Shown in pieces: positions 1-64,000 of a DNA stretch of 64,000 bases. The stretch comes from an uncultured Acidimicrobiia bacterium (GTDB lineage Bacteria > Acidobacteriota > Terriglobia > Versatilivoradales > Versatilivoraceae). The notes under the pieces are model-generated. The model made no database searches. It had not been told where the DNA came from and saw only the letters and a list, made by a program, of their open reading frames with translations. The stretch is from contig CAWBAT010000004.1 of NCBI GenBank assembly GCA_963786955.1, positions 840,678-904,677 on the forward strand, read 5' to 3'. The position numbers were made by a program, and so were the translations under genes. Numbering within the stretch: the stretch's first letter is position 1; every line of letters starts with the position of its first letter.

Positions 1-570
1 TTCATCATAAGCCGGCGGCACGCCAGCTTCCCTTTTTCCCGTTCTCCGACCTGGGTCATGGCACCCAGCACACTCTTCTGATCCCGGGAGCGTTTTCGAC
101 TCTGGGGCAGCCTGGACAGAGACTTGTAAGTAAAGGATCAGTAATAACTTAACCAATAACCACACTACCATTACTGCTCCCTTAGACAAATCTCTTGCGG
201 ACGTTTCGCCGCAATATCATGTTAAACAAGTGCAATTCTCTTGCCGTTTTTTTCGGCCATTCTAGTCAGAGCCAACGACATCCAATGGCATCGGGAACTG
301 ACACGTCTCAGTTGGGCTCGAAGGTGGGGACAGGACTTCACATCTGAAAGCGACGAAGAGATACCTAATCTGAAAACCACAACAGTTCCACCAGCCTCCC
401 CTGATTCCCGAAACCGAAAAGAACTGCTTTCGCGACTGTTTACTTGCTTATTGCCGCCAGGACACGCTAGCGATGGCGGAACTTATCAACCTAATCGGTT
501 GTGCAATTGAATTTCGGCTCTAAGTTGAATGCCTTCGACTAGACCTGTTGACAACTGTGGGCGCCCCAAC

Positions 571-1752
571 TTAGGGCATTTGCCGATAAGCTTGTCGAAC
601 AATTTCGACTTGTTCACGAAGAGCGGGGTGGGGACGAAAATCAGGTGGGGTTCCATGTGCATATCCGAAGAAGTCGCATCCGGATTCGTACCATTTTTTC
701 CAAGTGTTGGGATCGCACAACCCTTTCACATCGGGCCGACCAATGATGGTAGTCATGACCCGTTGATTCGGTTTGCGGATCTTCAGGAGCCAATCCACCA
801 CGGCATCGGATGATTCCGCGATGAGTTGGTCACATTCGTTGACCATCGGATGGTCGACCCACATCGGTTCCGCCGGTCTGTAAAATGGCACATTGAAGTT
901 CGCTTTGGTTTCTGGGTTGCCTTTGTGCATGGCTTCCTGGATGCGATGGAATTGCCGGGCCATAACTTCCCGCTTGTACTTCAGGCTTTCCTCCGGGCTG
1001 ATCTCGGATGCTTTCTCCGGCATGTCCCGCCCGATAATTTCCCGGAACGGATTTTTGACGAAAGCTGATGGCTGCACCGGGAAATCATTGCAATCGTATT
1101 TCCCATAATTAAAGCAGTCAAAATTGATCCAGTCGACAGGATAGAGGCGCAAGAACTCGGTGATGCGGGCGCAGAGCAAATCTGTCCAAGGACTCTCGGG
1201 CGCCAAAAGTCCTACCTCGTTATGGTTTCGAGTGGTGGGAACGAGCCAGTCGGAGCGGATATTGCTCATGCAAAGGTCCATAGCAATGCAAAAATAGCCG
1301 CAAAACGGCAGATTCGCCTTTTGCGCCATTTTAAACAGCCTGGGAAACAAATCTCTGCCGGGTCCCGGAGCTACAGGCCCGAGTTTTGTCGGATAATAGG
1401 CGTATCCACAATAGGAATAACCCTGTAAGAAAAAGATGTTCACGCCGAAATCCCGATGCCATGCAAAGTACTCCTCAGGGTCAATGAAGGCCCAGTCCTG
1501 GGGCATGGCTGGCGTCATTACGACTCGGTCTCCCTTGCGAGCGATAAAATTCAGGTCGCAGCAAAACAACTTGATCGGTTTTCCGCCGCTAGGCAAATCT
1601 TTCGCGTTAGGCAGTAATTGCACTGACGGTTTCTTGCTTATTGCGGTCACGGCAGATTCGCTGGGAGCAGAATTTAGAGCCGCAGCCGTGCCAACAGCGA
1701 GCCACGATGATTTCTTCAGAAACTTTCGGCGAGTCTGGCTTCCATCATTCAT
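571..1752 (-). CDS. Tat-exported putative glycoside hydrolase (GH29/GHL6-like TIM barrel)
   Basis: Twin-arginine motif TRRKFLKK followed by a hydrophobic stretch; GGAGA RBS before the ATG at 1752; the AYYPTK and VDWINFDC segments resemble fucosidase-like TIM barrels. The family call is tentative. Confidence 0.55.
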   Translation of the reverse strand: MNDGSQTRRKFLKKSSWLAVGTAAALNSAPSESAVTAISKKPSVQLLPNAKDLPSGGKPIKLFCCDLNFIARKGDRVVMTPAMPQDWAFIDPEEYFAWHRDFGVNIFFLQGYSYCGYAYYPTKLGPVAPGPGRDLFPRLFKMAQKANLPFCGYFCIAMDLCMSNIRSDWLVPTTRNHNEVGLLAPESPWTDLLCARITEFLRLYPVDWINFDCFNYGKYDCNDFPVQPSAFVKNPFREIIGRDMPEKASEISPEESLKYKREVMARQFHRIQEAMHKGNPETKANFNVPFYRPAEPMWVDHPMVNECDQLIAESSDAVVDWLLKIRKPNQRVMTTIIGRPDVKGLCDPNTWKKWYESGCDFFGYAHGTPPDFRPHPALREQVEIVRQAYRQMP

Positions 1753-1810
1753 AGGAATCTCCAAGATTTCTCAGTGAAGGTGCGATGCTCTATTCTTTGT
1801 GGGACTGCAT

Positions 1811-1991
1811 CCCTCACCCGGTCCTGATGGACCACCCTTCTCCCGCAAGGGTGAATTCTTGTGCGGGTGCGGAGCTATAAATAGGCCGCCCCTAACGGGA
1901 CTGGAGAGAATGAGGGAACCGACTGCGGTCATAGAGCATCGCTATTTCTTCACACCTTCGGAAGACAGGGGTGCCCAATGTCGGGTGAGGG
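1811..1991. repeat. Composite palindromic intergenic repeat (REP-like)
   Basis: Outer inverted repeat CCCTCACCCG (1811-1820) / CGGGTGAGGG (1982-1991) encloses further hairpins; the inner CGGTCATAGAGCATCGCTA resembles the reverse of the GTAG REP at about 10075. Confidence 0.6.
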
Positions 1992-2009
1992 GCTGATGTC
2001 AAGATCCAA

Positions 2010-4358
2010 TCAATTGTTCATCTTCTGCAAGGCTCCTGCCGCGGCAACAATTTGCCCAAAGGCAATCCCACCATCATTGGGAGGAACTCGCTGATGCCAG
2101 TATGGGCGAAAACCTTCCGAACGCAGCCGCTCAATCGTCCGTTCGCTCAAATACTTGTTCTGGAAGCAGCCTCCACTCAGCACGACCCGTTCCTGTGAAA
2201 TGCGCCTCGCGATGGAGATAATGATCTCAACCAAGGCATTGTGAAAGGCCGCCGACAAACTTCCGATCGACTTCCCTGTCTTCACACCTTTAAGAATAGC
2301 GAGGACAAGTGGCTCCCAGTCTATCACAATCAACCCATTCCGGGTTACCGATGCCCGGTCCATGATTTCATGAACTGCCGGGAGTTCCGCAGTGGTCAGC
2401 CGGTAAGGGAGAGGGGACTCGTCGGCAGCCGTTTCGGCCAAGGCGAATTCCATCTCCATCGCAGCCTGGCCTTCAAAGGTGATCGACTGGCGCAAGTCCA
2501 TTAATGATGCCACCGCATCGAATAATCGTCCTACACTGGAAGTCCAGGGGGAGTGGATGCCGTCCGCGAGCATCTGACGCAAGACATTATTGCTGGCTTT
2601 TGGTAAACTGCCTGACAGGAGCCAGTTCCTGCAAGTCGGAAAGGTTTCTCTCCGTAAATCTCAAAAAGGACACCCAGGGCGGTTCGCCTGCGGCTCTTTG
2701 ACGGCGCGTTCCCCACCGGGCAGACGGAACTTTCGAAAGCTAGCAACCCGCCGAAACCCGCACTGATCTGCCAAAAGAAATTCTCCACCCCAAACAGTCC
2801 CATCCAGTCCATACCCTGTGCCGTCCCAGGAGACTCCGAGCACTGCCCCTTCCAATCCATTCTCAGCCAGGCAGGAAACCACATGAGCGTAGTGGTGTTG
2901 CACGGAAACGACTTTCTTGCCGGATGCCATGGCAAATCGGGTAGAGACGTAATCGGGATGAGAATCTGCCACAATCACTTCGGGATCCGAGCGGTAGAGC
3001 TGCTTGAAAACTGTTGATGACGTTGTGAAAGGCATTCACGGCTTCTTTGTTCTCCAGGTCCCCAATATGCTGGCTGATGAAGACGTTCTCACGCACGGTC
3101 ATGGCGACGGTGTTCTTTAAGTGCCCACCCACCGCCAGCATCTTGGGTACTGGTTTCGAGAGTCGCAAGGGCAGCGGAGCATAGCCCCGGGCACGCCGCA
3201 ATATCAGCTCGCGACCCATCATCACTCGAGCGATGGAATCGTCGACGTGGCGTACAATCGGCCGGTTATGGACCAGGAAGAAGTCAGCGATAGCTTCCAA
3301 CCGTTTGAGTGCTTCCTGTTCATCAATGCAGATCGGCTCATCCGAGAGATTGCCGCTTGTCGCCACAACCGGAACCTTAAGCTCCCGTGTTAACAGGTGA
3401 TGCAACGGAGTGTAAGGGAGCATGATTCCAAGATACGGATTGCGCGGAGCCACGGAAGGAGAAAATTCACCCGCGGATTCTGTTCCTGGATTTTATTTTG
3501 TCGAGCAGAACAATAGGGGATTCGGGTGAGAGGAGCAATCGTTCTTCCAGCGCCGAAACATGACAAAAGTTTTTTACGGCATCGAGCGATGAACACAAGA
3601 GCGCAAACGGTTTCTCTTCACGGTGCTTGCGGGCTCGCAGGCGGCTCACCGCCTCGTCGTTCGTCGCATCGACAATCAATTGAAACCCGCCAAGCCCCTT
3701 CAGGCCGAGGATTTTTCCTTTACGAACAACCGCACAGGCATCCAGCAAAGCCTGATGATGTAACCCTAAGACCTTCCCCTTGGGGTCCCACAGCTTGAGG
3801 TGAGGACCACATTCAGGACAGGCTGTAGGCTGCGCATGGAACCGGCGGTCAAGCGGGTCCTCATATTCTTTGCGGCATTGCGGGCACATTGCGAAGGCTT
3901 TCATCGAGGTATGGATACGATCGTAAGGGAGAGCATTGATGATCGAAAAACGAGGGCCACAGTTTGTGCAGTTGGTAAAAGGGTAGAGGTAGCGGCGATC
4001 GTTGGGATCGAATACGTCACGCAAACAATCCTGGCAAGTCGCGATGTCAGGCAAAACCAGAGTCAGGTTTTCTCCCTGATGGTCGCTGTGACGAATCTCA
4101 AAAACTCCGGAAGAAAAGAGGGTCCAGGCGGGTCGATTCAAGACTCTGGATCGAAGCAGCGCGAGGTTTTTCTTGCTCCAGGCGGAGGAGGAAAGTGTCT
4201 AGGACCCCGCCTCGCCTTCAACCTCGATGAATACCCCTTGTGGAGAGTTGAGCACCCAGCCACAAAGATTCATCTCGTGTGGCGAGACGATACACAAAGG
4301 GCCGAAATCCTACCCCTTGAACGGCCCCCCGGATGACAATATGAGCCCGTTCGATCAC
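2010..4358 (-). CDS. hypF: Carbamoyltransferase HypF (split by several frameshifts, probably sequencing indels)
   Basis: GTG start overlaps the hypB stop; acylphosphatase motif GAVQGVGFRPFVYRLA; Zn fingers CQDC/CTNC/CPQC/CPEC; ATSGN, SQHIGDL, QHHYAH, WDGTGYG, SSVGRLFD and PPNDGGIAFGQ appear in successive frames. Confidence 0.95.
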
Positions 4359-5008
4359 GACGATGCGGATTGTTCCTTGAGCCAATGGCACCATTCAAGA
4401 ATACCCGCACCGGTTGTGCAGGAAGTCTCGAATACTCTCAAGGAAGGATTAATATTGAGGGCATTCTGCTTCAAGGCTTCCAGGTTGCAGTTCACATAGG
4501 GAAGTAGATCGATTTTATTGATGATCAAAATGGAAGCATGGCGAAACATTCCCGGATATTTAAGGGGTTTGTCATCCCCCTCCGTCGTACTGACCACAAC
4601 TACTTTGAGCGCTTCGCCCAGATCATAGTTCGCTGGACAAACCAGATTCCCGACATTTTCAATGACCAGGAGATCCAGTTGATGCAGGTCCATCTGGGCC
4701 ATGGCGTCCTGGACCAACCGCGCTTCCAAGTGGCACCCCCCGTTCGTCACGATCTGGATCACGGGCACCTGGTAACGGGCCACACGTTGAGCATCAAAAT
4801 CCGTTTGCACATCCCCTTCGATGACGCCGATTCGGAGACGACCCCGCAGAATACCCAGGGTTTGCTCCAGTATGCTTGTTTTTCCAGAGCCCGGTGAACT
4901 GACCAAGTTGATCGAAAACACGCTATGCTGTTTCAATGCCGAGCGATTCAGTTGCGCGATCTCGTCATTTTTCTCCAGGACTTTTCGTTCGATGGTGATG
5001 ATGTTCAT
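4355..5008 (-). CDS. hypB: Hydrogenase nickel incorporation GTPase HypB
   Basis: SSPGSGKT P-loop, GGCHL, ENVGNLVCP, EGDDKPLKYP, NKIDL. Confidence 0.97.
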   Translation of the reverse strand: MNIITIERKVLEKNDEIAQLNRSALKQHSVFSINLVSSPGSGKTSILEQTLGILRGRLRIGVIEGDVQTDFDAQRVARYQVPVIQIVTNGGCHLEARLVQDAMAQMDLHQLDLLVIENVGNLVCPANYDLGEALKVVVVSTTEGDDKPLKYPGMFRHASILIINKIDLLPYVNCNLEALKQNALNINPSLRVFETSCTTGAGILEWCHWLKEQSASS

Positions 5009-5368
5009 TGAGTCTCCGACCCATTCTCAGCCATTTCGATCTCAACTACCTGGAGTTCCGTGCCAGAGATGAGCTTAATATCGTGGCTCCCGCACTCCGG
5101 GCAGAGGAAAAGGGGACCTTTAATCTTGGAGGTTTCCCCACAATCCGCACAATGCAACTGCGTCTCAACTCGTTCGATATTGAGTCTTAGCTTGTCTCAG
5201 AGACGTATCGCTGGTGATGGCGGAAAAACAAAAATCGAGCGACTCCGGCACAACTCCCGACAACCCGCCTAATCGAACCTTTATGGACTGAACTTCGGCG
5301 GAGCAGGTCTCCGGAATAGATTCACGGACAATATCCAGAATGCTTTGAGCAATGGATAACTCGTGCAT
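5005..5368 (-). CDS. hypA: Hydrogenase nickel chaperone HypA (one frameshift near 5180)
   Basis: MHELSIA N-terminus; after the frameshift CADC...CPEC and GTELQVVEIE; the stop overlaps the hypB ATG (ATGA). Confidence 0.93.
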
Positions 5369-5391
5369 GATCAGGCGGCCATTCCGTTCAT

Positions 5392-5880
5392 CTATACAAT
5401 AACACGGGACGTGGTAACACCGGCTATCGAATTCAATAAGGAATGGACCAACTGAGTGATTCGAGGGAGAGATTCCGCCACCGCCGGGGAAAGTTCTGTG
5501 CGCAGAGATTGTATCTCGGCAATCGAAATCGTGACGAGATAGATTTTAGGGAGTGGACCCAGCAGCACCGCTGATTCGATAAGATCTCTCAATCCAATAT
5601 CATGAGCGCTGAGCGCGCGGGGAAAGTCCGAGGCAAAGCGCGGTTCAATGATACGCAGGGATCCGGCCGGCTGGCCGTCCATCGTCGCATCGATCATGAC
5701 GATCGTTTCATAGTCGGAAAAGTAAGAGAGAAGATGGAAGCCACCCGTACCGCCATCAACCAAAGTAACAAAGGGCGGGAGTTTTTCGCGCTCAAGTTCA
5801 TGAATCGCGTGAACTCCCACCCCTTCATCTCCCAACAAGTAATTTCCGATGCCTAAGACAAGAATTTCAGGTTTAGCCAT
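5392..5880 (-). CDS. hyaD: Hydrogenase maturation endopeptidase (HyaD/HupD family)
   Basis: LGIGNYLLGDEGVGV, DGGT and SAHD motifs; follows the hydrogenase structural genes. Confidence 0.92.
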   Translation of the reverse strand: MAKPEILVLGIGNYLLGDEGVGVHAIHELEREKLPPFVTLVDGGTGGFHLLSYFSDYETIVMIDATMDGQPAGSLRIIEPRFASDFPRALSAHDIGLRDLIESAVLLGPLPKIYLVTISIAEIQSLRTELSPAVAESLPRITQLVHSLLNSIAGVTTSRVIV

Positions 5881-5964
5881 GATCGAAGAAAGTCACGTTT
5901 GCGGTTTTCAAGCAGCCGCGACCATCGCAAAAAGCATGGCGGTCTTGGCTGCCACTAGGAATCA

Positions 5965-6643
5965 TCAACTGTTTCGCTTTTCGATAAACTTCCAGCCTCC
6001 GGCCATGGAAGAAAACACTCCTCGTCCTTCTACATAATCGTGGTAGAAGACCAGGTAAACATGCACTATGGAAAATATAATAAAAAACCACATCATCATG
6101 TGGTGCCACTGGCGCACAGCGAAATCGCCTCCCATCAACGGGACGATCCAGGCAAACAAATGCGGCAGCCAGGCCTTACTCATGGCGGAGTACATCGCCG
6201 AATCCCGTCAGACTTTGAAACACAAACGCCAGAAAAGTCAGAAAGTAGGTGAGCCCTGCCAAGCGTGTTGTGCCCGATGGAGTCAATGGGTTTGGCACTG
6301 GATTGGAGGATGTCCACTTTAAGGACTTCCACCAATTCCTTCCACTGGCTCCGCTTTCAAGGGGATGAAGAAATGCCAGCGGGCATAGCGTGTTTCCGAC
6401 AAATCCCCAATAGATCCGGAAGAGAAAGTTAAAGAAAAAGATGAACGCGGCCACAAAATGGAGAAACCGGACCGTCCCGAACCAATAGCCGAAGGCCGCT
6501 TCTCCGCCAACCTGGAGGGATAGGGGACGGCCAATGACGAAGCCGGTCGCGATCAAGACGCCCACGCAAAGGGAATTGATCCAGTGGTAGAAGCGGACGG
6601 GCAGTTCCCAGACATAAACTCTCTGCATTGTCGTCGTTCCCAT
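5965..6643 (-). CDS. hyaC: Ni/Fe-hydrogenase b-type cytochrome subunit (frameshifted)
   Basis: VYVWELPVRFYHW, VRFLHF, RQWHH and VHVYLVFYHDYVEGRG heme-ligand segments occur across frames. Confidence 0.9.
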
Positions 6644-6652
6644 AAACCCCTC

Positions 6653-8371
6653 CTAAAACGTGTTGAGGTGATGGACTGTGCTGCCTTTTTCGTCGTACAG
6701 GTGCACGGCACAAGCCAGGCAGGGATCGAAGGAATGAATCGTTCTGAGCACCTCCAGGGGTTGCTCGGGATTATGAACCGGAGTCCCGATCAGCGAGGCT
6801 TCGTAGGCTGACATTTGCCCGAGGTGGTCCCGGGGAGAAGCATTCCACGTGCTCGGAACGACCAGCTGGTAGTTGGCAATCTTCTTGTCTTTAATCACGA
6901 TCCAATGAGCCAGTGCGCCTCGGGGAGCCTCAGAAAGCCCAACCCCTTCGGCCACCGCCGGCCAGGTGTCTGGTTCCCACTTGGCATCGTTAAAGGTCCG
7001 CGTATCGCCATTCTTGATATTGCTGATGAGCTGGTCGAAGAACTCATTGGACCAATGTGCGATCAGCCGGGTTTCCAACCCGCGCGCGGCGGTTCTGCCA
7101 AGCGTCGAGAAAAGAGCCTCGACAGGAACGTTTAGCTTCTTCAGGGCTTCATTCACCACTTCCTTGACATCTTCCCGACCAGATGCATAAGCAACGAGCA
7201 ACCGGGCCAGGGGACCGACTTCCATGGCATGTTCATTCCAACGCGGGGTTTTCAACCAACTGTATTTTTGTTGAACATTCAGCTGCTCGTAAGGAGGTTT
7301 AGGGCCTGTGTATTTTAGTTTGGTTTCGCCTTCCCATGGATGTCTGGCGATTGTGTTTTCCCCGGAATACTCATACCATGAGTGGGAGATGTATTCTTGA
7401 ATCTCCTTGCGGTTCTTGCCATCCACGGGCAAGACTTCTTTCAGATTCCGATCGAGGATGACTCCACGCGGAAACTTAAACTTGGCAGGTTCAGAGTAGC
7501 CATTAGTGGGCAGATCGCCATACGCCAGGTAGTTCTTAAGACCTCCACCAATCGCCCCCCAATCTTTATAGAAGGAGGCTACCGCCATCAGATCCGGCAG
7601 ATAGACCTGTTCGACGAACTCTTTGGCTTGATCCAGCAATTGTTTCACATGAGCCAATCGTTCAGCATTGATGGCATTCGACTCGTCCAGATTAATCGAG
7701 CAAGGTGCCCCTCCAACCAGATAATTGGGGTGCGGGTTCTTTCCCCCGAAAATGGTATGAATCTTCACAATTTCTTTTTGCCACTCAAGAGCCTCCAGAT
7801 AATGGGCCGTTCCGATGAGATTCACTTCAGGCGGTAACTTATATGCCGGATGCCCCCAGTAGGCATTGGCGAAGATGCCCAACTGGCCGCTACTCACAAA
7901 AGCGGTCAGCCTCTTTTGGATATCTGAGAAATACATTGGAGAACTCTTGGGCCAATTGGAAAGGCTCTGGGCAAGCTCCGACGTTTTCTTAGGGTCTGCT
8001 TTCAGCGCGCTCACCACGTCGACCCAGTCCAACGCGTGAAGGTGGTAGAAATGGACGACATGGTCTTGCATATATTGCGTGCAGAACATCAAATTGCGGA
8101 TCAGTTCGGCATTGGGTGGCACTGTAATCCCTAATGCGTCTTCCACCGTGCGCACCGACGCCAAGGCATGGACTGTAGTGCAAACCCCGCAGGCGCGCTC
8201 CGTGAAAGCCCAGGCGTCCCGTGGATCCCTGCCTTTGAGGATGATTTCAAAGCCACGGACCATGGTTCCTGAACTGTAAGCGTCAACGACTTTTCCATCC
8301 TTGACTTCCACTTCGATGCGAAGATGCCCCTCAATTCGGGTAATCGGGTCAATCACGATTCGGTTAGCCAT
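6653..8371 (-). CDS. hyaB: Membrane-bound group 1 [NiFe] hydrogenase large subunit
   Basis: DPITRIEGH; L1 ERACGVCTTVH; L2 SFDPCLACAVH followed by a cleavable C-terminal extension. Confidence 0.97.
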   Translation of the reverse strand: MANRIVIDPITRIEGHLRIEVEVKDGKVVDAYSSGTMVRGFEIILKGRDPRDAWAFTERACGVCTTVHALASVRTVEDALGITVPPNAELIRNLMFCTQYMQDHVVHFYHLHALDWVDVVSALKADPKKTSELAQSLSNWPKSSPMYFSDIQKRLTAFVSSGQLGIFANAYWGHPAYKLPPEVNLIGTAHYLEALEWQKEIVKIHTIFGGKNPHPNYLVGGAPCSINLDESNAINAERLAHVKQLLDQAKEFVEQVYLPDLMAVASFYKDWGAIGGGLKNYLAYGDLPTNGYSEPAKFKFPRGVILDRNLKEVLPVDGKNRKEIQEYISHSWYEYSGENTIARHPWEGETKLKYTGPKPPYEQLNVQQKYSWLKTPRWNEHAMEVGPLARLLVAYASGREDVKEVVNEALKKLNVPVEALFSTLGRTAARGLETRLIAHWSNEFFDQLISNIKNGDTRTFNDAKWEPDTWPAVAEGVGLSEAPRGALAHWIVIKDKKIANYQLVVPSTWNASPRDHLGQMSAYEASLIGTPVHNPEQPLEVLRTIHSFDPCLACAVHLYDEKGSTVHHLNTF

Positions 8372-9493
8372 TATTCATCTCCTTTCTTCGTATCCGAAGT
8401 GTTTCGGCTGCTCTCGATTTCCTCAAGGATGAGTTTGCGTTTTCGGATATTGGTCGAGATGGCGTGACCGGCAATACCGATCAATGTCCCAGCTCCCACA
8501 ACGAGGCCGACTTTATCCGCTGTCGTCTCAATCCCGAACCCCGGGAAAGAAGCCAGGTGCTGATAGAACGGGCCGTTGTCCCAGAAATTGGCCTCGCTGC
8601 AGCCGATGCAGCCATGGCCGGATTGGATTGGGAAACTGACGCCGTTGTTCCAACGCATCACGCCGCAGGCGTTGTAGGTGACCGGTCCGCGGCATCCCAT
8701 TTTGTAGAGACAATAACCCGCGCTTGGCATTCTCATCATCAAAGGCCTGGACGAATAAGCCCGCATCATAGTTGGGCCTTCGGTAGCAGGTATCGTGAAC
8801 ACGCCGGGAATAGAAAGCCTTCGGCCGTCCAAGTCCGTCCAGTTGGGGGATACGCTCAAACGCAAGCAAATGAACGATCGTTCCCGCCATGACCTCGGCA
8901 ATCGGTGGACACCCAGGAACGTTGATGATCGGCTTGCCGGAGACGAGTTTGTGAATCGGCGTTGCTCCCGTCGGATTGGGTTTGGCCGCCTGAATACAGC
9001 CATTCGAAGCACAGCTTCCCCAAGCCACAATCGCCTTGGCGTCGCTGGCAGCTTCTTTAAGAATATCGAGCGCCGTTTTGCCGGCAATACAGCAGTAAAC
9101 GCCGTCTTCCTCGGTTGGCACCGAACCTTCAACCAGCATCAAGTATTGGCCCTTGAATTGAGTCATGGTCTTATGCAGAGCCTCTTCGGCCTGTTTGCCG
9201 GCCGCTGCCTGCAAGGTCTCGGTGTAATCGAGGGAGACTTTGTCCAGAATGATATCCGCGACGATAGGATGAGAAGAGCGAATGAAGGACTCACTACAAC
9301 ATGTACACTCCTGAAAATGGAACCAGACAACAGGAAGGCGCGGCTTCTTATCGAGGGCTTCCACGACCTTTGGGAGCATGGTGGATTCGATGCCAGCAGC
9401 AGCAGCGATCCAGCCGCAAAACTGCAGGAAATCGCGTCGTGAGTAGCCTAGCATTTGAGCCTGTTCCCAGATAGTAAGGGGTTTATCGCTCAT
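8371..9493 (-). CDS. hyaA: [NiFe] hydrogenase small subunit, six-Cys proximal cluster (O2-tolerant group 1d type); frameshift near 8720
   Basis: Tat SRRDFL; [21 protein letters not shown]; [21 protein letters not shown]; C-terminal TM anchor; AAGGAGG RBS before the ATG at 9493. Confidence 0.95.
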
Positions 9494-9537
9494 CGAGACC
9501 TCCTTCAATATTTGATGTGGAGACACTCATTCCCGGT

Positions 9538-9792
9538 CTAGTTGATTTGCTTTACAAAATCAGGGTCGAGTTCGTCATTGAGATCTTGAGATCTGATCCG
9601 GTCGATCGTGATCTTGGCTTCAATGATGACCCGATCTCCGAGATGAGCGTCCTGAAGATTCTCAGCAGTGATATCCAGCAAGTTCGAATGCTTTAGGGCG
9701 ATCTTGGTCAGACAATGCCCCCCCTTTTCGAAGATCTCAACGACTTCCCCCGGAAGTGAAAGAAGATGGGTCTGACCTGGCTCGATCACCAT
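9538..9792 (-). CDS. Small protein with HypC/HupF-like sequence features but no N-terminal Met-Cys
   Basis: LSLPGEVVEI resembles HypC CLAIPGKVVEI and HLGDRVII resembles VGDYVLVH; it is the first gene after the sigma54 promoter. The start codon is uncertain. Confidence 0.45.
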   Translation of the reverse strand: MVIEPGQTHLLSLPGEVVEIFEKGGHCLTKIALKHSNLLDITAENLQDAHLGDRVIIEAKITIDRIRSQDLNDELDPDFVKQIN

Positions 9793-9854
9793 GGCAGCAA
9801 TGAATTGTTGTCGTGAATTGATTGGATCCCATTCCAACTGGCTGAAGCTACTTA

Positions 9855-9870
9855 AGCAAATCGATTGCCA
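9855..9870 (-). promoter_or_regulatory. Sigma54 (-24/-12) promoter of the uptake hydrogenase operon
   Basis: Minus strand reads TGGCAATCGATTTGCT: GG-N10-GC, close to the consensus TGGCAC-N5-TTGCW. Confidence 0.85.
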
Positions 9871-9921
9871 CTAAAATGGACTGGAAAAGTGAATAGAATA
9901 TAAGGTTTGAGATCCGGCAGG

Positions 9922-9959
9922 TAACGGGAATCCGTTAGGATGTTTGCGGAATTCCGTTA
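9922..9959. promoter_or_regulatory. Paired palindromic upstream activator sequences
   Basis: TAACGGGAATCCGTTA (9922-9937) and TTGCGGAATTCCGTTA (9944-9959), 22 bp apart and 50-90 bp upstream of the -24 element. Confidence 0.7.
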
Positions 9960-10014
9960 GTCATAACGCCCCTTGTGACGGGGGAGAGAAAGAGGAAATC
10001 CTGCTTTAGCTAGC

Positions 10015-10310
10015 AGTACGGAAGCTGTTTCAACGAAACGAGGTGGAGCGGGCGCTCCGGCCTGCACAAATGTTGTAGCGGCGGTCTGTGACCGTCGTGT
10101 TCTTTTCATTTCAATGGATTCGTCGGCCTTCCTTTGGCACAGGCCATCGTCCCCCCTTGCACAAGGGGGGGAGCTGTGAGCGGGAGTCTGTGCCCGCGGA
10201 AAAGCCCACGATGAATGCAGAAAACGCTTTCATCGTGGCTTCCAAAGCTTTGCGATTCCCATGGTAAGGTGGAGCGGGGGACAGCTGGCCCACGTGCTCG
10301 TTCTACCCAA
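10015..10310. repeat. Cluster of REP-like/MITE-derived palindromes
   Basis: CGGAAGCTG...GGTGGAGCGGGCGC (shared with 33405, 39510 and 49232), GTAGCGGCGGTCTGTGACCGTCG, and a CCCCCCTTGCACAAGGGGGG hairpin. Confidence 0.6.
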
Positions 10311-10320
10311 ACAATCAGCA

Positions 10321-11305
10321 CTAACAAGGATCCGTGTGGTTTTCCAACCCATACTTTTTCAATTTGTCGCGGAGGGTGGAGAGGCTGAGGCCGAGAACTT
10401 TGGCGGCCTGGCTGCGGTTACCGCCCGTTTCCTGGAGGGCCTGCTTCAGCAAGTTGACTTCGAGGCAGGTGATGACGTCATTGAATTGAAGCGATTCTTC
10501 CATGAAACATTTCGTGCAAGCCTTGACCAGAAGCTCGACAGGATGGCCGTCGTGAAGCTCGGGAGGGAGATCCTGCAGGTTAATCTCGCTGAGTCGCAAA
10601 CAGTGCCAGCCGTTGCATAATGTTTCTGAGTTCGCGGACATTCCCCGGCCAATCATAATGGGCCAATGCCTCTTGGGCCTCCGGCGACACAGAGAGGGCT
10701 TTGCCAGGCGCGAACCGTTTCAAAAAATGTTGTAACAATAAGGGGAGGTCTTCGCGCCGCTCACGCAACGGAGGAATTTGAACCGGGAAAACATTGATCC
10801 GGTAATAGAGATCCGCCCGAAAGGAACCGTGCTCCACCATTTCTTTCAAGCTTACTTTGGAGGCTGCAATCAAACGAACATCAATCGGGATGGTCGCAGA
10901 TCCTCCAACCCGAAGGACTTCCTGCGATTCCAAAACGCGGAGCAATTTGGATTGCGTGGGCATAGGAACATCGTCGATGTCGTCAAGGAACAGGCTTCCC
11001 GTATGGGCAAGCTCAAACAACCCCTTCTTTTCGCTCACGGCACTGGTGAAGGATCCTCTTTCGTGACCGAAGAGCTCACTTTCGAGCAGATCATGAGGCA
11101 TCGCCGAAAGGGCAATTTTGACAAATGGGCGATCACTCCTCGGGCTTGCCCTGTGGATGTAATCGGCAAAGAGCTCTTTTCCGACGCCTGTTTCGCCTAT
11201 CAACAATATCGTGCTGTCGGATGCGGCAATGGCTTCGACGCGGGATAAGATCAAACGCATCTTCTCGCTTTGGGTGACGATGGCAAGAGATGGAAGGGGC
11301 TTCAT
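10321..11305 (-). CDS. Sigma54-dependent transcriptional activator (AAA+ plus Fis HTH, no N-terminal sensor); frameshift near 10590
   Basis: GETGVGKE, ESELFGHERGSFTSA, LFLDDID, FRADLYYRI, WPGNVRELRN; C-terminal GGNRSQAAKVLGLSLSTLRDKL in the second frame. Confidence 0.9.
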
Positions 11306-11490
11306 GACCGGACCTTCTTTAGGGAACCTTAGGCACCCAAGATCCATAGGAGACGATGTCTCACACTACATGACTGGCAGGAGGAAGTCAATCGATCGAC
11401 TAAGCAAGCGGAAGGGAAACAAAGGACCTCGTGATTGCCGTAGGCCGGGTCCGTCGGCCCCGCGGAATGGTATCTCAACTGCTTCCCGAA

Positions 11491-12090
11491 TTACACAACA
11501 GGTCTCTCTTCACCCTCACTTCGAACCATGGCTTCCAAAACCATCCTCGGACAGATGGCTCCGTGGATGTAATCCACCAAGCTCGTCGCGACGGCACGGA
11601 TGCGCTTCTCCACAGAACTGTCCAGGCACCGCCCTTCTTTGTCGAAAAGTTGCTGTACATTGGCGACGGACACAAGGCTCGGAAGGACGATGGCACCGAC
11701 ATGGGAACACACGCTGCGGAGGTGTTCCAAAGATTTGATGGCTCCAATCTGTCCGGCTGCCACACCAAGCAAGGAAATAGGCTTGCCTGCCAGCACACTC
11801 GGGAAACCCAAGTTTTCAATCGCCAGCTTGATCACGCTGCTGAAGCTTCCGTGATACTCGGGAGTGGCCAGGACAACCCCTGTAGCGCCCTTGACGGACT
11901 CCCGGAAACGCTCGCTGGAATTATCCCGCGACGGGGTGCCGGGAAAAGGAAGGTCGTACTCTGCGAGATCGATGGCCTCCACATCCACATCTTTCTGCTT
12001 CGCGAACTCACTCAACACTACCGCCAGCGCCATGGAAGTGTAATTCTTCGGCCTCACGCTCCCGCAAATCGTCACAATTTTAATTGGCAT
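11491..12090 (-). CDS. NADPH-dependent FMN reductase family protein
   Basis: ICGSVRPKNYT and ATPEYHGSFSSVIK flavodoxin-like motifs. Confidence 0.9.
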   Translation of the reverse strand: MPIKIVTICGSVRPKNYTSMALAVVLSEFAKQKDVDVEAIDLAEYDLPFPGTPSRDNSSERFRESVKGATGVVLATPEYHGSFSSVIKLAIENLGFPSVLAGKPISLLGVAAGQIGAIKSLEHLRSVCSHVGAIVLPSLVSVANVQQLFDKEGRCLDSSVEKRIRAVATSLVDYIHGAICPRMVLEAMVRSEGEERPVV

Positions 12091-12218
12091 AACCCTTCCT
12101 TTCACTCTCGGAGAAATGGCGTGTTTCTGCGTGCGTTCAAATCCGTCACACCTCCATCATGCTCGCATAGAACAGTCACTGTCAAAGGAGTTTCCTCGCT
12201 CAGCAGTTTCCCCTGGTT

Positions 12219-12602
12219 TCATCTCATACCGATCAGCCAGTTCGTGATGAACGCCGAAAGTGGCAGATAGATAGTCTCTGAAATGATGCCTGCCATGGCC
12301 TCTTTCCAAGAGTAGCCGGGGCCAATCGCATTCCCAAACTCTCCAACGACGAACATGACCCACCAGGCAAAGGCATAGAGGAGCCAGTGGCTGCTAAATG
12401 AATTCCGGGCAACATAGAAAATAAGCACAAAGGCAAACGCCGTCCCTGTTTTGGAGACAAATATACTCAAGAGAAATCGAGCAGGGGAGACATTTGAGGG
12501 CGGCTTCAGGTCAGTAAGAACCGTGAACAGACTGTATACCAGAAAAGGGACGATATAGATGATGGCTAATACAGTGAGCATACTCAGGATAATACGTAGC
12601 AT
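12219..12602 (-). CDS. Hypothetical 4-TM membrane protein
   Basis: Four hydrophobic segments; ATG at 12602 with an upstream AAGG. Confidence 0.7.
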   Translation of the reverse strand: MLRIILSMLTVLAIIYIVPFLVYSLFTVLTDLKPPSNVSPARFLLSIFVSKTGTAFAFVLIFYVARNSFSSHWLLYAFAWWVMFVVGEFGNAIGPGYSWKEAMAGIISETIYLPLSAFITNWLIGMR

Positions 12603-12702
12603 GGGCACCTTACTTTCTGAGAGCCAAACGCGGAACGATCCTCTTTTCAAAACTCCACCCGAAGGATCTCCATGCAAACAGCAGAGAAGACCTTCGAACA
12701 GG

Positions 12703-13908
12703 TTATTTCTCTGATGACCGCATCGGGAGCAAGCGAGCAACAACCCGGAATCCGAGGTAGGGGGTGCTGACTTCCGGCGGGAAAGTTTCACGGTAAGGAA
12801 TGTAGAGGACAGCGGTGCTCGCGGTGTACCAAGATCCTCCTCGGACCACTCGAGTCCCGGTTAGGTCGGAACGATTCCGGTCATCATCGGCATAAGGATG
12901 CTCTCGGTTATAAGGACGATTGAGGGTACTGGTCCATTCGGAAACATTTCCAGTCATGTGGTACAGTCCATAGCGGTTGGGAACAAATTTTTCCCGAGAG
13001 AGTTGGGATCCGATCACAGTGACTTCTGCTGTCGGATTTTTCTTCCAGTTATATTGGCTCACTTCCTGGTCGCTGACACTGGCACCTAAGGCATAATCAA
13101 AATTGTCCGGGCCCCTGGCTGCCTTCTCCCACTCGGCCTCACTCGGAAGTGAAAATATCCAGATTCCTTTTCCGTACTTCTTGCTCAGCCAGCGGCAATA
13201 CGAATCCGTCTCAAACCAATTGACGAGTACGACGGGTTGGTCAGCCTGACCAAATCGAGCGTAATCTCCATCCATGGGCTTTAGAAGCGCCGTCGCCCGA
13301 CAGCCATTACCGGCTTTCCAATGCCTGCCTTCTTCTGTCCAGTTCTGGTCATTGCGATATCCGTCAGGATCATCTAGATACGCTTTGAATTCCGAATTGG
13401 ATACTTCAAACAGAGACACATAGAATCCGGGCAACCAGACAAAGTGCGGCTCACGCGGATTCAGCCGGTCTCCAAACAAGACGTGCCCTGGCGGAATAAA
13501 GGCAAAGTCGGAGGCCGCAGCGGATGGTCTTGGTGGCTGTTCGAGCGGCAAGGAACGAATGGTGAGCGTAAAAAGTCCATCCTGATCAGGTCCACTCCGA
13601 TACCCGGCGATCGGTACAGGATAAAGAGCTGTCCCGTTTGGAAATTGTGCCTTAAGAAAATAATTTCCTTGCCGCAGCCAGGCACTTTCTCCATCGAAGC
13701 CGCTAACCGGTTTGGCTCCTTCCAGGTTTTTTCCCGCTTGTAATAACTCGACAGGAGCGTGAGCGAGATTGGAAACGATCAGCTTCGTCTCATTCTTTTG
13801 AAAATGCAATTGCTCTTCACGCTCACTGGCAACATAGCGCCATGCAAAATATCCACTGGCACCGAGCACAACAACGACCGGAAAAACGATAATCCAAAGT
13901 TTCTTCAT
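12703..13908 (-). CDS. Membrane-anchored FGE/sulfatase-modifying-factor domain protein (SUMF1/NirV-like)
   Basis: N-terminal TM; FEVSN, PVVLVNW, LPSEAEWEKAARG, PNRYGLYHMTGNVSEW, RVVRGGSW, GFRVV. Confidence 0.88.
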   Translation of the reverse strand: MKKLWIIVFPVVVVLGASGYFAWRYVASEREEQLHFQKNETKLIVSNLAHAPVELLQAGKNLEGAKPVSGFDGESAWLRQGNYFLKAQFPNGTALYPVPIAGYRSGPDQDGLFTLTIRSLPLEQPPRPSAAASDFAFIPPGHVLFGDRLNPREPHFVWLPGFYVSLFEVSNSEFKAYLDDPDGYRNDQNWTEEGRHWKAGNGCRATALLKPMDGDYARFGQADQPVVLVNWFETDSYCRWLSKKYGKGIWIFSLPSEAEWEKAARGPDNFDYALGASVSDQEVSQYNWKKNPTAEVTVIGSQLSREKFVPNRYGLYHMTGNVSEWTSTLNRPYNREHPYADDDRNRSDLTGTRVVRGGSWYTASTAVLYIPYRETFPPEVSTPYLGFRVVARLLPMRSSEK

Positions 13909-13919
13909 TTTTCTAATAA

Positions 13920-13964
13920 GTAGGGGCGAAGCATCCGTCAGCTTGATGGATGCTTCGCCCCGAC
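13920..13964. repeat. GTAG-type REP hairpin (may also act as a terminator after nosY)
   Basis: GTAGGGGCGAAGCATCC...GGATGCTTCGCCCCGAC; same family as 30879-30948. Confidence 0.75.
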
Positions 13965-13993
13965 AAAGTCACATGATTGATAATCGCCAATCG

Positions 13994-14826
13994 TTAGATG
14001 TCCTGCTCATTCATCGATCGGCTCGAAAGGTAGATCGGGAATATAACCCAGCACACAAGCCCGAGGACCAAGGCCAATAGGCTCGCCGTGTCTCCGCCCA
14101 GGAATTTTACTAGCGCCTGCGCCGGCTGGGCCAAAAATCGGCTTGCCATTGAGCACAATGAGACTGGCCACCCTCACCATATCTACCGGATTTCCCGCCA
14201 GCGAAAAAAAGATAAAGCGGTTGGCTATTCTTTCCTGAAGCAAAAACGTACCGCCAATGACCAGCAAGTCGTAGAAAAGCACAAAAAAGAACCAGAGAAA
14301 GAGCGTGATTCCAAACGCCTTTGCTTTCCTCTGGCTCCAGGCAGCCACCAAGGCTGACAAAGCCAGGAAAATCAATCCGAGGAGCATCGAAAGAAATTAC
14401 GAGCAGGGGGTAACGCAGCACTCCTTCGGGTCCAGCCTTGACAGCGATGATCAGGCCACCGAGCCCAAAACCAATCAGGGTGGAGGTCAATAACGATGCA
14501 AAAAGTCCCGCCAGCTTCCCGATGAGAATTTCCATTCGAGTGACCGGCTGGGCATACAATAAATCACCGGAGTTTTTTTCACTCGTGAAGCTCATGGTTC
14601 CCATCACAAGAGCGACCAAAGGAACGATGTAGAGAACAAGATTCAATAAGCTGGCAGATGTCCTGAGAAAACCCTGGAACCCAACTGTACCGGCCGTGAC
14701 GAGACCAAAATAAGCAATCGCCACAACTAGCACCGCAAATGCCAAGGCAAAGATCAGTGTCCAACGATTGCGAATGTTTATCTTCAATTCAAGTCGTGCG
14801 ATGTTGAAGATCGCATTAAAATCCAT
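13994..14826 (-). CDS. nosY: NosY ABC transporter permease (frameshifted)
   Basis: IARLELKINIRNRW, LLYAQPVTRMEILIGK and NPVDMVR across frames; ends ...QDI-TAA at 13994; nos context. Confidence 0.85.
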
Positions 14827-14840
14827 TCAGAACTCCACTT

Positions 14841-14916
14841 TAAGGTCTAAGGTCAAAGGTCCAAGGTCCAAAGTAAAAGTTGAATGTCCAAGGTCCAAAG
14901 TCTAAGGTCCAAAGAC
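14841..14916. repeat. Heptamer tandem repeat (consensus CAAGGTC, about 11 degenerate units)
   Basis: TAAGGTC TAAGGTC AAAGGTC CAAGGTC CAAAGTA ... CAAGGTC CAAAGTC TAAGGTC CAAAGAC fills the nosL-nosY spacer and overlaps the nosL stop. Confidence 0.85.
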
Positions 14917-15348
14917 TTCGGCAAACGTCATGACTGTTCCTTGAGTATCATGAGCCAGTTGTTCTGCTCGTGTTCTCTCCCGGAGTGCTACAATCCCGCC
15001 GCTCATAGGCGTTTTAAATTGACTGGACCGTACAAAACTGGCCAGCTGCGCGGGTAACCAGCGCTTTGTCTCATAATCAACCGCAAAATAATACTGTGGA
15101 ACATTTTGGCCAAGTTTCTTGGTGTGGAGGAATTCCTTCATGCACCCCAAATCGTCAAATTTGTACGCCTCGCCTTCTTTATCGATGAACTCGGCGGCAT
15201 AACGTTTTTCAGAGATCGCCATTTTGCAGTAACTGCACATATCAGAAGCTTCAATTTCAACGGGATCAACCGCCTTCTGAAAGCAGGCTGCTAGGAATAT
15301 TGCAATGACCGGAGCTATCCAGAGCGCAACCACCTTTTGCGGATTCAC
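14902..15348 (-). CDS. nosL: Copper chaperone lipoprotein NosL
   Basis: Lipobox LAAC; CSYCKMAI, FDDLGCM and TPMSGG motifs. Confidence 0.92.
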   Translation of the reverse strand: MNPQKVVALWIAPVIAIFLAACFQKAVDPVEIEASDMCSYCKMAISEKRYAAEFIDKEGEAYKFDDLGCMKEFLHTKKLGQNVPQYYFAVDYETKRWLPAQLASFVRSSQFKTPMSGGIVALRERTRAEQLAHDTQGTVMTFAEVFGP

Positions 15349-15350
15349 AT

Positions 15351-16262
15351 TCAGACCTTTTTCCGGACATAACTAAGATAGATATCTTCCAATGACAACT
15401 CTTCAGTCATAAATCGGGCCACTTGTGCTCCGGCAAATTCCATGGCCTTTAAAATGCCGAATCGGATTCCCGGGTCGGAAGTGATCAAGAGCGAATCTCC
15501 ATCCCAGTTGGAGGTTTCTGCCCCTGCTTGCCGGGCCGTCTCGGCCCAGCGAGGATCCGGATTGCTCAGAACAACTCTCATCTTGCAGGTGTGCATCAGG
15601 TCTTCTCGCAATCCCGAGATGGTTTCCAGTGCAATCAGTTTTCCCCCAATCAGAATGGCGACACGATCGGCAAGCTGCTCCACGTCGGCAAGGACATGCG
15701 ACGAAAACAAGATGGTTTTCCCCTCTCGCTTGAGATTGCCAAGAAATTCTCTGAATTGAATGGCTCCTTCTGGATCGAGGTTGACGGTGGGCTCGTCTAG
15801 AATGAGGACCGGCGTATCGGGAAGGCAGGCCACAGCCAGGCCTAATCGTTGGATCATTCCTCCCGAAAACTCACTGACCAATCGGTCGCTGAACCCATTG
15901 AAATGGAAGCGTGGGCTCGCGACCAGTTGGTCGATTCGGGAGGGATTCACTTTTCTCAGCCGGCCATAGAACTGTAAGATTTCCCGTGCCGTCAGATTCT
16001 CATCAAAACTAACCCTTTGCGGTAAATAGCTAAGCCACCTGCGAGATTCCCGCGGCTGCCGAACCACATCAAAACCTTTGATCGTCATTTCCCCACCGGC
16101 GGGACGCGCTAACCCGGCCAAGCATTTGAGAGTGGTGCTTTTCCCGCTCCCGTTAGGACCGAGCAGAGCAAAGGTCTCCCCTGCTGCGACTTCAAAGGAA
16201 ACGGCATCGACCGCCGTGAATTCTCCGTAGGATTTGGTCAGCCTGTCTACTCGAATCATCAT
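15351..16262 (-). CDS. nosF: NosF ABC transporter ATPase
   Basis: GPNGSGKST, FSGGMIQR, ILDEPT, SSH; overlaps the nosD stop. Confidence 0.9.
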   Translation of the reverse strand: MMIRVDRLTKSYGEFTAVDAVSFEVAAGETFALLGPNGSGKSTTLKCLAGLARPAGGEMTIKGFDVVRQPRESRRWLSYLPQRVSFDENLTAREILQFYGRLRKVNPSRIDQLVASPRFHFNGFSDRLVSEFSGGMIQRLGLAVACLPDTPVLILDEPTVNLDPEGAIQFREFLGNLKREGKTILFSSHVLADVEQLADRVAILIGGKLIALETISGLREDLMHTCKMRVVLSNPDPRWAETARQAGAETSNWDGDSLLITSDPGIRFGILKAMEFAGAQVARFMTEELSLEDIYLSYVRKKV

Positions 16263-17662
16263 CGTCGGAGCCCCTTTCCAACGGCAACGACCCCGGTAAG
16301 CAGCATCGTCACGGACAGCACTGCCAATGGCAAATGGGCGGAACTCGAGGCTTGTTTCGTCTGTAAAGGGAGAGGGTATTCCATTGCCCGCATCAGGGGA
16401 GCTGAATCAATTTCCGCGGAACCCGTGATCACTGGAAAAGTCTTTTCAGCCATCGCCAGTGCTTGCGCGACGGGGCTATTTAAGTACAGTCGTAAACGAG
16501 GATAGTTCCCTTCCAAATATTCAAATATATTTTGAATCTTGTGGGGAACATCCCCCACCCCGTCACCATCCAAGTCATACCCGTCGTAATCACTCCAGAA
16601 ATTTCCTTTGCCACCCTCCTGCCAGAAAGAAGCGGTCTTCTTTCCGACGAGCCGGAGCGGACTGAGGTTTTCTACAAATTGATTTTCCGAGAAGAGATTC
16701 TCCTCAGAACTGCTGAAAATCTGCATGGCGACGTCATTCTCTGCGATGATATTCTTTCGAAAAGTTGTGTGGCGGACTGCCTCCAAGAAAAGGCCAGTTG
16801 CGTTATCAATAATAAAATTGCCTTCGGCCAGGTTATCTTCGCAACCTTGGAAAAGAATCCCGAAAGAACTGAATCCCCGATTATGCATGAAGGCATTTCT
16901 CCGGAATTGAATGCCTCGCGAGTACATAATGGCAGCGCCCGCTACATTGTGGGAAAAAACGTTTTCCTCAAATTGGTTATCGTCGGAATTCATGTAATGC
17001 AGGCCGTAACGTAATTGTGAAACATGGTTCTGGCGCATCACATTATGGGAACTGTTCTGGATATACATCCCGTCCCGTGTTTCCGTGATGGAGTTCCCTT
17101 CAATGAAATTGTTGGCTGAATTCCACAGATGAATACCGGCGCCGCGTTCTCCCATCTCCAGCTCAGACCTCCCCTGGATTCGGTTATGCCGGATGCGGTT
17201 TCCCGAAGAGTGGTAGAGGTAAATGCCAAAGAGAATGTCTCGCAGTTCGTTGTTCTCAACTTGATTTCCGTTGCTCTTGAGCAGAATCCCGGAATCCTCG
17301 TTCCGCAGGTCATCGCCGCTATGTTCAACAATGACTCCGCGGATGATACACTTGGGAGCTAGCACCTCGAGCACGCTGCCTTTCCCGGAACCGCGCAAGA
17401 TGGGCTTTTCGAATCCCTCTAACGTCACTGTTTTGTCCAGCTTGATTTTCCCCGTATAGACCCCTGGAAAGATCTGGATCGTATCCCCAGGGCTTGCTGC
17501 GTCCAATGCGGCCACAACAGATTGGAAAGGGAGACTCATGCCGACCTTCAGAATTTCGGCCTGCACAGCCGGAGCGCAACTAAGCACCAGCAGACTCCAC
17601 AAGAGGACTCTCTGTTGAGTGACCCGAAACCACGCTAGGGTGATCCATGGAAAGAGTCGCAT
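16259..17662 (-). CDS. nosD: NosD periplasmic maturation protein
   Basis: Signal peptide, beta-helix repeats, RDGMY, LRYGLHYMNS, GNFWSDYDGYDLDGDGVGDVP. The start could instead be the TTG at 17677. Confidence 0.95.
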   Translation of the reverse strand: MRLFPWITLAWFRVTQQRVLLWSLLVLSCAPAVQAEILKVGMSLPFQSVVAALDAASPGDTIQIFPGVYTGKIKLDKTVTLEGFEKPILRGSGKGSVLEVLAPKCIIRGVIVEHSGDDLRNEDSGILLKSNGNQVENNELRDILFGIYLYHSSGNRIRHNRIQGRSELEMGERGAGIHLWNSANNFIEGNSITETRDGMYIQNSSHNVMRQNHVSQLRYGLHYMNSDDNQFEENVFSHNVAGAAIMYSRGIQFRRNAFMHNRGFSSFGILFQGCEDNLAEGNFIIDNATGLFLEAVRHTTFRKNIIAENDVAMQIFSSSEENLFSENQFVENLSPLRLVGKKTASFWQEGGKGNFWSDYDGYDLDGDGVGDVPHKIQNIFEYLEGNYPRLRLYLNSPVAQALAMAEKTFPVITGSAEIDSAPLMRAMEYPLPLQTKQASSSAHLPLAVLSVTMLLTGVVAVGKGLRR

Positions 17663-17726
17663 TCTTTCGACCTTCAATTAGGGTGGATGCAAGCGGGACA
17701 GCGCTAAAAAGATCCAGCCACTCCTG

Positions 17727-18419
17727 TTAGTGTGGTTCCGGTTTTCTGGAGAGGAAAATAGCCAGCAGCAAGAGCAATGAAAAGCCAACCAGTAAAAAAG
17801 AACCTGGGGCCGGGAGGCTATAGATTGTGAAATTGGCAATCTGCTTCATGCCGAATAGTGGGGGCGTAAACGGCGGAACTTTAATGGCTGCCGCAGGATC
17901 GAGATTGTGCCCGTAAGAGTATAGCCGGTGATAGAAGCTCCAAAAAGAGAATAAGCCAAAGTAGGAAAAAAGAACAAAAACGTCAACGAGACTTGCCATC
18001 TTACCAATCACCATCGCTCTTAATGACAGGATGGCGAGGATGCCGAGCACGAAGGGAAGCCAGGTAAATTCACTAAAATCACTCTCCAGCAAAGGTCTCA
18101 TCCCAATATAGTGGTTGAGCGAATTAATTTCCCGCAAATCATCGCGATTGGGAGTTTTTCCCCCTTCCAACTGATATGGGTAGATTTGTAATGCCAATCC
18201 ATCCAGATACTGATTGGAGGTAAAAGTCATCGTCCAGAGCGGAAATAGAAAATTGCCAACCAACAGGAATACCGCGATTAAGATCACGAAGCGGCTTTTG
18301 AGATTGAGCGGCAGATCAAAGAATGCCATGGCCTGATCCAATGCGCTTTTTTTTTCAGGATTTGTTCCCTGTGAGGACGCTCTCTCTAGGGGGTCCAACG
18401 GTACCCTTTTGCCTTCCAT
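17727..18419 (-). CDS. nosB: NosB membrane protein of clade II nos clusters
   Basis: Four TMs; PLWTM..NQY, EINSLNHYIGM, YGHNLDPAAAIKVPPFTPP; lies directly after nosZ. Confidence 0.85.
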   Translation of the reverse strand: MEGKRVPLDPLERASSQGTNPEKKSALDQAMAFFDLPLNLKSRFVILIAVFLLVGNFLFPLWTMTFTSNQYLDGLALQIYPYQLEGGKTPNRDDLREINSLNHYIGMRPLLESDFSEFTWLPFVLGILAILSLRAMVIGKMASLVDVFVLFSYFGLFSFWSFYHRLYSYGHNLDPAAAIKVPPFTPPLFGMKQIANFTIYSLPAPGSFLLVGFSLLLLLAIFLSRKPEPH

Positions 18420-18431
18420 AGGTTTCTCCTG

Positions 18432-18481
18432 AAGAAAGCTGAACGTCAGAGGCCGGCCAAAGCCTACCCCTGGCGTTCAGC
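18432..18481 (-). terminator. Stem-loop terminator/attenuator after nosZ
   Basis: Minus strand reads GCTGAACGCCAGGGG...CCTCTGACGTTCAGC followed by TTTCTT. Confidence 0.6.
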
Positions 18482-18500
18482 ACATATCGCGCGAATTTTC

Positions 18501-20358
18501 TTATTTCGGCTTAACTAACATATATCCTTGCATTTCCTGGTGTAAGGCTGAGCAGAAGTTTGTGCAATAGTATGGGAAGACTCCCGGTTTATTGGCCACG
18601 AACTCAATCGTCTTCGTTTCTCCAGGGTCGACCACTACATTGATATTGTAATCGTTTAAGCCAAACCCATGGAGTTCGTCCGTGGTCTGCTCGATGTTAG
18701 TGAGGTAAATGGTCACCTTGTCGCCCTGGTTCACTTCAAGCTTGTTGGGCTCAAAGCTGCTGCGCACCGCAACCATCTTCACTTTCACATCCGAACCGTT
18801 TCGTGCGACGTGAGGCATCTTTCACATCCCAAATGGCGTTGGCGTTCTTGTTCTCATCTTTCGGGTAAACCTCAATAGGCTTCAGCTTGTCCGTCTTGAT
18901 AATCTGGGCATAGTGTGGTTCCGGTTCGGTAAAGGCATCGTAAAGCAGTTTCATCTTCTCCCCGTTGATATCGATCAATTGAGACGACTCCGGCTGGGAA
19001 GGTCCAACATTCAAATGCCGGCCATGGGAAAGTTTGTTGAGAGCCACAAGGTATTTCCCGGCGGGGTGAGCCGTATCCCCTTCGGCCGCGGCTAAGTGAC
19101 CGATGTTATAAGTAACGGGAATTTTGTCGAGGACTTCCCAAGTTCCCAATTTCCATTTAGCAATGGCGCTTTCCACAAACAGACTCGTATAAGCATTGCC
19201 CTGGTCATCAAACTGGGTATGCAATGGGCCCAGTCCGACGTTGACCTCGGCATCCTTGATTTTGTCGTAGTTGAGCACCGGGATGCCATCCTCATCACCC
19301 GTGAAATCTTTGTTTTGGATCGCCGTTTGAACCTTCTCGATATTAAATACCGTGGTGATGGACTGGAGTTTTCCACTAGCGATAATGTACTTTCCGTCCG
19401 GGCTGACATCCACGCCATGCGGGCTCTTAGCGCAGGGGAAAAGATACACCACTCCCGGCGCATCTTTCGGGTCAATGACCTTCACTCCGCCGATCATCTT
19501 GAACTTATTCTCTTTGATGGCCTTCTCGGCTTCATGCCAGTTCACTGCCACAACATAGTCGCGATCCTTCTGGGTCGAGGTGACTTCCAATTTTCCCGTC
19601 GCCCGCTCAGAGTTATAACAGGTCCAAAACCCCCAACCATTACTGGCCCCTTTTCCAGCATCGCCCAGGTCATAGTTGAATGGCGGCATCAGGACTTCCC
19701 ATCCCAGGCTCATCTGTCCGGTCTTCGGATCGATGGCGATTCCAGCCACTACCCCTTTGTAAGTAGTGGCATATTGCTCGATGGGTGCATAGGTACCCCG
19801 AGGAAGCGGAATCGAAAAACGCGAACCCGCCAAAACGTACTCGGTATTCGGGGTTACAAACGAAGAGCAGTGATTTCCGGAAACATTCGGGATAGGTCCA
19901 AAAATCTGCTTCGTTTTAAAATCTCGCAGATCAATGCGCGCCATGCGGTTATTCGCATTATCACTGATGAACAACCAGCGGCCGTCATAATCTCCATTGG
20001 TTTCACTGATTGAAGGATGGTGTGCATCCCCCCAAGTGTATCCTCCCAACATCTCTTTCGAATCTTTATCAAACCCATAACCTGTAGCCGGATAGGGAGT
20101 GAATACCGGAATCGTGCTAATGTGCCGCATCGAAGGGATGCCCGCCACATAGACGTTTCCAGAATGTCCTCCGGAATAAAACAAATAATACTCATCCAAA
20201 TCACCCGGCGCGACATAAGTTGCAATGGCCGCCTCTGCTGTCCCCCCCCGCTGAACTTGTGTCACTTTCTTACCGCAGTTCATGAGAGTAAACGCTAAAA
20301 ACAGGAGGGCCCCGCCCCCCACCCACAGCCAGTTCCATTGAATTCTTTTTTGTCTCAT
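18501..20358 (-). CDS. nosZ: Sec-dependent (clade II) nitrous oxide reductase; frameshift near 18815
   Basis: Sec/lipoprotein signal (LMNC) with no Tat motif; SGGHSG; CuZ His motifs DAHH, GNH, PHG, GPLHT, GH, EPH; CuA motifs HGF and YYCTNFCSALHQEM in the downstream frame. Confidence 0.97.
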
Positions 20359-20459
20359 ACCTTCTCCTTTCTCCTCAAATAATGGCCATATGAGCGCGGA
20401 AACACGGTTTCAATGAAGATGTCGCTTAGGATTACAAAGATGGGTATGTCTTCCGTATC

Positions 20460-21650
20460 TCAATGCTTTTGTGGCTGCAACTCTTTTTGTGCCAACTTCT
20501 TTTGATAAGCCGATTTCAGCTTTTCAACCGCTTCCCGCTTTTCCGCGTCCGTCAGCTGAATTTGCGTGGCCAGCACAACACTCATTGTTCCCGTGGGGTT
20601 TGCTAGAAAATCTTCCAATGTTCTTCCAAATCGGCGCTGGACATCGGCCACGGCATCAGACAGATCCGGACCGATCTTGGCAGCGGATTCAATGCCCAGC
20701 GTGCTGACTGAATGACAAACGAAGCAGCGGTGGGTCACAAAGAATGCTCCTTCGCCACTCATCATCTGCTTTTCTTTTTCCAACTCTTCGGCAGTGGGAC
20801 GATCTACAGGTTGGGCTCCCGGAAGATATCGGGTGGGCACGGTCTTATCCTTCCAGCTGAGGATCAAGAGGGCCAAGGCCTGAGCATCCGAACTCGTGAA
20901 TCCGAAATTGGGCATGACCGTCTCAGGGACAAGCGCTTTAGGGTTCTGAAGGTGTGCGACGTGCCAGGCAAAGGCCGACTTCACTCCGTACATGTGCGAA
21001 TAGTCATATTGTTCAGGGGACTTGGCACCGACATTGGTCAAATCCGGTCCAATGACCCCTCCTCTGCCGTTGATGGCGTGGCAGGCCCGGCAACTTTTTT
21101 CACTGACTATTTGCTTAGCCCGATTTAAGGCATCGGCTCCTTTGGTCTCACGATCATAGCGGTGACATTGATTACAATTCATCTGGAGCAAGATTTTCTT
21201 GTCTTTCACCGTGTAGCGCTCTGCAATGTCCTTACCCAGGACTGGTTCTTCCCAATGTTCCACCAGGCCATGAGCCGGCTTCCTATCGGTCGAATAACCC
21301 TGACCCCCATGACAAGATGTACAGCCGTATTCCTGAACGGGATGTTTTTGCAGAATCTCGCGCGGGTGAGTTCTGAAAGGGTGCGGCGCATTTTCCAGTC
21401 CCTTCCAGTCGATACCTTGATGGCAGGTAATACAGCGATCCACAATTCCCAGGTCTTTGGCCCAGATTTGCTGAAGCCCGCTGGGAATGAAGGCCGCTTT
21501 CTGCTGGCCAAACTTTTGGCTCACCAGAGTCTTAAACTCATCTTGATAGTCTTTCCACTCCGGTTGGAAGTATCCCCAGCCAACAAAAACCATCACCAGC
21601 AGCGTGGCAGCTCCAAATGAGTAAAGCCAGATAAGGTCTTTTCGGTACAC
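20460..21650 (-). CDS. Membrane-anchored pentaheme cytochrome c
   Basis: Five CxxCH motifs (CITCH, CTSCH, CNQCH, CRACH, CFVCH); N-terminal TM; GTG start with a GGGAG RBS. Confidence 0.9.
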   Translation of the reverse strand: MYRKDLIWLYSFGAATLLVMVFVGWGYFQPEWKDYQDEFKTLVSQKFGQQKAAFIPSGLQQIWAKDLGIVDRCITCHQGIDWKGLENAPHPFRTHPREILQKHPVQEYGCTSCHGGQGYSTDRKPAHGLVEHWEEPVLGKDIAERYTVKDKKILLQMNCNQCHRYDRETKGADALNRAKQIVSEKSCRACHAINGRGGVIGPDLTNVGAKSPEQYDYSHMYGVKSAFAWHVAHLQNPKALVPETVMPNFGFTSSDAQALALLILSWKDKTVPTRYLPGAQPVDRPTAEELEKEKQMMSGEGAFFVTHRCFVCHSVSTLGIESAAKIGPDLSDAVADVQRRFGRTLEDFLANPTGTMSVVLATQIQLTDAEKREAVEKLKSAYQKKLAQKELQPQKH

Positions 21651-21682
21651 GACTGCTCCCTGATCGGTGAAATGGACAAAGG

Positions 21683-22999
21683 CTAGAACGTTCGTGGTAT
21701 TTCCGGCCAGGCCTGCCAAGGCCAATAGAAATCCCAGTAAGGTCCTCGCATGAATGTCCCAACGATAGTCAAAATAGCAACACACAGCACAACAATCAGA
21801 AAAACAATAATCTGTCTCTTCCGTTCAGCGGCGAACCAGACTCCTACTGCAGAAGCTGGAGACTTGTCAAAGTACGGCCACAGAATCAATCCTAAGACGA
21901 GAATACCGGGTAACAGGACTCCTCCCAGGAGCGCTCCATTGACGGTAAAATGGCCGATTCTAAACGTGGTATCACTGACCAACTCCTGCAGCCAGAGGAA
22001 ATACCAGGGAGCTTTTGCCGGATTTGGAGTGATACTGGGGGTGGCTGGCTCCTCGAGCGGAGCTCGAAGTAGAAGTGTCAATAGAGACGTCAGAAGGAGC
22101 GTGCCGACCATGACAGCGGCAATCCGACGGGTTACGTTGGGAGAGGATTGAACTGTGTGTAAATCCTCATCGATCAGGCTTGTTTCCACGTGAACCGTGG
22201 CACCCCGAGTAATTCCCAGCAACGAATAGGTCTTGCTCTTGATCGGGATTGCTTTCTCTTTTTTCTGAGTCAGTGCCAGTTGGTCCGCGCAAGCCAGCCC
22301 GCCGTCTTTCCTCACTCTCCACATGTGATACGAAAAGAGGAGCAGAACAATTAGAGGCAGAAAGAAACAGTGCAAGACGTAGAACCTCAATAGCGTGTTT
22401 TGGTCGATGGTGGACCCACCCAGCAACAGGAAACGCATCCACTCCCCGACGATGGGCGCAGAGCTGGCGATATTCGTCCCCACGGTGATGGCCCAATACG
22501 CCAGCTGATCCCAAGGTAGTAAATAACCGGTAAACGAGAGGAAAAGTGTGACCAAGAGCAACACCACCCCGATCACCCAGTTTAAGGGCCGGTTTTGATT
22601 GGCTGCGGCTCCGTTCTTGTAGGCACCCGCCAAAAAAACCCTGACCATATGGAGAAACACAACAGCAACCATCAAATGGGCTGAGATTCGATGCAGGCCG
22701 CGCAGGAACCATCCAAACGAAACCACGAACTCCAGATCCTTAACGGAAAGATAGGCGCGCTCAACCGAAGGAACATAGAGGAACATCAGAACAGTTCCCG
22801 TTAGCGTGAGAATCAAGAAAAGAACGGCGGAGATAGTTCCTAGCCAAAACGAATAGCTCCAGGAAAGGCTTCGTTTGGTAATTTTTGCCGGAAACCAGTG
22901 GAGTAGAAAATTACGGACAATGGAATCACCGGCTTCCCGCTCACTCGAAGGTTGCCAGCTCCACTTGATTTTTTGCCAGGCAGTTTGTTTCGTTGGCAT
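21683..22999 (-). CDS. Cytochrome b of a Rieske/cytb complex (fused b6 plus subunit IV type, APWY Qo motif)
   Basis: LH..(13)..H and LH..(14)..H heme ligands, [31 protein letters not shown]. Confidence 0.93.
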
Positions 23000-23046
23000 T
23001 GCTGCGATTCTCCTGTCGAGGTCCCGCCTGCCGGGAGATTCTTTTC

Positions 23047-23607
23047 TTAGACGGTCAGCCGGAAAGTACGCGGCACTTCAGTCGTGAGGTCGACGACCAA
23101 TTGTCCGTCATCTGGTGATAGCTCAAGTTTGTGATACGCCAGTGGCCGAGGGGCCGGGCCGGAATAGTTGGTCCCGTCTCCAAAGTATTTAGAGCCGTGG
23201 CACGGACAGTGAAATTCTGCCTGCTCTTCAAACTCACGCCCCCCGAAGCTGACCTTCTTGGGCTTATTTAAACGTTCCATCTTAACGGTGCATCCCAAGT
23301 GCGTGCAGACAGCCGAAATGGCATAAAAGGTATTTCGCTCCCGAAAGATGTAGACCCTTTTCTCTTCCAAAAAACGGGCCCCTTCTCCAAACTGCGCGGG
23401 GAGGCCAACCTTAGAGCGTTTTGGCTCCTCGTAAAGGACATTGGGAACCAGAGAGCGCATGAACGCATACGCCTGGGCAGCCAAAGCCAGCAAGAGGGAA
23501 CCGAGTCCCAATCGACTCAAGAAGGAGCGGCGTGCATTCTCTTTTTTCCCCTCGGGATGAACGGGAGGATTGATGGTGACTTCCGGCTGAGGATTTGGAT
23601 CAGGCAT
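23047..23607 (-). CDS. Rieske [2Fe-2S] protein
   Basis: Tat ARRSFL plus TM; CTHLGC and CPCHGS boxes; GPAPRPL. Confidence 0.95.
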
Positions 23608-25522
23608 AGGATTCTTGCTCCTCATAATGAAAGACTTCCATTGTCATGGCATCCGTAGGGCAGCGAATCGCGCAAAGGCCACAGCGGATGCACTTCTCGT
23701 CATCCTTCACCATGGCGGCAAGAGGCTGTCCCAGCTGCAAATTTGCGTTCTCCAAGATCCGCTGTTGAGCCTCCAAATCAATGTCCAGTTCCTCCAACGG
23801 CACCAGCTTGAGGCAGTATTCCGGACAGATATCGACACACCGGTTGCAAAGGACGCACTTCTCCGGGTCGTAAATCGTTTGAATATGGCAATAAAGGCAG
23901 CGTTCCGCTTGCCGCCTGGCTTCCTCTTCACTAAAACAGGACTCCACTTCAGAGATTCCGGTTCTTCGATTGAGAGAGACGGTAGGGGGAGTCTGGCGGT
24001 CGCAGGTTTCATATCCTTCTGCCATTGTGTAAGTCCGCGTTGCCAATTTCTCAACTGTGAGATTGATGACCGGCCGGCTTGCGGGGCCACGCAAATAGTC
24101 GTCAATGGAAAGTGCTGCACGCTTTCCGTTAGAGACGGCCTCAATCAAGTTCCGTGGGCCAAAGGCCACGTCTCCTCCCGCAAAGACCCCAGGACAGGAA
24201 GTCGCCAGAGTGTTCAAGTCAACCCGGATCGTTTTTTGCGGTGTAAGTTCGATCCTGTCTTCGGGTTTCAGAAAAGAAAGATCTGCTTGTTGTCCTATCG
24301 CCAGAATAATCGTATCGGCTTCAAACACTTCGCTGAGGTTGGGGTCGTACTCAGGATTGAAACGGCCGTTGTCATCATAAGTGCGATGAACTCCTATCAG
24401 CTCAACCGCCTTCAGTTTTCCGTGTTCTCCAATGAACCGCTTGGCACCCCGTTGCGGATGGAATTGAATGCCCTCGCGCAAGGCTTCTTCAAATTCTTCT
24501 TTACCCTGAGCCGTTCGCATGACTGGCATTTCTTCAAAGGATTCGAGGCTGGCGATATGGACTTCTGTCGCGCCAGCTCGGAGAGCAGATCGTGCCGCAT
24601 CCATCGCTGTATGGAGTTGACCGGAAGAATCTGGCGCTGAGGCAGCATCTTGACTCGCGCGAAGGGCCAACCTCGCCGCGTCGAAAGCCACAAATCCGCC
24701 ACCAATGACCAGAACCTTTCGTCCGAGGGTAACGCGGTACCCGTTATTGATGTTGATCAGGTAATCAATGGCTTTGATCAAACCATCCAGGTCCGCCCCT
24801 TCTACATTCAAATCCCGTCCCTTCTGTACGCCCATCGCAATGAAGATTGCTTCGTATCCCTGAGCCTTCAGCTCGCGAAGACCAAAGGCCGGAGTGAGCG
24901 GCGTATGGAGACGAATCTCGACACCGAGTTGCTCTACCCGGTCAATTTCTTTTTCGATAAGGGAGCGAGGGAGCCGGAACTCCGGGATGCCGTGAAACAT
25001 CATGCCCCCGGCTTTGTCGGAGGCTTCAAACAGGGTCACCGCATATCCCATCAGGGCCAAATCATGGGCGCAGGCAAGTCCTGAGGGTCCGGCGCCAATC
25101 ACAGCAACCTTCTGCCCGCGGCCCACTCTCTTGCGAGTTTGTTGGAGCACGGGCAAATGACCCCGTAGTTTGTTCCCCTCATCTGCCACCCCCTCAAACA
25201 ACTTTTCCTGAGTATTTGGTTCCATTGATTCGACGCCATACTTCTCCGTGACAAATCGCTTCAATCCTCGAATGGTGACGGGCGCATCAATTTTTCCCCG
25301 GCGGCAGTTGTCTTCACACGGGGCAGCACATATCCTGCCGCACACAGAGGCTAAGGGATTAGGAGAGCGGGCCACCAGATAGGCTTCTTCGTAGTTGCCT
25401 TCGGCAATGAGCTGGACGTATTTTCCCGCATCCGTCCGCACAGGACAGGCCGCCTGACAGGGGATCATCCCCTGCCAAAATGCGATATCCGGGATGATGG
25501 TTTTGTATTTCTTTTGGTTCAT
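23600..25522 (-). CDS. FAD/NAD(P)-dependent Fe-S oxidoreductase (GltD/NfnB/DsrL-like) with C-terminal 2x[4Fe-4S] ferredoxin
   Basis: PCQAACP, VCGRICAAPCEDNCRR, GAGPSG (FAD), GGGFVA (NAD(P)), FAGGD, RCLYC, CVLCNRCVDICP, CIRCGLCAIRCP; no signal peptide. Confidence 0.92.
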   Translation of the reverse strand: MNQKKYKTIIPDIAFWQGMIPCQAACPVRTDAGKYVQLIAEGNYEEAYLVARSPNPLASVCGRICAAPCEDNCRRGKIDAPVTIRGLKRFVTEKYGVESMEPNTQEKLFEGVADEGNKLRGHLPVLQQTRKRVGRGQKVAVIGAGPSGLACAHDLALMGYAVTLFEASDKAGGMMFHGIPEFRLPRSLIEKEIDRVEQLGVEIRLHTPLTPAFGLRELKAQGYEAIFIAMGVQKGRDLNVEGADLDGLIKAIDYLININNGYRVTLGRKVLVIGGGFVAFDAARLALRASQDAASAPDSSGQLHTAMDAARSALRAGATEVHIASLESFEEMPVMRTAQGKEEFEEALREGIQFHPQRGAKRFIGEHGKLKAVELIGVHRTYDDNGRFNPEYDPNLSEVFEADTIILAIGQQADLSFLKPEDRIELTPQKTIRVDLNTLATSCPGVFAGGDVAFGPRNLIEAVSNGKRAALSIDDYLRGPASRPVINLTVEKLATRTYTMAEGYETCDRQTPPTVSLNRRTGISEVESCFSEEEARRQAERCLYCHIQTIYDPEKCVLCNRCVDICPEYCLKLVPLEELDIDLEAQQRILENANLQLGQPLAAMVKDDEKCIRCGLCAIRCPTDAMTMEVFHYEEQESYA

Positions 25523-25636
25523 GGAGGAAAACCGCTTGGGATCTGGGGGTGAACGTTCCTACACCGCTTCAAATGAATGTCGGCGAAACTTGCCGGAGTT
25601 ACAGGGGGCAGTATCATGATTGGCCACAAGGAATGC

Positions 25637-25652
25637 AGTGACTTAAATCACA
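25637..25652. promoter_or_regulatory. CRP/FNR-family binding site upstream of the flavoprotein-Rieske-nos operon
   Basis: Minus strand reads TGTGA-TTTAAG-TCACT; a GATACT hexamer at 25615-25610 fits a class II (-41.5) promoter. Confidence 0.7.
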
Positions 25653-26209
25653 TGGGCCAGTAATTTGTGACACCCTATCCCCATTCTGAAAACCCAAATA
25701 CGGGCAGGGAAAGGGTAATTGAAGTGAGGTAGTTCAGAGCCGGAGTCACCAACTGGTCAGGAAACTTGTCCTTCTCCTGGACAAATAGCTGAGGAGGAAT
25801 TGCTAGAGCAGAAAACATCAGTGACAACCAGGACAAAATTTATAATTTGCAAAAGACCTTCCAAATATTGCGACCATGGGCACTTATGGCCTATGACGAT
25901 TCAGGTCTCGCATTTTGAGGACTCTTATCGAGAAGCCAGACTTCATCCTTGAACCATTGAATCGTGGGTCTTCACCCGCAAAAAGTGTGGTATATCCCCC
26001 ATCAGAAGAGTCTTTTCCATCAAATCTTCTCTCACCAATTTGCGGATCGTACTAGGACTGTTGAAGTTCCGAATAAAGACTCCCAATTCATTGATTTTGG
26101 AGAAACAACTGCCCTATCAGATCGGGGAGGGGGGTATCGATCAGAATTGCTATAGTCTTGGTTTCACTCAATTGACTCGCTTCTGACCTGATAAGGACGG
26201 ATCGCACTC

Positions 26210-27392
26210 ATGAACACAAAACAACTCAAACCCGGTGGTTCTGTCTTCATTGAAAGCAAAACCCTGGGCGAACTGATTGGGTGGCTAAAACAACAGGGAT
26301 ACTCGGTGATCGGCCCCACGATTCGAGACAATGCCATTACTCTAGGGCCTATCGACAATCTTGACGACCTTCCAATGGGTTGGACTGACGAGCAAGAGGC
26401 CGGAAGATACCGCCTGACAAAACGGGACGATAAGGCTTTCTTTGGCTATGTGGTGGGCCCGCATAGCTGGAAACGTTTTCTTCATCCACCCGAAGTGCGT
26501 TTGTTCGCGGCAACTCGTCAAAAAAAGACTTTCAGGATCCTTGATAACGAGGCCCCCCCTTCTCGCTATGCCTTCCTTGGAGTTCGGGGCTGTGATTTGG
26601 CCGCGATCAAAGCACAGGACCGTGTTCTGCTTCCAGGACAAGTTCGTTGACGCAATCTATCAAGAAAGACGCCGGGATAATTTTATTGTGGCGGTCAATT
26701 GCACCCAGGCGGCTCCTACCTGTTTTTGCACTTCAATGGGAACCGGACCCAAGGTCGAGGGAGATTTTGACCTCTGTCTGACGGAGCTCATCCTGCCCCA
26801 GTCGCACCGATTTCTGGTTGAGATAGGAAGTCCCAAGGGTGTGCAGGCCATCGAGGCTCTTGAGCACACGGAAGCCTCCGAAGACGGACGTCAGCAAGCT
26901 GCAGAGGCGGTGGAAAAAGCAGCCAACATGATCAAGAGAAAAATAGACACGTCCGGAATCCGAGAGCTCATCTACAGCAATCTGGAAAGTCCACACTGGG
27001 ACAAGATTGCGGCGCGATGCCTCAATTGCGCTAATTGTACGATGGTCTGCCCAACGTGTTTCTGCACGACGGTCCAGGACGTCACGGATTTGACCGGCGC
27101 CCACGCTGAGCGATGGAGAAAGTGGGATTCCTGCTTTAATACAGAATTCACTTACATTCATGGCGGAAGCATCCGCATTTCCGCAAAATCTCGCTATCGC
27201 CAGTGGTTTGTCCACAAATTGGCATCCTGGCACGACCAGTTCGGATCCTCCGGTTGTGTGGGCTGCGGGCGATGTATCACCTGGTGCCCCGTAGGCATCG
27301 ATATTACCGAAGAAGCCAGAGCCTTTCGCGAGGGCGAGGGAAGCCAGCCGACTTCGCGTAGTCCTGACTCTCCTCAATCTCTTTCTCCGTAA
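26210..27392 (+). CDS. hydB: Group 3b hydrogenase (sulfhydrogenase) beta subunit, 4Fe-4S; frameshift near 26635
   Basis: [52 protein letters not shown]. Confidence 0.9.
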
Positions 27393-27467
27393 TCGGAATT
27401 AGGGAATTCCTTTATTCGCGGACATCGAGTCTCGCGACTCTCAATATCAAGAAAAAGGAGAGATCTC

Positions 27468-27929
27468 ATGGAAAGCTTGGAACCCATTCTTAGAACCCAC
27501 CCCTTTTTGGAGGGCCTCGACTCCCGGTTTATGGAGTTGATCACTGGATGCGCCTCAAACGTCCGGTTCAACGCGGGGGAATTTCTGTTTCACGAAGACG
27601 AGGAAGCGAACCAGTTCTACATCATTCGCCAGGGCAGGGTTGCCGTCGAATCGCACGCCGCCGGGATGGAACCAATTATTATTCATACCGTCGAAGCGGG
27701 TGACATCCTGGGCTGGTCCTGGCTTGTCCCGCCTTACTATTGGCATTTTGATGCCAAGGCCGTTGAATTGACCCGCGCCATTGCCCTGGACGGGAAATGC
27801 CTCCGACAGAAATGTGAAAATGACCATGAGCTGGGTTATGAATTGCTTAAACGATTTACAAACATCATCACCCAGCGTCTCGAAGCCACACGAATGCAGC
27901 TTTTGGACTTTTATGGGGTGAAAAAATGA
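27468..27929 (+). CDS. Stand-alone cyclic-nucleotide-binding domain protein
   Basis: cNMP-binding fold segments FYIIRQGRV and GDILGWSWL; too short for a CRP HTH; ATGA overlap with hydG. Confidence 0.85.
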   Translation: MESLEPILRTHPFLEGLDSRFMELITGCASNVRFNAGEFLFHEDEEANQFYIIRQGRVAVESHAAGMEPIIIHTVEAGDILGWSWLVPPYYWHFDAKAVELTRAIALDGKCLRQKCENDHELGYELLKRFTNIITQRLEATRMQLLDFYGVKK

Positions 27930-28772
27930 CTACGGGAAACTTGACTCTTGATCCCATGATTCCGTTGCCTTATGTGGTAACCCGCACGGCCCAGGAAACT
28001 CACGACACTTTCACCCTGGAGTTGAAGCCGGAAAATGGCGAGCGGCAGCTTGGTTTCAGCCCGGGGCAATTTAATATGCTTTACATTTTTGGCACCGGTG
28101 AAGTCCCTATTTCCATTAGCGGAAATCCAGCCTCCTCGGATATTTTGATCCACACGACGCGGGAAGTTGGCACTGTCACCAAAACCATGCGAAAGCTGAA
28201 ACGGGGGGATAGCTCTGGGAATTCGAGGTCCCTATGGCAGCCAGTGGCCGGTTGAAGAGGCAGTTGGAGATGATGTCGTGATTATCGCCGGCGGGATTGG
28301 CTTAGCTCCGCTGCGTCCGGCACTGTACTATTTGCTCTCCCATCGGGAGAAGTATGGCAAGGTAGTCCTGCTCTATGGTACGCGCAGTCCCGACGACATT
28401 CTTTATCGTCGGGAGCTGGAAAAATGGCGCTCCCGATTAGACTTAGAAGTGTCTGTGACGGTGGACCGTGCCCTCGGAAATTGGCGAGGGAACGTAGGGG
28501 TAGTGACCACCCTGATCCCTCGAGCTCCTTTTGAGGCAACCAACACCACTGCCATGGTGTGCGGCCCCGAGATTATGATGCGCTATGTGGCTATGGAATT
28601 ACAGAAACGAGGGGTTTCCACGGACAAGATCCATGTTTCCATGGAACGAAACATGAAATGCGGCGTGGGATTCTGCGGACATTGTCAGTACGGGCCACGC
28701 TTTATCTGCAAAGACGGCCCTGTTTTCCGTTACAGCGAAGTCAAAGAATTGATATCAAAGCGGGAGATCTGA
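27926..28772 (+). CDS. hydG: Group 3b hydrogenase gamma (FAD/NAD(P)-binding) subunit; frameshift near 28210
   Basis: [51 protein letters not shown]. Confidence 0.9.
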
Positions 28773-28790
28773 ATTCAATCAGAGGAAGCT

Positions 28791-29570
28791 ATGCCTCAAA
28801 AACCTAAACCGAAACTGGCTGTTTGGAAATTTGCCTCTTGCGATGGATGTCAGCTGAGTCTCTTGGATTGTGAAGATGATCTTTTGCTGATTGCCAACCA
28901 CATCGAAATCGCCAATTTTCCGGAAGCGTCCAGTGCTGTGGTAAAAGGCCCGTATGACGTATCGTTAGTGGAGGGTTCCATTACAACAGCTCATGATGCG
29001 GAGCGCATTCATCAAGTCCGTCGGGCTTCGAAGTTCCTGATCACCATCGGAGCTTGTGCCACAGCAGGAGGGATCCAAGCGCTCAGGAACTTCAAAGATG
29101 TCAAAGAATTTATTTCCATCGTCTATGCGGTCCCTGGCTATATCGAGACTTTGAATAAGTCCACCCCGATCGCCGACCATGTCCCGGTTGATTTCGAATT
29201 ACGGGGTTGTCCCATTAACAAAACCCAACTGGTTGAAGTGATCAGTGCGTTTCTCAATGGACGAAAGCCCAATATTCCTCATTACAGCGTTTGCATGGAA
29301 TGCAAACGCAAAGGGACTCCCTGTGTCATGGTGACACAAGGGATCCCTTGTCTCGGTCCGGTGACACATGCCGGTTGCAATGCCCTTTGTCCCAGCTACT
29401 CACGGGGTTGTTATGCGTGTTATGGGCCTAAGGAAACACCGAACCCATCTTCCCTCAGCTCCTGGTGGATGGACTCTGGGATTAAAGAGGAGAAGCTCGT
29501 CCAGATGTTCCGAGGATTCAACGCCTATGCCGAACCATTCCGTCGGGAGAGCGAAGCCCATGAAAAGTAG
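28791..29570 (+). CDS. hydD: Group 3b hydrogenase delta (small) subunit
   Basis: [40 protein letters not shown]; no Tat signal. Confidence 0.92.
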
Positions 29571-30853
29571 AACGATTAAAGTCGACATCCTGGCCCGCGT
29601 GGAAGGCGAGGGTGCTTTGTATGTCAAAGTCAAAGACTCCAAAGTAGCCGACGTGAAACTCAGAATCTATGAGCCTCCTCGCTTCTTTGAGGCCTTTATG
29701 CGAGGACGAGACTATACCGAGGCCCCGGATATCACGGCCCGGATCTGCGGCATTTGCCCCGTGGCGTACCAAATGAGTTCCGTGCATGCTATGGAGAATA
29801 TTGCCGGCGTTCACGTCGAGGGTCCCATCCGGGAACTCCGCCGTTTGCTCTATTGCGGAGAGTGGATCGAAAGCCATGTCCTCCATATCGCGATGCTCCA
29901 CGCTCCTGACTTCCTCGGTTACCCAGACGCTTTGCAAATGGCCAAGGATCACCCGGGTATTGTCCAGTCAGCCCTGCAACTAAAAAAAATTGGCAATGAG
30001 ATCATGGCCTTGATTGGGGGCCGCGAAATTCATCCAATTAACGTTCGGGTGGGAGGATTTTATCGAGTTCCCGATCGCCAGGAATTGTTGCCTCTCGTGG
30101 AAAAACTTAAATGGGCGCGGGACACCGCTCAGGAATTGGTGCGCTGGACAGCCGGTCTGTCATTCCCGGATTTTGAAAGAGATTACGAATTCGTGGCCTT
30201 GAGCCATCCCAGTGAATACCCATTTAACGAAGGTCGGCTCGTTTCCAATAAAGGGCTTGATATCCCGATTTCTGAATATGACAACGAGTTCAGTGAAGAA
30301 CACTTGGCCCATTCCAATGCCTTGCACTCTACCCTCAAGAAACGGGGCGCCTACGTCGTCGGGCCCTTGGCAAGATTTAATCTCAACTACTCCAAGCTTT
30401 CTCCCCTCGCCCAAGAAGCAGCCCAGTCGGTTGGTTTGTCGGCTGATTGCCGCAATCCGTTCCGTAGCATCATCATTCGAGCTGTTGAAACCCTTTATGC
30501 TTGTGACGAAGCTCTTAGAATCATCGAGAATTATAAAAAGCCAGATAAGCCGGCCTATGAGGTTCCTCCAAAAGCCGGCGTGGGTTACGGATGCACGGAA
30601 GCACCCAGGGGAATTCTTTTCAATCGCTACCGAATCGGATGAGGCCGGCAAGATCCTCGATGCAAAGATCGTCCCTCCAACTTCGCAAAATCAGCGCTCC
30701 ATTGAAGAGGACCTGTGGAATTTCATTCCTTCACGGCTTAATTTGTCTGACGAGAAACTGACATTACAGTGTGAACAGGCCATCCGAAATTATGACCCGT
30801 GTATTTCCTGTGCCACTCATTTTCTAAAGTTGAAAATTGAGCGCGAATCATAG
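29560..30853 (+). CDS. hydA: Group 3b [NiFe] hydrogenase alpha (large) subunit; frameshift near 30635
   Basis: ARVEGEG; L1 [10 protein letters not shown]; EAPRG; PPTSQN; L2 [10 protein letters not shown] plus extension. Confidence 0.95.
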
Positions 30854-30878
30854 GATCTTGCAAGAACCCGTAGAACTT

Positions 30879-30948
30879 GTAGGGGCGAAGCATTCGATGA
30901 CAGAAGCTAAATCAGGTTCCACCATTCAAACGAATGCTTCGCCCTTAC
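30879..30948. repeat. GTAG-type REP element
   Basis: GTAGGGGCGAAGCATTCG...CGAATGCTTCGCCCTTAC directly after hydA. Confidence 0.78.
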
Positions 30949-31103
30949 TGTTGGCTCTCTCCGAGGGACTAATCCGAATATTGTAAGGTCAGGCGGCGTC
31001 GCGGAGCTCCGCCCTCCAGCGAAATGATTGCCAATGCAGAAAAAGCCGCAGACCCGCCACGGCGGCTGCGATACAGCGGACTAAACTCAGCGGAGCCGCA
31101 CGG

Positions 31104-31136
31104 CAGCTGATTTGTGTGTCAAATGTAGGTGAAAGC
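31104..31136. promoter_or_regulatory. 11-bp-period direct repeats (putative wHTH operator), copy 1
   Basis: CAGCTGATTTG TGTGTCAAATG TAGGTGAAAGC; conserved upstream of all three wHTH-TPR genes. Confidence 0.55.
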
Positions 31137-31308
31137 GTAACTCGTTGAAATATGGAACCTTAAGTGCCGGGATTGGGGATAGATTTACTGCTTGTGCAAT
31201 GGGTTTTGTGATAGAATTTTTACCAGTTAAATTACCGGGGCTAATTGATCTCAAGAACTGGCTCCGTGGCACGCCTTCCTACCTCGCATTCTCTCGGAGG
31301 TTTCCGCA

Positions 31309-33338
31309 ATGGAAACCCCTCTCCGCTCGAGACATCTGATTTGTTTTGGGGCCTTTGAATTCGACCCTCACACCGGAGAACTCCGCAAGCACGGAATGAA
31401 GTTGAAATTGCATGGACACGCCATTGATGCGCTGGTCCTATTGCTGGAGCATCCGGGGGAACTCGTCACTCGCGAGGAGTTGCAGAAGCGACTCTGGCCT
31501 GCAGACACCTTCGTTGATTTCGAACACAATCTCAACGCGGCAGTAAAGAGGCTGCGCGAGGAATTAGACGACTCCGCCGACAAACCCCGCTTCATCGAGA
31601 CGCTACCTCGTCACGGCTACCGCTTCATCGCCCCGGTGAACGATTCCCTTACTCCCAATTCCACAAACCACCAGACAGGGGAGGAAAGCCCATCTCTTCA
31701 TTCCCAACTTTTTTCTCGCTGCGAGATGAGTCGTCTGCAGATAGTGGAAACGAGTGAAGGCAAAATACCCGATAGAAGACAAAGAGTTACGTTTGGACCG
31801 CGCTCGGCAGGGGAGAGTTCCCCTTACAAGCTCGGCGGCGCTGACTGGCGGGTTGTTGGCGCTATTGCGGTGGTAGTGATTAGCTTAATATGCGGCGGTA
31901 TTCGCGATCGTTTGCTGTCGGCTGTCGGCGTGAGGCGCACTGTTGCCTCCGTTCCAAGATCGAGTCGATTGCCGTCCTGCCCCTGGAAAATCTCTCGGGT
32001 GATAAAGAACAGGAATACTTCGCCGACGGCATGACCGAGGCATTAATCACGGACCTGGGCAAGATCGGGGCGCTTCGGGTGATCTCACGGACCTCCGTGA
32101 TGCAGTATAAGGGCACCAAGAAGCCACTGCCGCAGATTGCGCAGGAACTGAATGTGGACGCCGTCGTCGAAGGCACGGTGCAGCGTTCAGATAACCGTGT
32201 GCGCATCACGGCTAACCTGCTCCACGCTCCCAGCGACCGGCATCTCTGGGCGGATGCCTACGAGCGTGATCTGCGCGACGTGCTGGTGCTGCAAGACGAA
32301 GTGGCGCGAGCCATCGCGAGCGAGATCCAGATCAAAATCACGCCCAACGAGCAAGTCCGCCTGGCCAGCGCCCGCCTCGTCAATCCTGAGGCCTATCGGC
32401 TTTACCTAATTGGGCGGTTCCTCTTGAACAAGCGGACCGAGGAAGGATTCAAGCAGGCTATTAACAACTTCCAGGGCGCCATCGAGACAGATCCCCACTA
32501 CCCTGTGGCTTACGCGGGGCTGGCGGATGCCTACACCTTGCTCGGAAACTGGGGCCATCTGCCTCCCCGGGACGCTTACCCAAAAGCAAAGGTAGCGGCG
32601 CAGAAAGCACTGCAAATCGACAAAGACTCGGCCGAAGCCCACACTTCCCTGGCGCTTGTTTACTATGAATACGACTGGGACTGGCCTGCCTGCGAGAAAG
32701 AGTACAAGCGCGCCATCGAGCTCAATCCAAATTATGCAACGGCGCACCAGTGGTACTCAGAATACCTTTCGACCATGAAGAGGAACGCCGAAGCTATCGC
32801 TGAGGCTGAACGAGCGCAGCAACTGGACCCGCTCTCTCCGATGATCAGTACTAATGTAGGTAATAGCTACGTATTGGCGCGTCAGTATGACATCGCAATC
32901 AGCCGGTTAAGGAACACGGTCTCACTGTTTCCCGAGTTCTCCATTGGCTTCGGGTGTCTTGGGGACGCTTACATGGCAAATGGTAATTATGAACAGGCGA
33001 TTGCCGCCTATCAAAAGTGGATGACTCTTTCTGGAGCGAGTGCCGCCGAAGTAGCCGGGGTGGGACAAGCATACTCGAAGGAAGGTATGCGAGGTTTCTA
33101 CCATTGGGCGCTTCGCAGATTGAAGGAGGAGTCGAAACACCGGTATGTCAGGGCGTATGAGTTCGCTTGGTTTTTTGCTAGCTTGGGAGAGAAAGACCAG
33201 GCTTTCTCCTATCTGGAAAAAGCCTACCAAGATCGTGACTATAAATTAACCGATCTCCAAAGACATCCACGCCTAGACACCCTACACTCCGACCCACGCT
33301 TTCAGGATCTCCTGCGCCGCATGAATTTCCCACCATAA
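31309..33338 (+). CDS. Transmembrane wHTH (OmpR/CadC-type)-TolB_N-TPR regulator, copy 1 (frameshift near 31950)
   Basis: FGAFEFD...FIETLPRHGYRF wHTH, TM, SIAVLPLENLSGD...FADGMTEALI, TPRs, DPRFQDLLRRMNFPP. Confidence 0.9.
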
Positions 33339-33399
33339 GTAAGCTGGTCGCAATGATTGACGCGATTCAAGCATCGATCTTGGCCGTGAAACTCTGTTC

Positions 33400-33634
33400 G
33401 CCCCAATCGGAAGTTGGTTTTGCATTGTCTGCTGGAACGGGCGCTCTGTCGCAAGTCCCCTCCTATTTTAGGAGGGGCAGGGGTGGTAGATTCCCTGAAC
33501 GCGCGACGGAGCGCGCGTTCCACCTAAAGCAAGAATTTACCGGAACATTTTTACCCTTTTCTCAATGGCTCGCATATCAATCTTAAATTAGAAAATGGAA
33601 CAAATCACCAGTCACCAACTTCGGAATTCGGGAT
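33400..33634. mobile_element. MITE-like non-autonomous element
   Basis: Imperfect terminal inverted repeats (CCCCAATCGGAAGTTGG / CCAACTTCGGAATTCGGGAT) enclose GAACGCGCGACGGAGCGCGCGTTCCACC; related left ends occur at about 39505, 49225 and 10015. Confidence 0.55.
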
Positions 33635-33649
33635 CAATAGAACAAAAAT

Positions 33650-33844
33650 GAATTCCCCTCGGGAGGGGTGCCTGCCGCAGGCAGGCGGGGTGGGTCTATG
33701 TAAGAATGGCTTTCCCGATTCACGACCCACCCCTGGCCTTCGGCCGTCCCCTCCGCCGGAGGGGATTTCTTTAACACGAGGCGGCGTCGGTCACCTGGCG
33801 GACGAGCCCGGCAGAAAGATTGGAGACGCCGCTCCCCCGCGGCG
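33650..33844. repeat. About 195-bp structured repeat, copy A
   Basis: Near-identical to 45019-45216, especially from ACCCACCCCTGGCCTTCGGCC to CCCCGCGGCG. Confidence 0.9.
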
Positions 33845-33846
33845 AT

Positions 33847-34503
33847 TCAATTTGTCGGCTGCAAGCCTAAGTTGAACCCAGGCTTCCTCAACATGAAAAG
33901 AGTGCGTCCACTGACTTTCTGATCGAACTTCAGGTCTTCTCCTTCGACAGCCAGTCTGATTCCGTCGCCCTGCTGGTTTTCCGGCACTTTGCCGAGGGCG
34001 CAGTTCACCTGCAGAAAGGCTTCTTTTGGTTTGCCCACGTCGGGGAGCAACTGAATACGGAGGAGAGCCAGCCCGCCTGCAGGCATCGGCCCATTGCGAA
34101 ATCCCATTGGGAACATACCCATCGACTTGAATTTCCGCTTGTCACGCACAAGCGCTCCTGGTGCAACCCCGTAGGAATTGAATTTCACCAGTTCTGTGGC
34201 TTTCCAGATGCCCGTTTCCACAATCTCCCCTTTGGCGGTCTTGCGGGTAAAGGCGCCCATAGCGGTAACCGTCTTGCTGGAAGGGTTCAGCATCCCTGCA
34301 CCGCTGATTTCGATGCTGTCCCCATTGGCTGTTTGCGCCACGGCCGGGCAGGCACTGGAGTCGTTCGGGTCGCATACGTACCCAGTGCCCACCAGGAAGT
34401 TGTAATCATTGGAACTCGTGTCGGGTGAGGCAGGACTAGCGCGAATAGCTGTGGCCATGACCAGCATGATCAATAATGTCAAAATGCTTCCTCGCTTACC
34501 CAT
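33847..34503 (-). CDS. Hypothetical secreted protein
   Basis: Signal peptide (…MATAIRA), Cys pair CDPNDSSAC, GAGG RBS. Confidence 0.75.
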   Translation of the reverse strand: MGKRGSILTLLIMLVMATAIRASPASPDTSSNDYNFLVGTGYVCDPNDSSACPAVAQTANGDSIEISGAGMLNPSSKTVTAMGAFTRKTAKGEIVETGIWKATELVKFNSYGVAPGALVRDKRKFKSMGMFPMGFRNGPMPAGGLALLRIQLLPDVGKPKEAFLQVNCALGKVPENQQGDGIRLAVEGEDLKFDQKVSGRTLFMLRKPGFNLGLQPTN

Positions 34504-34556
34504 GATGCGTTTCCTCAATCTGAATTCAGTAATCGGAGACTGCGTTCGCTGGTTCG

Positions 34557-35429
34557 TTAATGTCGGTTCATGAGAAAGCCATGCACAACCCCATTGGCAT
34601 CAACGTACAAACCCACAATGTCGCCACGGTTGTTGATTCCAGCGGTTAGTGTATACACAGATCCCGGGGGATCAATTGCTGTGAACTTGCCATCGCTCAG
34701 CAGATAGCCATGCACGGTATCGGTATAAAAGACGATCTCGCCTCTATCATTAACCCCCAAGCAATGGGTCGTGCTTGCACCGGGGACATCAATTGTTGTG
34801 AACTTGCCCTTGCTCAGCAAATAACCATGCGCCCCCTGCGAAAAGTCATTAGCACAGACAGGGTCACTAGAATCACAGTACAGTCCTACGATGTCGCCTT
34901 TATCGTTATTCCTCTGGGCAAAGGTGAGGCTTGAACTGGGGACATCAATGGTGGTGAAAGTGCCCTTGCTCAGGAGGAAGCCGCGTCCCGCTCCATTGGC
35001 ATCAGTGTACCCACCCACGATCTCTCCACGCGCGTTGATCCCTAAGGCATTGGCGCCGGGAACACCGGGAGGAAGGTCAATGTTAGTCAATTGGCCCTTG
35101 CTGAGCAGGAAGGGATGCCCCCAGTAATCGGGAGGAGGCCAGTACGCTCCTACCATCTCGCCGGCAGGATTGATGCCGTTGATATCGGTGTAGGGAGCAC
35201 CAGAGAAGTCAATCGTAGTGAATTGGCCGTGGCTAAGCAGAAAGCCATGCTCGAGACCATTGGCATCATCGTAACGTCCCACAATCTCTCCAAGCGAGTT
35301 AATTCCATAGGGAAATGTGAATACAGCCCCGGGGACATCAATATTATAAAAGGTCGGTCCTGCCGCGAAGATCGAGGTCGCGCTAAGCAACAGGACTACT
35401 GAAAACGTGATACCCAATAATTTACGCAT
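34557..35429 (-). CDS. Secreted HAF-family extracellular repeat protein
   Basis: Signal peptide and about six repeats GINxxGEIVGxYxDxNGxxHGFLLSxGxFTTIDxPG; GGAGG RBS. Confidence 0.85.
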   Translation of the reverse strand: MRKLLGITFSVVLLLSATSIFAAGPTFYNIDVPGAVFTFPYGINSLGEIVGRYDDANGLEHGFLLSHGQFTTIDFSGAPYTDINGINPAGEMVGAYWPPPDYWGHPFLLSKGQLTNIDLPPGVPGANALGINARGEIVGGYTDANGAGRGFLLSKGTFTTIDVPSSSLTFAQRNNDKGDIVGLYCDSSDPVCANDFSQGAHGYLLSKGKFTTIDVPGASTTHCLGVNDRGEIVFYTDTVHGYLLSDGKFTAIDPPGSVYTLTAGINNRGDIVGLYVDANGVVHGFLMNRH

Positions 35430-35476
35430 AATTCACCTCCAATGATTAAATGATTAAGAGATCCAGTAGCAGACTC

Positions 35477-36418
35477 TCAGTAGCAGGTTTCCAACTTCGC
35501 CTCAATCCAGCCCACCAGTCGCTGGCTCGGCTGCCGCACCAATACCACAAAGTCGTCGGCATAGCGCACCAGTTTCGCCTGAGCCCAGTGGGCTGGCCCT
35601 CCCGAGCGGTGAAACACCGTGTCAAACCAGTGCAGATAAAGATTGGCCAGCAAAGGCGAAATCACCCCGCCCTGCGGCGTTCCTTTCTGCGACCGGCTGA
35701 CTTTCGGCGCGCCGCCCTTCGTCTCTGGGGGTTCCACCACCGGCGTCTCCAACCAGAGCCTAATCAGTTTCAATACCTGTCGGTCCGCAATCCGCAGGCG
35801 CAAACAAGCCATCAACCGCTCCTGCGGAATCGAGTCAAAGTAGCCCTTCAGGTCCGCGTCATAGACCGCTTGATGCCCTCCCCGCAGATGACTGCGGATC
35901 TCCTCCAGAGCATCGTGCGCCGAGCGACCCGGACGGAACCCATACGAGCAATCCTGGAAGTCCGCCTCAAAGATCGGCTCCAGAATCAACAGAGTCGCCA
36001 TCTGCACCACCCGGTCCCGCACCGTCGGTATGCCCAGCGGTCTGAGCTTCCCGTTGGCTTTGGGTATCCAGACCCGTCGTACCGCCGAAGGTCGGTAGCT
36101 CTTGGTCTGCAACGATTCCTGAACCTCGTCCAGAAACCGCCCCAAGCCCTCGCCTGTGGCCTCGATCTCGTCGATCGTTTGGCCATCGACTCCCGGCGCG
36201 CCTCCGTTGCGACGCACCGCCTGCCAGGCTGCCTCCAGCGTGTCCCGCCGATAGATCCGGTCATACAATGCGTAAAACCGAAACTTCGGCTCCTGCTTTG
36301 CCTTCTGGCCCAGCTTCTGTCTCAGCTGAGAAAGTTTCACGGGCAGCCCTCGCTCTCGGTCCCTTTCTGGCACCGCCTCGATGGCCTTCCGCTCTTCCGT
36401 AGTGGGAATCTCTTCCAA
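35477..36418 (-). pseudogene. ltrA: Group II intron reverse transcriptase/maturase, truncated shortly after YADD
   Basis: [66 protein letters not shown]; ends about 25 aa later, with no RT7 or X domain. Confidence 0.92.
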
Positions 36419-36899
36419 GCGGTTTTCCCCTCCTCTTACAGAAGCATATCCCGGCTCAGGCCCCTTCGCTCCACGGTCATTACCCGCTTCCCCGCTACTA
36501 TGAGCCTGTCCGATTCCCAGCCGGAGCCGCTCCCAGGGTTATGGATTCCCCCAAGGCGTCGGCGTCTCTCTCGCCACCCCGCCGGGCCTCCCAGGTTCCT
36601 CAGCAGATCTGTCCTCGCGCGCCGTCCACAAGCACCCCGGAGAGTCCCACGACTGCTCATGCCCATGCTTCGTCATCGGTATCAGGCTTCATCCAAAAGG
36701 GGAGGACTGGCCACTCTCAGCTTTACCCTTTCACGAGGCCGAATCGGTTCGCTTTCGCTACGGCTCACGAGTTTGCCTCCCCAGGCTTCACCGTTGGAAT
36801 TACTCCCATCCGGTGCTGGTTCGGCTACATGTACGATAGGCAATTTACATGGTTAGTACCTCGCAACTAACAAGATCCGCCAGGCTTTGCCTGACGCGC
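35477..36899 (-). mobile_element. 3'-truncated group II intron (5' ribozyme domains plus partial intron-encoded protein)
   Basis: Starts GCGCG (GUGYG-like) at 36899; contains typical motifs GGAACCTGGGAGGCCC, ATAGTAGCGGGGAAG and GGAGCGAAGGGG, then the RT ORF; no DV/DVI seen. Confidence 0.88.
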
Positions 36900-37152
36900 C
36901 CCCTTGGAAAGGGGTGCCGCATGTGCGGCGGGGGATGTAACGAGTCTGCGGCTTTGGTTCTCCGATTTACAAACTGCAGAGTTAAAGAACAACTCTTAGC
37001 TACCTTGCTGTTCAACAATTTCCTGACCCGAACGATGATGCGCCCTTGAGATGACCACTCGTTCCCCTAAGCGCACACTTCTTATGAAGGGTTTGCCCAT
37101 TCGGCCATGCTCAATCACCCTACTCCAGCTCTTTGCAGAGTTCAATGCACGG

Positions 37153-37185
37153 GAGGTGATTTGTGTGTCAAATGTAGGTGAAAGC
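37153..37185. promoter_or_regulatory. 11-bp-period direct repeats (putative wHTH operator), copy 2
   Basis: GAGGTGATTTG TGTGTCAAATG TAGGTGAAAGC. Confidence 0.55.
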
Positions 37186-37358
37186 GTATCTCGTTGAAGT
37201 ATGGAAGCTTAAGCGCCGGGATTCGGGATAGATTTGCCCCTTGTGGAATGGGTTTTGTGATAGAATTTTTGATCAGTTGATTTACCGGGATTAATTGATC
37301 TCAAGAACTGGCTTCGTGGCACCCCTTCCTACCTCCTTTTCTCTCGGAGGTTTCCGTA

Positions 37359-39383
37359 ATGGAAACCCCTCTCCGATCGAGACATCTGATTTGTTTTGGG
37401 GCCTTTGAATTCGACCCCCACACCGGAGAACTCCGCAAGCACGGAATGAAGTTGAAATTGCAAGGACACGCCATTGATGCGTTGACCCTATTGCTGGAGC
37501 ATCCGGGGGAACTCGTGACTCGCGAGGAGTTGCAGAAGAGACTCTGGCCTGCAGATACCTTCGTTGATTTCGAACACAGTCTCAACGCGGCCGTAAAGAG
37601 GCTCCGCGAGGTGTTAGACGACTCCGCCGACAAACCGCGCTTCATCGAAACACTGCCTCGCCACGGCTACCGCTTCATCGCCCCACTGGACGATTCCCTC
37701 ACTCCCGATTCCACAACCCACGAGACAAAGGAAGAAAGCTCCTCTCTTCATTTCGAGCCTTCTGCAGCAGGGAGAGACGGGACCGCGGACGGCGGAGCGA
37801 GTGAGGGCGACATACCCCCTCAGGACAAAGAGTTGAGTTCGGGCCGCTCGCGGCAGGTTAGAGCTTCCCCGTACAAGATCGGGCTGCTGGCTGTTGGGTT
37901 GTCGGTGGGATTGGCGGCAGTCGTGATCGCGCTTAATGTGTGGGGTCTGCGCGATCGCTTACTGTCAACCCTCGGGGAACGGCGCACTGTGGTCTCCACT
38001 CCCAAGATTGAATCGATTGCCGTCCTGCCCCTGGAAAATCTCTCGGGTGATAAAGAGCAGGAATTCTTCGCCGATGGCATGACCGAGGCATTAATCACGA
38101 ACCTGGGCAAGATCGGTGCGCTTCGGGTGATCTCACGGACATCCGTGATGCAGTACAAGGGCACCAAGAAACCCCTGCCGGAGATTGCCCGCGAACTGAA
38201 TGTAGACGCCATCATCGAAGGCACGGTGCAGCGTTCAGATAACCGTGTGCGCATCACAGCGAACCTCCTCCACGCCCCCAGCGACCGGCATCTCTGGGCG
38301 GATGCTTACGAGCGCGATCTGCGCGACGTACTGGCGCTGCAAGACGAAGTGGCACAAGCCATCGCAAGCGAGATCCAGATCAAAGTCACGCCCAACGAGC
38401 AAATCCGCCTAGCCACCGCCCGTCCCCTCAATCTCGAGGCATACGAGGCCTACATTAAGGGACGCAGGAGCCTAGAGACTTGGACGGAAGCGGGGGCCAA
38501 GACCTCCATCAAGCACTTCGAAAAAGCGATTGCAGTGGATCCGACTTACGCGGAGGCTTATGCGGGGCTCGCCGATGCGTACAGCATGGAGGGCGATTTG
38601 ATGCTTCTCCTACCGAAGGAGGCTTACCCGAGGGCAAAGGAGACAGCGGCAAAGGCTCTAGCGCTCGACGGAAACTTGGCTGAGGCGTATGCCTCCCTTT
38701 GCCATATCAGAGTGCGCTTCGACTGGGACTGGCCTGCCGCCGAGAGAGACTGCATGCGAGCAGTGGAACTCAACCCGAATTCCGCGACCGCCCTCAACGA
38801 GGCCTCGCGTTATCACCTAGCGATGGGCCGAATGGAAGAGGGCCTGGCTCTCGCGAGGCGACGGGTTGAACGAGACCCGCTCTCACCTGCCGCACACTCC
38901 AGGTTGGGATGGTGCTACTATCTTTCACGCCGATACGACAACGCCATCGCAGAGTTTGAGAATGCACTCGTACTTGATCCCAACTACCTCGACACCTGGG
39001 AAGGACTAGGGCATACCTATCTGGAGAAGCGAATGTACCCGGAAGCCATCAAAGCGTACGATAGATCTGCTGCGGTTGGGAGCCTTGCTTATCGAGCTAA
39101 CCTCGGCAACGCTTATGCAAGAGCCGGAATGCGAGAGCAGGCTCTCAAGGTGCTGGAGGAGCTGAAACAAATTTCGAAACACCAGCATATTCCGCCGGGT
39201 GCTTTTGCTTGGATCTACACAGGCTTGGGGGATAAAGATCAAGCCTTCCTGTGGTTGGCGAAAGCTTTCGAGGAACGTGACACATCAGGGTTTCCAATGG
39301 CCAAGGTTTTTCCGGCGTGGGACCCCTTGCGCTCCGACCCACGCTTTCAGGATCTCCTGCGCCGCATGAACTTCCCACCATAA
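37359..39383 (+). CDS. Transmembrane wHTH-TolB_N-TPR regulator, copy 2
   Basis: Intact 674-aa ORF with the same architecture as copies 1 and 3; extended -10 TGaTAGAAT at 37258-37266. Confidence 0.93.
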   Translation: METPLRSRHLICFGAFEFDPHTGELRKHGMKLKLQGHAIDALTLLLEHPGELVTREELQKRLWPADTFVDFEHSLNAAVKRLREVLDDSADKPRFIETLPRHGYRFIAPLDDSLTPDSTTHETKEESSSLHFEPSAAGRDGTADGGASEGDIPPQDKELSSGRSRQVRASPYKIGLLAVGLSVGLAAVVIALNVWGLRDRLLSTLGERRTVVSTPKIESIAVLPLENLSGDKEQEFFADGMTEALITNLGKIGALRVISRTSVMQYKGTKKPLPEIARELNVDAIIEGTVQRSDNRVRITANLLHAPSDRHLWADAYERDLRDVLALQDEVAQAIASEIQIKVTPNEQIRLATARPLNLEAYEAYIKGRRSLETWTEAGAKTSIKHFEKAIAVDPTYAEAYAGLADAYSMEGDLMLLLPKEAYPRAKETAAKALALDGNLAEAYASLCHIRVRFDWDWPAAERDCMRAVELNPNSATALNEASRYHLAMGRMEEGLALARRRVERDPLSPAAHSRLGWCYYLSRRYDNAIAEFENALVLDPNYLDTWEGLGHTYLEKRMYPEAIKAYDRSAAVGSLAYRANLGNAYARAGMREQALKVLEELKQISKHQHIPPGAFAWIYTGLGDKDQAFLWLAKAFEERDTSGFPMAKVFPAWDPLRSDPRFQDLLRRMNFPP

Positions 39384-39594
39384 GCTGCCAGCCACGATTG
39401 ACGCGCCTTCTGCGGCAATCGTGGGCTTGTATCCGGGATTTATGTGGTTCATCAGTGACGTGAGACTCCTGTTGGCGTCACTTTGTCCACGATTGAAAGG
39501 TTAAACCCGAATTCGGAAGTTGCCTTGGGCACAAGGTGGAGCAGGCGCGTGAGACAGCGGTCCCTCGCGAGCGTTCCACACCCCGCATTTACCT

Positions 39595-42510
39595 TTACAT
39601 CCCTGGCAAATCGGCTGTCCAATTAAGGGCCCCATTGAGTTGCAGACTGGATGAATCTTTCGTCAGGACGTAGAAAGACTGTCCGTCCGGGCTCACGGCA
39701 TAGCGATAGATCCCTCTTCCACCTTCTTCAAGATTCTTAACTTCAAAAAGCGCCTGGGGGACGCCGTGCTGGAAAACCGTCGTCGTTCCGGACTGAACAT
39801 CCACTGACATCAATCGTCCAGACGGCTCAACATAAAACAGCTCTTTTCCGTCTTTACGCCACAGCGGCTGGTTGCCGCCACGCGTTGAGACGAGCCACTT
39901 CTTTTCTGAGAGCGGGAATGTCCTAACGTAGACTTCGTTATGGGAGGAATAAGCAACCCATTTGCCATTGGGTGAAAATCGTCCATCGATTGCTGAGCCG
40001 AGGAACAGCTCAGGTTTTCGCTCGCCAAAAAGGGGCAAACGCCAGAGCGAGGTATCTGGAGAGTCTGCATTATGATAGAGAATATAGTGCTCGTCTCGGG
40101 ACCAATCTGAGGGAAGTTTGAATTGGCTGGATCTAAACAGGGGAGATTGGCTGGGGCTGCCATTCAGGTCTTTCACATAGAGGTTTCCTGCGCTAGAGTC
40201 CGATAAACCCGAGAATTGGTCCCGATTCGAAGCAAACAAGATCCGCTTCCCGTCGGGAGACCAACGAGCGTACTCATCATATTCCGAGCCGGTGCTGCTG
40301 GTGAGCTGAGTCTTTGTGCCACCTCTCAGCAAATCAATAATCCAGGTCTCGCCGGTGCTGGATTCCGCTTTTAACTGAACCATTGCAATCTGCCTGCCAT
40401 TAGGGGAAAGTTCCAGGGCTCGATACTCTCCCGGTGGTCCAATGCGGTCGATGGTTCTCCCATTCCGGTCTACCTGACTCAATTGTTGGCTCACGCCACC
40501 GGCCCAATAAAGCAGAGTCCTATTCTCTGATACGGTGAAGATGCCAGCATTAGCAGACTGACTCAGAGTAAGTTCCTCGGCAATTGAAACCGGGTCACCT
40601 AATATATTTAGGTATTTAATATCGAAGGGATGGGCCAGAAGTTTCCGATCGCGTTGATACAGAAGATATCCGGGTGACGCATACAGGGCGTTGCTATCCA
40701 CATCCACTAGTCGTTTGGATTCCTTGGAGTCCAGCGAGCCCCAATAAATGCCCCGGCTCTCGGCCAAGCTACTCCTGACCGTGTAGAGAAAGTGCCGGCT
40801 ATCCGGAAGCCAACAGGGCCAGGTGTGTGAATATTCCTGGCGCGCCTTGTCCAGTTTCGTGACCTGCAAAGGCTTTCCTCCTTCGGCAGAGATTCTCCAA
40901 ATGCCTCCAGACTGAATATGGCCGAAGAGGATGATCCCCTGCCTGTTCCAGGCAGCACTCTCGATGGGCCTCCCAATGTCACAGATCACTTGGGGGTTCC
41001 CGCCCGTGGCCTTAACCTTCATCAGTTTCCCCTGTTGCGAAAAACCGATAAAGCGGGAATCGGGCGACCAAAAAAGGGTTCCTGCATTTTCTGTGCCTGC
41101 CAGCTGCAGAGCTTCTGATGAGTTGAGCGGGCAAATCCAAATGAAACGCCTATCATTAATGGCGAGTTGCCCACCATCCGGTGAGATGGCGATGTCATAA
41201 CCAAGGCTGTTGACTTGCTTTGGCGGCGGAAGGGTGAAGTGCAGCGCGCCCCTCCGAACCGGTTGTTGGTGAAGGTAATAGATGCCAATGATTAAACCCA
41301 ACCCAAAGAGGAGAACAGATACTGCCGACCAGACCAGGCGTTCTCGCTTCTTACGATTTGTCGCGGCAACCACCGGAGCTCCTACCCGGGAGGAGTCTTC
41401 GGCAATCCACTTCAGTTCGTTCGTCAGGTCGCCAGCACTCTGCCAACGCTCATCTGGATCCTTCGCTAGGCAGCGCTTGACCACATGGTCTAAGGCCGGT
41501 GGAGTCATCGGCTGAATTCTGCTGATGGGCGGCGGCTCAGCGGTCAGGATAGCCGCAGTCAGACTGGCCTTGCTTTCACCTTCAAATGGGTTCCACCCTG
41601 TCGCCATCTCGTACAGGACCACACCGAAGGCAAAGATATCTGTCCGCACGTCCACCTCCTTTCCTTCCACCTGCTCGGGCGCCATGTATTCCAGAGTCCC
41701 CAAAATCATGCCTTCTTCTGTCAGACTCTCGCTTTGGGAAAGGTAGGGCGCGCTCGCCGAGCGCGCCGTGTGGAGGTCATCCGTTGCCCCCTCGGAGGCC
41801 GGCGGTTTCGGCGAAACCGCCCTACCTGACTTCGCCAGCCCAAAGTCCAGCAGCTTGGCACCATTCTTTGTCAGCATGATGTTACCCGGCTTCAGGTCCC
41901 GGTGAACAAACCCCTGACGGTGAGCTTGATCGAGTGCACTGGCAATTTCAATCGAGTACCGTAAGACCTGTGCCGCTGGCAATGGGCCTTTCTTCAGCCG
42001 CTTGCTCAACGTCTCACCTTCCAGATACTCCATCACCAGAAAGTCAATTTGGTCCTCATTGCCAATGTCATACAAGGCGCAGACATGGGGATGATCCAAA
42101 CCGGCAATTGCCCGTGCCTCCCTCTCAAATCGCCGACGCAAATCCGCTTGCTCCGATAGGTATTCCGGTAAAACTTTAATGGCTACGGTGCGGTTCAGCC
42201 GAGTATCTCTTGCCTTGAAGACCTCTCCCATTCCTCCGACACCCAACACAGCTTCAATCTGGTAAGGACCTAGTTTCCTCCCCAGTAGTGAAACTGGCTC
42301 GGCCGCTAGCTTTTCGGCAGTCAATCGTAGAGCCGATCGATCCAGAAGCTGCTGGGCCGGCTGATCATAAGCCAGTAGCGAATCCACTTCGCGACGCAGT
42401 TCCGCGTCTGCTTCGCAGGCCATCTCCAAGAAAGTTGTGCGCTCATCTTCATTGACCTCAATGATGGCGTTATAGAGATGATTGATTTCTTCCCAACGGT
42501 CGGGAGTCAT
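39595..42510 (-). CDS. Hanks-type Ser/Thr kinase with TM and C-terminal TolB/PD40 beta-propeller
   Basis: LGVGGMGEV, VAIK, HRDLKPGN, DFG, YMAPE; TM; repeated (W/I/F)SPDG blades. Confidence 0.95.
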   Translation of the reverse strand: MTPDRWEEINHLYNAIIEVNEDERTTFLEMACEADAELRREVDSLLAYDQPAQQLLDRSALRLTAEKLAAEPVSLLGRKLGPYQIEAVLGVGGMGEVFKARDTRLNRTVAIKVLPEYLSEQADLRRRFEREARAIAGLDHPHVCALYDIGNEDQIDFLVMEYLEGETLSKRLKKGPLPAAQVLRYSIEIASALDQAHRQGFVHRDLKPGNIMLTKNGAKLLDFGLAKSGRAVSPKPPASEGATDDLHTARSASAPYLSQSESLTEEGMILGTLEYMAPEQVEGKEVDVRTDIFAFGVVLYEMATGWNPFEGESKASLTAAILTAEPPPISRIQPMTPPALDHVVKRCLAKDPDERWQSAGDLTNELKWIAEDSSRVGAPVVAATNRKKRERLVWSAVSVLLFGLGLIIGIYYLHQQPVRRGALHFTLPPPKQVNSLGYDIAISPDGGQLAINDRRFIWICPLNSSEALQLAGTENAGTLFWSPDSRFIGFSQQGKLMKVKATGGNPQVICDIGRPIESAAWNRQGIILFGHIQSGGIWRISAEGGKPLQVTKLDKARQEYSHTWPCWLPDSRHFLYTVRSSLAESRGIYWGSLDSKESKRLVDVDSNALYASPGYLLYQRDRKLLAHPFDIKYLNILGDPVSIAEELTLSQSANAGIFTVSENRTLLYWAGGVSQQLSQVDRNGRTIDRIGPPGEYRALELSPNGRQIAMVQLKAESSTGETWIIDLLRGGTKTQLTSSTGSEYDEYARWSPDGKRILFASNRDQFSGLSDSSAGNLYVKDLNGSPSQSPLFRSSQFKLPSDWSRDEHYILYHNADSPDTSLWRLPLFGERKPELFLGSAIDGRFSPNGKWVAYSSHNEVYVRTFPLSEKKWLVSTRGGNQPLWRKDGKELFYVEPSGRLMSVDVQSGTTTVFQHGVPQALFEVKNLEEGGRGIYRYAVSPDGQSFYVLTKDSSSLQLNGALNWTADLPGM
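41741..41827. repeat. GTAG REP doublet located in frame inside the kinase gene
   Basis: AGGTAGGGCGCGCTCGCCGAGCGCGCC-spacer-GGCGGTTTCGGCGAAACCGCCCTACCT, 87 bp. Confidence 0.85.
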
Positions 42511-42694
42511 AAAGTTCGTGACAGGTGATTCGTTACTAGTGGGTCAGTGAACAAAGATAACCAGGTGACAGCCAGAGGGATGATTCCTTAAAATGGCTGT
42601 TCGTTCCCCTAAACCCAAACTCTTGATGAAGGGGTTCCCGTCCCAGCCATTTTCGTTGACCTTAGTGCATCTCCTTGCAGAGTTCAATGCACGG

Positions 42695-42738
42695 GAGGTG
42701 ATTTGTGTCTCACTTCTAGGTGAAATGTAGGTGAAAGT
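42695..42738. promoter_or_regulatory. 11-bp-period direct repeats (putative wHTH operator), copy 3, four units
   Basis: GAGGTGATTTG TGTCTCACTTC TAGGTGAAATG TAGGTGAAAGT. Confidence 0.6.
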
Positions 42739-42911
42739 GTATCTCGTTGAAGTATGGAAGCTTAAGCGCCGGGATTCGGGACATATTTGCTGCTTGACTA
42801 ATCGTTTTTATGATAAAATTTTCGATGCGTTAAATTACCGGGTTTAGTTGATCTCAACAACTGGCTTCGTGGTACCCATTCCGACCTCGCATTCTCTCGG
42901 AGGTTTCCGTA

Positions 42912-44915
42912 ATGGAAACCCCTCTCCGTTCAAGACATCTGATTTGTTTTGGGGCCTTTGAATTCGACCCCCACACCGGAGAACTCCGCAAGCACGGAAT
43001 GAAGTTGAACTTGCAGGGACACGCCATTAATGCGCTGACCCTATTGCTGGAGCATCCGGGGGAACTCGTGACGCGCGAGGAGTTGCGGAAAAGACTCTGG
43101 CCTGCAGACACCTTCGTTGATTTCGAACACAGTCTCAACACGGCCGTAAAGAGGCTGCGCGAGGTATTAGACGACTCCGCGGAAAGACCCCGCTTCATCG
43201 AGACGTTGCCTCGTCACGGCTACCGCTTCATCGCCCCACTGAACGATTCCCTCACTCCTGATTCCACGGCCCACACAACAGGACAACAAAGCCAATCTCT
43301 TCATTCCGAGCCTTCTACCGCTGGGAGAGATGGGACCGCAGACGGCGGAGCGAGTGAGGGCGAAATACCCCCCCAAAAAAAAGAGTTGAGTTCGGGACGT
43401 TCGCGGCAGGTTAGATCTTCCCCTTACAAGATCGTCGTGCTGGCTGTTGGGTTGATGGCGGGATTGGCGGCGGTCGTGATCGCGCTTAATGTGGGGGGTC
43501 TGCGCGATCGTTTGTTGTCAGTGGTCGGGGGACGCCGTGCTGTGGTCTCCACGCCCAAGATCGAATCGATTGCCGTCCTGCCCCTGGAAAATCTCTCGGG
43601 CGATAAAGAGCAGGAATACTTCGCCGACGGCATGACCGAGGCATTAATCACGGACCTGGGCAAGATCGGCGCCCTTCGGGTGATCTCACGAACTTCTGTG
43701 ATGCAGTACAAGGACACCAAGAAGCCCCTGCCGCAGATTGCGCGGGAACTGAATGTAGACGCCATTGTCGAAGGCACGGTGCAGCGCTCAGATAACCGCG
43801 TGCGCATCACCGCGAACTTGCTCCACGCTCCCAGCGACCGTCATCTCTGGGCCGAAACCTACGAGCGCGATTTGCGCAACGTGCTGGCGCTGCAAGACGA
43901 AGTGGCACGAGCCATCGCGAGCGAGATTCAGATCAAAGTCACGCCTAACGAGCAAGTCCGCATGGCCAGCGCCCGCACTGTCAACCCCGAGGCCTATGAA
44001 CTTTACCTTCAGGGGCAGTATCACTATTACAAGTGGAGACCAGACGAGTTCCAGAAAGCCATCGCGTACTTTGAGAAGGCGATCGTGGCCGATCCCAAGT
44101 GGGCCCCGGCCTACGCTGGGCTGGCCAACTCCTACGGGTGGCTTTGGATAGAAGGTGCTCTGCCACCCCAAGAGGTCCTGCCTAGATTCAACGCAGCGTT
44201 GAGCACAGCGATGGAGATTGATGACACGCTTCCCGAGGTGCGTTACACACTGGCAGTGAGAGCATTCTATTATCGTTGGGACTGGGGTGAGACGGAGAGG
44301 GAATTCAAGCGAGCGCTGGCGCTCAACCCGAACCTGGTGGAGGCTCGCTACGAATACGCCTGGTTCTTATCGTCGATGGGGCGAATCGCTGAAAGTCTCA
44401 CGGAGGCAAAGCGAGCCGTTGAACGCGATCCACTCTCGGTCACGGCAAACCTAGCCTTGGGTTCAATGTACTCAATGGCCCGGAAATACGACCAGGCAAT
44501 ACCCCAGTTACGGCATACTATCGAGCTGGAGCCAAATGACCCGAGAGGATACGGATTCCTCGCCGGAGTATATGAGCAGACGGGAATGTACGAGGAAGCT
44601 GTCATGGCCCACCAGAAGGCCATGACTCTGTCAGGGGCCCAGCCTGGAGAAGTTGCCGCACTTCGTCGTGCGTACAACGAGTCGGGATACAAGGGTTATT
44701 TGATGTGGTTCCTTGGACGGCAGAATGACCCATATTCTAATGCCGTACTGCATACGCGGCTTGGGCATAGGGATGATGCCTTGGTGTGCCTTGAAAAGGC
44801 CTACAAGCAACACCGCTGGGAGATGGTTCAGCTGAAAGGACGCCCAGTGTGGGACCCCCTGCGCTCCGACCCCCGCTTTCAGGACCTCCTGCGCCGCATG
44901 AATTTCCCACCGTAA
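42912..44915 (+). CDS. Transmembrane wHTH-TolB_N-TPR regulator, copy 3
   Basis: Intact 667-aa ORF with the same architecture; extended -10 TGaTAAAAT at 42811-42819. Confidence 0.93.
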   Translation: METPLRSRHLICFGAFEFDPHTGELRKHGMKLNLQGHAINALTLLLEHPGELVTREELRKRLWPADTFVDFEHSLNTAVKRLREVLDDSAERPRFIETLPRHGYRFIAPLNDSLTPDSTAHTTGQQSQSLHSEPSTAGRDGTADGGASEGEIPPQKKELSSGRSRQVRSSPYKIVVLAVGLMAGLAAVVIALNVGGLRDRLLSVVGGRRAVVSTPKIESIAVLPLENLSGDKEQEYFADGMTEALITDLGKIGALRVISRTSVMQYKDTKKPLPQIARELNVDAIVEGTVQRSDNRVRITANLLHAPSDRHLWAETYERDLRNVLALQDEVARAIASEIQIKVTPNEQVRMASARTVNPEAYELYLQGQYHYYKWRPDEFQKAIAYFEKAIVADPKWAPAYAGLANSYGWLWIEGALPPQEVLPRFNAALSTAMEIDDTLPEVRYTLAVRAFYYRWDWGETEREFKRALALNPNLVEARYEYAWFLSSMGRIAESLTEAKRAVERDPLSVTANLALGSMYSMARKYDQAIPQLRHTIELEPNDPRGYGFLAGVYEQTGMYEEAVMAHQKAMTLSGAQPGEVAALRRAYNESGYKGYLMWFLGRQNDPYSNAVLHTRLGHRDDALVCLEKAYKQHRWEMVQLKGRPVWDPLRSDPRFQDLLRRMNFPP

Positions 44916-45018
44916 GCCACGATTGACGCGCCTTCTGCGCCTATCGTGGGTATGTATCCTGGATTCGTGTGGTTCATCAGGGACGTGATACCAAGTCGCA
45001 TTCAAACGATGACAGTTT

Positions 45019-45216
45019 GAATTCCCCTCCACGGGAGGGGTGACTGCCGGAGGTAGGCGGGGTGGTCGAAGTCAGAAAAACCCTTTCCGAGTTAAAACCC
45101 ACCCCTGGCCTTCGGCCATCCCCTCCGCTGGAGGGGATTTCTTTAACACGAGGCGGCGTCGGTCACCTGGCGGACGAGCCCGGCAGAAAGATTGGAGACG
45201 CCGCGCCCCCGCGGCG
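45019..45216. repeat. About 195-bp structured repeat, copy B
   Basis: Direct repeat of 33650-33844. Confidence 0.9.
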
Positions 45217-45327
45217 CCTATTTACAACGGGACGAGGGCGTCCCGACTCCAAAAGCTGATCTTGCAAGGGCGTGGAGACAGGCTTTCCCGCTTGACAAAC
45301 CTTGAAGATGTGTGACCCCATCTTCAT

Positions 45328-45792
45328 ATGTTAATTATCGGTTGCGGGAATGAACTTCGAGGCGACGATGCCGCGGGACTGCTCGTGGCCCGACATCTCC
45401 GGTCCTTGGGGCTGAACGCCTGTGAGCACACAGGGGATGGGCTCAATTTAATTCAATTGTGGGAACCCTCGAGTGAAGTTGTCCTGGTGGATGCGGTTTT
45501 GGCGCAGGGGGATCCGGGACAGGTGAGAGTCTGGGATGGTATCGCTGCTCCTGTCGAACCAGATTTATTTCGCTTTTCTTCGCATTCTCTTGGAGTTGGC
45601 GAGGCTATTGAGATGGCACGGCTTCTCGGCAGTTTGCCTAAACAGTTGATTATCTACGGCATCGAAGGAAATCAATTTGAAATTGGAACCACTCCCTCCG
45701 CCGTGGTGCTCCAAGCCGTAGAGAAAGTCGTGGACATGATCTTGGAGAGGAACACCCCGTCTGAATCGTCGCGGAGAAAAGAGCAGATTTAA
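45328..45792 (+). CDS. Hydrogenase maturation protease (probably for the group 3b enzyme)
   Basis: IIGCGNELRGDDAAG, VDAV and SSHSLG motifs. Confidence 0.9.
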   Translation: MLIIGCGNELRGDDAAGLLVARHLRSLGLNACEHTGDGLNLIQLWEPSSEVVLVDAVLAQGDPGQVRVWDGIAAPVEPDLFRFSSHSLGVGEAIEMARLLGSLPKQLIIYGIEGNQFEIGTTPSAVVLQAVEKVVDMILERNTPSESSRRKEQI

Positions 45793-45826
45793 AGAACGGC
45801 TCTTTTCTTCAAGGAGAGGCAGCGAC

Positions 45827-46510
45827 CTATTGCCCTCTTTGAAAGGGCACGAAGCGGACGGGAATCAGATTGCGCTTCAAGACCGCTTTTCCATGCTTCT
45901 CCACCAAGATGAGGTTCTGAACCAGGTAGGGAGAACCCACGGGGATGACCATTCTGCCCCCATCTTTGAGCTGTTCAATGAGTGGCGGAGGAATGGACTC
46001 CGCACCTGCGGTGACCATAATGCCGTCAAAAGGCGCGTGTTCTTTCCAGCCTTCGTAGCCATCACCAATCTTGACGGTGATATTTTTGTATCCCATCGCA
46101 GAGAGCCGTTCGCTGGCCCTTTTCCCCAATTCCGGGATGATCTCAATCGTATAAACCGTGTCCACGATCTCGGCAAGCACTGCTGCTTGATAGCCTGAAC
46201 CGGTACCGACTTCCAGAAAACGCTGGCCCTTTTGAGGATTTAAGACCTCTGTCATGTAAGCCACGATATAAGGTTGCGAAATCGTCTGCCCGAATCCAAT
46301 AGGCAGTGGCGCGTCATCGTAGGCGGAATCCTTCTGCGACGCGGGTAGGAAAAGGTGCCTAGGCACTTTCCGCATGGCCCGCAGAACGAGAGGATCCTTT
46401 ACACCCCTCATTTCAATTTGGAACTCAACCATCTTTTCGCGCATCACCTGAGAACGGTCCGACATCAGGGTAATCAAACTCATGAAAATGAAACCTGCAA
46501 TCCTCCACAT
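45827..46510 (-). CDS. pcm: Protein-L-isoaspartate O-methyltransferase
   Basis: VPRHLF, GQTISQPYIVA, LEVGTGSGYQAA, APFDGI, VRFVP. Confidence 0.95.
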   Translation of the reverse strand: MWRIAGFIFMSLITLMSDRSQVMREKMVEFQIEMRGVKDPLVLRAMRKVPRHLFLPASQKDSAYDDAPLPIGFGQTISQPYIVAYMTEVLNPQKGQRFLEVGTGSGYQAAVLAEIVDTVYTIEIIPELGKRASERLSAMGYKNITVKIGDGYEGWKEHAPFDGIMVTAGAESIPPPLIEQLKDGGRMVIPVGSPYLVQNLILVEKHGKAVLKRNLIPVRFVPFQRGQ

Positions 46511-46750
46511 GATTGGTGCCTCATATCCAGTTCTTCACAGGGACACCCTTCCTTCATATCATAGAACAGTTTGGTGGGGGCAGTCTCTTGAACTCATACA
46601 AACGCATAATGTATTGTTACGAATCACCCACGCCTCGCTTAGCTCAGCGTGGCTACCAAAGCGGGATTGCGACGCCAAATTAATGCGTTTGTATTAGATC
46701 TGTGACAGGAATAGCCAGGTTCCCTCCTGCGAATTGAACACCGATTCCGA

Positions 46751-48406
46751 TCAACTCATGCCTGTGACGTTTCCTTCTCCATCCACATCCAGCTTCATCG
46801 CCTGAGGGACCTTGGGAAGGCCCGGCATCAGGAGCATATTGCCAGCGATCACGACAACGAAACCGGCGCCGGCAGACAATCGCGCATCTGAAACGGTCAG
46901 GACCCAATCCTTGGGTGCCCCCAGCAACTTCGGATTGTCTGACAAAGAGTATTGAGTCTTGGCAACACAAACCGGGAGATTGCCAAAGCCCAAATCCTGC
47001 AACTTCTGAATTCGTTTCCGCACGGCCCCTTCTATATAGATGGACTTGGCTCCATAGATCTCTTTCGCGATGACTTCGACCTTCCCTTCGATATCAAGAT
47101 CGGAGCGATACAAGGGCCGGATGGGATCGAGCTTGGCCGACTCGGCAACGGCAATGACCTTCTTGGCCAGTTCCAATCCACCGTCTCCCCCTTTCTCGAA
47201 GACCTCGCTAGGAGCACTCTCCACGCCAATGGTCTGGCAAAAATTCTGGACAATTTGGATTTCCTCGGGAGTGTCCGTAGCAAAGCGGTTGATGGCTACG
47301 ACCTGAGGTAAATTATATTTCTTAAGGTTTTCAACATGCTTTGCCAGATTACAGAGGCCTCTCTTGAGCGCTTCTATGTCACCGAGCAATGACGTTCTCT
47401 TCTGCGAACCCTGCAACATGAGCGCCCTTACGGAGGCAATCACCACCGCCACCGAGGGCTTAATCCCTGAGGAAGGCATCACAATATCCAGATACTTTTC
47501 AGCTCCCAAGTCAGCCCCAAAGCCGCTTTCGTTGACCACATATTCTGCCAGTCGCAGCGCCATTTTCTGTGAAAGGACACTGCTTGTTCCGTGGGCAATA
47601 TTGGCAAACGGTCCGGCATGAACGAGGGCCGGGGTGTTTTCCGTGGTCTGGACCAAGTTAGGCATGATCGCCTGGCTGAGCAGGACCATCATGGAACCCG
47701 TAGCACCCAGGTCACGGGCTCGAACGGGCCCTCCGGTTCGATCCAATCCGATCACAATCTCCCCAAGCCGGTGTCGGAAGTCCTCCCGGGAGTTTGCCAG
47801 GGCCAAAATGGCCATAATCTCCGAGGCCGCGGTAATCACAAAGCCCGTTTCTCGAGGCACGCCGTTCATCTTGCCTCCGAGTCCGACGATAATTTTCCTT
47901 AAGACTCGATCGTTCATGTCAATGGTACGTGGCCAAGAGATGGTGTCGGGATCGATATTCATCTCGTTTCCGTAGTAGAGGTGTGAATCTACCAGCGCCG
48001 CCAACAGGTTATGAGCGGTAGTCACAGCATGGAAGTCCCCATTGAAATGAAGGTTAATCATCTCACTCGGGTGAACTTTGGACTTTCCGCCTCCCGTCGC
48101 TCCCCCTTTGACTCCAAAAACCGGGCCTAACGAAGGCTCCCTCAAGGTCGCGACGCTTTTTTTGCCACACTTTTCTAAGGCTTGAGCAAGCCCGATGGAG
48201 GTGACGGTTTTCCCTTCTCCGTACTCTGTCGGAGTGATCGCGGTGACCAAGATGAGTTTCCCCAAGCGGGCCGGTTCGGGTTGTAATAGAAAATCCAACT
48301 TGATCTTGGCGGTATATTTTCCACAAGGCTCAAGGAATTCACCCGGTATCCCAAGTTTTTTTGCGATCTCGAAAATTGGCAGCATCGTGGCTGAATTTCT
48401 GCTCAT
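46751..48406 (-). CDS. fhs: Formate--tetrahydrofolate ligase
   Basis: TAITPTEYGEGKT, REPSLGP, KGGATGGG, HAGPFANIAHG, GFGADLGAEK, AKTQYSLSD, MPGLPKVP. Confidence 0.96.
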   Translation of the reverse strand: MSRNSATMLPIFEIAKKLGIPGEFLEPCGKYTAKIKLDFLLQPEPARLGKLILVTAITPTEYGEGKTVTSIGLAQALEKCGKKSVATLREPSLGPVFGVKGGATGGGKSKVHPSEMINLHFNGDFHAVTTAHNLLAALVDSHLYYGNEMNIDPDTISWPRTIDMNDRVLRKIIVGLGGKMNGVPRETGFVITAASEIMAILALANSREDFRHRLGEIVIGLDRTGGPVRARDLGATGSMMVLLSQAIMPNLVQTTENTPALVHAGPFANIAHGTSSVLSQKMALRLAEYVVNESGFGADLGAEKYLDIVMPSSGIKPSVAVVIASVRALMLQGSQKRTSLLGDIEALKRGLCNLAKHVENLKKYNLPQVVAINRFATDTPEEIQIVQNFCQTIGVESAPSEVFEKGGDGGLELAKKVIAVAESAKLDPIRPLYRSDLDIEGKVEVIAKEIYGAKSIYIEGAVRKRIQKLQDLGFGNLPVCVAKTQYSLSDNPKLLGAPKDWVLTVSDARLSAGAGFVVVIAGNMLLMPGLPKVPQAMKLDVDGEGNVTGMS

Positions 48407-48455
48407 AGTATATAGGCCTCTCTAACTAAGATCTTATACGTCCAAATTTAAGAGT

Positions 48456-48471
48456 AGCAAACTTCATTCCA
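48456..48471 (-). promoter_or_regulatory. Candidate sigma54 promoter for fhs
   Basis: Minus strand reads TGGAATGAAGTTTGCT (GG-N10-GC), 50 bp upstream of the ATG. Confidence 0.55.
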
Positions 48472-48758
48472 TCTCAAATTGCTTCCAGAAGCACCGATTC
48501 CAGGTCCTAAGAGCATGATTTTAACGGATTAGATCCCCCAAAAGCGGGTCAAACGCCGCAATCAAAACCGGGAAGAAAAAGTCATCTTAGCAGAAGAAAT
48601 GAGTTTGACCTTCGGCATGATTTGGTGTGTCGGTTGCTCGGTCGCATATTAAGGAGCTGAGTACCGCTCGAGCCGGGCTAAGAGAAACGTGTGACATCTG
48701 GATTCTGAATAATATTGATGCCATTTTCCCGCTCCAATTTTGATGAAGGGAGGGGCCT

Positions 48759-49226
48759 ATGTCGGTGAAAGTCACAAACGCGAGTATTGCAAAACAGCTT
48801 AAGAAAGAACACGCCTATATCCATGAAATAATCAAGAAAATAGAGAAACGAGTGGCTATGATTGGACCTCAAAGACCAGCATTAGAGTGGGGTTCCTCAC
48901 TTCTGGAAAACCTCAGCTCACTTCGCGAACATCTGGAGAAACATTTTGAGTTTGAAGAAATGGGGGGCTTCATGGAAGAAGTGATGAAGGCTTTGCCGAA
49001 CGTCAGCCCTCAGGTAGAATCCCTACGCCGTGACCATCAAATACTAGCCTTTGAAATCAATGATTTGTACAAGCGAGCCGAAACGTTAATTCTTGACAAC
49101 GGTCCAACCTCGCGGGAAATGGGAGAGGATATCAAACACTTTTTGCACTCGCTCGGCGAACATGAGAGAAAAGAGAACGAATTGATCCTCCATGTATTCC
49201 TCGATGACGTTGGAATGATCGATTAA
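48759..49226 (+). CDS. Hemerythrin-like domain protein
   Basis: EH...HFEFEE...DH...HERKE metal-ligand pattern. Confidence 0.85.
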   Translation: MSVKVTNASIAKQLKKEHAYIHEIIKKIEKRVAMIGPQRPALEWGSSLLENLSSLREHLEKHFEFEEMGGFMEEVMKALPNVSPQVESLRRDHQILAFEINDLYKRAETLILDNGPTSREMGEDIKHFLHSLGEHERKENELILHVFLDDVGMID

Positions 49227-49332
49227 TCCCGGATTCCGAAGTTGCTTTAGCATCACTAGGTGGAGCGGGCGCGTGGGACCGCTGTCACCCCGCGCACGCT
49301 TTTTGAACGCGCGGCGGAGCGCGCGTTCCGCC
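49225..49332. repeat. MITE/REP-family element fragment
   Basis: ATCCCGGATTCCGAAGTTG...GGTGGAGCGGGCGCGTGGGACCGCTGTC...GAACGCGCGGCGGAGCGCGCGTTCC, shared with 33400 and 39505. Confidence 0.7.
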
Positions 49333-49389
49333 TGAATCCGCAGGTCAGCAGTATACTTTTTCCCTTTCCTGACCGTCTTACAAGTCCTA

Positions 49390-50337
49390 CTAACAATTCA
49401 TCGAGTCGCTGGACTCAAAAAGGCTCATTTGGCAGGAATCTGAATCTTCCTCTCGGGTGTAATAGGCGAGACATTCCGATTCCCTTCCCCGAATCACCCG
49501 TTTTCCTACTAGACTTCCTTTGGTCTCCGTCACGATTGTCTGCTGCCCTTCCCGATGGTGGTCATCATAGAAGAAAACGACGATCCAATCCCGCGTTCGC
49601 CCCAACTCATGCGCTCGAGCCGTGTTTGAGTACAGGGCTGTAAAATGCCAGTTCCCGCGTTGAGTGTGGAGTATTGGCATCCAGGCTTTTCCCTCCGGAT
49701 TGAAGCGGCGCGGCGAAATTCGAGGAAGATGCCCTTTCTCGGCTTTCTCCCGATACTCGGCATCAACGTCCAGCAGCAGTTCCAAGGGGGGTGGCTGTAG
49801 AACTTTACTGGCACGGTTCTGAACCTGTCCTAGCATTTTGCCAAGCGTCGCTCGCAACACAGCTGCACGGCGTGGCCCTATGCCCGGAACTTTTTCCAGG
49901 CGACCATCATGAGCGGCTATTTCGAGAGCTTCCAGCGTATCAATGTTCAAAGCATCATGGATGCGTTCAGCCAGCTTGGGGCCAAGACCTGGGATGGTTT
50001 GATAGAGATGGACAGGGTCCAGCGTTCCACGTAGACGTTCGAGTTGGGCCCACCGCCCTTGGGTGAGAATTTCATGAATGACGGCTGCAATCCCCTGACC
50101 GATCGAGGGAATAGCTTTGAGGCCCTTGAGGCCTTGAGATTCAAAAATCTCTTTAATACTGCAATCCAGCTGGACAATGGTGTCGGCTGCGTGTCGATAG
50201 GCTCCGACGCGGAATGGATTTGCCCCTTGCTGCTGAAGAAGACTGGCAACCTCACGAAGTTTGTCGGCGACTTGTTGGTTAATGGAGAGATCCAAGGTTT
50301 CACTCCTTTGGAACCCCCGCTTAATCAGTGAACTCAA
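49390..50337 (-). CDS. Helix-hairpin-helix DNA-binding protein (PolX N-terminal-like)
   Basis: NQQVADKL, ANPFRVGAY, and IPSIG/IPGLG/VPGIG HhH motifs; no polymerase palm. Confidence 0.82.
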   Translation of the reverse strand: MSSLIKRGFQRSETLDLSINQQVADKLREVASLLQQQGANPFRVGAYRHAADTIVQLDCSIKEIFESQGLKGLKAIPSIGQGIAAVIHEILTQGRWAQLERLRGTLDPVHLYQTIPGLGPKLAERIHDALNIDTLEALEIAAHDGRLEKVPGIGPRRAAVLRATLGKMLGQVQNRASKVLQPPPLELLLDVDAEYREKAEKGHLPRISPRRFNPEGKAWMPILHTQRGNWHFTALYSNTARAHELGRTRDWIVVFFYDDHHREGQQTIVTETKGSLVGKRVIRGRESECLAYYTREEDSDSCQMSLFESSDSMNC

Positions 50338-50479
50338 AGAGCGAGAGTGTCATTCCTATTGGATGATGCTGACACTTAATTTGTTGTCTCGAGTCTCTCG
50401 CGGACCTGCCATGAAAATTCTCAACGCCGTCCGTATGCAAATGGCCGGCTCCTCCCGAAAGGGGTCACCCTTAATCCGT

Positions 50480-50899
50480 CTAAAAAGCCATGAACTCCGG
50501 TTCCAAGACGGCTCGAATCAGATCGCTGCGCGACAGGATACCCACGAGTTTCCCTTTCTCGGTGACGGGAACTCGCAGAATATGATGCTCCTGTAAGAGC
50601 TTCATCACCTCTTCCGTCGGGGTCTCTACATCAACCGTCGTCGGAGAAGTAGACATGATATCCGCCGCGGCAATGGTTTCGAGAGCCTTCCCTTCCACCA
50701 GCGCCCGCAAGATGTCGGCTTCCGTGACGATTCCGACAACGCTACCATCTCTCTCGGCCACGGGCATTCCACTAAAGCCGTTGGCAACGAGCTGGCTGGC
50801 AATGTCACGGACTGAGGCACGCGGAGTCGTCGCAAACACAGGCCTTTGCATGATTTGCCCAGCCGTGGCAATTACTTCCTTTTGGGATTTAGCTTTCAT
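50480..50899 (-). CDS. CBS-pair domain protein
   Basis: FSGMPV..VGIVTEADI and ILRVPV..LVGILSRSDL; AGGAGG RBS. Confidence 0.92.
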   Translation of the reverse strand: MKAKSQKEVIATAGQIMQRPVFATTPRASVRDIASQLVANGFSGMPVAERDGSVVGIVTEADILRALVEGKALETIAAADIMSTSPTTVDVETPTEEVMKLLQEHHILRVPVTEKGKLVGILSRSDLIRAVLEPEFMAF

Positions 50900-51027
50900 T
50901 AGCCCCTCCTTTGGCTGTCGGCCTTCGAATGCTATCTTCCCGTCTAGGAAGATCACAACCTACAGGCCAACGCAGCTTCACTTTCAGTACGGAGAATGGA
51001 GTACCAGCACCTTTAACATTCTGCGTA

Positions 51028-51043
51028 TGCAAAACGGATGCCA
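51028..51043 (-). promoter_or_regulatory. Sigma54 promoter for the CBS/HhH genes
   Basis: Minus strand reads TGGCATCCGTTTTGCA (GG-N10-GC). Confidence 0.75.
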
Positions 51044-51371
51044 GTGCGGAAATCTCACTCAAAAACAAAGGAGAATCGTAAATCAAAGAGACAGGGCAGT
51101 TAAACACGAAGAGGCGAATGCCCATTAGAGCCCGGTGGATGAGAAAAAATTATTGTAATGGGGGAAGTCACCCATTAGTGGTTTAGACTGCTTAGGCCGG
51201 GGAGGGTAATTCTTCCGAAGACTTTACGAAAGCTTTACATTTTTTACTGCACCAATTTTGACCTAAACAGCATCTACTAGAGCTAACGGTGGATGGTTTC
51301 GAGTGTTGTGACAAGCCACACACACTAAGGAATAGGATGGTCTGGCTATAAGTCAGAGTTGGGAGGCGGCA

Positions 51372-52100
51372 ATGAGGCTCAAAGAGTTACTGTTCATTTT
51401 TATTGCTTCGCTGTTACTTGGCAGCGCGGATGTTCATGCAATCGACACGAAACCCAACTTCTCGGGGACTTGGACACTTGACAGACAGAAAAGCGATCTA
51501 GGCGCCGGGAATGGGACAGGTCACAATCGGAGTGGCGGAGGGAAAATGGGTGGTTTGGGTATGGGCATGCCAGGATCGGGATACCCTGGCATGGGAGGGC
51601 CTCGCATGGGCGGAGGTATGGGAGGGCCTCGCACGGAGGGCGGAGCAGGCGGACCCCAAACCGGCGACCCGGGACTGGGAGGTACCAGCACAGGACAGAA
51701 TCGATATCCTTCCCCAGAAACAGGTGAAGCGGAGCGGCCCCGCAGAGCTCAGATTCCGTCGACGGTAGTCATCGAACATGCGGAACCGCAACTCATCGTA
51801 AAACAAAAGATCAATCCCCAAGGAGAAGAACAATTCCGCGAGTTGAAATACACAACAGACGGGAAAACAAACCAGAATGAAGGATTCCGAGGCTATATCG
51901 TGGAGTCGCAGACCTCTTGGAAAGACGACCATCTTGTAACGAAATCAACTATCGACACAGACAATGGGATGATCAAGATTACCGAAGTGCGCAGCCTCTC
52001 AGCAGACGGGAAAACGATGACTGTTGAAATCAAATCCAGCGGCGGGCCGATGGACCGGCAACAAAAGCTGGTTTACGACAAAGATAAGCCTGCACTATGA
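51372..52100 (+). CDS. Hypothetical secreted protein with Gly/Met/Pro-rich insert
   Basis: Signal peptide, PNFSGTWTLD beta-barrel start, low-complexity GGMG segment; GGAGG RBS. Confidence 0.8.
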   Translation: MRLKELLFIFIASLLLGSADVHAIDTKPNFSGTWTLDRQKSDLGAGNGTGHNRSGGGKMGGLGMGMPGSGYPGMGGPRMGGGMGGPRTEGGAGGPQTGDPGLGGTSTGQNRYPSPETGEAERPRRAQIPSTVVIEHAEPQLIVKQKINPQGEEQFRELKYTTDGKTNQNEGFRGYIVESQTSWKDDHLVTKSTIDTDNGMIKITEVRSLSADGKTMTVEIKSSGGPMDRQQKLVYDKDKPAL

Positions 52101-52375
52101 TTGACTTTAGGATGGGATGGAGATTTTCTCCTCTGATAAACCCCAGAATGTGAATTGAGGAAAGGAATTTAAAACACTGAACTCCCTTTTTCTTGCAAGG
52201 GATATCAGTTCACGAATCTTGCCCAACCGCGTAGGCTTAGAAGGTCTGCATTCCCCTCCAAGGGTGTATCGATGGTGGGTGAAGATGCCGATCAAGAAGA
52301 CGGTACCAATCAAGGCGGTACGGAATGATGCCGCTTGTCAGACAAACACTAATAAGGTTGTAAAGACACCCAGGA

Positions 52376-55300
52376 ATGAAAAATTTTCGTTATTTCTCCG
52401 CTTTGCTTGTCTTGATTGCTTGTTTCTCCACGGAGGGGTTTTCCCGTTCAACCTCCCCTCGCCCATCCCGATTATCCAACCACCCCTTTTGCGGAGCATA
52501 TCCGGGACGTATTTTCGACGAGCTTCGCAAAGCCAAAGCCGTGCGCCAAGTCCTCGAATTAAGAAGATCTCCCCTGGCCTTAAGAACGAACAGCTTGGCC
52601 ACGGGAGATGTTGGCAATATTGCTATCATCGAGGATGATGGCACCATTGTTTCTCAAGCGAATCCGTTTGACCTCGCGGACACGAACCTGAAAATGACTC
52701 CGAATGGACCAGGGGCTTACGCGTTGAGCTTCCAAGTCGGCAGCGTCAACCAGAAATTCGGCACGAAGCTCGCTTTAACAGACGATGACTTTCGGGAAAT
52801 TGCTTTCCCGACCGGATTCCAATTTCCGTTCATGGGCACCAAATACGGTAGTGTCTTCATCAATTCAGACGGCAACATCACGTTCACCCAAGGAGACTCC
52901 GCCCATACCGATCGAGATCTAAGCCGCTTTAACGGCGGGGTGCCTCGAATTGCGGCGCTTTTTGACGATCTGGATCCCACCTTGGGAGATGGGAGCGTAT
53001 ATTACAACATATTGCCAGATCGGTTCTTAATTACGTGGAACCTGATTCGGGAATTTGAAGGCATCTTGCCAAACACAGTTCAGTTGGCCTTATTTCCGGA
53101 CGGATCGTTTGAGATTACTTTTGGCTCAGTGGGGGCGACTTCTTTGATCGTCGGTTGGACGGCAGGCCAGAATCTTCAGACCATCAATTTAACTGATTTG
53201 AGCAAATCGAGTGGAGCGCTCCCTTCAGGCCCCGTTGCGGAGAATTTTTCCGACCAAACGAAGATAGACTATGCAGCGCTGGCCAAAAGGTTTTATCAAA
53301 CTCACCCGGATGACTATGATCAGCTCGCTTTTTACACCAATTTCCCTTACGACATTGGGGCTGATACCTTTGCCTTCGAAGCCACCATTAAGAATGATAT
53401 CAACGGAATCAATGTGGACATTTTTGATTACAGTCAAGAATTTGGAAGTGGCGGTAGGCTCCAAAGCTTTCTTTCATTGAATCAATTGGCTGCCTTCCCC
53501 GACAATCCAGATGAGATTGCCGTTCGCACTTATTCTCCCGTGGCGGTCTTAGCCCACGAGACGGCTCACCGGTGGTTAGCCTATCCTCTTTTCAAGCTGG
53601 GCACGACGAATAGTGGGGACTTATTGGGTTATCAACAGGCCCACTGGAGCTATTTCTTTAACGCCGATGCTTCACTCATGGAAGGTCATGTCATTCGTGA
53701 TAATGGGAATGGTTCTTTCACGATTACAGAAGCGACAAACCGTTTTGGCAAACTGGACCAATATCTTATGGGGTTGCGTGGCGCAGCCGATGTCGGGCCT
53801 CTCTTCTATGTAAAACCAAGTGCAGGAAGCGGCCATGATGCTACCGATGTCACACACCTCTCAGATATAGGATTGACCTTTAATGGAACTCGAACAGATC
53901 TGACTGTAAACGATATTATTGCTGCAGAAGGGCCGAGAAGCCCTGATGTCGTTTCGGCTCCAAAGGGAATTCATCAGGCTTCAATTTTGCTGGTACGCTC
54001 AGGCACCTCTCCCACGGCAGCCGAGCTCGAAAAGCTGTCTCGAATGCAGCAACACTTACAAGAGTTCTTCTCCCAAGCGACTGAAGGTTTAGGAACCGTA
54101 GACACGAGACTTAACTCGACTCCCATTGTGCCCATCATCAGCGCAGTATCCCCAGCTTCAGGATCCACACTGGGTAACACGACCGTTTACATTTCAGGCA
54201 GTAACTTGCAGGCTGGAGCTACCGTCACCTTTGGTAGTATTTCGGCGGCTGACATTCAGATCGTGAGTCCCTCTCTCATCATCGCCACAACTGGACCCGG
54301 CCCTGCAGGAGCAGTCAATCTCACGGTGACGAATCCGGGTGCTCAGTCCGCCACCTTGACCCATGCATACACGTATCGGGCTCTTGCTCCTGTCACAATT
54401 CCTGCTACGGCTCTGAGAATCCCCTACGCGGTGGATAATCTCTATTTCCGGTCCAATCTGGGTATCAACAATCCCAATCCTCTAGAAGCGAATGTCCGGA
54501 TTTCCGAGTTGGATAACAATGGACTGCTGGTCAATCAGCCGGTCTCAGCGACAGTTTCAGCCAACGGCTTTCTCCAGATCAACAGCCTGCTTGCCTATCT
54601 GGAGGGAAGCGCCGCACCGACCGGGCGAGAGGGTTCCCTGGTCTTGGAATCAGATCAACCCATCCATGGGTTTGTTTCGCAAATTGACAATCAGACGGGG
54701 GACCCGAGTATCTTGGATGGCACACAAACGGGGGGGATGCGGCTGATTTTACAGTCAGCAGCCAACACAGGACCCTTCCGATCTACTTTGGTGATTCTCA
54801 ACCTGTCTCCGGGTCAGGCCTTGGTAGATGTCACGGCACTCAGCCGAAGCACAGGGCAGCCGATTGGGAACTCATTGAGGAATGTTTCGATTGCCGGGCA
54901 TGGATTTATTTCATTTAACAATATTTTGCAGGCCTTGTCGGTCCCGGGTGAATATGGTCCCGTAGAAATCCATTCAACCAATGGGACTCTGCTCGCGGCA
55001 GTTTCTCGTGTCTCGGGCTTAAGCGCAAGTACCAGTGGTTTCTTTACGGCCCAGGATAGTAACTCGGGCTCTCAATCCGAGATCATTCCATTTGTAATTG
55101 ACACCGACACGTTCCGAACAAATCTCGGATTGAATAATTTGAGTGGTACTGTGGCGAATGTCCAGATCGCGCTGTTTGATCAGGATGGGAACACCCGGGC
55201 ATCTACCGCATCGCCGATTCAGGTGGCTCCTCAGGGGATGGTTCAGATCAATGGCATCCTGCGGTTTCTAATCAATGGCTCGAGTAACTCAGGCCTCACC

Positions 55301-55744
55301 AATCAGCAGGGGTACCTCCGAATTACGTCAGACCAGCCTATTAAAGCGTTTGCCACACAGATTCACAACGTCTCCCAAGATCCCAGCATTGAAAATAGCG
55401 TGAGCGCTGGAAGCAGCCATCTGCTATTGAAGTCGAGTGCCAATCTGACTTTCCAATCTACCTTGGTGATTGTGAATCCGAATAATTCCCCTGTAACGGC
55501 CACAATCCGTTCGCGGCAGGGCGAGACAAATGGGAATGGCAATATCACAGCAACCCAGTCCATCGACATTGCAGCCAAGGGGTATTTTGAGAGCGAGAAC
55601 ATTCTTCAATCCCTTGGGGCAACGAGTAACTTTGGACCCATCGAAATTCTCTCCGCCCCTGGTTCTCCGTTGATTGCCGTCTCCCGGGTATACAGTGTGA
55701 CCGGCGATACGAGTGGTTTTTTCAATGCAGAGCCACTGCCTTGA
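52376..55744 (+). CDS. Large secreted putative Zn metallopeptidase with IPT/TIG domain and four C-terminal beta-sandwich repeats
   Basis: Signal peptide; HETAHRW (HExxH); PIISAVSPASG IPT domain; repeats FRSNLGINN, FRSTLVILN, FRTNLGLNN, FQSTLVIVN. Confidence 0.8.
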   Translation: MKNFRYFSALLVLIACFSTEGFSRSTSPRPSRLSNHPFCGAYPGRIFDELRKAKAVRQVLELRRSPLALRTNSLATGDVGNIAIIEDDGTIVSQANPFDLADTNLKMTPNGPGAYALSFQVGSVNQKFGTKLALTDDDFREIAFPTGFQFPFMGTKYGSVFINSDGNITFTQGDSAHTDRDLSRFNGGVPRIAALFDDLDPTLGDGSVYYNILPDRFLITWNLIREFEGILPNTVQLALFPDGSFEITFGSVGATSLIVGWTAGQNLQTINLTDLSKSSGALPSGPVAENFSDQTKIDYAALAKRFYQTHPDDYDQLAFYTNFPYDIGADTFAFEATIKNDINGINVDIFDYSQEFGSGGRLQSFLSLNQLAAFPDNPDEIAVRTYSPVAVLAHETAHRWLAYPLFKLGTTNSGDLLGYQQAHWSYFFNADASLMEGHVIRDNGNGSFTITEATNRFGKLDQYLMGLRGAADVGPLFYVKPSAGSGHDATDVTHLSDIGLTFNGTRTDLTVNDIIAAEGPRSPDVVSAPKGIHQASILLVRSGTSPTAAELEKLSRMQQHLQEFFSQATEGLGTVDTRLNSTPIVPIISAVSPASGSTLGNTTVYISGSNLQAGATVTFGSISAADIQIVSPSLIIATTGPGPAGAVNLTVTNPGAQSATLTHAYTYRALAPVTIPATALRIPYAVDNLYFRSNLGINNPNPLEANVRISELDNNGLLVNQPVSATVSANGFLQINSLLAYLEGSAAPTGREGSLVLESDQPIHGFVSQIDNQTGDPSILDGTQTGGMRLILQSAANTGPFRSTLVILNLSPGQALVDVTALSRSTGQPIGNSLRNVSIAGHGFISFNNILQALSVPGEYGPVEIHSTNGTLLAAVSRVSGLSASTSGFFTAQDSNSGSQSEIIPFVIDTDTFRTNLGLNNLSGTVANVQIALFDQDGNTRASTASPIQVAPQGMVQINGILRFLINGSSNSGLTNQQGYLRITSDQPIKAFATQIHNVSQDPSIENSVSAGSSHLLLKSSANLTFQSTLVIVNPNNSPVTATIRSRQGETNGNGNITATQSIDIAAKGYFESENILQSLGATSNFGPIEILSAPGSPLIAVSRVYSVTGDTSGFFNAEPLP

Positions 55745-55857
55745 CCCCAAGTTGCTCTGCGTATTGACCTCCCGCAAGGCTTTCCCACCGTTTTTTGATC
55801 CTTTTGATATCGATGTCCCCGGCCGCTCAGAGTCCCAGAATGCGCCTGAATTGCTGG

Positions 55858-56439
55858 TCATTGTTTCCTTCGAGCGTACTTCGTCTCAACGCCTTTCGCT
55901 TCCTGACCGTCGGGCGTGATGTTGTAGGCCGTGATCGTGAGATGATCATCGTCGATGAGTTCATAGACAGTTTTCCAACCCCATTGTGGAGCATTCGGAG
56001 CGACGTCGTATTTCCCTTTCACCACGAATCCTCGCTCAGTCGCTTCACCTTCAGAGAACATGATGGCGTAGTTCATGTGGAAGTCGTCAAACCACGAGAT
56101 TTGGAACCGCTTCGTCACTGAATTCAATGCGATCACCTCCTCCCCATGTCGTGGTTTCCCCTGAATCGTGCCCTCATACGTGTGGCGAAGGAACCGGCCG
56201 TCGAGTATCGGGCGAATCTCACCTTTGACTCTTGACTCGTCGGCGAGTTTGCCGGGCTCAAACCAGGTTTGGCACGTGCCCTCCCATGAACCCACAAGCG
56301 ACTTCAGTAGCTCTTTTGGCATGACTTGCTTCCTTTGACTGGATGCGTTTGTGTCCTTGGGGGTGTCCTGCGAAGTAGCCGTCGTTGACGACGCAATGAC
56401 CAAGCACGTCGCGAAGGCAGCTATCTTAATCGATTTCAC
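55858..56439 (-). CDS. DUF1579 family secreted protein (cassette)
   Basis: GTG start with a GAGGAGG RBS; LVGSWEG..TWFEPG, ILDGRFL, SWFDDFHM. Confidence 0.8.
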   Translation of the reverse strand: MKSIKIAAFATCLVIASSTTATSQDTPKDTNASSQRKQVMPKELLKSLVGSWEGTCQTWFEPGKLADESRVKGEIRPILDGRFLRHTYEGTIQGKPRHGEEVIALNSVTKRFQISWFDDFHMNYAIMFSEGEATERGFVVKGKYDVAPNAPQWGWKTVYELIDDDHLTITAYNITPDGQEAKGVETKYARRKQ

Positions 56440-56508
56440 GGTTCCCTCCTCTGGTGCTTTCAGCAGGCGCTGCGCGCATGCACGCCGAAGTTCCAAGCGT
56501 CTCATGCT

Positions 56509-56586
56509 GGCTAACGTGTGAGTTCACCCGCTCGCGGAAGCGGGCGAAGCCCGCTGTAGCGAGTCGGGTGCAACGAAGGGTTGGGT
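56509..56586 (-). other. attC site
   Basis: Minus strand ACCCAAC CCTTCGTTGCACCCGAC...GCGGGTGAACTCACAC GTTAGCC. Confidence 0.9.
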
Positions 56587-56602
56587 GTCACCCTGGACCA
56601 CG

Positions 56603-56899
56603 TCACGCCCGGGTGTTCTCCACGAGTGTGGCAATCTGCACAAACTCGACGCGAGGGCGCACACCGTAGAGACCGGTCACCTGCTCGAGTAACTGATCCG
56701 TGAAGAACGCTTTGGCCGCATCCTCTGAATCCCAAACGTAGAAGTTCGTGGCCTCACGCTTTCCGGAATTGAGCGTGAAGGCCTTTGAGCGTAGCCCCGG
56801 CATTCCTTCAAACTTTCCACGGGCGGTCTCAGCGATCTTTCGCACGGCTTGCTCGTTGAAATTGTCTCCGTATTGGAACGTCACGAATACACCGATCAT
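56603..56899 (-). CDS. YdhR-like putative monooxygenase (cassette)
   Basis: GMPGLRSKAF..NFYVWDSEDAA dimeric alpha-beta barrel pattern. Confidence 0.75.
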   Translation of the reverse strand: MIGVFVTFQYGDNFNEQAVRKIAETARGKFEGMPGLRSKAFTLNSGKREATNFYVWDSEDAAKAFFTDQLLEQVTGLYGVRPRVEFVQIATLVENTRA

Positions 56900-56950
56900 G
56901 TCGCACTCCTTTCCATGCAGTTTTCAAGGTCACCGCGTCATTGCCGTGAT

Positions 56951-57042
56951 GCCCAACGCTGGAGTTGACCGGGCCGCCGCAGAGCACTGGCCGAAGCATA
57001 CGAAACGCGCTTCGGCGGCTCCGGTCGAACGACTGGTTAGGC
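56951..57042 (-). other. attC site
   Basis: GCCCAAC...GTTGACCGGGCCGCCG / CGGCGGCTCCGGTCGAAC...GTTAGGC. Confidence 0.9.
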
Positions 57043-57064
57043 GGCGACCTGCTGTAGCATCTAC

Positions 57065-57541
57065 CTATTCCCAATCCTTCTTTAGCAGCAATTCTTCAAT
57101 CCTGTAGGCATGCAACATCTCGTGCGTCAGCAAATGTCGGAACATAATAAATACCGAGTAATGACTGTACTCTTCATGCTCTGCCGTTCGCTGCCAGTCC
57201 TCCAACGAGAGATCCTTCAACCTCTTGACCAGACTGGTCCGCTCTCGCACATACTGATCGAGCGCTTCGTCTAAATCAACGCTCAGTAGCGCTCCCGCTT
57301 CCTCCTCTGGGGAAGGCAGCATCGACGTTATATAAGGCGCTGGATCAGATAACATCAAGTCGAGGCGTGCGAGGAATGGTCCATCAGCGGTGGAGAGATG
57401 ACAAGCGTGTTCATGAGCGGACCATTTCGTCGGGCTGGGCCGACGCTTTACGTACTGGGGCGGCACCTCACGAATGAGGGGAATGATAATGCTAGGGGAA
57501 TTTTCTAAGGCGGCTATTAAGGTTGTTGTATCGCTCATCAA
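57065..57541 (-). CDS. DinB family protein (cassette)
   Basis: KWSAHEHACHL and HEMLH His triad. Confidence 0.85.
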   Translation of the reverse strand: MMSDTTTLIAALENSPSIIIPLIREVPPQYVKRRPSPTKWSAHEHACHLSTADGPFLARLDLMLSDPAPYITSMLPSPEEEAGALLSVDLDEALDQYVRERTSLVKRLKDLSLEDWQRTAEHEEYSHYSVFIMFRHLLTHEMLHAYRIEELLLKKDWE

Positions 57542-57572
57542 CTTCTCCTACGTTCATCTAAGCTTGTAAGCA

Positions 57573-57660
57573 GCCTAACACCACGCGTCAGGCGCTGGAA
57601 ATAGCCGGAGCGGCGCAGGAGCAGAGGCTAGTTCCAGTCGCCTGCACGCGATTGTTATGC
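57573..57660 (-). other. attC site
   Basis: GCCTAAC..CGCGTCAGGCGCTGGAA / TTCCAGTCGCCTGCACGCG..GTTATGC; contains the TAA stop of the upstream gene. Confidence 0.9.
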
Positions 57661-58425
57661 AATCTTCCGCTTTTTTTGCAACTTGAATGCCACCGAAGCG
57701 GGACATGTCTGGCAATCTTTGAGTTGTCGTTCAGTCTTGGCAAGATGGTAGCGCTCTGCCGTAATCCTGGGCTCCTCAAAATCCACCACGACAAACCCTG
57801 CCGCCACGAATGCCTTCCAATAGTCTGACAGCGGGCGATGGAACCAGATGAACTCCGTGGTGAAATGCGCCCAGGGGGGATCAAGGCATTTCTTGGGCTC
57901 GAAGTACGAGAAATCCCAGCGATAGGTGATCTCGTCGCCATCGTGAGACACGGTAGCACGTCCTTGCGGAAAGCACGGATGGGAGAACACGAGCACTGCC
58001 ACTCCGTCGGGTTTCAGAATGCGGTGGAAAGCGGTCATAGTGCCCCGAAGGTCAGGGGTATCCATGAGCACATAGTTCGCGATCACTAGGTCAAAGTGCT
58101 CGTCATTGAGGGTGCGCAGTTCGGTGCAGGAATCCACGCGGAAGTCCAATTCGGGATGCTGTGCACGGGCGATGGCGATCATTCTCTCGGAGAAGTCAAT
58201 GCCAGTAACACGAGCGCCGTGGTCCCAGAGCTTTCTTGACAAATATCCGGTACCGCATCCCGCGTCGAGCACCGTGCGCCCACTGACGTCGCCGGCGAAT
58301 TTCCACAGGACGGGGTCGGAATTCAGGATGCGGTTGCAGTCGCCGTCAACCCCGACCTGAATTCGCCAGTCGTTCGCAACGCGGTTCCAGAAATCGCGGG
58401 TTTCTTCGAACTCGCCGTCGTTCAT
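57655..58425 (-). CDS. Class I SAM-dependent methyltransferase (cassette)
   Basis: VLDAGCGTG, GIDFS, FDLV, ILKPDG. Confidence 0.9.
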   Translation of the reverse strand: MNDGEFEETRDFWNRVANDWRIQVGVDGDCNRILNSDPVLWKFAGDVSGRTVLDAGCGTGYLSRKLWDHGARVTGIDFSERMIAIARAQHPELDFRVDSCTELRTLNDEHFDLVIANYVLMDTPDLRGTMTAFHRILKPDGVAVLVFSHPCFPQGRATVSHDGDEITYRWDFSYFEPKKCLDPPWAHFTTEFIWFHRPLSDYWKAFVAAGFVVVDFEEPRITAERYHLAKTERQLKDCQTCPASVAFKLQKKRKIA

Positions 58426-58438
58426 TGATCTTTCTCCT

Positions 58439-58500
58439 GCTTAACGATTTCCGGTTCAGCCTCCGCGTCTTTCAGCGGTCGGCTGGAGGGGAGGGTTGGG
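58439..58500 (-). other. attC site (short)
   Basis: GCTTAAC..TTCAGCC..CCGC / GCGGTCGGCTGGA..GTTGGGC. Confidence 0.8.
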
Positions 58501-58520
58501 CAGCCGCAGACCGCTCGGGA

Positions 58521-59501
58521 CTACCGCACTTGCGTCATCGTGCCGGTCACTTTCAGCTCGCCCCCGTTGAAGTTCTGTCCACAGCTGAAACGGCCTTCGA
58601 CGACTCCGCCCTTGCTGGGGTACAACTGCACAAACCCGCATCCGAAATCATCTTGCTTCTTGTTCAAGCTCGCCGGATCAGTCTGGAAAGCCTTGGTCAT
58701 GTCTTCAAGCATCTTCCGCTGGACCTCTCCCATGCGTGCCATCAAGGCGTTGCGTTCAGCTTCGGTGGTCTTTGGATCACCCATCTTCTTGCTGATGGCT
58801 TCTATTTCCGCCTGTGGCGACGACGTCGACTGGCCTAACGAGATTTCGAGCCTGGCGTAGGGCGTGTGGCTCTCGAGCGGCGCGTCGCCAACGTAGAATG
58901 TCTGGTCGCCGGTCACCGTTTCGAACGGCTTTGCCTCGCCTGGCTTGTAGAACTCCGCCTGGTACTTCACTTTGGCAAACTTGTTGTCGCGAATCGTGAA
59001 GGTCTTCTCAACTGGTGCGATCTTGACCGTGTAGCCGTTCGGGCTCTTGAGATCGAAGCGATACAGGGTGTCGACGAGCGCCACCGCCGTTGAGCCCTCG
59101 ATGCCGCCGATCAGCGTAAACGCCCAAAGCCGGACGAATCCGGGAGCCTCATCCGGCGGGATCGTCAGGCGGGCAGAATAGGTGGTTGCGGAAAGTGCCG
59201 CGTCGGAGAGCGTGACCCCGTCCCGTTCGGACAGGATCGTCGTTCCTGACGGGAAATCGCCCCGCACGGTCACAGCGAGGCTGCTGCCGGGGAGCAGCTT
59301 CTGAATCCTGATGCCTGGGCTCGCGAACGGATTGAGGTCCCTGTTATGGAAAATCTGGCGCTCCGTGAGGCCTTTGAGGTCGAACGCCGCCTCGAGCCGC
59401 TGGCGCTCCGCGCGGAATTTCTTCGTGACTTGCGCCGACACGACGCCGGTGCCTGCCATTCCCGCAAACAGAAAGATGAGGATGAACGCAACCTGACGCA
59501 T
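58521..59501 (-). CDS. Hypothetical secreted protein (cassette)
   Basis: Signal peptide ...VVSA; GAGG RBS; GC-rich codon usage. Confidence 0.75.
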   Translation of the reverse strand: MRQVAFILIFLFAGMAGTGVVSAQVTKKFRAERQRLEAAFDLKGLTERQIFHNRDLNPFASPGIRIQKLLPGSSLAVTVRGDFPSGTTILSERDGVTLSDAALSATTYSARLTIPPDEAPGFVRLWAFTLIGGIEGSTAVALVDTLYRFDLKSPNGYTVKIAPVEKTFTIRDNKFAKVKYQAEFYKPGEAKPFETVTGDQTFYVGDAPLESHTPYARLEISLGQSTSSPQAEIEAISKKMGDPKTTEAERNALMARMGEVQRKMLEDMTKAFQTDPASLNKKQDDFGCGFVQLYPSKGGVVEGRFSCGQNFNGGELKVTGTMTQVR

Positions 59502-59570
59502 GAATTCCTCTCCTTTTCCTGGAATCGAAGGGAGACCGCGAACGGATAGGAAATATTAGGGGCGTTTCGC

Positions 59571-59712
59571 AGTTAACAGAACGTCCTTGACCAGCCCTGC
59601 GGGTTTGGCCTTAAGTTCATCTTCCAACATCGGGCGCGTCTGCTGAAGATTGCCGAAGCTATTGTTTCTAGTCAATGATCATCGCTTGGTTCGTCTGCAA
59701 CGGATGTTAGAT
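59571..59712 (-). other. Degenerate attC site
   Basis: AGTTAAC and GTTAGAT ends are present, but internal arm pairing is poor. Confidence 0.5.
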
Positions 59713-59735
59713 TCAGGTTGATTTACAACAAGTCA

Positions 59736-60230
59736 TCAGAGACCTTCCCAAGAAACGCTATTGGAAATAGCTGTGACTTTTTCAATTTGCTGAATTCTGA
59801 ACTCATATCGAAAACTACTTAAGTGCCCATATTCTCCCGGCCCAACTAACCGCCCAACAAAGACCGCCTTGACGCGTGATGTTGTCTGTATTTCGGTGGT
59901 TTTGGATCGCATTTGGGGGCCGAGTTTTTTCCATTGGAGGGTAAATGCCCGAAGACATTTTCCATCATTTTCATCGCAATCTGCGGCGTTATGAATTTTG
60001 TGGGCTTCGTCAACGCAATTCTCTCCATATAGAAATGAAGATTCCCACCACACAATGTAGCTGGCCTCGGTGCGAATAATTTTATTGATATATTTTTCTG
60101 GATTTGATGTTAGTTCACAAAACTCTACGGTTTGAATCTCTGCCTGTTTTTGAAGTTTAGTCTGCCCATATGAAACAATTGTTCCCATGAGCAAGGCCGA
60201 TAAAATCACAAACATATTTTGTATTTTCAT
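59736..60230 (-). CDS. Hypothetical secreted protein, AT-rich (cassette)
   Basis: Signal peptide MKIQNMF...SYG; TVEFCEL, GEYGHL; lies between attC sites. Confidence 0.7.
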   Translation of the reverse strand: MKIQNMFVILSALLMGTIVSYGQTKLQKQAEIQTVEFCELTSNPEKYINKIIRTEASYIVWWESSFLYGENCVDEAHKIHNAADCDENDGKCLRAFTLQWKKLGPQMRSKTTEIQTTSRVKAVFVGRLVGPGEYGHLSSFRYEFRIQQIEKVTAISNSVSWEGL

Positions 60231-60265
60231 TCTTTTGCAAAGCTCCGCACTACCATCAGAAAAGA

Positions 60266-60365
60266 ATCTAACGGCTTCACGATCAGCCACAAACGGCGGG
60301 AGCATCTGCGGCAATCAAAGCCGGACCAACGCGCGCCGTTTATCGGCTGCACCGTGGTGTTATGC
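60266..60365 (-). other. attC site
   Basis: ATCTAAC..CACGATCAGCCACAAACGGCG / CGCCGTTTATCGGCTGCACCGTG..GTTATGC. Confidence 0.85.
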
Positions 60366-60383
60366 GGTACATTTGACGAGCAC

Positions 60384-60799
60384 TTACGCCCCGCGAAGGA
60401 CACTGGACCTCTGCTTCAACCGCTCCAGCCGACCTTTGCGACCGATCAGGTTCTTGTAGTCCCACTGGACGTCTCGCGCCTTGGCCAACCAGCGCTGCAG
60501 CTTCTTTGCGTCAATCTGGTTGGCAGCGGTGTACCGCACTTCAGCGGCTTTGAAGCTCCCTTCCTTTTTCAGACCTTCCTCTTCAAAGGACTGACCGCTC
60601 CAGAAGAGCAAACGTACGCAGTTCTTCAGCTTACTATATCCGACGATGGGGTTGCCATCGAGAAACCATACAGGATGGGCGTGCCATATCTTGTTGTCCG
60701 CCTCAGGCAGATTGCGGTCGATCTGCTCTGCCAGCAGTTGGCAGATTGCCCGATCGATGGGTGCTGGGCACCATTATATTTTTTCGTGTCCGAGTGCAT
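60384..60799 (-). CDS. DUF1801 (YdhG-like) protein (cassette; frameshift near 60760)
   Basis: ATG at 60799 with an AGGAG RBS; KIWHAHPVWFLDGNPIVGYSKLK..LLFWSGQSFEE..QWDYKN. Confidence 0.8.
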
Positions 60800-60856
60800 T
60801 GCGATCTCCTCATTCTCGCGTCACCGGCAGCTGCTCCTCGTGGATAGTTGCTCAGA

Positions 60857-60923
60857 GCCGCATTGCGTGGGCATCAGCCGCCGCGAGCGCCAGCGAAGCG
60901 GTCGGCTGCATGCCGTGTTGGGC
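60857..60923 (-). other. attC site with mutated R' core
   Basis: The arms GGCATCAGCCGCCGC / GCGGTCGGCTGCATGCC pair well and GTTGGGC is present, but the other end is GCCGCAT rather than GCCNAAC. Confidence 0.7.
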
Positions 60924-60951
60924 GGCTATTAATCCAGCTGTTTTCGTTTAC

Positions 60952-61055
60952 GCTGAACATCTTTTTTTTGCTGGAGACAATGCCGAGAAAATGCTTGAAT
61001 ACGCCGCACGCCGCGAAGCAGCAGTCCCTAGCGTCCATTGCGCACTTTGTTGGGC
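60952..61055 (-). other. Degenerate attC-like site
   Basis: GCTGAAC and GTTGGGC ends with weak arm pairing. Confidence 0.4.
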
Positions 61056-61165
61056 GGTGGTGTTTTGGATGAGTCGCCGATATATGCACTGCCCGCAAAT
61101 TCTAGATTGAATCCAATTGATCTTCTTGTGCTCAAGAGCTCAATTTCATGAAGCTTCACAACACC

Positions 61166-61531
61166 TTACGAGCCACGCAAAATCTTCTCCATCTTCCTGC
61201 CCTTCGCCAACTCATCCACCAACTTATCCAAATACCTAACCTGCTGCGTCAATGGATCCTCGATTTCCTCCACACGATACCCACAGATTACTCCGGTGAT
61301 GAGGTGCGCATTCGGGTTTAGGGAAGCATGTTGGAAGAATGTTTCAAAAGTTGCTTTTTCCTTTATTAGTTCTTGAAGCTTCCTATCGTCGAAGTCTGTT
61401 AACCACTCTATGACCTGATGCAATTCTTCTTTGGTTCTGCCTTTCTTCTCCACTTTTGCGAGATACATCGGATAGACTGAGGCGAAGGTCATTTTTGCGA
61501 TACGTTGATTGTGTGTGTTGGGATTTTTCAT
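61166..61531 (-). CDS. DUF2200 family protein (cassette)
   Basis: FASVYPMYLAKVEKKGRT, ITGVICGYRVEEIEDP, RYLDKLVDELAKG. Confidence 0.88.
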   Translation of the reverse strand: MKNPNTHNQRIAKMTFASVYPMYLAKVEKKGRTKEELHQVIEWLTDFDDRKLQELIKEKATFETFFQHASLNPNAHLITGVICGYRVEEIEDPLTQQVRYLDKLVDELAKGRKMEKILRGS

Positions 61532-61660
61532 ATATGCCTTGTATTTTAACGTTAATCTTTCAAATTACTTCAACTTGGACAGTTCGCTGACGACTTTCTA
61601 ATCTGTCGGTATTTGCGTAAGTGACTACCAACAGGTTGGAATTGCTTTTATTCTTGAGCT

Positions 61661-61728
61661 GCCCAACGGTTGTGTTCAGCCGCAAGCGAAGCGCAGCGGA
61701 GCGTTTCCGCTGCAACAAATTGTTTGGC
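61661..61728 (-). other. attC site
   Basis: GCCCAAC..TGTTCAGC..GCGAAGCGCAGCGGAGC..GCTGCAACA..GTTTGGC. Confidence 0.8.
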
Positions 61729-61817
61729 GGCAGACATCAGTATTCACCAGGCACTCCTATGCTGACCGCGCAGTGTCGTGATATAAAGGAATGACTTCAC
61801 GGTTACCGCGTGCAGGC

Positions 61818-62984
61818 TCATAAGCCGGCAAAGAACGCCACGATATCGCGGGCCAGCAACTCGGGCTCCTCGGCTGGGGCGAAGTGGCCGCCGCTTGGCA
61901 TCGAGGTCCACCGGACGACATTGTATAGACGCTCGGCCCACTCACGGGGAGGTGTTCCCTCATCGACAAACGAATTGGCGAAGACAGCGATGCCAGTTGG
62001 CACTTTGACGAACTCCTGTGGTCCAAGCGTGACTCGGAACCGCCTGTTGTCGTTGTCGAAGTAGTCCCGCATCGAGGATGTGATCGTCTGCGTGACCCAA
62101 TAGAGCGTTACCGTGGTCAACAAGAGATCGCGGGAGAAGCGCTGATCGAGATTACCGCGGGAATCGGCCCAGGAGCGCCACTTTTCCAGAATCCAGGCGG
62201 CGAGCCCAGCCGGCGAGTCGTTAAGCCCGTATCCGAGCGTCTGGGGCTTCGTCGATTGGATTGCCTTGTAACCGTACTCCTCCTGCCAAAATGCCGCATT
62301 GCACTCACGATAGGTTGTCTCCGCTGCGGACAGCGGCCGCGCCCCTGGTCCAGTGTAAGGGGCTATCTCCAGATTACTCAAGTGGAGGCCAATCACTGGC
62401 TCGGGCTCGGTCAATGCCATGAACGTCGCAACCCCGGCCCCGAAATCTCCGCCTTGAGCCCCGTAGCGCTCGTAGCCCAGGCCACGCATGAGGCGATGCC
62501 ACAGACCGGCGACATGCTGATAGTTCACGCCCACCTGAGCAGGCCGATCGGAAAACCCGTAACCCGGTAGTGAAGGGATAACAACGTCAAACGCCGGACC
62601 CTCCAAGCCGTGGGCGTCTGGATCGGTCAGGAACGGTACGAGCGGAAGCAGCTCGGCGAACGTGCTAGGCCAGCCATGGGTCAGGATCAGCGGAATGCCG
62701 TGCCCGCGTCTGGCCCGCTCATGGACGAAGTGGATATGGACGCCGTCGAGCTTGGCGCGGAACTGATTGGCCGCGTTCAGCTCGCGTTCTTGTGCGTACC
62801 AATCGAACTCGTCGGCCCAATACGCAAGCAGCTGTTTAAGGTACTGGAGGTCAGTCCCCTGCTCCCAGGCCGTGCCTGGTGCCTGATCAGGCCAGCGCGT
62901 GCGGCGGATTCGATCTCGGAGGTCAGACAGGATCTCCGCCTCGATCCGGATCGAGAACGGGGTGATGTGTAGGGGTGAGTTCAT
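61818..62984 (-). CDS. Epoxide hydrolase (EHN plus alpha/beta hydrolase) (cassette)
   Basis: HGWP, PSLPGYGFS, QGGDFG, DSPAGLAAW, GGHF. Confidence 0.93.
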   Translation of the reverse strand: MNSPLHITPFSIRIEAEILSDLRDRIRRTRWPDQAPGTAWEQGTDLQYLKQLLAYWADEFDWYAQERELNAANQFRAKLDGVHIHFVHERARRGHGIPLILTHGWPSTFAELLPLVPFLTDPDAHGLEGPAFDVVIPSLPGYGFSDRPAQVGVNYQHVAGLWHRLMRGLGYERYGAQGGDFGAGVATFMALTEPEPVIGLHLSNLEIAPYTGPGARPLSAAETTYRECNAAFWQEEYGYKAIQSTKPQTLGYGLNDSPAGLAAWILEKWRSWADSRGNLDQRFSRDLLLTTVTLYWVTQTITSSMRDYFDNDNRRFRVTLGPQEFVKVPTGIAVFANSFVDEGTPPREWAERLYNVVRWTSMPSGGHFAPAEEPELLARDIVAFFAGL

Positions 62985-63017
62985 TGTAGGTCTTGCCCTC
63001 TAGGGTTCTTACCTGCC

Positions 63018-63108
63018 GCCGAACGACGGCGGTAACCGGGCCGCCGCCAAGAAACCATGAATTCAAAATCCGCGCGATCGGTGGCTCCGGTTGACCGCTT
63101 TGTTCGCA
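63018..63108 (-). other. attC site
   Basis: GCCGAAC..GCGGTAACCGGGCCGCCG / CGGTGGCTCCGGTTGACCGC..GTTCGCA; similar to 56951-57042. Confidence 0.85.
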
Positions 63109-63119
63109 GTCGCGGTCCT

Positions 63120-63237
63120 GCCGAACGACGTTGTCACAGGCCTTCTGAAGCGGGTCCAGGACGGTACAGACCCAGGTGTCCGCACTAAGGTCGAGTGCAC
63201 AGACAATGGTGAAATGCTCTAGCGACGCGCGTTCGAC
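63120..63237 (-). other. Second, tandem attC-like site
   Basis: GCCGAAC..GTCACAG / CTAGCGAC..GTTCGAC with one extrahelical base. Confidence 0.55.
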
Positions 63238-63245
63238 TGACGGAT

Positions 63246-64000
63246 TCACTTCATCTTGACAACGACCTTTCCCTTGGCCCGACCAGTTTCGAGATAGGCG
63301 AGCGCTTCCTTCGCCTGATCGAACGGAAATGTCTTGTCGATCACGGGCCGAATGGTCCCCGCCTTGAGAAGCTCACCGATCTCGGCGAGTTGACTACCGT
63401 CTGGATGCCCGAACAGGAATGAATATTCTGCGCCGCGTTTCTTGGCGTGGCGAATCATCTTACGGCTCAGCAGCCCGAGTACGAGCACCATGAAAAAGTT
63501 CATCCTTCGCGCGCGCCCGAACGCAGCGTCCGGTGGCCCGATAAGCGAGACGACGGTGCTCTTTGGATTCAGAATCCGAAGGGATTTCTCGAGCGAATCG
63601 CCCCTGACGGTGCCCAAAACGGCATCGTAGTCCCGCAGCACATCTTCAAATTGCTGCTTTTTGTAATCAATCACCTCATCAGATCCAAGGCTCCGTACAA
63701 GATCCACGTTACCCGTGCTAGTGGTCGTGCCCACCTTTGCTCCAAGGTATTTCGCGAGCTGGATCGCGAACGTGCCAATGCCGCCGGAGCCTGCGGGGAT
63801 AAACACCTTTTGGCCGGGCTTGAGGTGTGCACGCTCTTTGAGCGCTTGCCACGACGTCAGTCCGACCATCGGGATCGAGGCCGCTTGCACGAAGTCCAGA
63901 TTTGACGGCTTGAGCGCGGCGGCGTTCTCGGGCACGAGCGCAAATTCAGCAAGAGCGCCCGTGCGCAGCTCGAAGATACTGGCGAAGACGGCATCGCCCG
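63246..64000 (-). CDS. NADP-dependent oxidoreductase (MDR/quinone reductase family), 5' end outside the window
   Basis: GALAEF, AASIPMVGLTSWQAL, AGSGGIGTFAIQLAK, GRAKGKVV. Confidence 0.9.
   Translation of the reverse strand, partial: GDAVFASIFELRTGALAEFALVPENAAALKPSNLDFVQAASIPMVGLTSWQALKERAHLKPGQKVFIPAGSGGIGTFAIQLAKYLGAKVGTTTSTGNVDLVRSLGSDEVIDYKKQQFEDVLRDYDAVLGTVRGDSLEKSLRILNPKSTVVSLIGPPDAAFGRARRMNFFMVLVLGLLSRKMIRHAKKRGAEYSFLFGHPDGSQLAEIGELLKAGTIRPVIDKTFPFDQAKEALAYLETGRAKGKVVVKMK

Follow-up and report, generated by a model that had tools for sequence, protein, structure and literature searches.

How are electrons delivered to a clade II NosZ whose gene follows those for a cytoplasmic flavoprotein, a Rieske protein, a cytochrome b and a multihaem cytochrome c, and what would the flavoprotein contribute to this delivery? 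The question is raised by a gene cluster on the minus strand of the 64,000-nt stretch of DNA analysed here (the window), which runs from 25522 to 14007 in the order flavoprotein, Rieske protein, fused cytochrome b, pentahaem cytochrome c, nosZ and nosB-D-F-L-Y (Table 1). Judging from the encoded sequences, the first five genes very probably specify a flavoprotein-bearing quinol:NosZ complex. To the complete reading, in which a dedicated menaquinol:NosZ complex would possess a low-potential branch to NAD(H), with bifurcation as the favoured direction, we assign a probability of about 0.5.

Organisation of the nos cluster

The ORF map and the profile matches bore out the run of five genes described in the first-pass annotation. 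Successive genes of this run are separated by -26, 47, about 32 and 101 nt, the Rieske start overlapping the flavoprotein stop by 26 nt, or by 8 nt if the second Met is the start. The annotation had also placed nosBDFLY downstream and noted the absence of nosR, nosG and nosH; the former genes are present, although the nosB-like ORF is without a family model, and no NosR-, NosG- or NosH-like ORF was found in 12703-25522. The nosB-like protein has no match in Pfam or NCBIfam, neither of which has a curated nosB model, and a homologue lies at most 900 nt 3' of nosZ in 38 of 39 loci. In the divergent intergenic region, a scan for consensus promoters found sites no more frequently than in shuffled sequences, and no promoter was assigned. 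RNA-library contigs that are 93-99% alike cover the flavoprotein, Rieske, cytochrome b, cytochrome c, nosD and nosF genes; they are a weak sign of expression, contigs from RNA runs possibly including DNA as well, and among them no transcript spanning a gene junction was seen.

Table 1. Features of the nos cluster, with positions in the window
Feature	Position	Strand	Basis and remarks
Intergenic region, divergent, presumed promoter region	25523..26209	.	687 nt, 5' of flavoprotein gene; ORF map
FAD / NAD(H) / 4x[4Fe-4S] flavoprotein, cytoplasmic, 640 aa	23600..25522	-	GltD/NfnB-like core and C-terminal ferredoxin domain; Pfam Pyr_redox_2, Fer4_20, Fer4_7
Rieske [2Fe-2S] protein, Tat-exported, 192 aa	23047..23625	-	PF00355; start overlaps flavoprotein stop
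Fused cytochrome b, b6-like four-helix part and subunit-IV-like part, 438 aa	21683..22999	-	PF00033 residues 48-232, PF00032 residues 318-416
Pentahaem cytochrome c, membrane-anchored	20460..21650	-	PF00034; likely start GTG at 21650; ORF open to 21785
nosZ, Sec-type (clade II)	18501..20358	-	TIGR04246 in two frames; one extra base near 18810
nosB-like membrane protein, 230 aa	17727..18419	-	Position after nosZ; three hydrophobic segments
nosD	16259..17677	-	TIGR04247 426.7 bits, cut-off 300
nosF, ABC ATPase	15351..16262	-	PF00005; place after nosD conserved
nosL	14902..15348	-	PF05573
nosY, ABC-2 permease	14007..14826	-	PF12679 in two frames; frame breaks near 14394, 14116

The nosZ gene matches TIGR04246 over model positions 2-477 at 727.8 bits (cut-off 625) and, in the other frame, over positions 477-578 at 164.5 bits, with the model for Tat-type NosZ scoring below TIGR04246. 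The N-terminus (MRQKRIQ...) contains no RR, i.e. it is without a twin-arginine signal, in agreement with the Sec-type NosZ that had been claimed. The CuA ligand motif, defined as H...C-x3-C-x3-H-x2-M, is found in the C-terminal piece. The first-pass annotation was silent on the frame breaks in nosZ and nosY. Near 18810 the window has one base more than the relatives L007, L008, L054 and L060, and this base is also missing in contigs of X1, X2 and X3 (DNA runs, each from a separate study; 93-99% alike); the extra base of nosY at 14116 is missing in contigs of X2, X3 and X12, and that at 14394 in X3. These breaks most probably stem from the assembly, as they occur neither in close relatives nor in the contigs of three other metagenomes. 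The additional base in nosZ and the two indels of nosY could be taken as signs that the cluster is decaying and the module a relic, but the bases missing from the contigs of other runs make real frame breaks a very remote prospect, as do the similarly frame-broken hydrogenase and regulator genes in the neighbourhood, which fit an error-prone assembly of 9 contigs, and the four module genes, which are intact and align over their full length with relatives.

Cofactor sites and conservation of the module

No hydrophobic segment above the threshold was detected in the flavoprotein. Its best PDB sequence matches are 9bov_A, 9n5u_A, 8oh5_C, 4ylf_B and 5jca_L, and Foldseek placed 9bov_A, 8oh5_C and 9n5u_A in the top ranks for the AF2 model (pLDDT 86.5), with 9bov_A, to which 9bp5 is identical in sequence, leading in both comparisons. 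Fifteen Cys are invariant (22, 26, 65, 69, 73, 542, 545, 556, 559, 562, 566, 611, 614, 617 and 621), beside which C61 is conserved at 90% in the alignment of relatives; two of the [4Fe-4S] clusters belong to the C-terminal domain. The FAD motif GxGxxG at 143-148 (G143, G145 and G148) and a second nucleotide-binding motif, GGG at G274-G276, are likewise invariant. In NfnB and GltD, an Arg-Arg pair after strand beta-2 of the nucleotide domain forms the 2'-phosphate site of NADPH. The corresponding 'YRR' of 9bov_A, 4ylf_B and 5jca_L aligns with S325-L326-E327 of the window's protein, in which Arg-Arg is absent; all 30 sequences aligned have E327. The replacement of the NADPH-type Arg pair by an invariant Glu327 suggests that the site is of the NAD(H) type rather than the NADP(H) type, which would narrow the coupling to NAD(P)(H) originally claimed to its NAD(H) side.

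R32 and R33 in the Tat signal of the Rieske protein and its boxes C107-T-H-L-G-C112 and C140-P-C-H-G-S145 are invariant in 31 of 31 sequences, all of which carry the potential-raising Ser, and the window's protein additionally has Tyr147. In the genome, an MqnA-type gene of the futalosine pathway exceeds the cut-off of its model, whereas MenB and UbiG stay under theirs, which makes menaquinone the likely quinone; a Rieske protein bearing Ser and Tyr in a menaquinone organism suggests a high-potential cluster. Cytochrome b has seven hydrophobic segments. The four His ligands of its two b haems, H103, H117, H210 and H225, lie in helices B and D and do not vary among 25 sequences; P331-W332-Y333, also invariant, stands within A-K-A-P-W-Y, which lacks the acidic residue of the Qo-site motif PEWY/PDWY. 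The motif of b6 at the haem-cn position is 'FYCLG', and according to our reading of the alignment the haem-cn Cys of the b6f type is absent here, Trp52 occurring in 'SFWLG'. The N-terminal H34 is invariant among the aligned sequences and could correspond to the ligand of the extra haem in the anammox model; however, it is not diagnostic, because a counterpart also occurs in one of the three flavoprotein-less cytochromes b of the same genome. For the cytochrome c ORF (20460-21785), relatives align only from residue 42-50 on and GGGAG precedes the GTG at 21650, so that the gene more likely spans 20460-21650. It encodes a single N-terminal anchor and five CxxCH motifs (ORF residues 118, 155, 204, 232 and 354), a number shared by 43 of 43 nos-linked orthologues. 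Below the respective cut-offs, the NCBIfam models ExtP (248.9 bits) and ExtQ (76.7 bits) match cytochrome b, and ExtS matches part of cytochrome c.

A gene-neighbourhood check had been set beforehand as a refutation test, and it covered relatives with a flavoprotein identity of at least 57% and at least 400 nt of downstream sequence for the Rieske count or at least 4600 nt for the full run. The flavoprotein was kept beside the Rieske/cytochrome b genes throughout, with Rieske directly 3' of it in 53/53 loci and Rieske, cytochrome b, cytochrome c and nosZ all 3' of it in 43/43, which places the arrangement far beyond chance. By record name these loci belong to Acidobacteriota classes, Kryptoniota, Ignavibacteriales and Myxococcota, and the overlap of the flavoprotein stop with the Rieske start is found in the window and 10 other loci. 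Among 300 sampled genomes of the phylum, 34 carry nosZ, and in 12 of these the flavoprotein gene lies about 5 kb upstream of it; none of 10 other nosZ loci for which 6 kb or more of upstream sequence is available has Rieske, cytochrome b, cytochrome c or flavoprotein genes; membrane module and flavoprotein are therefore gained or lost jointly. Of the four cytochrome b genes in the genome, all of which have a Rieske protein and c haems of their own, only that of the nos cluster is accompanied by the flavoprotein.

Paralogous modules of flavoprotein, Rieske protein, cytochrome b and multihaem cytochrome c adjoin molybdoenzymes, a cbb3 oxidase (L091) or nothing obvious, the flavoprotein being adjacent to Rieske/cytochrome b in 12 of 15 such loci and 3-6 kb apart in the other 3. 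Judging from these neighbourhoods, the flavoprotein is not specific to NosZ but accompanies a wider Rieske/cytochrome b family as a generic partner. Among the paralogues the nos-linked flavoproteins form one subclade, and because of the molybdoenzyme and cbb3 neighbours of the family, the dedication to N2O that had been claimed holds for this subclade but not beyond it.

Direction of electron flow and alternative readings

In the mechanism proposed here, the Rieske/cytochrome b complex would oxidise menaquinol at the outer (Qo) site, and the high-potential electron would pass from the Rieske cluster through the membrane-anchored pentahaem cytochrome c to the periplasmic clade II NosZ. The NfnB/GltD-like flavoprotein, presumably docked on cytochrome b at the cytoplasmic face, would link the b haems to NAD(H) through its four [4Fe-4S] clusters and FAD. 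We infer the direction of electron flow and tentatively favour, at somewhat less than even odds, a quinol-based bifurcation to NADH, in which the strong pull of NosZ would allow the second electron to reduce NAD+ via haems b and the Fe-S chain, in analogy to the proposal for anammox. Against bifurcation, it is not obvious why a heterotroph that has other sources of NADH would require a route from quinol to NAD+, and the inward electron transfer would work against the membrane potential, with energetics that are marginal at standard potentials by our estimate. A quinone-bypassing wire from NAD(P)H to N2O, which the first-pass annotation had considered, is unlikely, as the Rieske boxes and the four b-haem histidines are intact, the putative quinol-site motif PWY is conserved, and no route from b haem to c haem other than via quinol is encoded.

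The same anatomy would also serve the reverse direction, with NADH as the donor to the inner quinone site: electrons would pass from NADH through FAD and the Fe-S chain to the inner b haem and on to menaquinone at Qi, the quinol would be oxidised at Qo towards NosZ, and the flavoprotein would act as a built-in non-pumping NADH dehydrogenase, giving an NADH:N2O chain in one complex. Such a path would be exergonic by about 250 mV (NADH -320 mV, menaquinone about -70 mV, after PMC12954380), the catabolic carrier NAD(H) is the one to which Glu327 points, and paralogous modules adjoin a cbb3 oxidase (L091), where a plain donor role would be natural. We nevertheless regard it as rather unlikely, since it would be wasteful compared with a pumping complex I, an argument that the authors of PMC12954380 raise against the same idea for anammox, and since the high-potential cluster suggested by the Ser/Tyr Rieske protein in a menaquinone organism is not needed by a plain Q cycle. 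Still less probably, the flavoprotein is a soluble oxidoreductase of the NAD(H):ferredoxin type that shares only the transcript with the complex and is not one of its subunits; it might then serve redox balancing or, by another route, help to activate the periplasmic enzymes reductively or to mature them. The absence of a membrane segment, the soluble nature of the nearest solved relatives and the distance from Rieske/cytochrome b in three of the paralogous loci are in line with a soluble protein, but this is difficult to reconcile with the strict adjacency and overlapping stop and start across several phyla, with the joint presence or absence of membrane module and flavoprotein at nosZ, and with the C-terminal ferredoxin domain, which adds clusters to the chain on the side remote from FAD, a feature also of the anammox subunit as modelled (PMC12954380).

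Comparison with known Rieske/cytochrome b systems

Likened through the description in PMC12954380, the closest known system to the menaquinol:NosZ complex proposed here is that of the Rieske/cytochrome b complexes of anammox bacteria that include an NAD(P) oxidoreductase subunit, Kuste4569-4574 and Kustd1480-1485 of Kuenenia stuttgartiensis (Hauser et al. 2025, PMC12954380, with the proposal by Kartal 2013 as cited therein). The anammox analogy drawn in the first-pass annotation holds, against this description, for gene content and cofactor sites: in both systems a Rieske/cytochrome b operon includes the gene of an FAD protein that is NfnB/GltD-like, has four Fe-S sites and finds its best structural relative in NfnABC (9bp5/9bov), and both have a multihaem cytochrome c in place of c1/f, a Rieske protein with the potential-raising Ser (and Tyr) and a host that contains menaquinone, or probably does so in the present case. 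In contrast to the anammox units described there, cytochrome b6 and subunit IV are fused rather than split in the window, the haem-cn Cys is lacking, cytochrome c has five instead of six or eight haems, the terminal partner is NosZ instead of an HAO-like octahaem protein, and the sequence of the nucleotide site suggests NAD(H). The host, unlike anammox bacteria, is a heterotroph-like Acidobacterium.

For Wolinella, the complex in question is the housekeeping bc complex, whose genes lie elsewhere, and NosGH occur in addition. Common to Wolinella and, as predicted, the window is a clade II NosZ fed by a Rieske/cytochrome b-type quinol oxidase, whereas the complex predicted here is private to the nos cluster, carries the flavoprotein and lacks NosG/H. 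Sanford et al. reportedly described clade II (Sec-type) nos gene clusters of the window's gene order in 2012. In published figures of such clusters, nosZ is preceded by genes labelled 'Fe-S, Rieske (S), cy-b, cy-c' and followed by nosB (He et al. 2024, PMC11096178; PMC13122619), and this published order, Fe-S protein, Rieske, cytochrome b, cytochrome c, nosZ, nosB and nosDFYL without nosR, is that of the window. However, the first gene is labelled there as an iron-sulfur protein only, which may correspond to the window's NAD(H) flavoprotein, and the passages of the two papers drawn on here contain neither an identification of the 'Fe-S' gene as an NAD(H) flavoprotein nor a link to anammox.

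With the GltD-like modules of NfnABC, StnABC and NfnAB (9bov, 9n5u, 8oh5, 4ylf and 5jca) the window's flavoprotein shares the Rossmann domains for FAD and nucleotide as well as the Fe-S domain with two clusters, and with 9bov_A also an 'RCLxC' segment after the FAD domain. Whereas these relatives are soluble bifurcating enzymes, the window's protein is proposed to be part of a membrane complex, and it differs from them by Ser-Leu-Glu in place of Tyr-Arg-Arg, by 25 residues inserted into its nucleotide domain (293-315, low pLDDT) and by a C-terminal ferredoxin domain instead of a molybdopterin-like one. The ExtO/ExtP/ExtQ/ExtS proteins of Geobacter sulfurreducens, the Rieske/cytochrome b unit of the extHIJKLMNOPQS cluster (PMC5877670), likewise combine such a unit with multihaem cytochromes, and ExtP and ExtQ are the best, though sub-cut-off, NCBIfam matches here; unlike the window, the Ext cluster as described there includes neither a flavoprotein nor NosZ. 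The literature searched yielded no treatment of a flavoprotein-bearing Rieske/cytochrome b unit tied to NosZ, consistent with the earlier statement that no characterised example tied to NosZ is known. The design of a Rieske/cytochrome b complex that bears a flavoprotein, so far discussed only for anammox bacteria, is predicted here from sequence in a form linked to NosZ.

Gene content and reading frames of the nos cluster

The window spans positions 840678-904677 of contig G000:C4. Its closest relatives carry the labels Terriglobia and Acidobacteriota, and its genome comprises 5.65 Mb in 9 contigs at 93% completeness. The first-pass annotation had described a co-oriented run of five genes, from a flavoprotein gene through those of a Rieske protein, cytochrome b and cytochrome c to nosZ, and this run was confirmed by the ORF map and family matches; no NosR-, NosG- or NosH-like ORFs were found within the cluster.

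Features of the window, with the ORF pairs that split single families and the family-specific inserts
Feature	Position	Strand	Observations
Flavoprotein	23600-25522	-	640 aa; Fer4_20, Pyr_redox_2, C-terminal two-cluster ferredoxin domain; no hydrophobic segments
Insert in flavoprotein	24578-24646	-	residues 293-315
Rieske protein	23047-23625	-	Tat-type; start overlaps the flavoprotein stop
Insert in Rieske protein	23170-23240	-	residues ~116-137
Cytochrome b	21683-22999	-	b6-like and subunit-IV-like parts fused; seven hydrophobic segments
Cytochrome c	20460-21650	-	five CxxCH; N-terminal anchor; GTG at 21650 the likely start, ORF open to 21785
nosZ	18501-20358	-	Sec-type; TIGR04246, 727.8 bits (cut-off 625); overlapping ORF pair
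nosB-like	17727-18419	-	membrane protein without family model
nosD, nosF, nosL, nosY (in that order)	14007-17677	-
Overlapping ORF pair, nosY	14007-14826	-
FGE-sulfatase (SUMF1-like) family gene	12703-13908	-	after nosY
Four-subunit [NiFe] hydrogenase	26210-30853	+	divergent from the flavoprotein gene; ORFs split by frame breaks
Overlapping ORF pairs, hydrogenase subunits	26210-27392, 28791-30853	+
Overlapping ORF pair, Trans_reg_C+TPR regulator	31309-33338
Paralogue of this regulator	37359-39383		unbroken

Homologues of the FGE-sulfatase family gene follow the nos genes in the related loci L007, L011, L012, L022 and L024 and precede the flavoprotein gene in L055, and the gene may have an accessory role in such nos clusters. 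A scan of positions 13800-26400 yielded no usable promoter-like site (5 versus a shuffle mean of 9.3) and no usable terminator-like site (15 versus 15.2). Contigs of the RNA run X12 fall on six genes of the cluster, which as contigs cannot prove a transcript; none spans a gene junction or is listed on nosZ, the uncovered parts carrying no meaning.

In this assembly nosZ consists of two reading frames joining near 18810, and nosY contains two frame breaks. Compared with all four relatives examined (L007, L008, L054, L060), nosZ of the window has one extra base, which is likewise absent from the contigs (93-99% alike) of all three DNA runs, taken from three studies, and a programmed frameshift was therefore rejected. 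The base at 14116 is missing from contigs of runs X2, X3 and X12, and that at 14394 from X3. We read the breaks in nosZ and nosY as probable indel errors of this assembly, rather than as gene decay. The overlapping same-strand ORF pairs in different frames point to frequent one-base indels, and other gene calls of this genome should be read with these in mind.

The best NCBIfam matches of the hydrogenase were subunits of NAD(P)-dependent sulfhydrogenases (HydB/ShyB, ShyC/HydG, ShyD and ShyA), all below cut-offs. Since hydrogenase genes lie upstream in only three of 72 loci compared (adjacent in L008, about 8 kb away in L045 and L052), their adjacency was rejected as a conserved link and regarded as lineage-specific; a connection between H2, NAD(P)H and the flavoprotein is conceivable, though not conserved.

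Conservation beside nosZ and in a wider complex family

These 72 loci were obtained from species-representative genomes with the flavoprotein as query, and the window proteins were placed on them by tblastn, with at least 400 nt downstream being needed for counting an adjacent Rieske gene and at least 4600 nt for cytochromes b and c. At flavoprotein identities of at least 57% (62 loci), the Rieske gene came next in 53/53 cases, the complete set of Rieske, cytochrome b and cytochrome c genes was present in 43/43, and nosZ in 43/43, so that the flavoprotein is indeed kept beside Rieske/cytochrome b and nosZ in other genomes, as had been expected. At identities of 50-57% (7 loci) the corresponding counts were 6/6, 5/5 and 0/5, and at identities below 50%, found in three archaeal loci, 0/3 throughout. 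Five CxxCH motifs occur in all 43 nos-linked cytochromes c, and a nosB-like gene lies downstream of nosZ in 38 of 39 loci. The records include several Acidobacteriota classes, Kryptoniota, Ignavibacteriales and Myxococcota, together with some bins bearing unlikely labels. In one locus from a Candidatus Kryptonium thompsonii record (L028:10001-11917) the flavoprotein gene contains one in-frame stop codon. In another, from an Ignavibacteriales bin (L037:7050-17636), nosL stands ahead of nosD, and the module appears to have been joined to another NosZ lineage, because NosZ is 43% identical to that of the window compared with 61% for the flavoprotein and 65% for cytochrome b.

This selection of loci begins from the flavoprotein; a reverse check starting from nosZ was run on 300 sampled genomes of the phylum (E <=1e-60 for nosZ, E <=1e-120 for the flavoprotein family). 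It detected nosZ in 34 genomes and a flavoprotein of the module's family in 58, and 12 of the 34 nosZ carriers had the flavoprotein gene on the nosZ contig, about 5 kb upstream of that gene. None of the ten other nosZ loci with at least 6 kb upstream (12 fetched) carried a Rieske, cytochrome b, module-type cytochrome c or flavoprotein gene, and their NosZ proteins were merely 36-62% identical to NosZ of the window. The membrane module and the flavoprotein at nosZ therefore occur, or are missing, together.

The same four genes adjoin other partners in five loci with flavoprotein identities of 54-56% (L058, L059, L061, L064 and L069, from KSB1- and Aminicenantes-labelled bins), namely an NrfD-type membrane protein, an Fe-S protein with four clusters, additional multihaem cytochromes and a Tat molybdopterin oxidoreductase of 819-827 aa. 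From genomes of the phylum without linked nosZ, 15 paralogous loci with identities of 39-51% were also fetched; twelve have the order flavoprotein-Rieske-cytochrome b-cytochrome c, while in three the latter genes lie 3-6 kb away from the flavoprotein gene. In L087 and L082 the flavoprotein and Rieske genes are followed by a split cytochrome b, a subunit-IV-like ORF and an octahaem cytochrome c. In L091 (7319-18393) the genes for Rieske, cytochrome b, heptahaem cytochrome c, CcoN, CcoO, flavoprotein, DsbD-like and CcoG-like proteins form a cbb3 oxidase cluster; by tblastn, L090 and L092 likewise show Rieske, cytochrome b and cytochrome c separated by a gap from the flavoprotein.

A rapidly built maximum-likelihood tree with 73 flavoproteins (15 of 88 rows dropped for fewer than 550 query residues, all three archaeal rows included) placed 40 nos-linked and 12 short-flank rows on one side of a branch with an SH-aLRT of 98. 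Their sister was the group linked to molybdoenzymes, with 6 rows and a support of 100, and the remaining Rieske/cytochrome b-linked rows fell outside both groups. Because paralogous modules adjoin other partners and because of this grouping, the flavoprotein is a common companion of Rieske/cytochrome b complexes of a wider family, one subclade of which is tied to NosZ. The earlier view of a complex dedicated to N2O reduction thus holds for that subclade but not for the flavoprotein family, with its molybdoenzyme and cbb3 oxidase partners. In the window genome, four cytochrome b genes each have their own Rieske protein and c haems, and there is a single flavoprotein of the module's kind. The three further units lie on another contig (L079, L080 and L081 on G000:C5): one comprises 9-haem and 5-haem cytochromes, another contains a cytochrome b fused to a dihaem c, and in the third a split cytochrome b adjoins a 1039-aa octahaem protein.

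Predicted cofactors, nucleotide and quinone

Among solved structures, the top sequence matches of the flavoprotein were 9bov_A (identical in sequence to 9bp5, NfnABC), 9n5u_A, 8oh5_C, NfnB 4ylf_B and 5jca_L, followed by GltD and DPD, and Foldseek ranked the structures in the same order with an AlphaFold2 model (pLDDT 86.5, pTM 0.87). An alignment of 30 flavoproteins shows invariant cysteines at 22, 26, 65, 69, 73, 542, 545, 556, 559, 562, 566, 611, 614, 617 and 621 and 90% conservation of C61. The 'RCLxC' motif (541-545) lines up with a segment located ahead of the cluster domain in NfnB and behind the FAD domain in 9bov_A. From this cysteine set and alignment we count four putative clusters, two GltD-type and two ferredoxin-type, in addition to FAD (G143-x-G145-x-x-G148). 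The Tyr-Arg-Arg that follows the second strand of the nucleotide domain in 9bov_A, 4ylf_B and 5jca_L is Ser-Leu-Glu in the module's family, with Glu327 invariant. Since this glutamate replaces the Arg pair that presumably holds the 2'-phosphate of NADPH in NfnB-type proteins, we infer NAD(H) to be the nucleotide, in preference to NADP(H). The nucleotide-binding domain contains an insert of about 25 residues peculiar to the family, which repeats the helix motif 'xxAxDAARxALR' and is the sole low-confidence stretch of the model (pLDDT <50). Complex prediction for two copies of cytochrome b with flavoprotein fragment 546-640 only gave scores of 0.23 and 0.17 (mark 0.32), which count neither way.

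Cytochrome b retains the four haem histidines (H103, H117, H210 and H225) and a P-W-Y motif lacking the acidic residue of PEWY, and Trp52 occupies the site of the b6 haem-cn Cys, as placed by what we take to be the motif of that cysteine. The N-terminal N-x-x-L-H34 is invariant; His34 was rejected as a marker of an extra haem because the motif is found in one of three flavoprotein-less cytochromes b of the same genome. In the Rieske protein, Ser145 is present in 31/31 sequences and Tyr147 in the window; according to PMC12954380, Ser and Tyr at these sites raise the potential, and the two anammox Rieske proteins were measured at +303 and +335 mV. Between their two cluster-binding boxes, nos-linked Rieske proteins have about 15 inserted residues, which are missing from paralogous and molybdoenzyme-linked Rieske proteins and from L024. 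The quinone is likely menaquinone, since a futalosine-pathway MqnA-type gene scored above its cut-off in the window genome and MenB and UbiG below theirs.

Anammox complexes, electron flow and significance

As described in PMC12954380, Kuenenia has two Rieske/cytochrome b complexes with a b6-like cytochrome b and subunit IV, a hexa- or octahaem cytochrome c, four Fe-S clusters leading to FAD and an additional b haem proposed to lie at the dimer axis, and their quinol oxidation is proposed to be bifurcated, yielding NAD(P)H. The likeness to these complexes suggested in the first-pass annotation stands for the architecture, which was compared by description, so that homology is indirect; unlike them, the module of the window has its cytochrome b in fused form and a cytochrome c with five haems, lacks the haem-cn Cys, is partnered with NosZ and carries a predicted NAD(H)-type site. 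Drawings of clade II nos clusters routinely include genes labelled 'Fe-S', Rieske, cy-b and cy-c (figure legends of PMC11096178 and PMC13122619), and in the accessible portions of these articles the 'Fe-S' gene is not treated as an NAD(H) flavoprotein. Full-text searches of openly available papers found none that connects nosZ to a Rieske/cytochrome b complex bearing an NAD(P)H flavoprotein, in agreement with the earlier statement that no characterised example tied to NosZ was known, and papers on Ignavibacterium, Caldithrix, Nitrosophilus, Schinkia and WWTPs held nothing on this combination. The module is a known but uncharacterised kind of complex in a new form, already partly drawn in the literature. 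The five-gene arrangement itself is real and strongly conserved.

In the proposed complex, the flavoprotein would sit on the cytoplasmic face of cytochrome b, the b haems would provide the only electron route across the membrane, and the high-potential chain would run from the Rieske protein via the pentahaem cytochrome c to NosZ. Given menaquinol at about -70 mV, a seemingly high-potential Rieske protein and the strong pull of the NosZ branch, NAD+ (-320 mV) could be within reach of the second electron. By analogy with the argument made for anammox, we favour quinol bifurcation to NAD+, with a probability of roughly 0.45. The reverse direction, with NADH feeding the inner quinone site, would be exergonic and simple but energy-wasteful, and we consider it the less likely of the two. 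That the module recurs next to NosZ as well as cbb3 oxidase, each of them an acceptor of high potential, fits bifurcation, although the NADH-feeding mode may apply instead. If bifurcation operates, each menaquinol would deliver one electron to NosZ, and the other would be driven uphill via the b haems and the four Fe-S clusters, yielding cytoplasmic NADH. It is a tentative idea, which we hold at somewhat less than even odds, that many soil and sediment bacteria respire N2O through such a Qo-site bifurcating complex, that the complex has been reused with cbb3 oxidase and molybdoenzymes, and that the anammox mechanism is general. If so, reverse electron flow would be paid for directly by the high N2O/N2 potential instead of the proton-motive force, the sister modules with cbb3 oxidase and molybdoenzymes would use the same trick, and the mechanism proposed for anammox would become testable beyond anammox bacteria.

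To our knowledge, NosZ is the sole biological N2O sink, and we know of little on the electron supply of clade II NosZ except in Wolinella. About one third of the nosZ-carrying Acidobacteriota sampled (12/34), as well as bins of Kryptoniota, Ignavibacteriales and Myxococcota, are predicted to possess a private Rieske/cytochrome b complex with an NAD(H)-type flavoprotein. Should the flavoprotein prove to be a genuine subunit, N2O reduction in these abundant organisms would depart from the textbook chain in both its energy yield and its redox coupling. Anammox bacteria are difficult to grow and to manipulate, and a culturable carrier of the module, should one exist, would in that case offer a test bed for the quinol-to-NAD(P)H bifurcation proposed for them.
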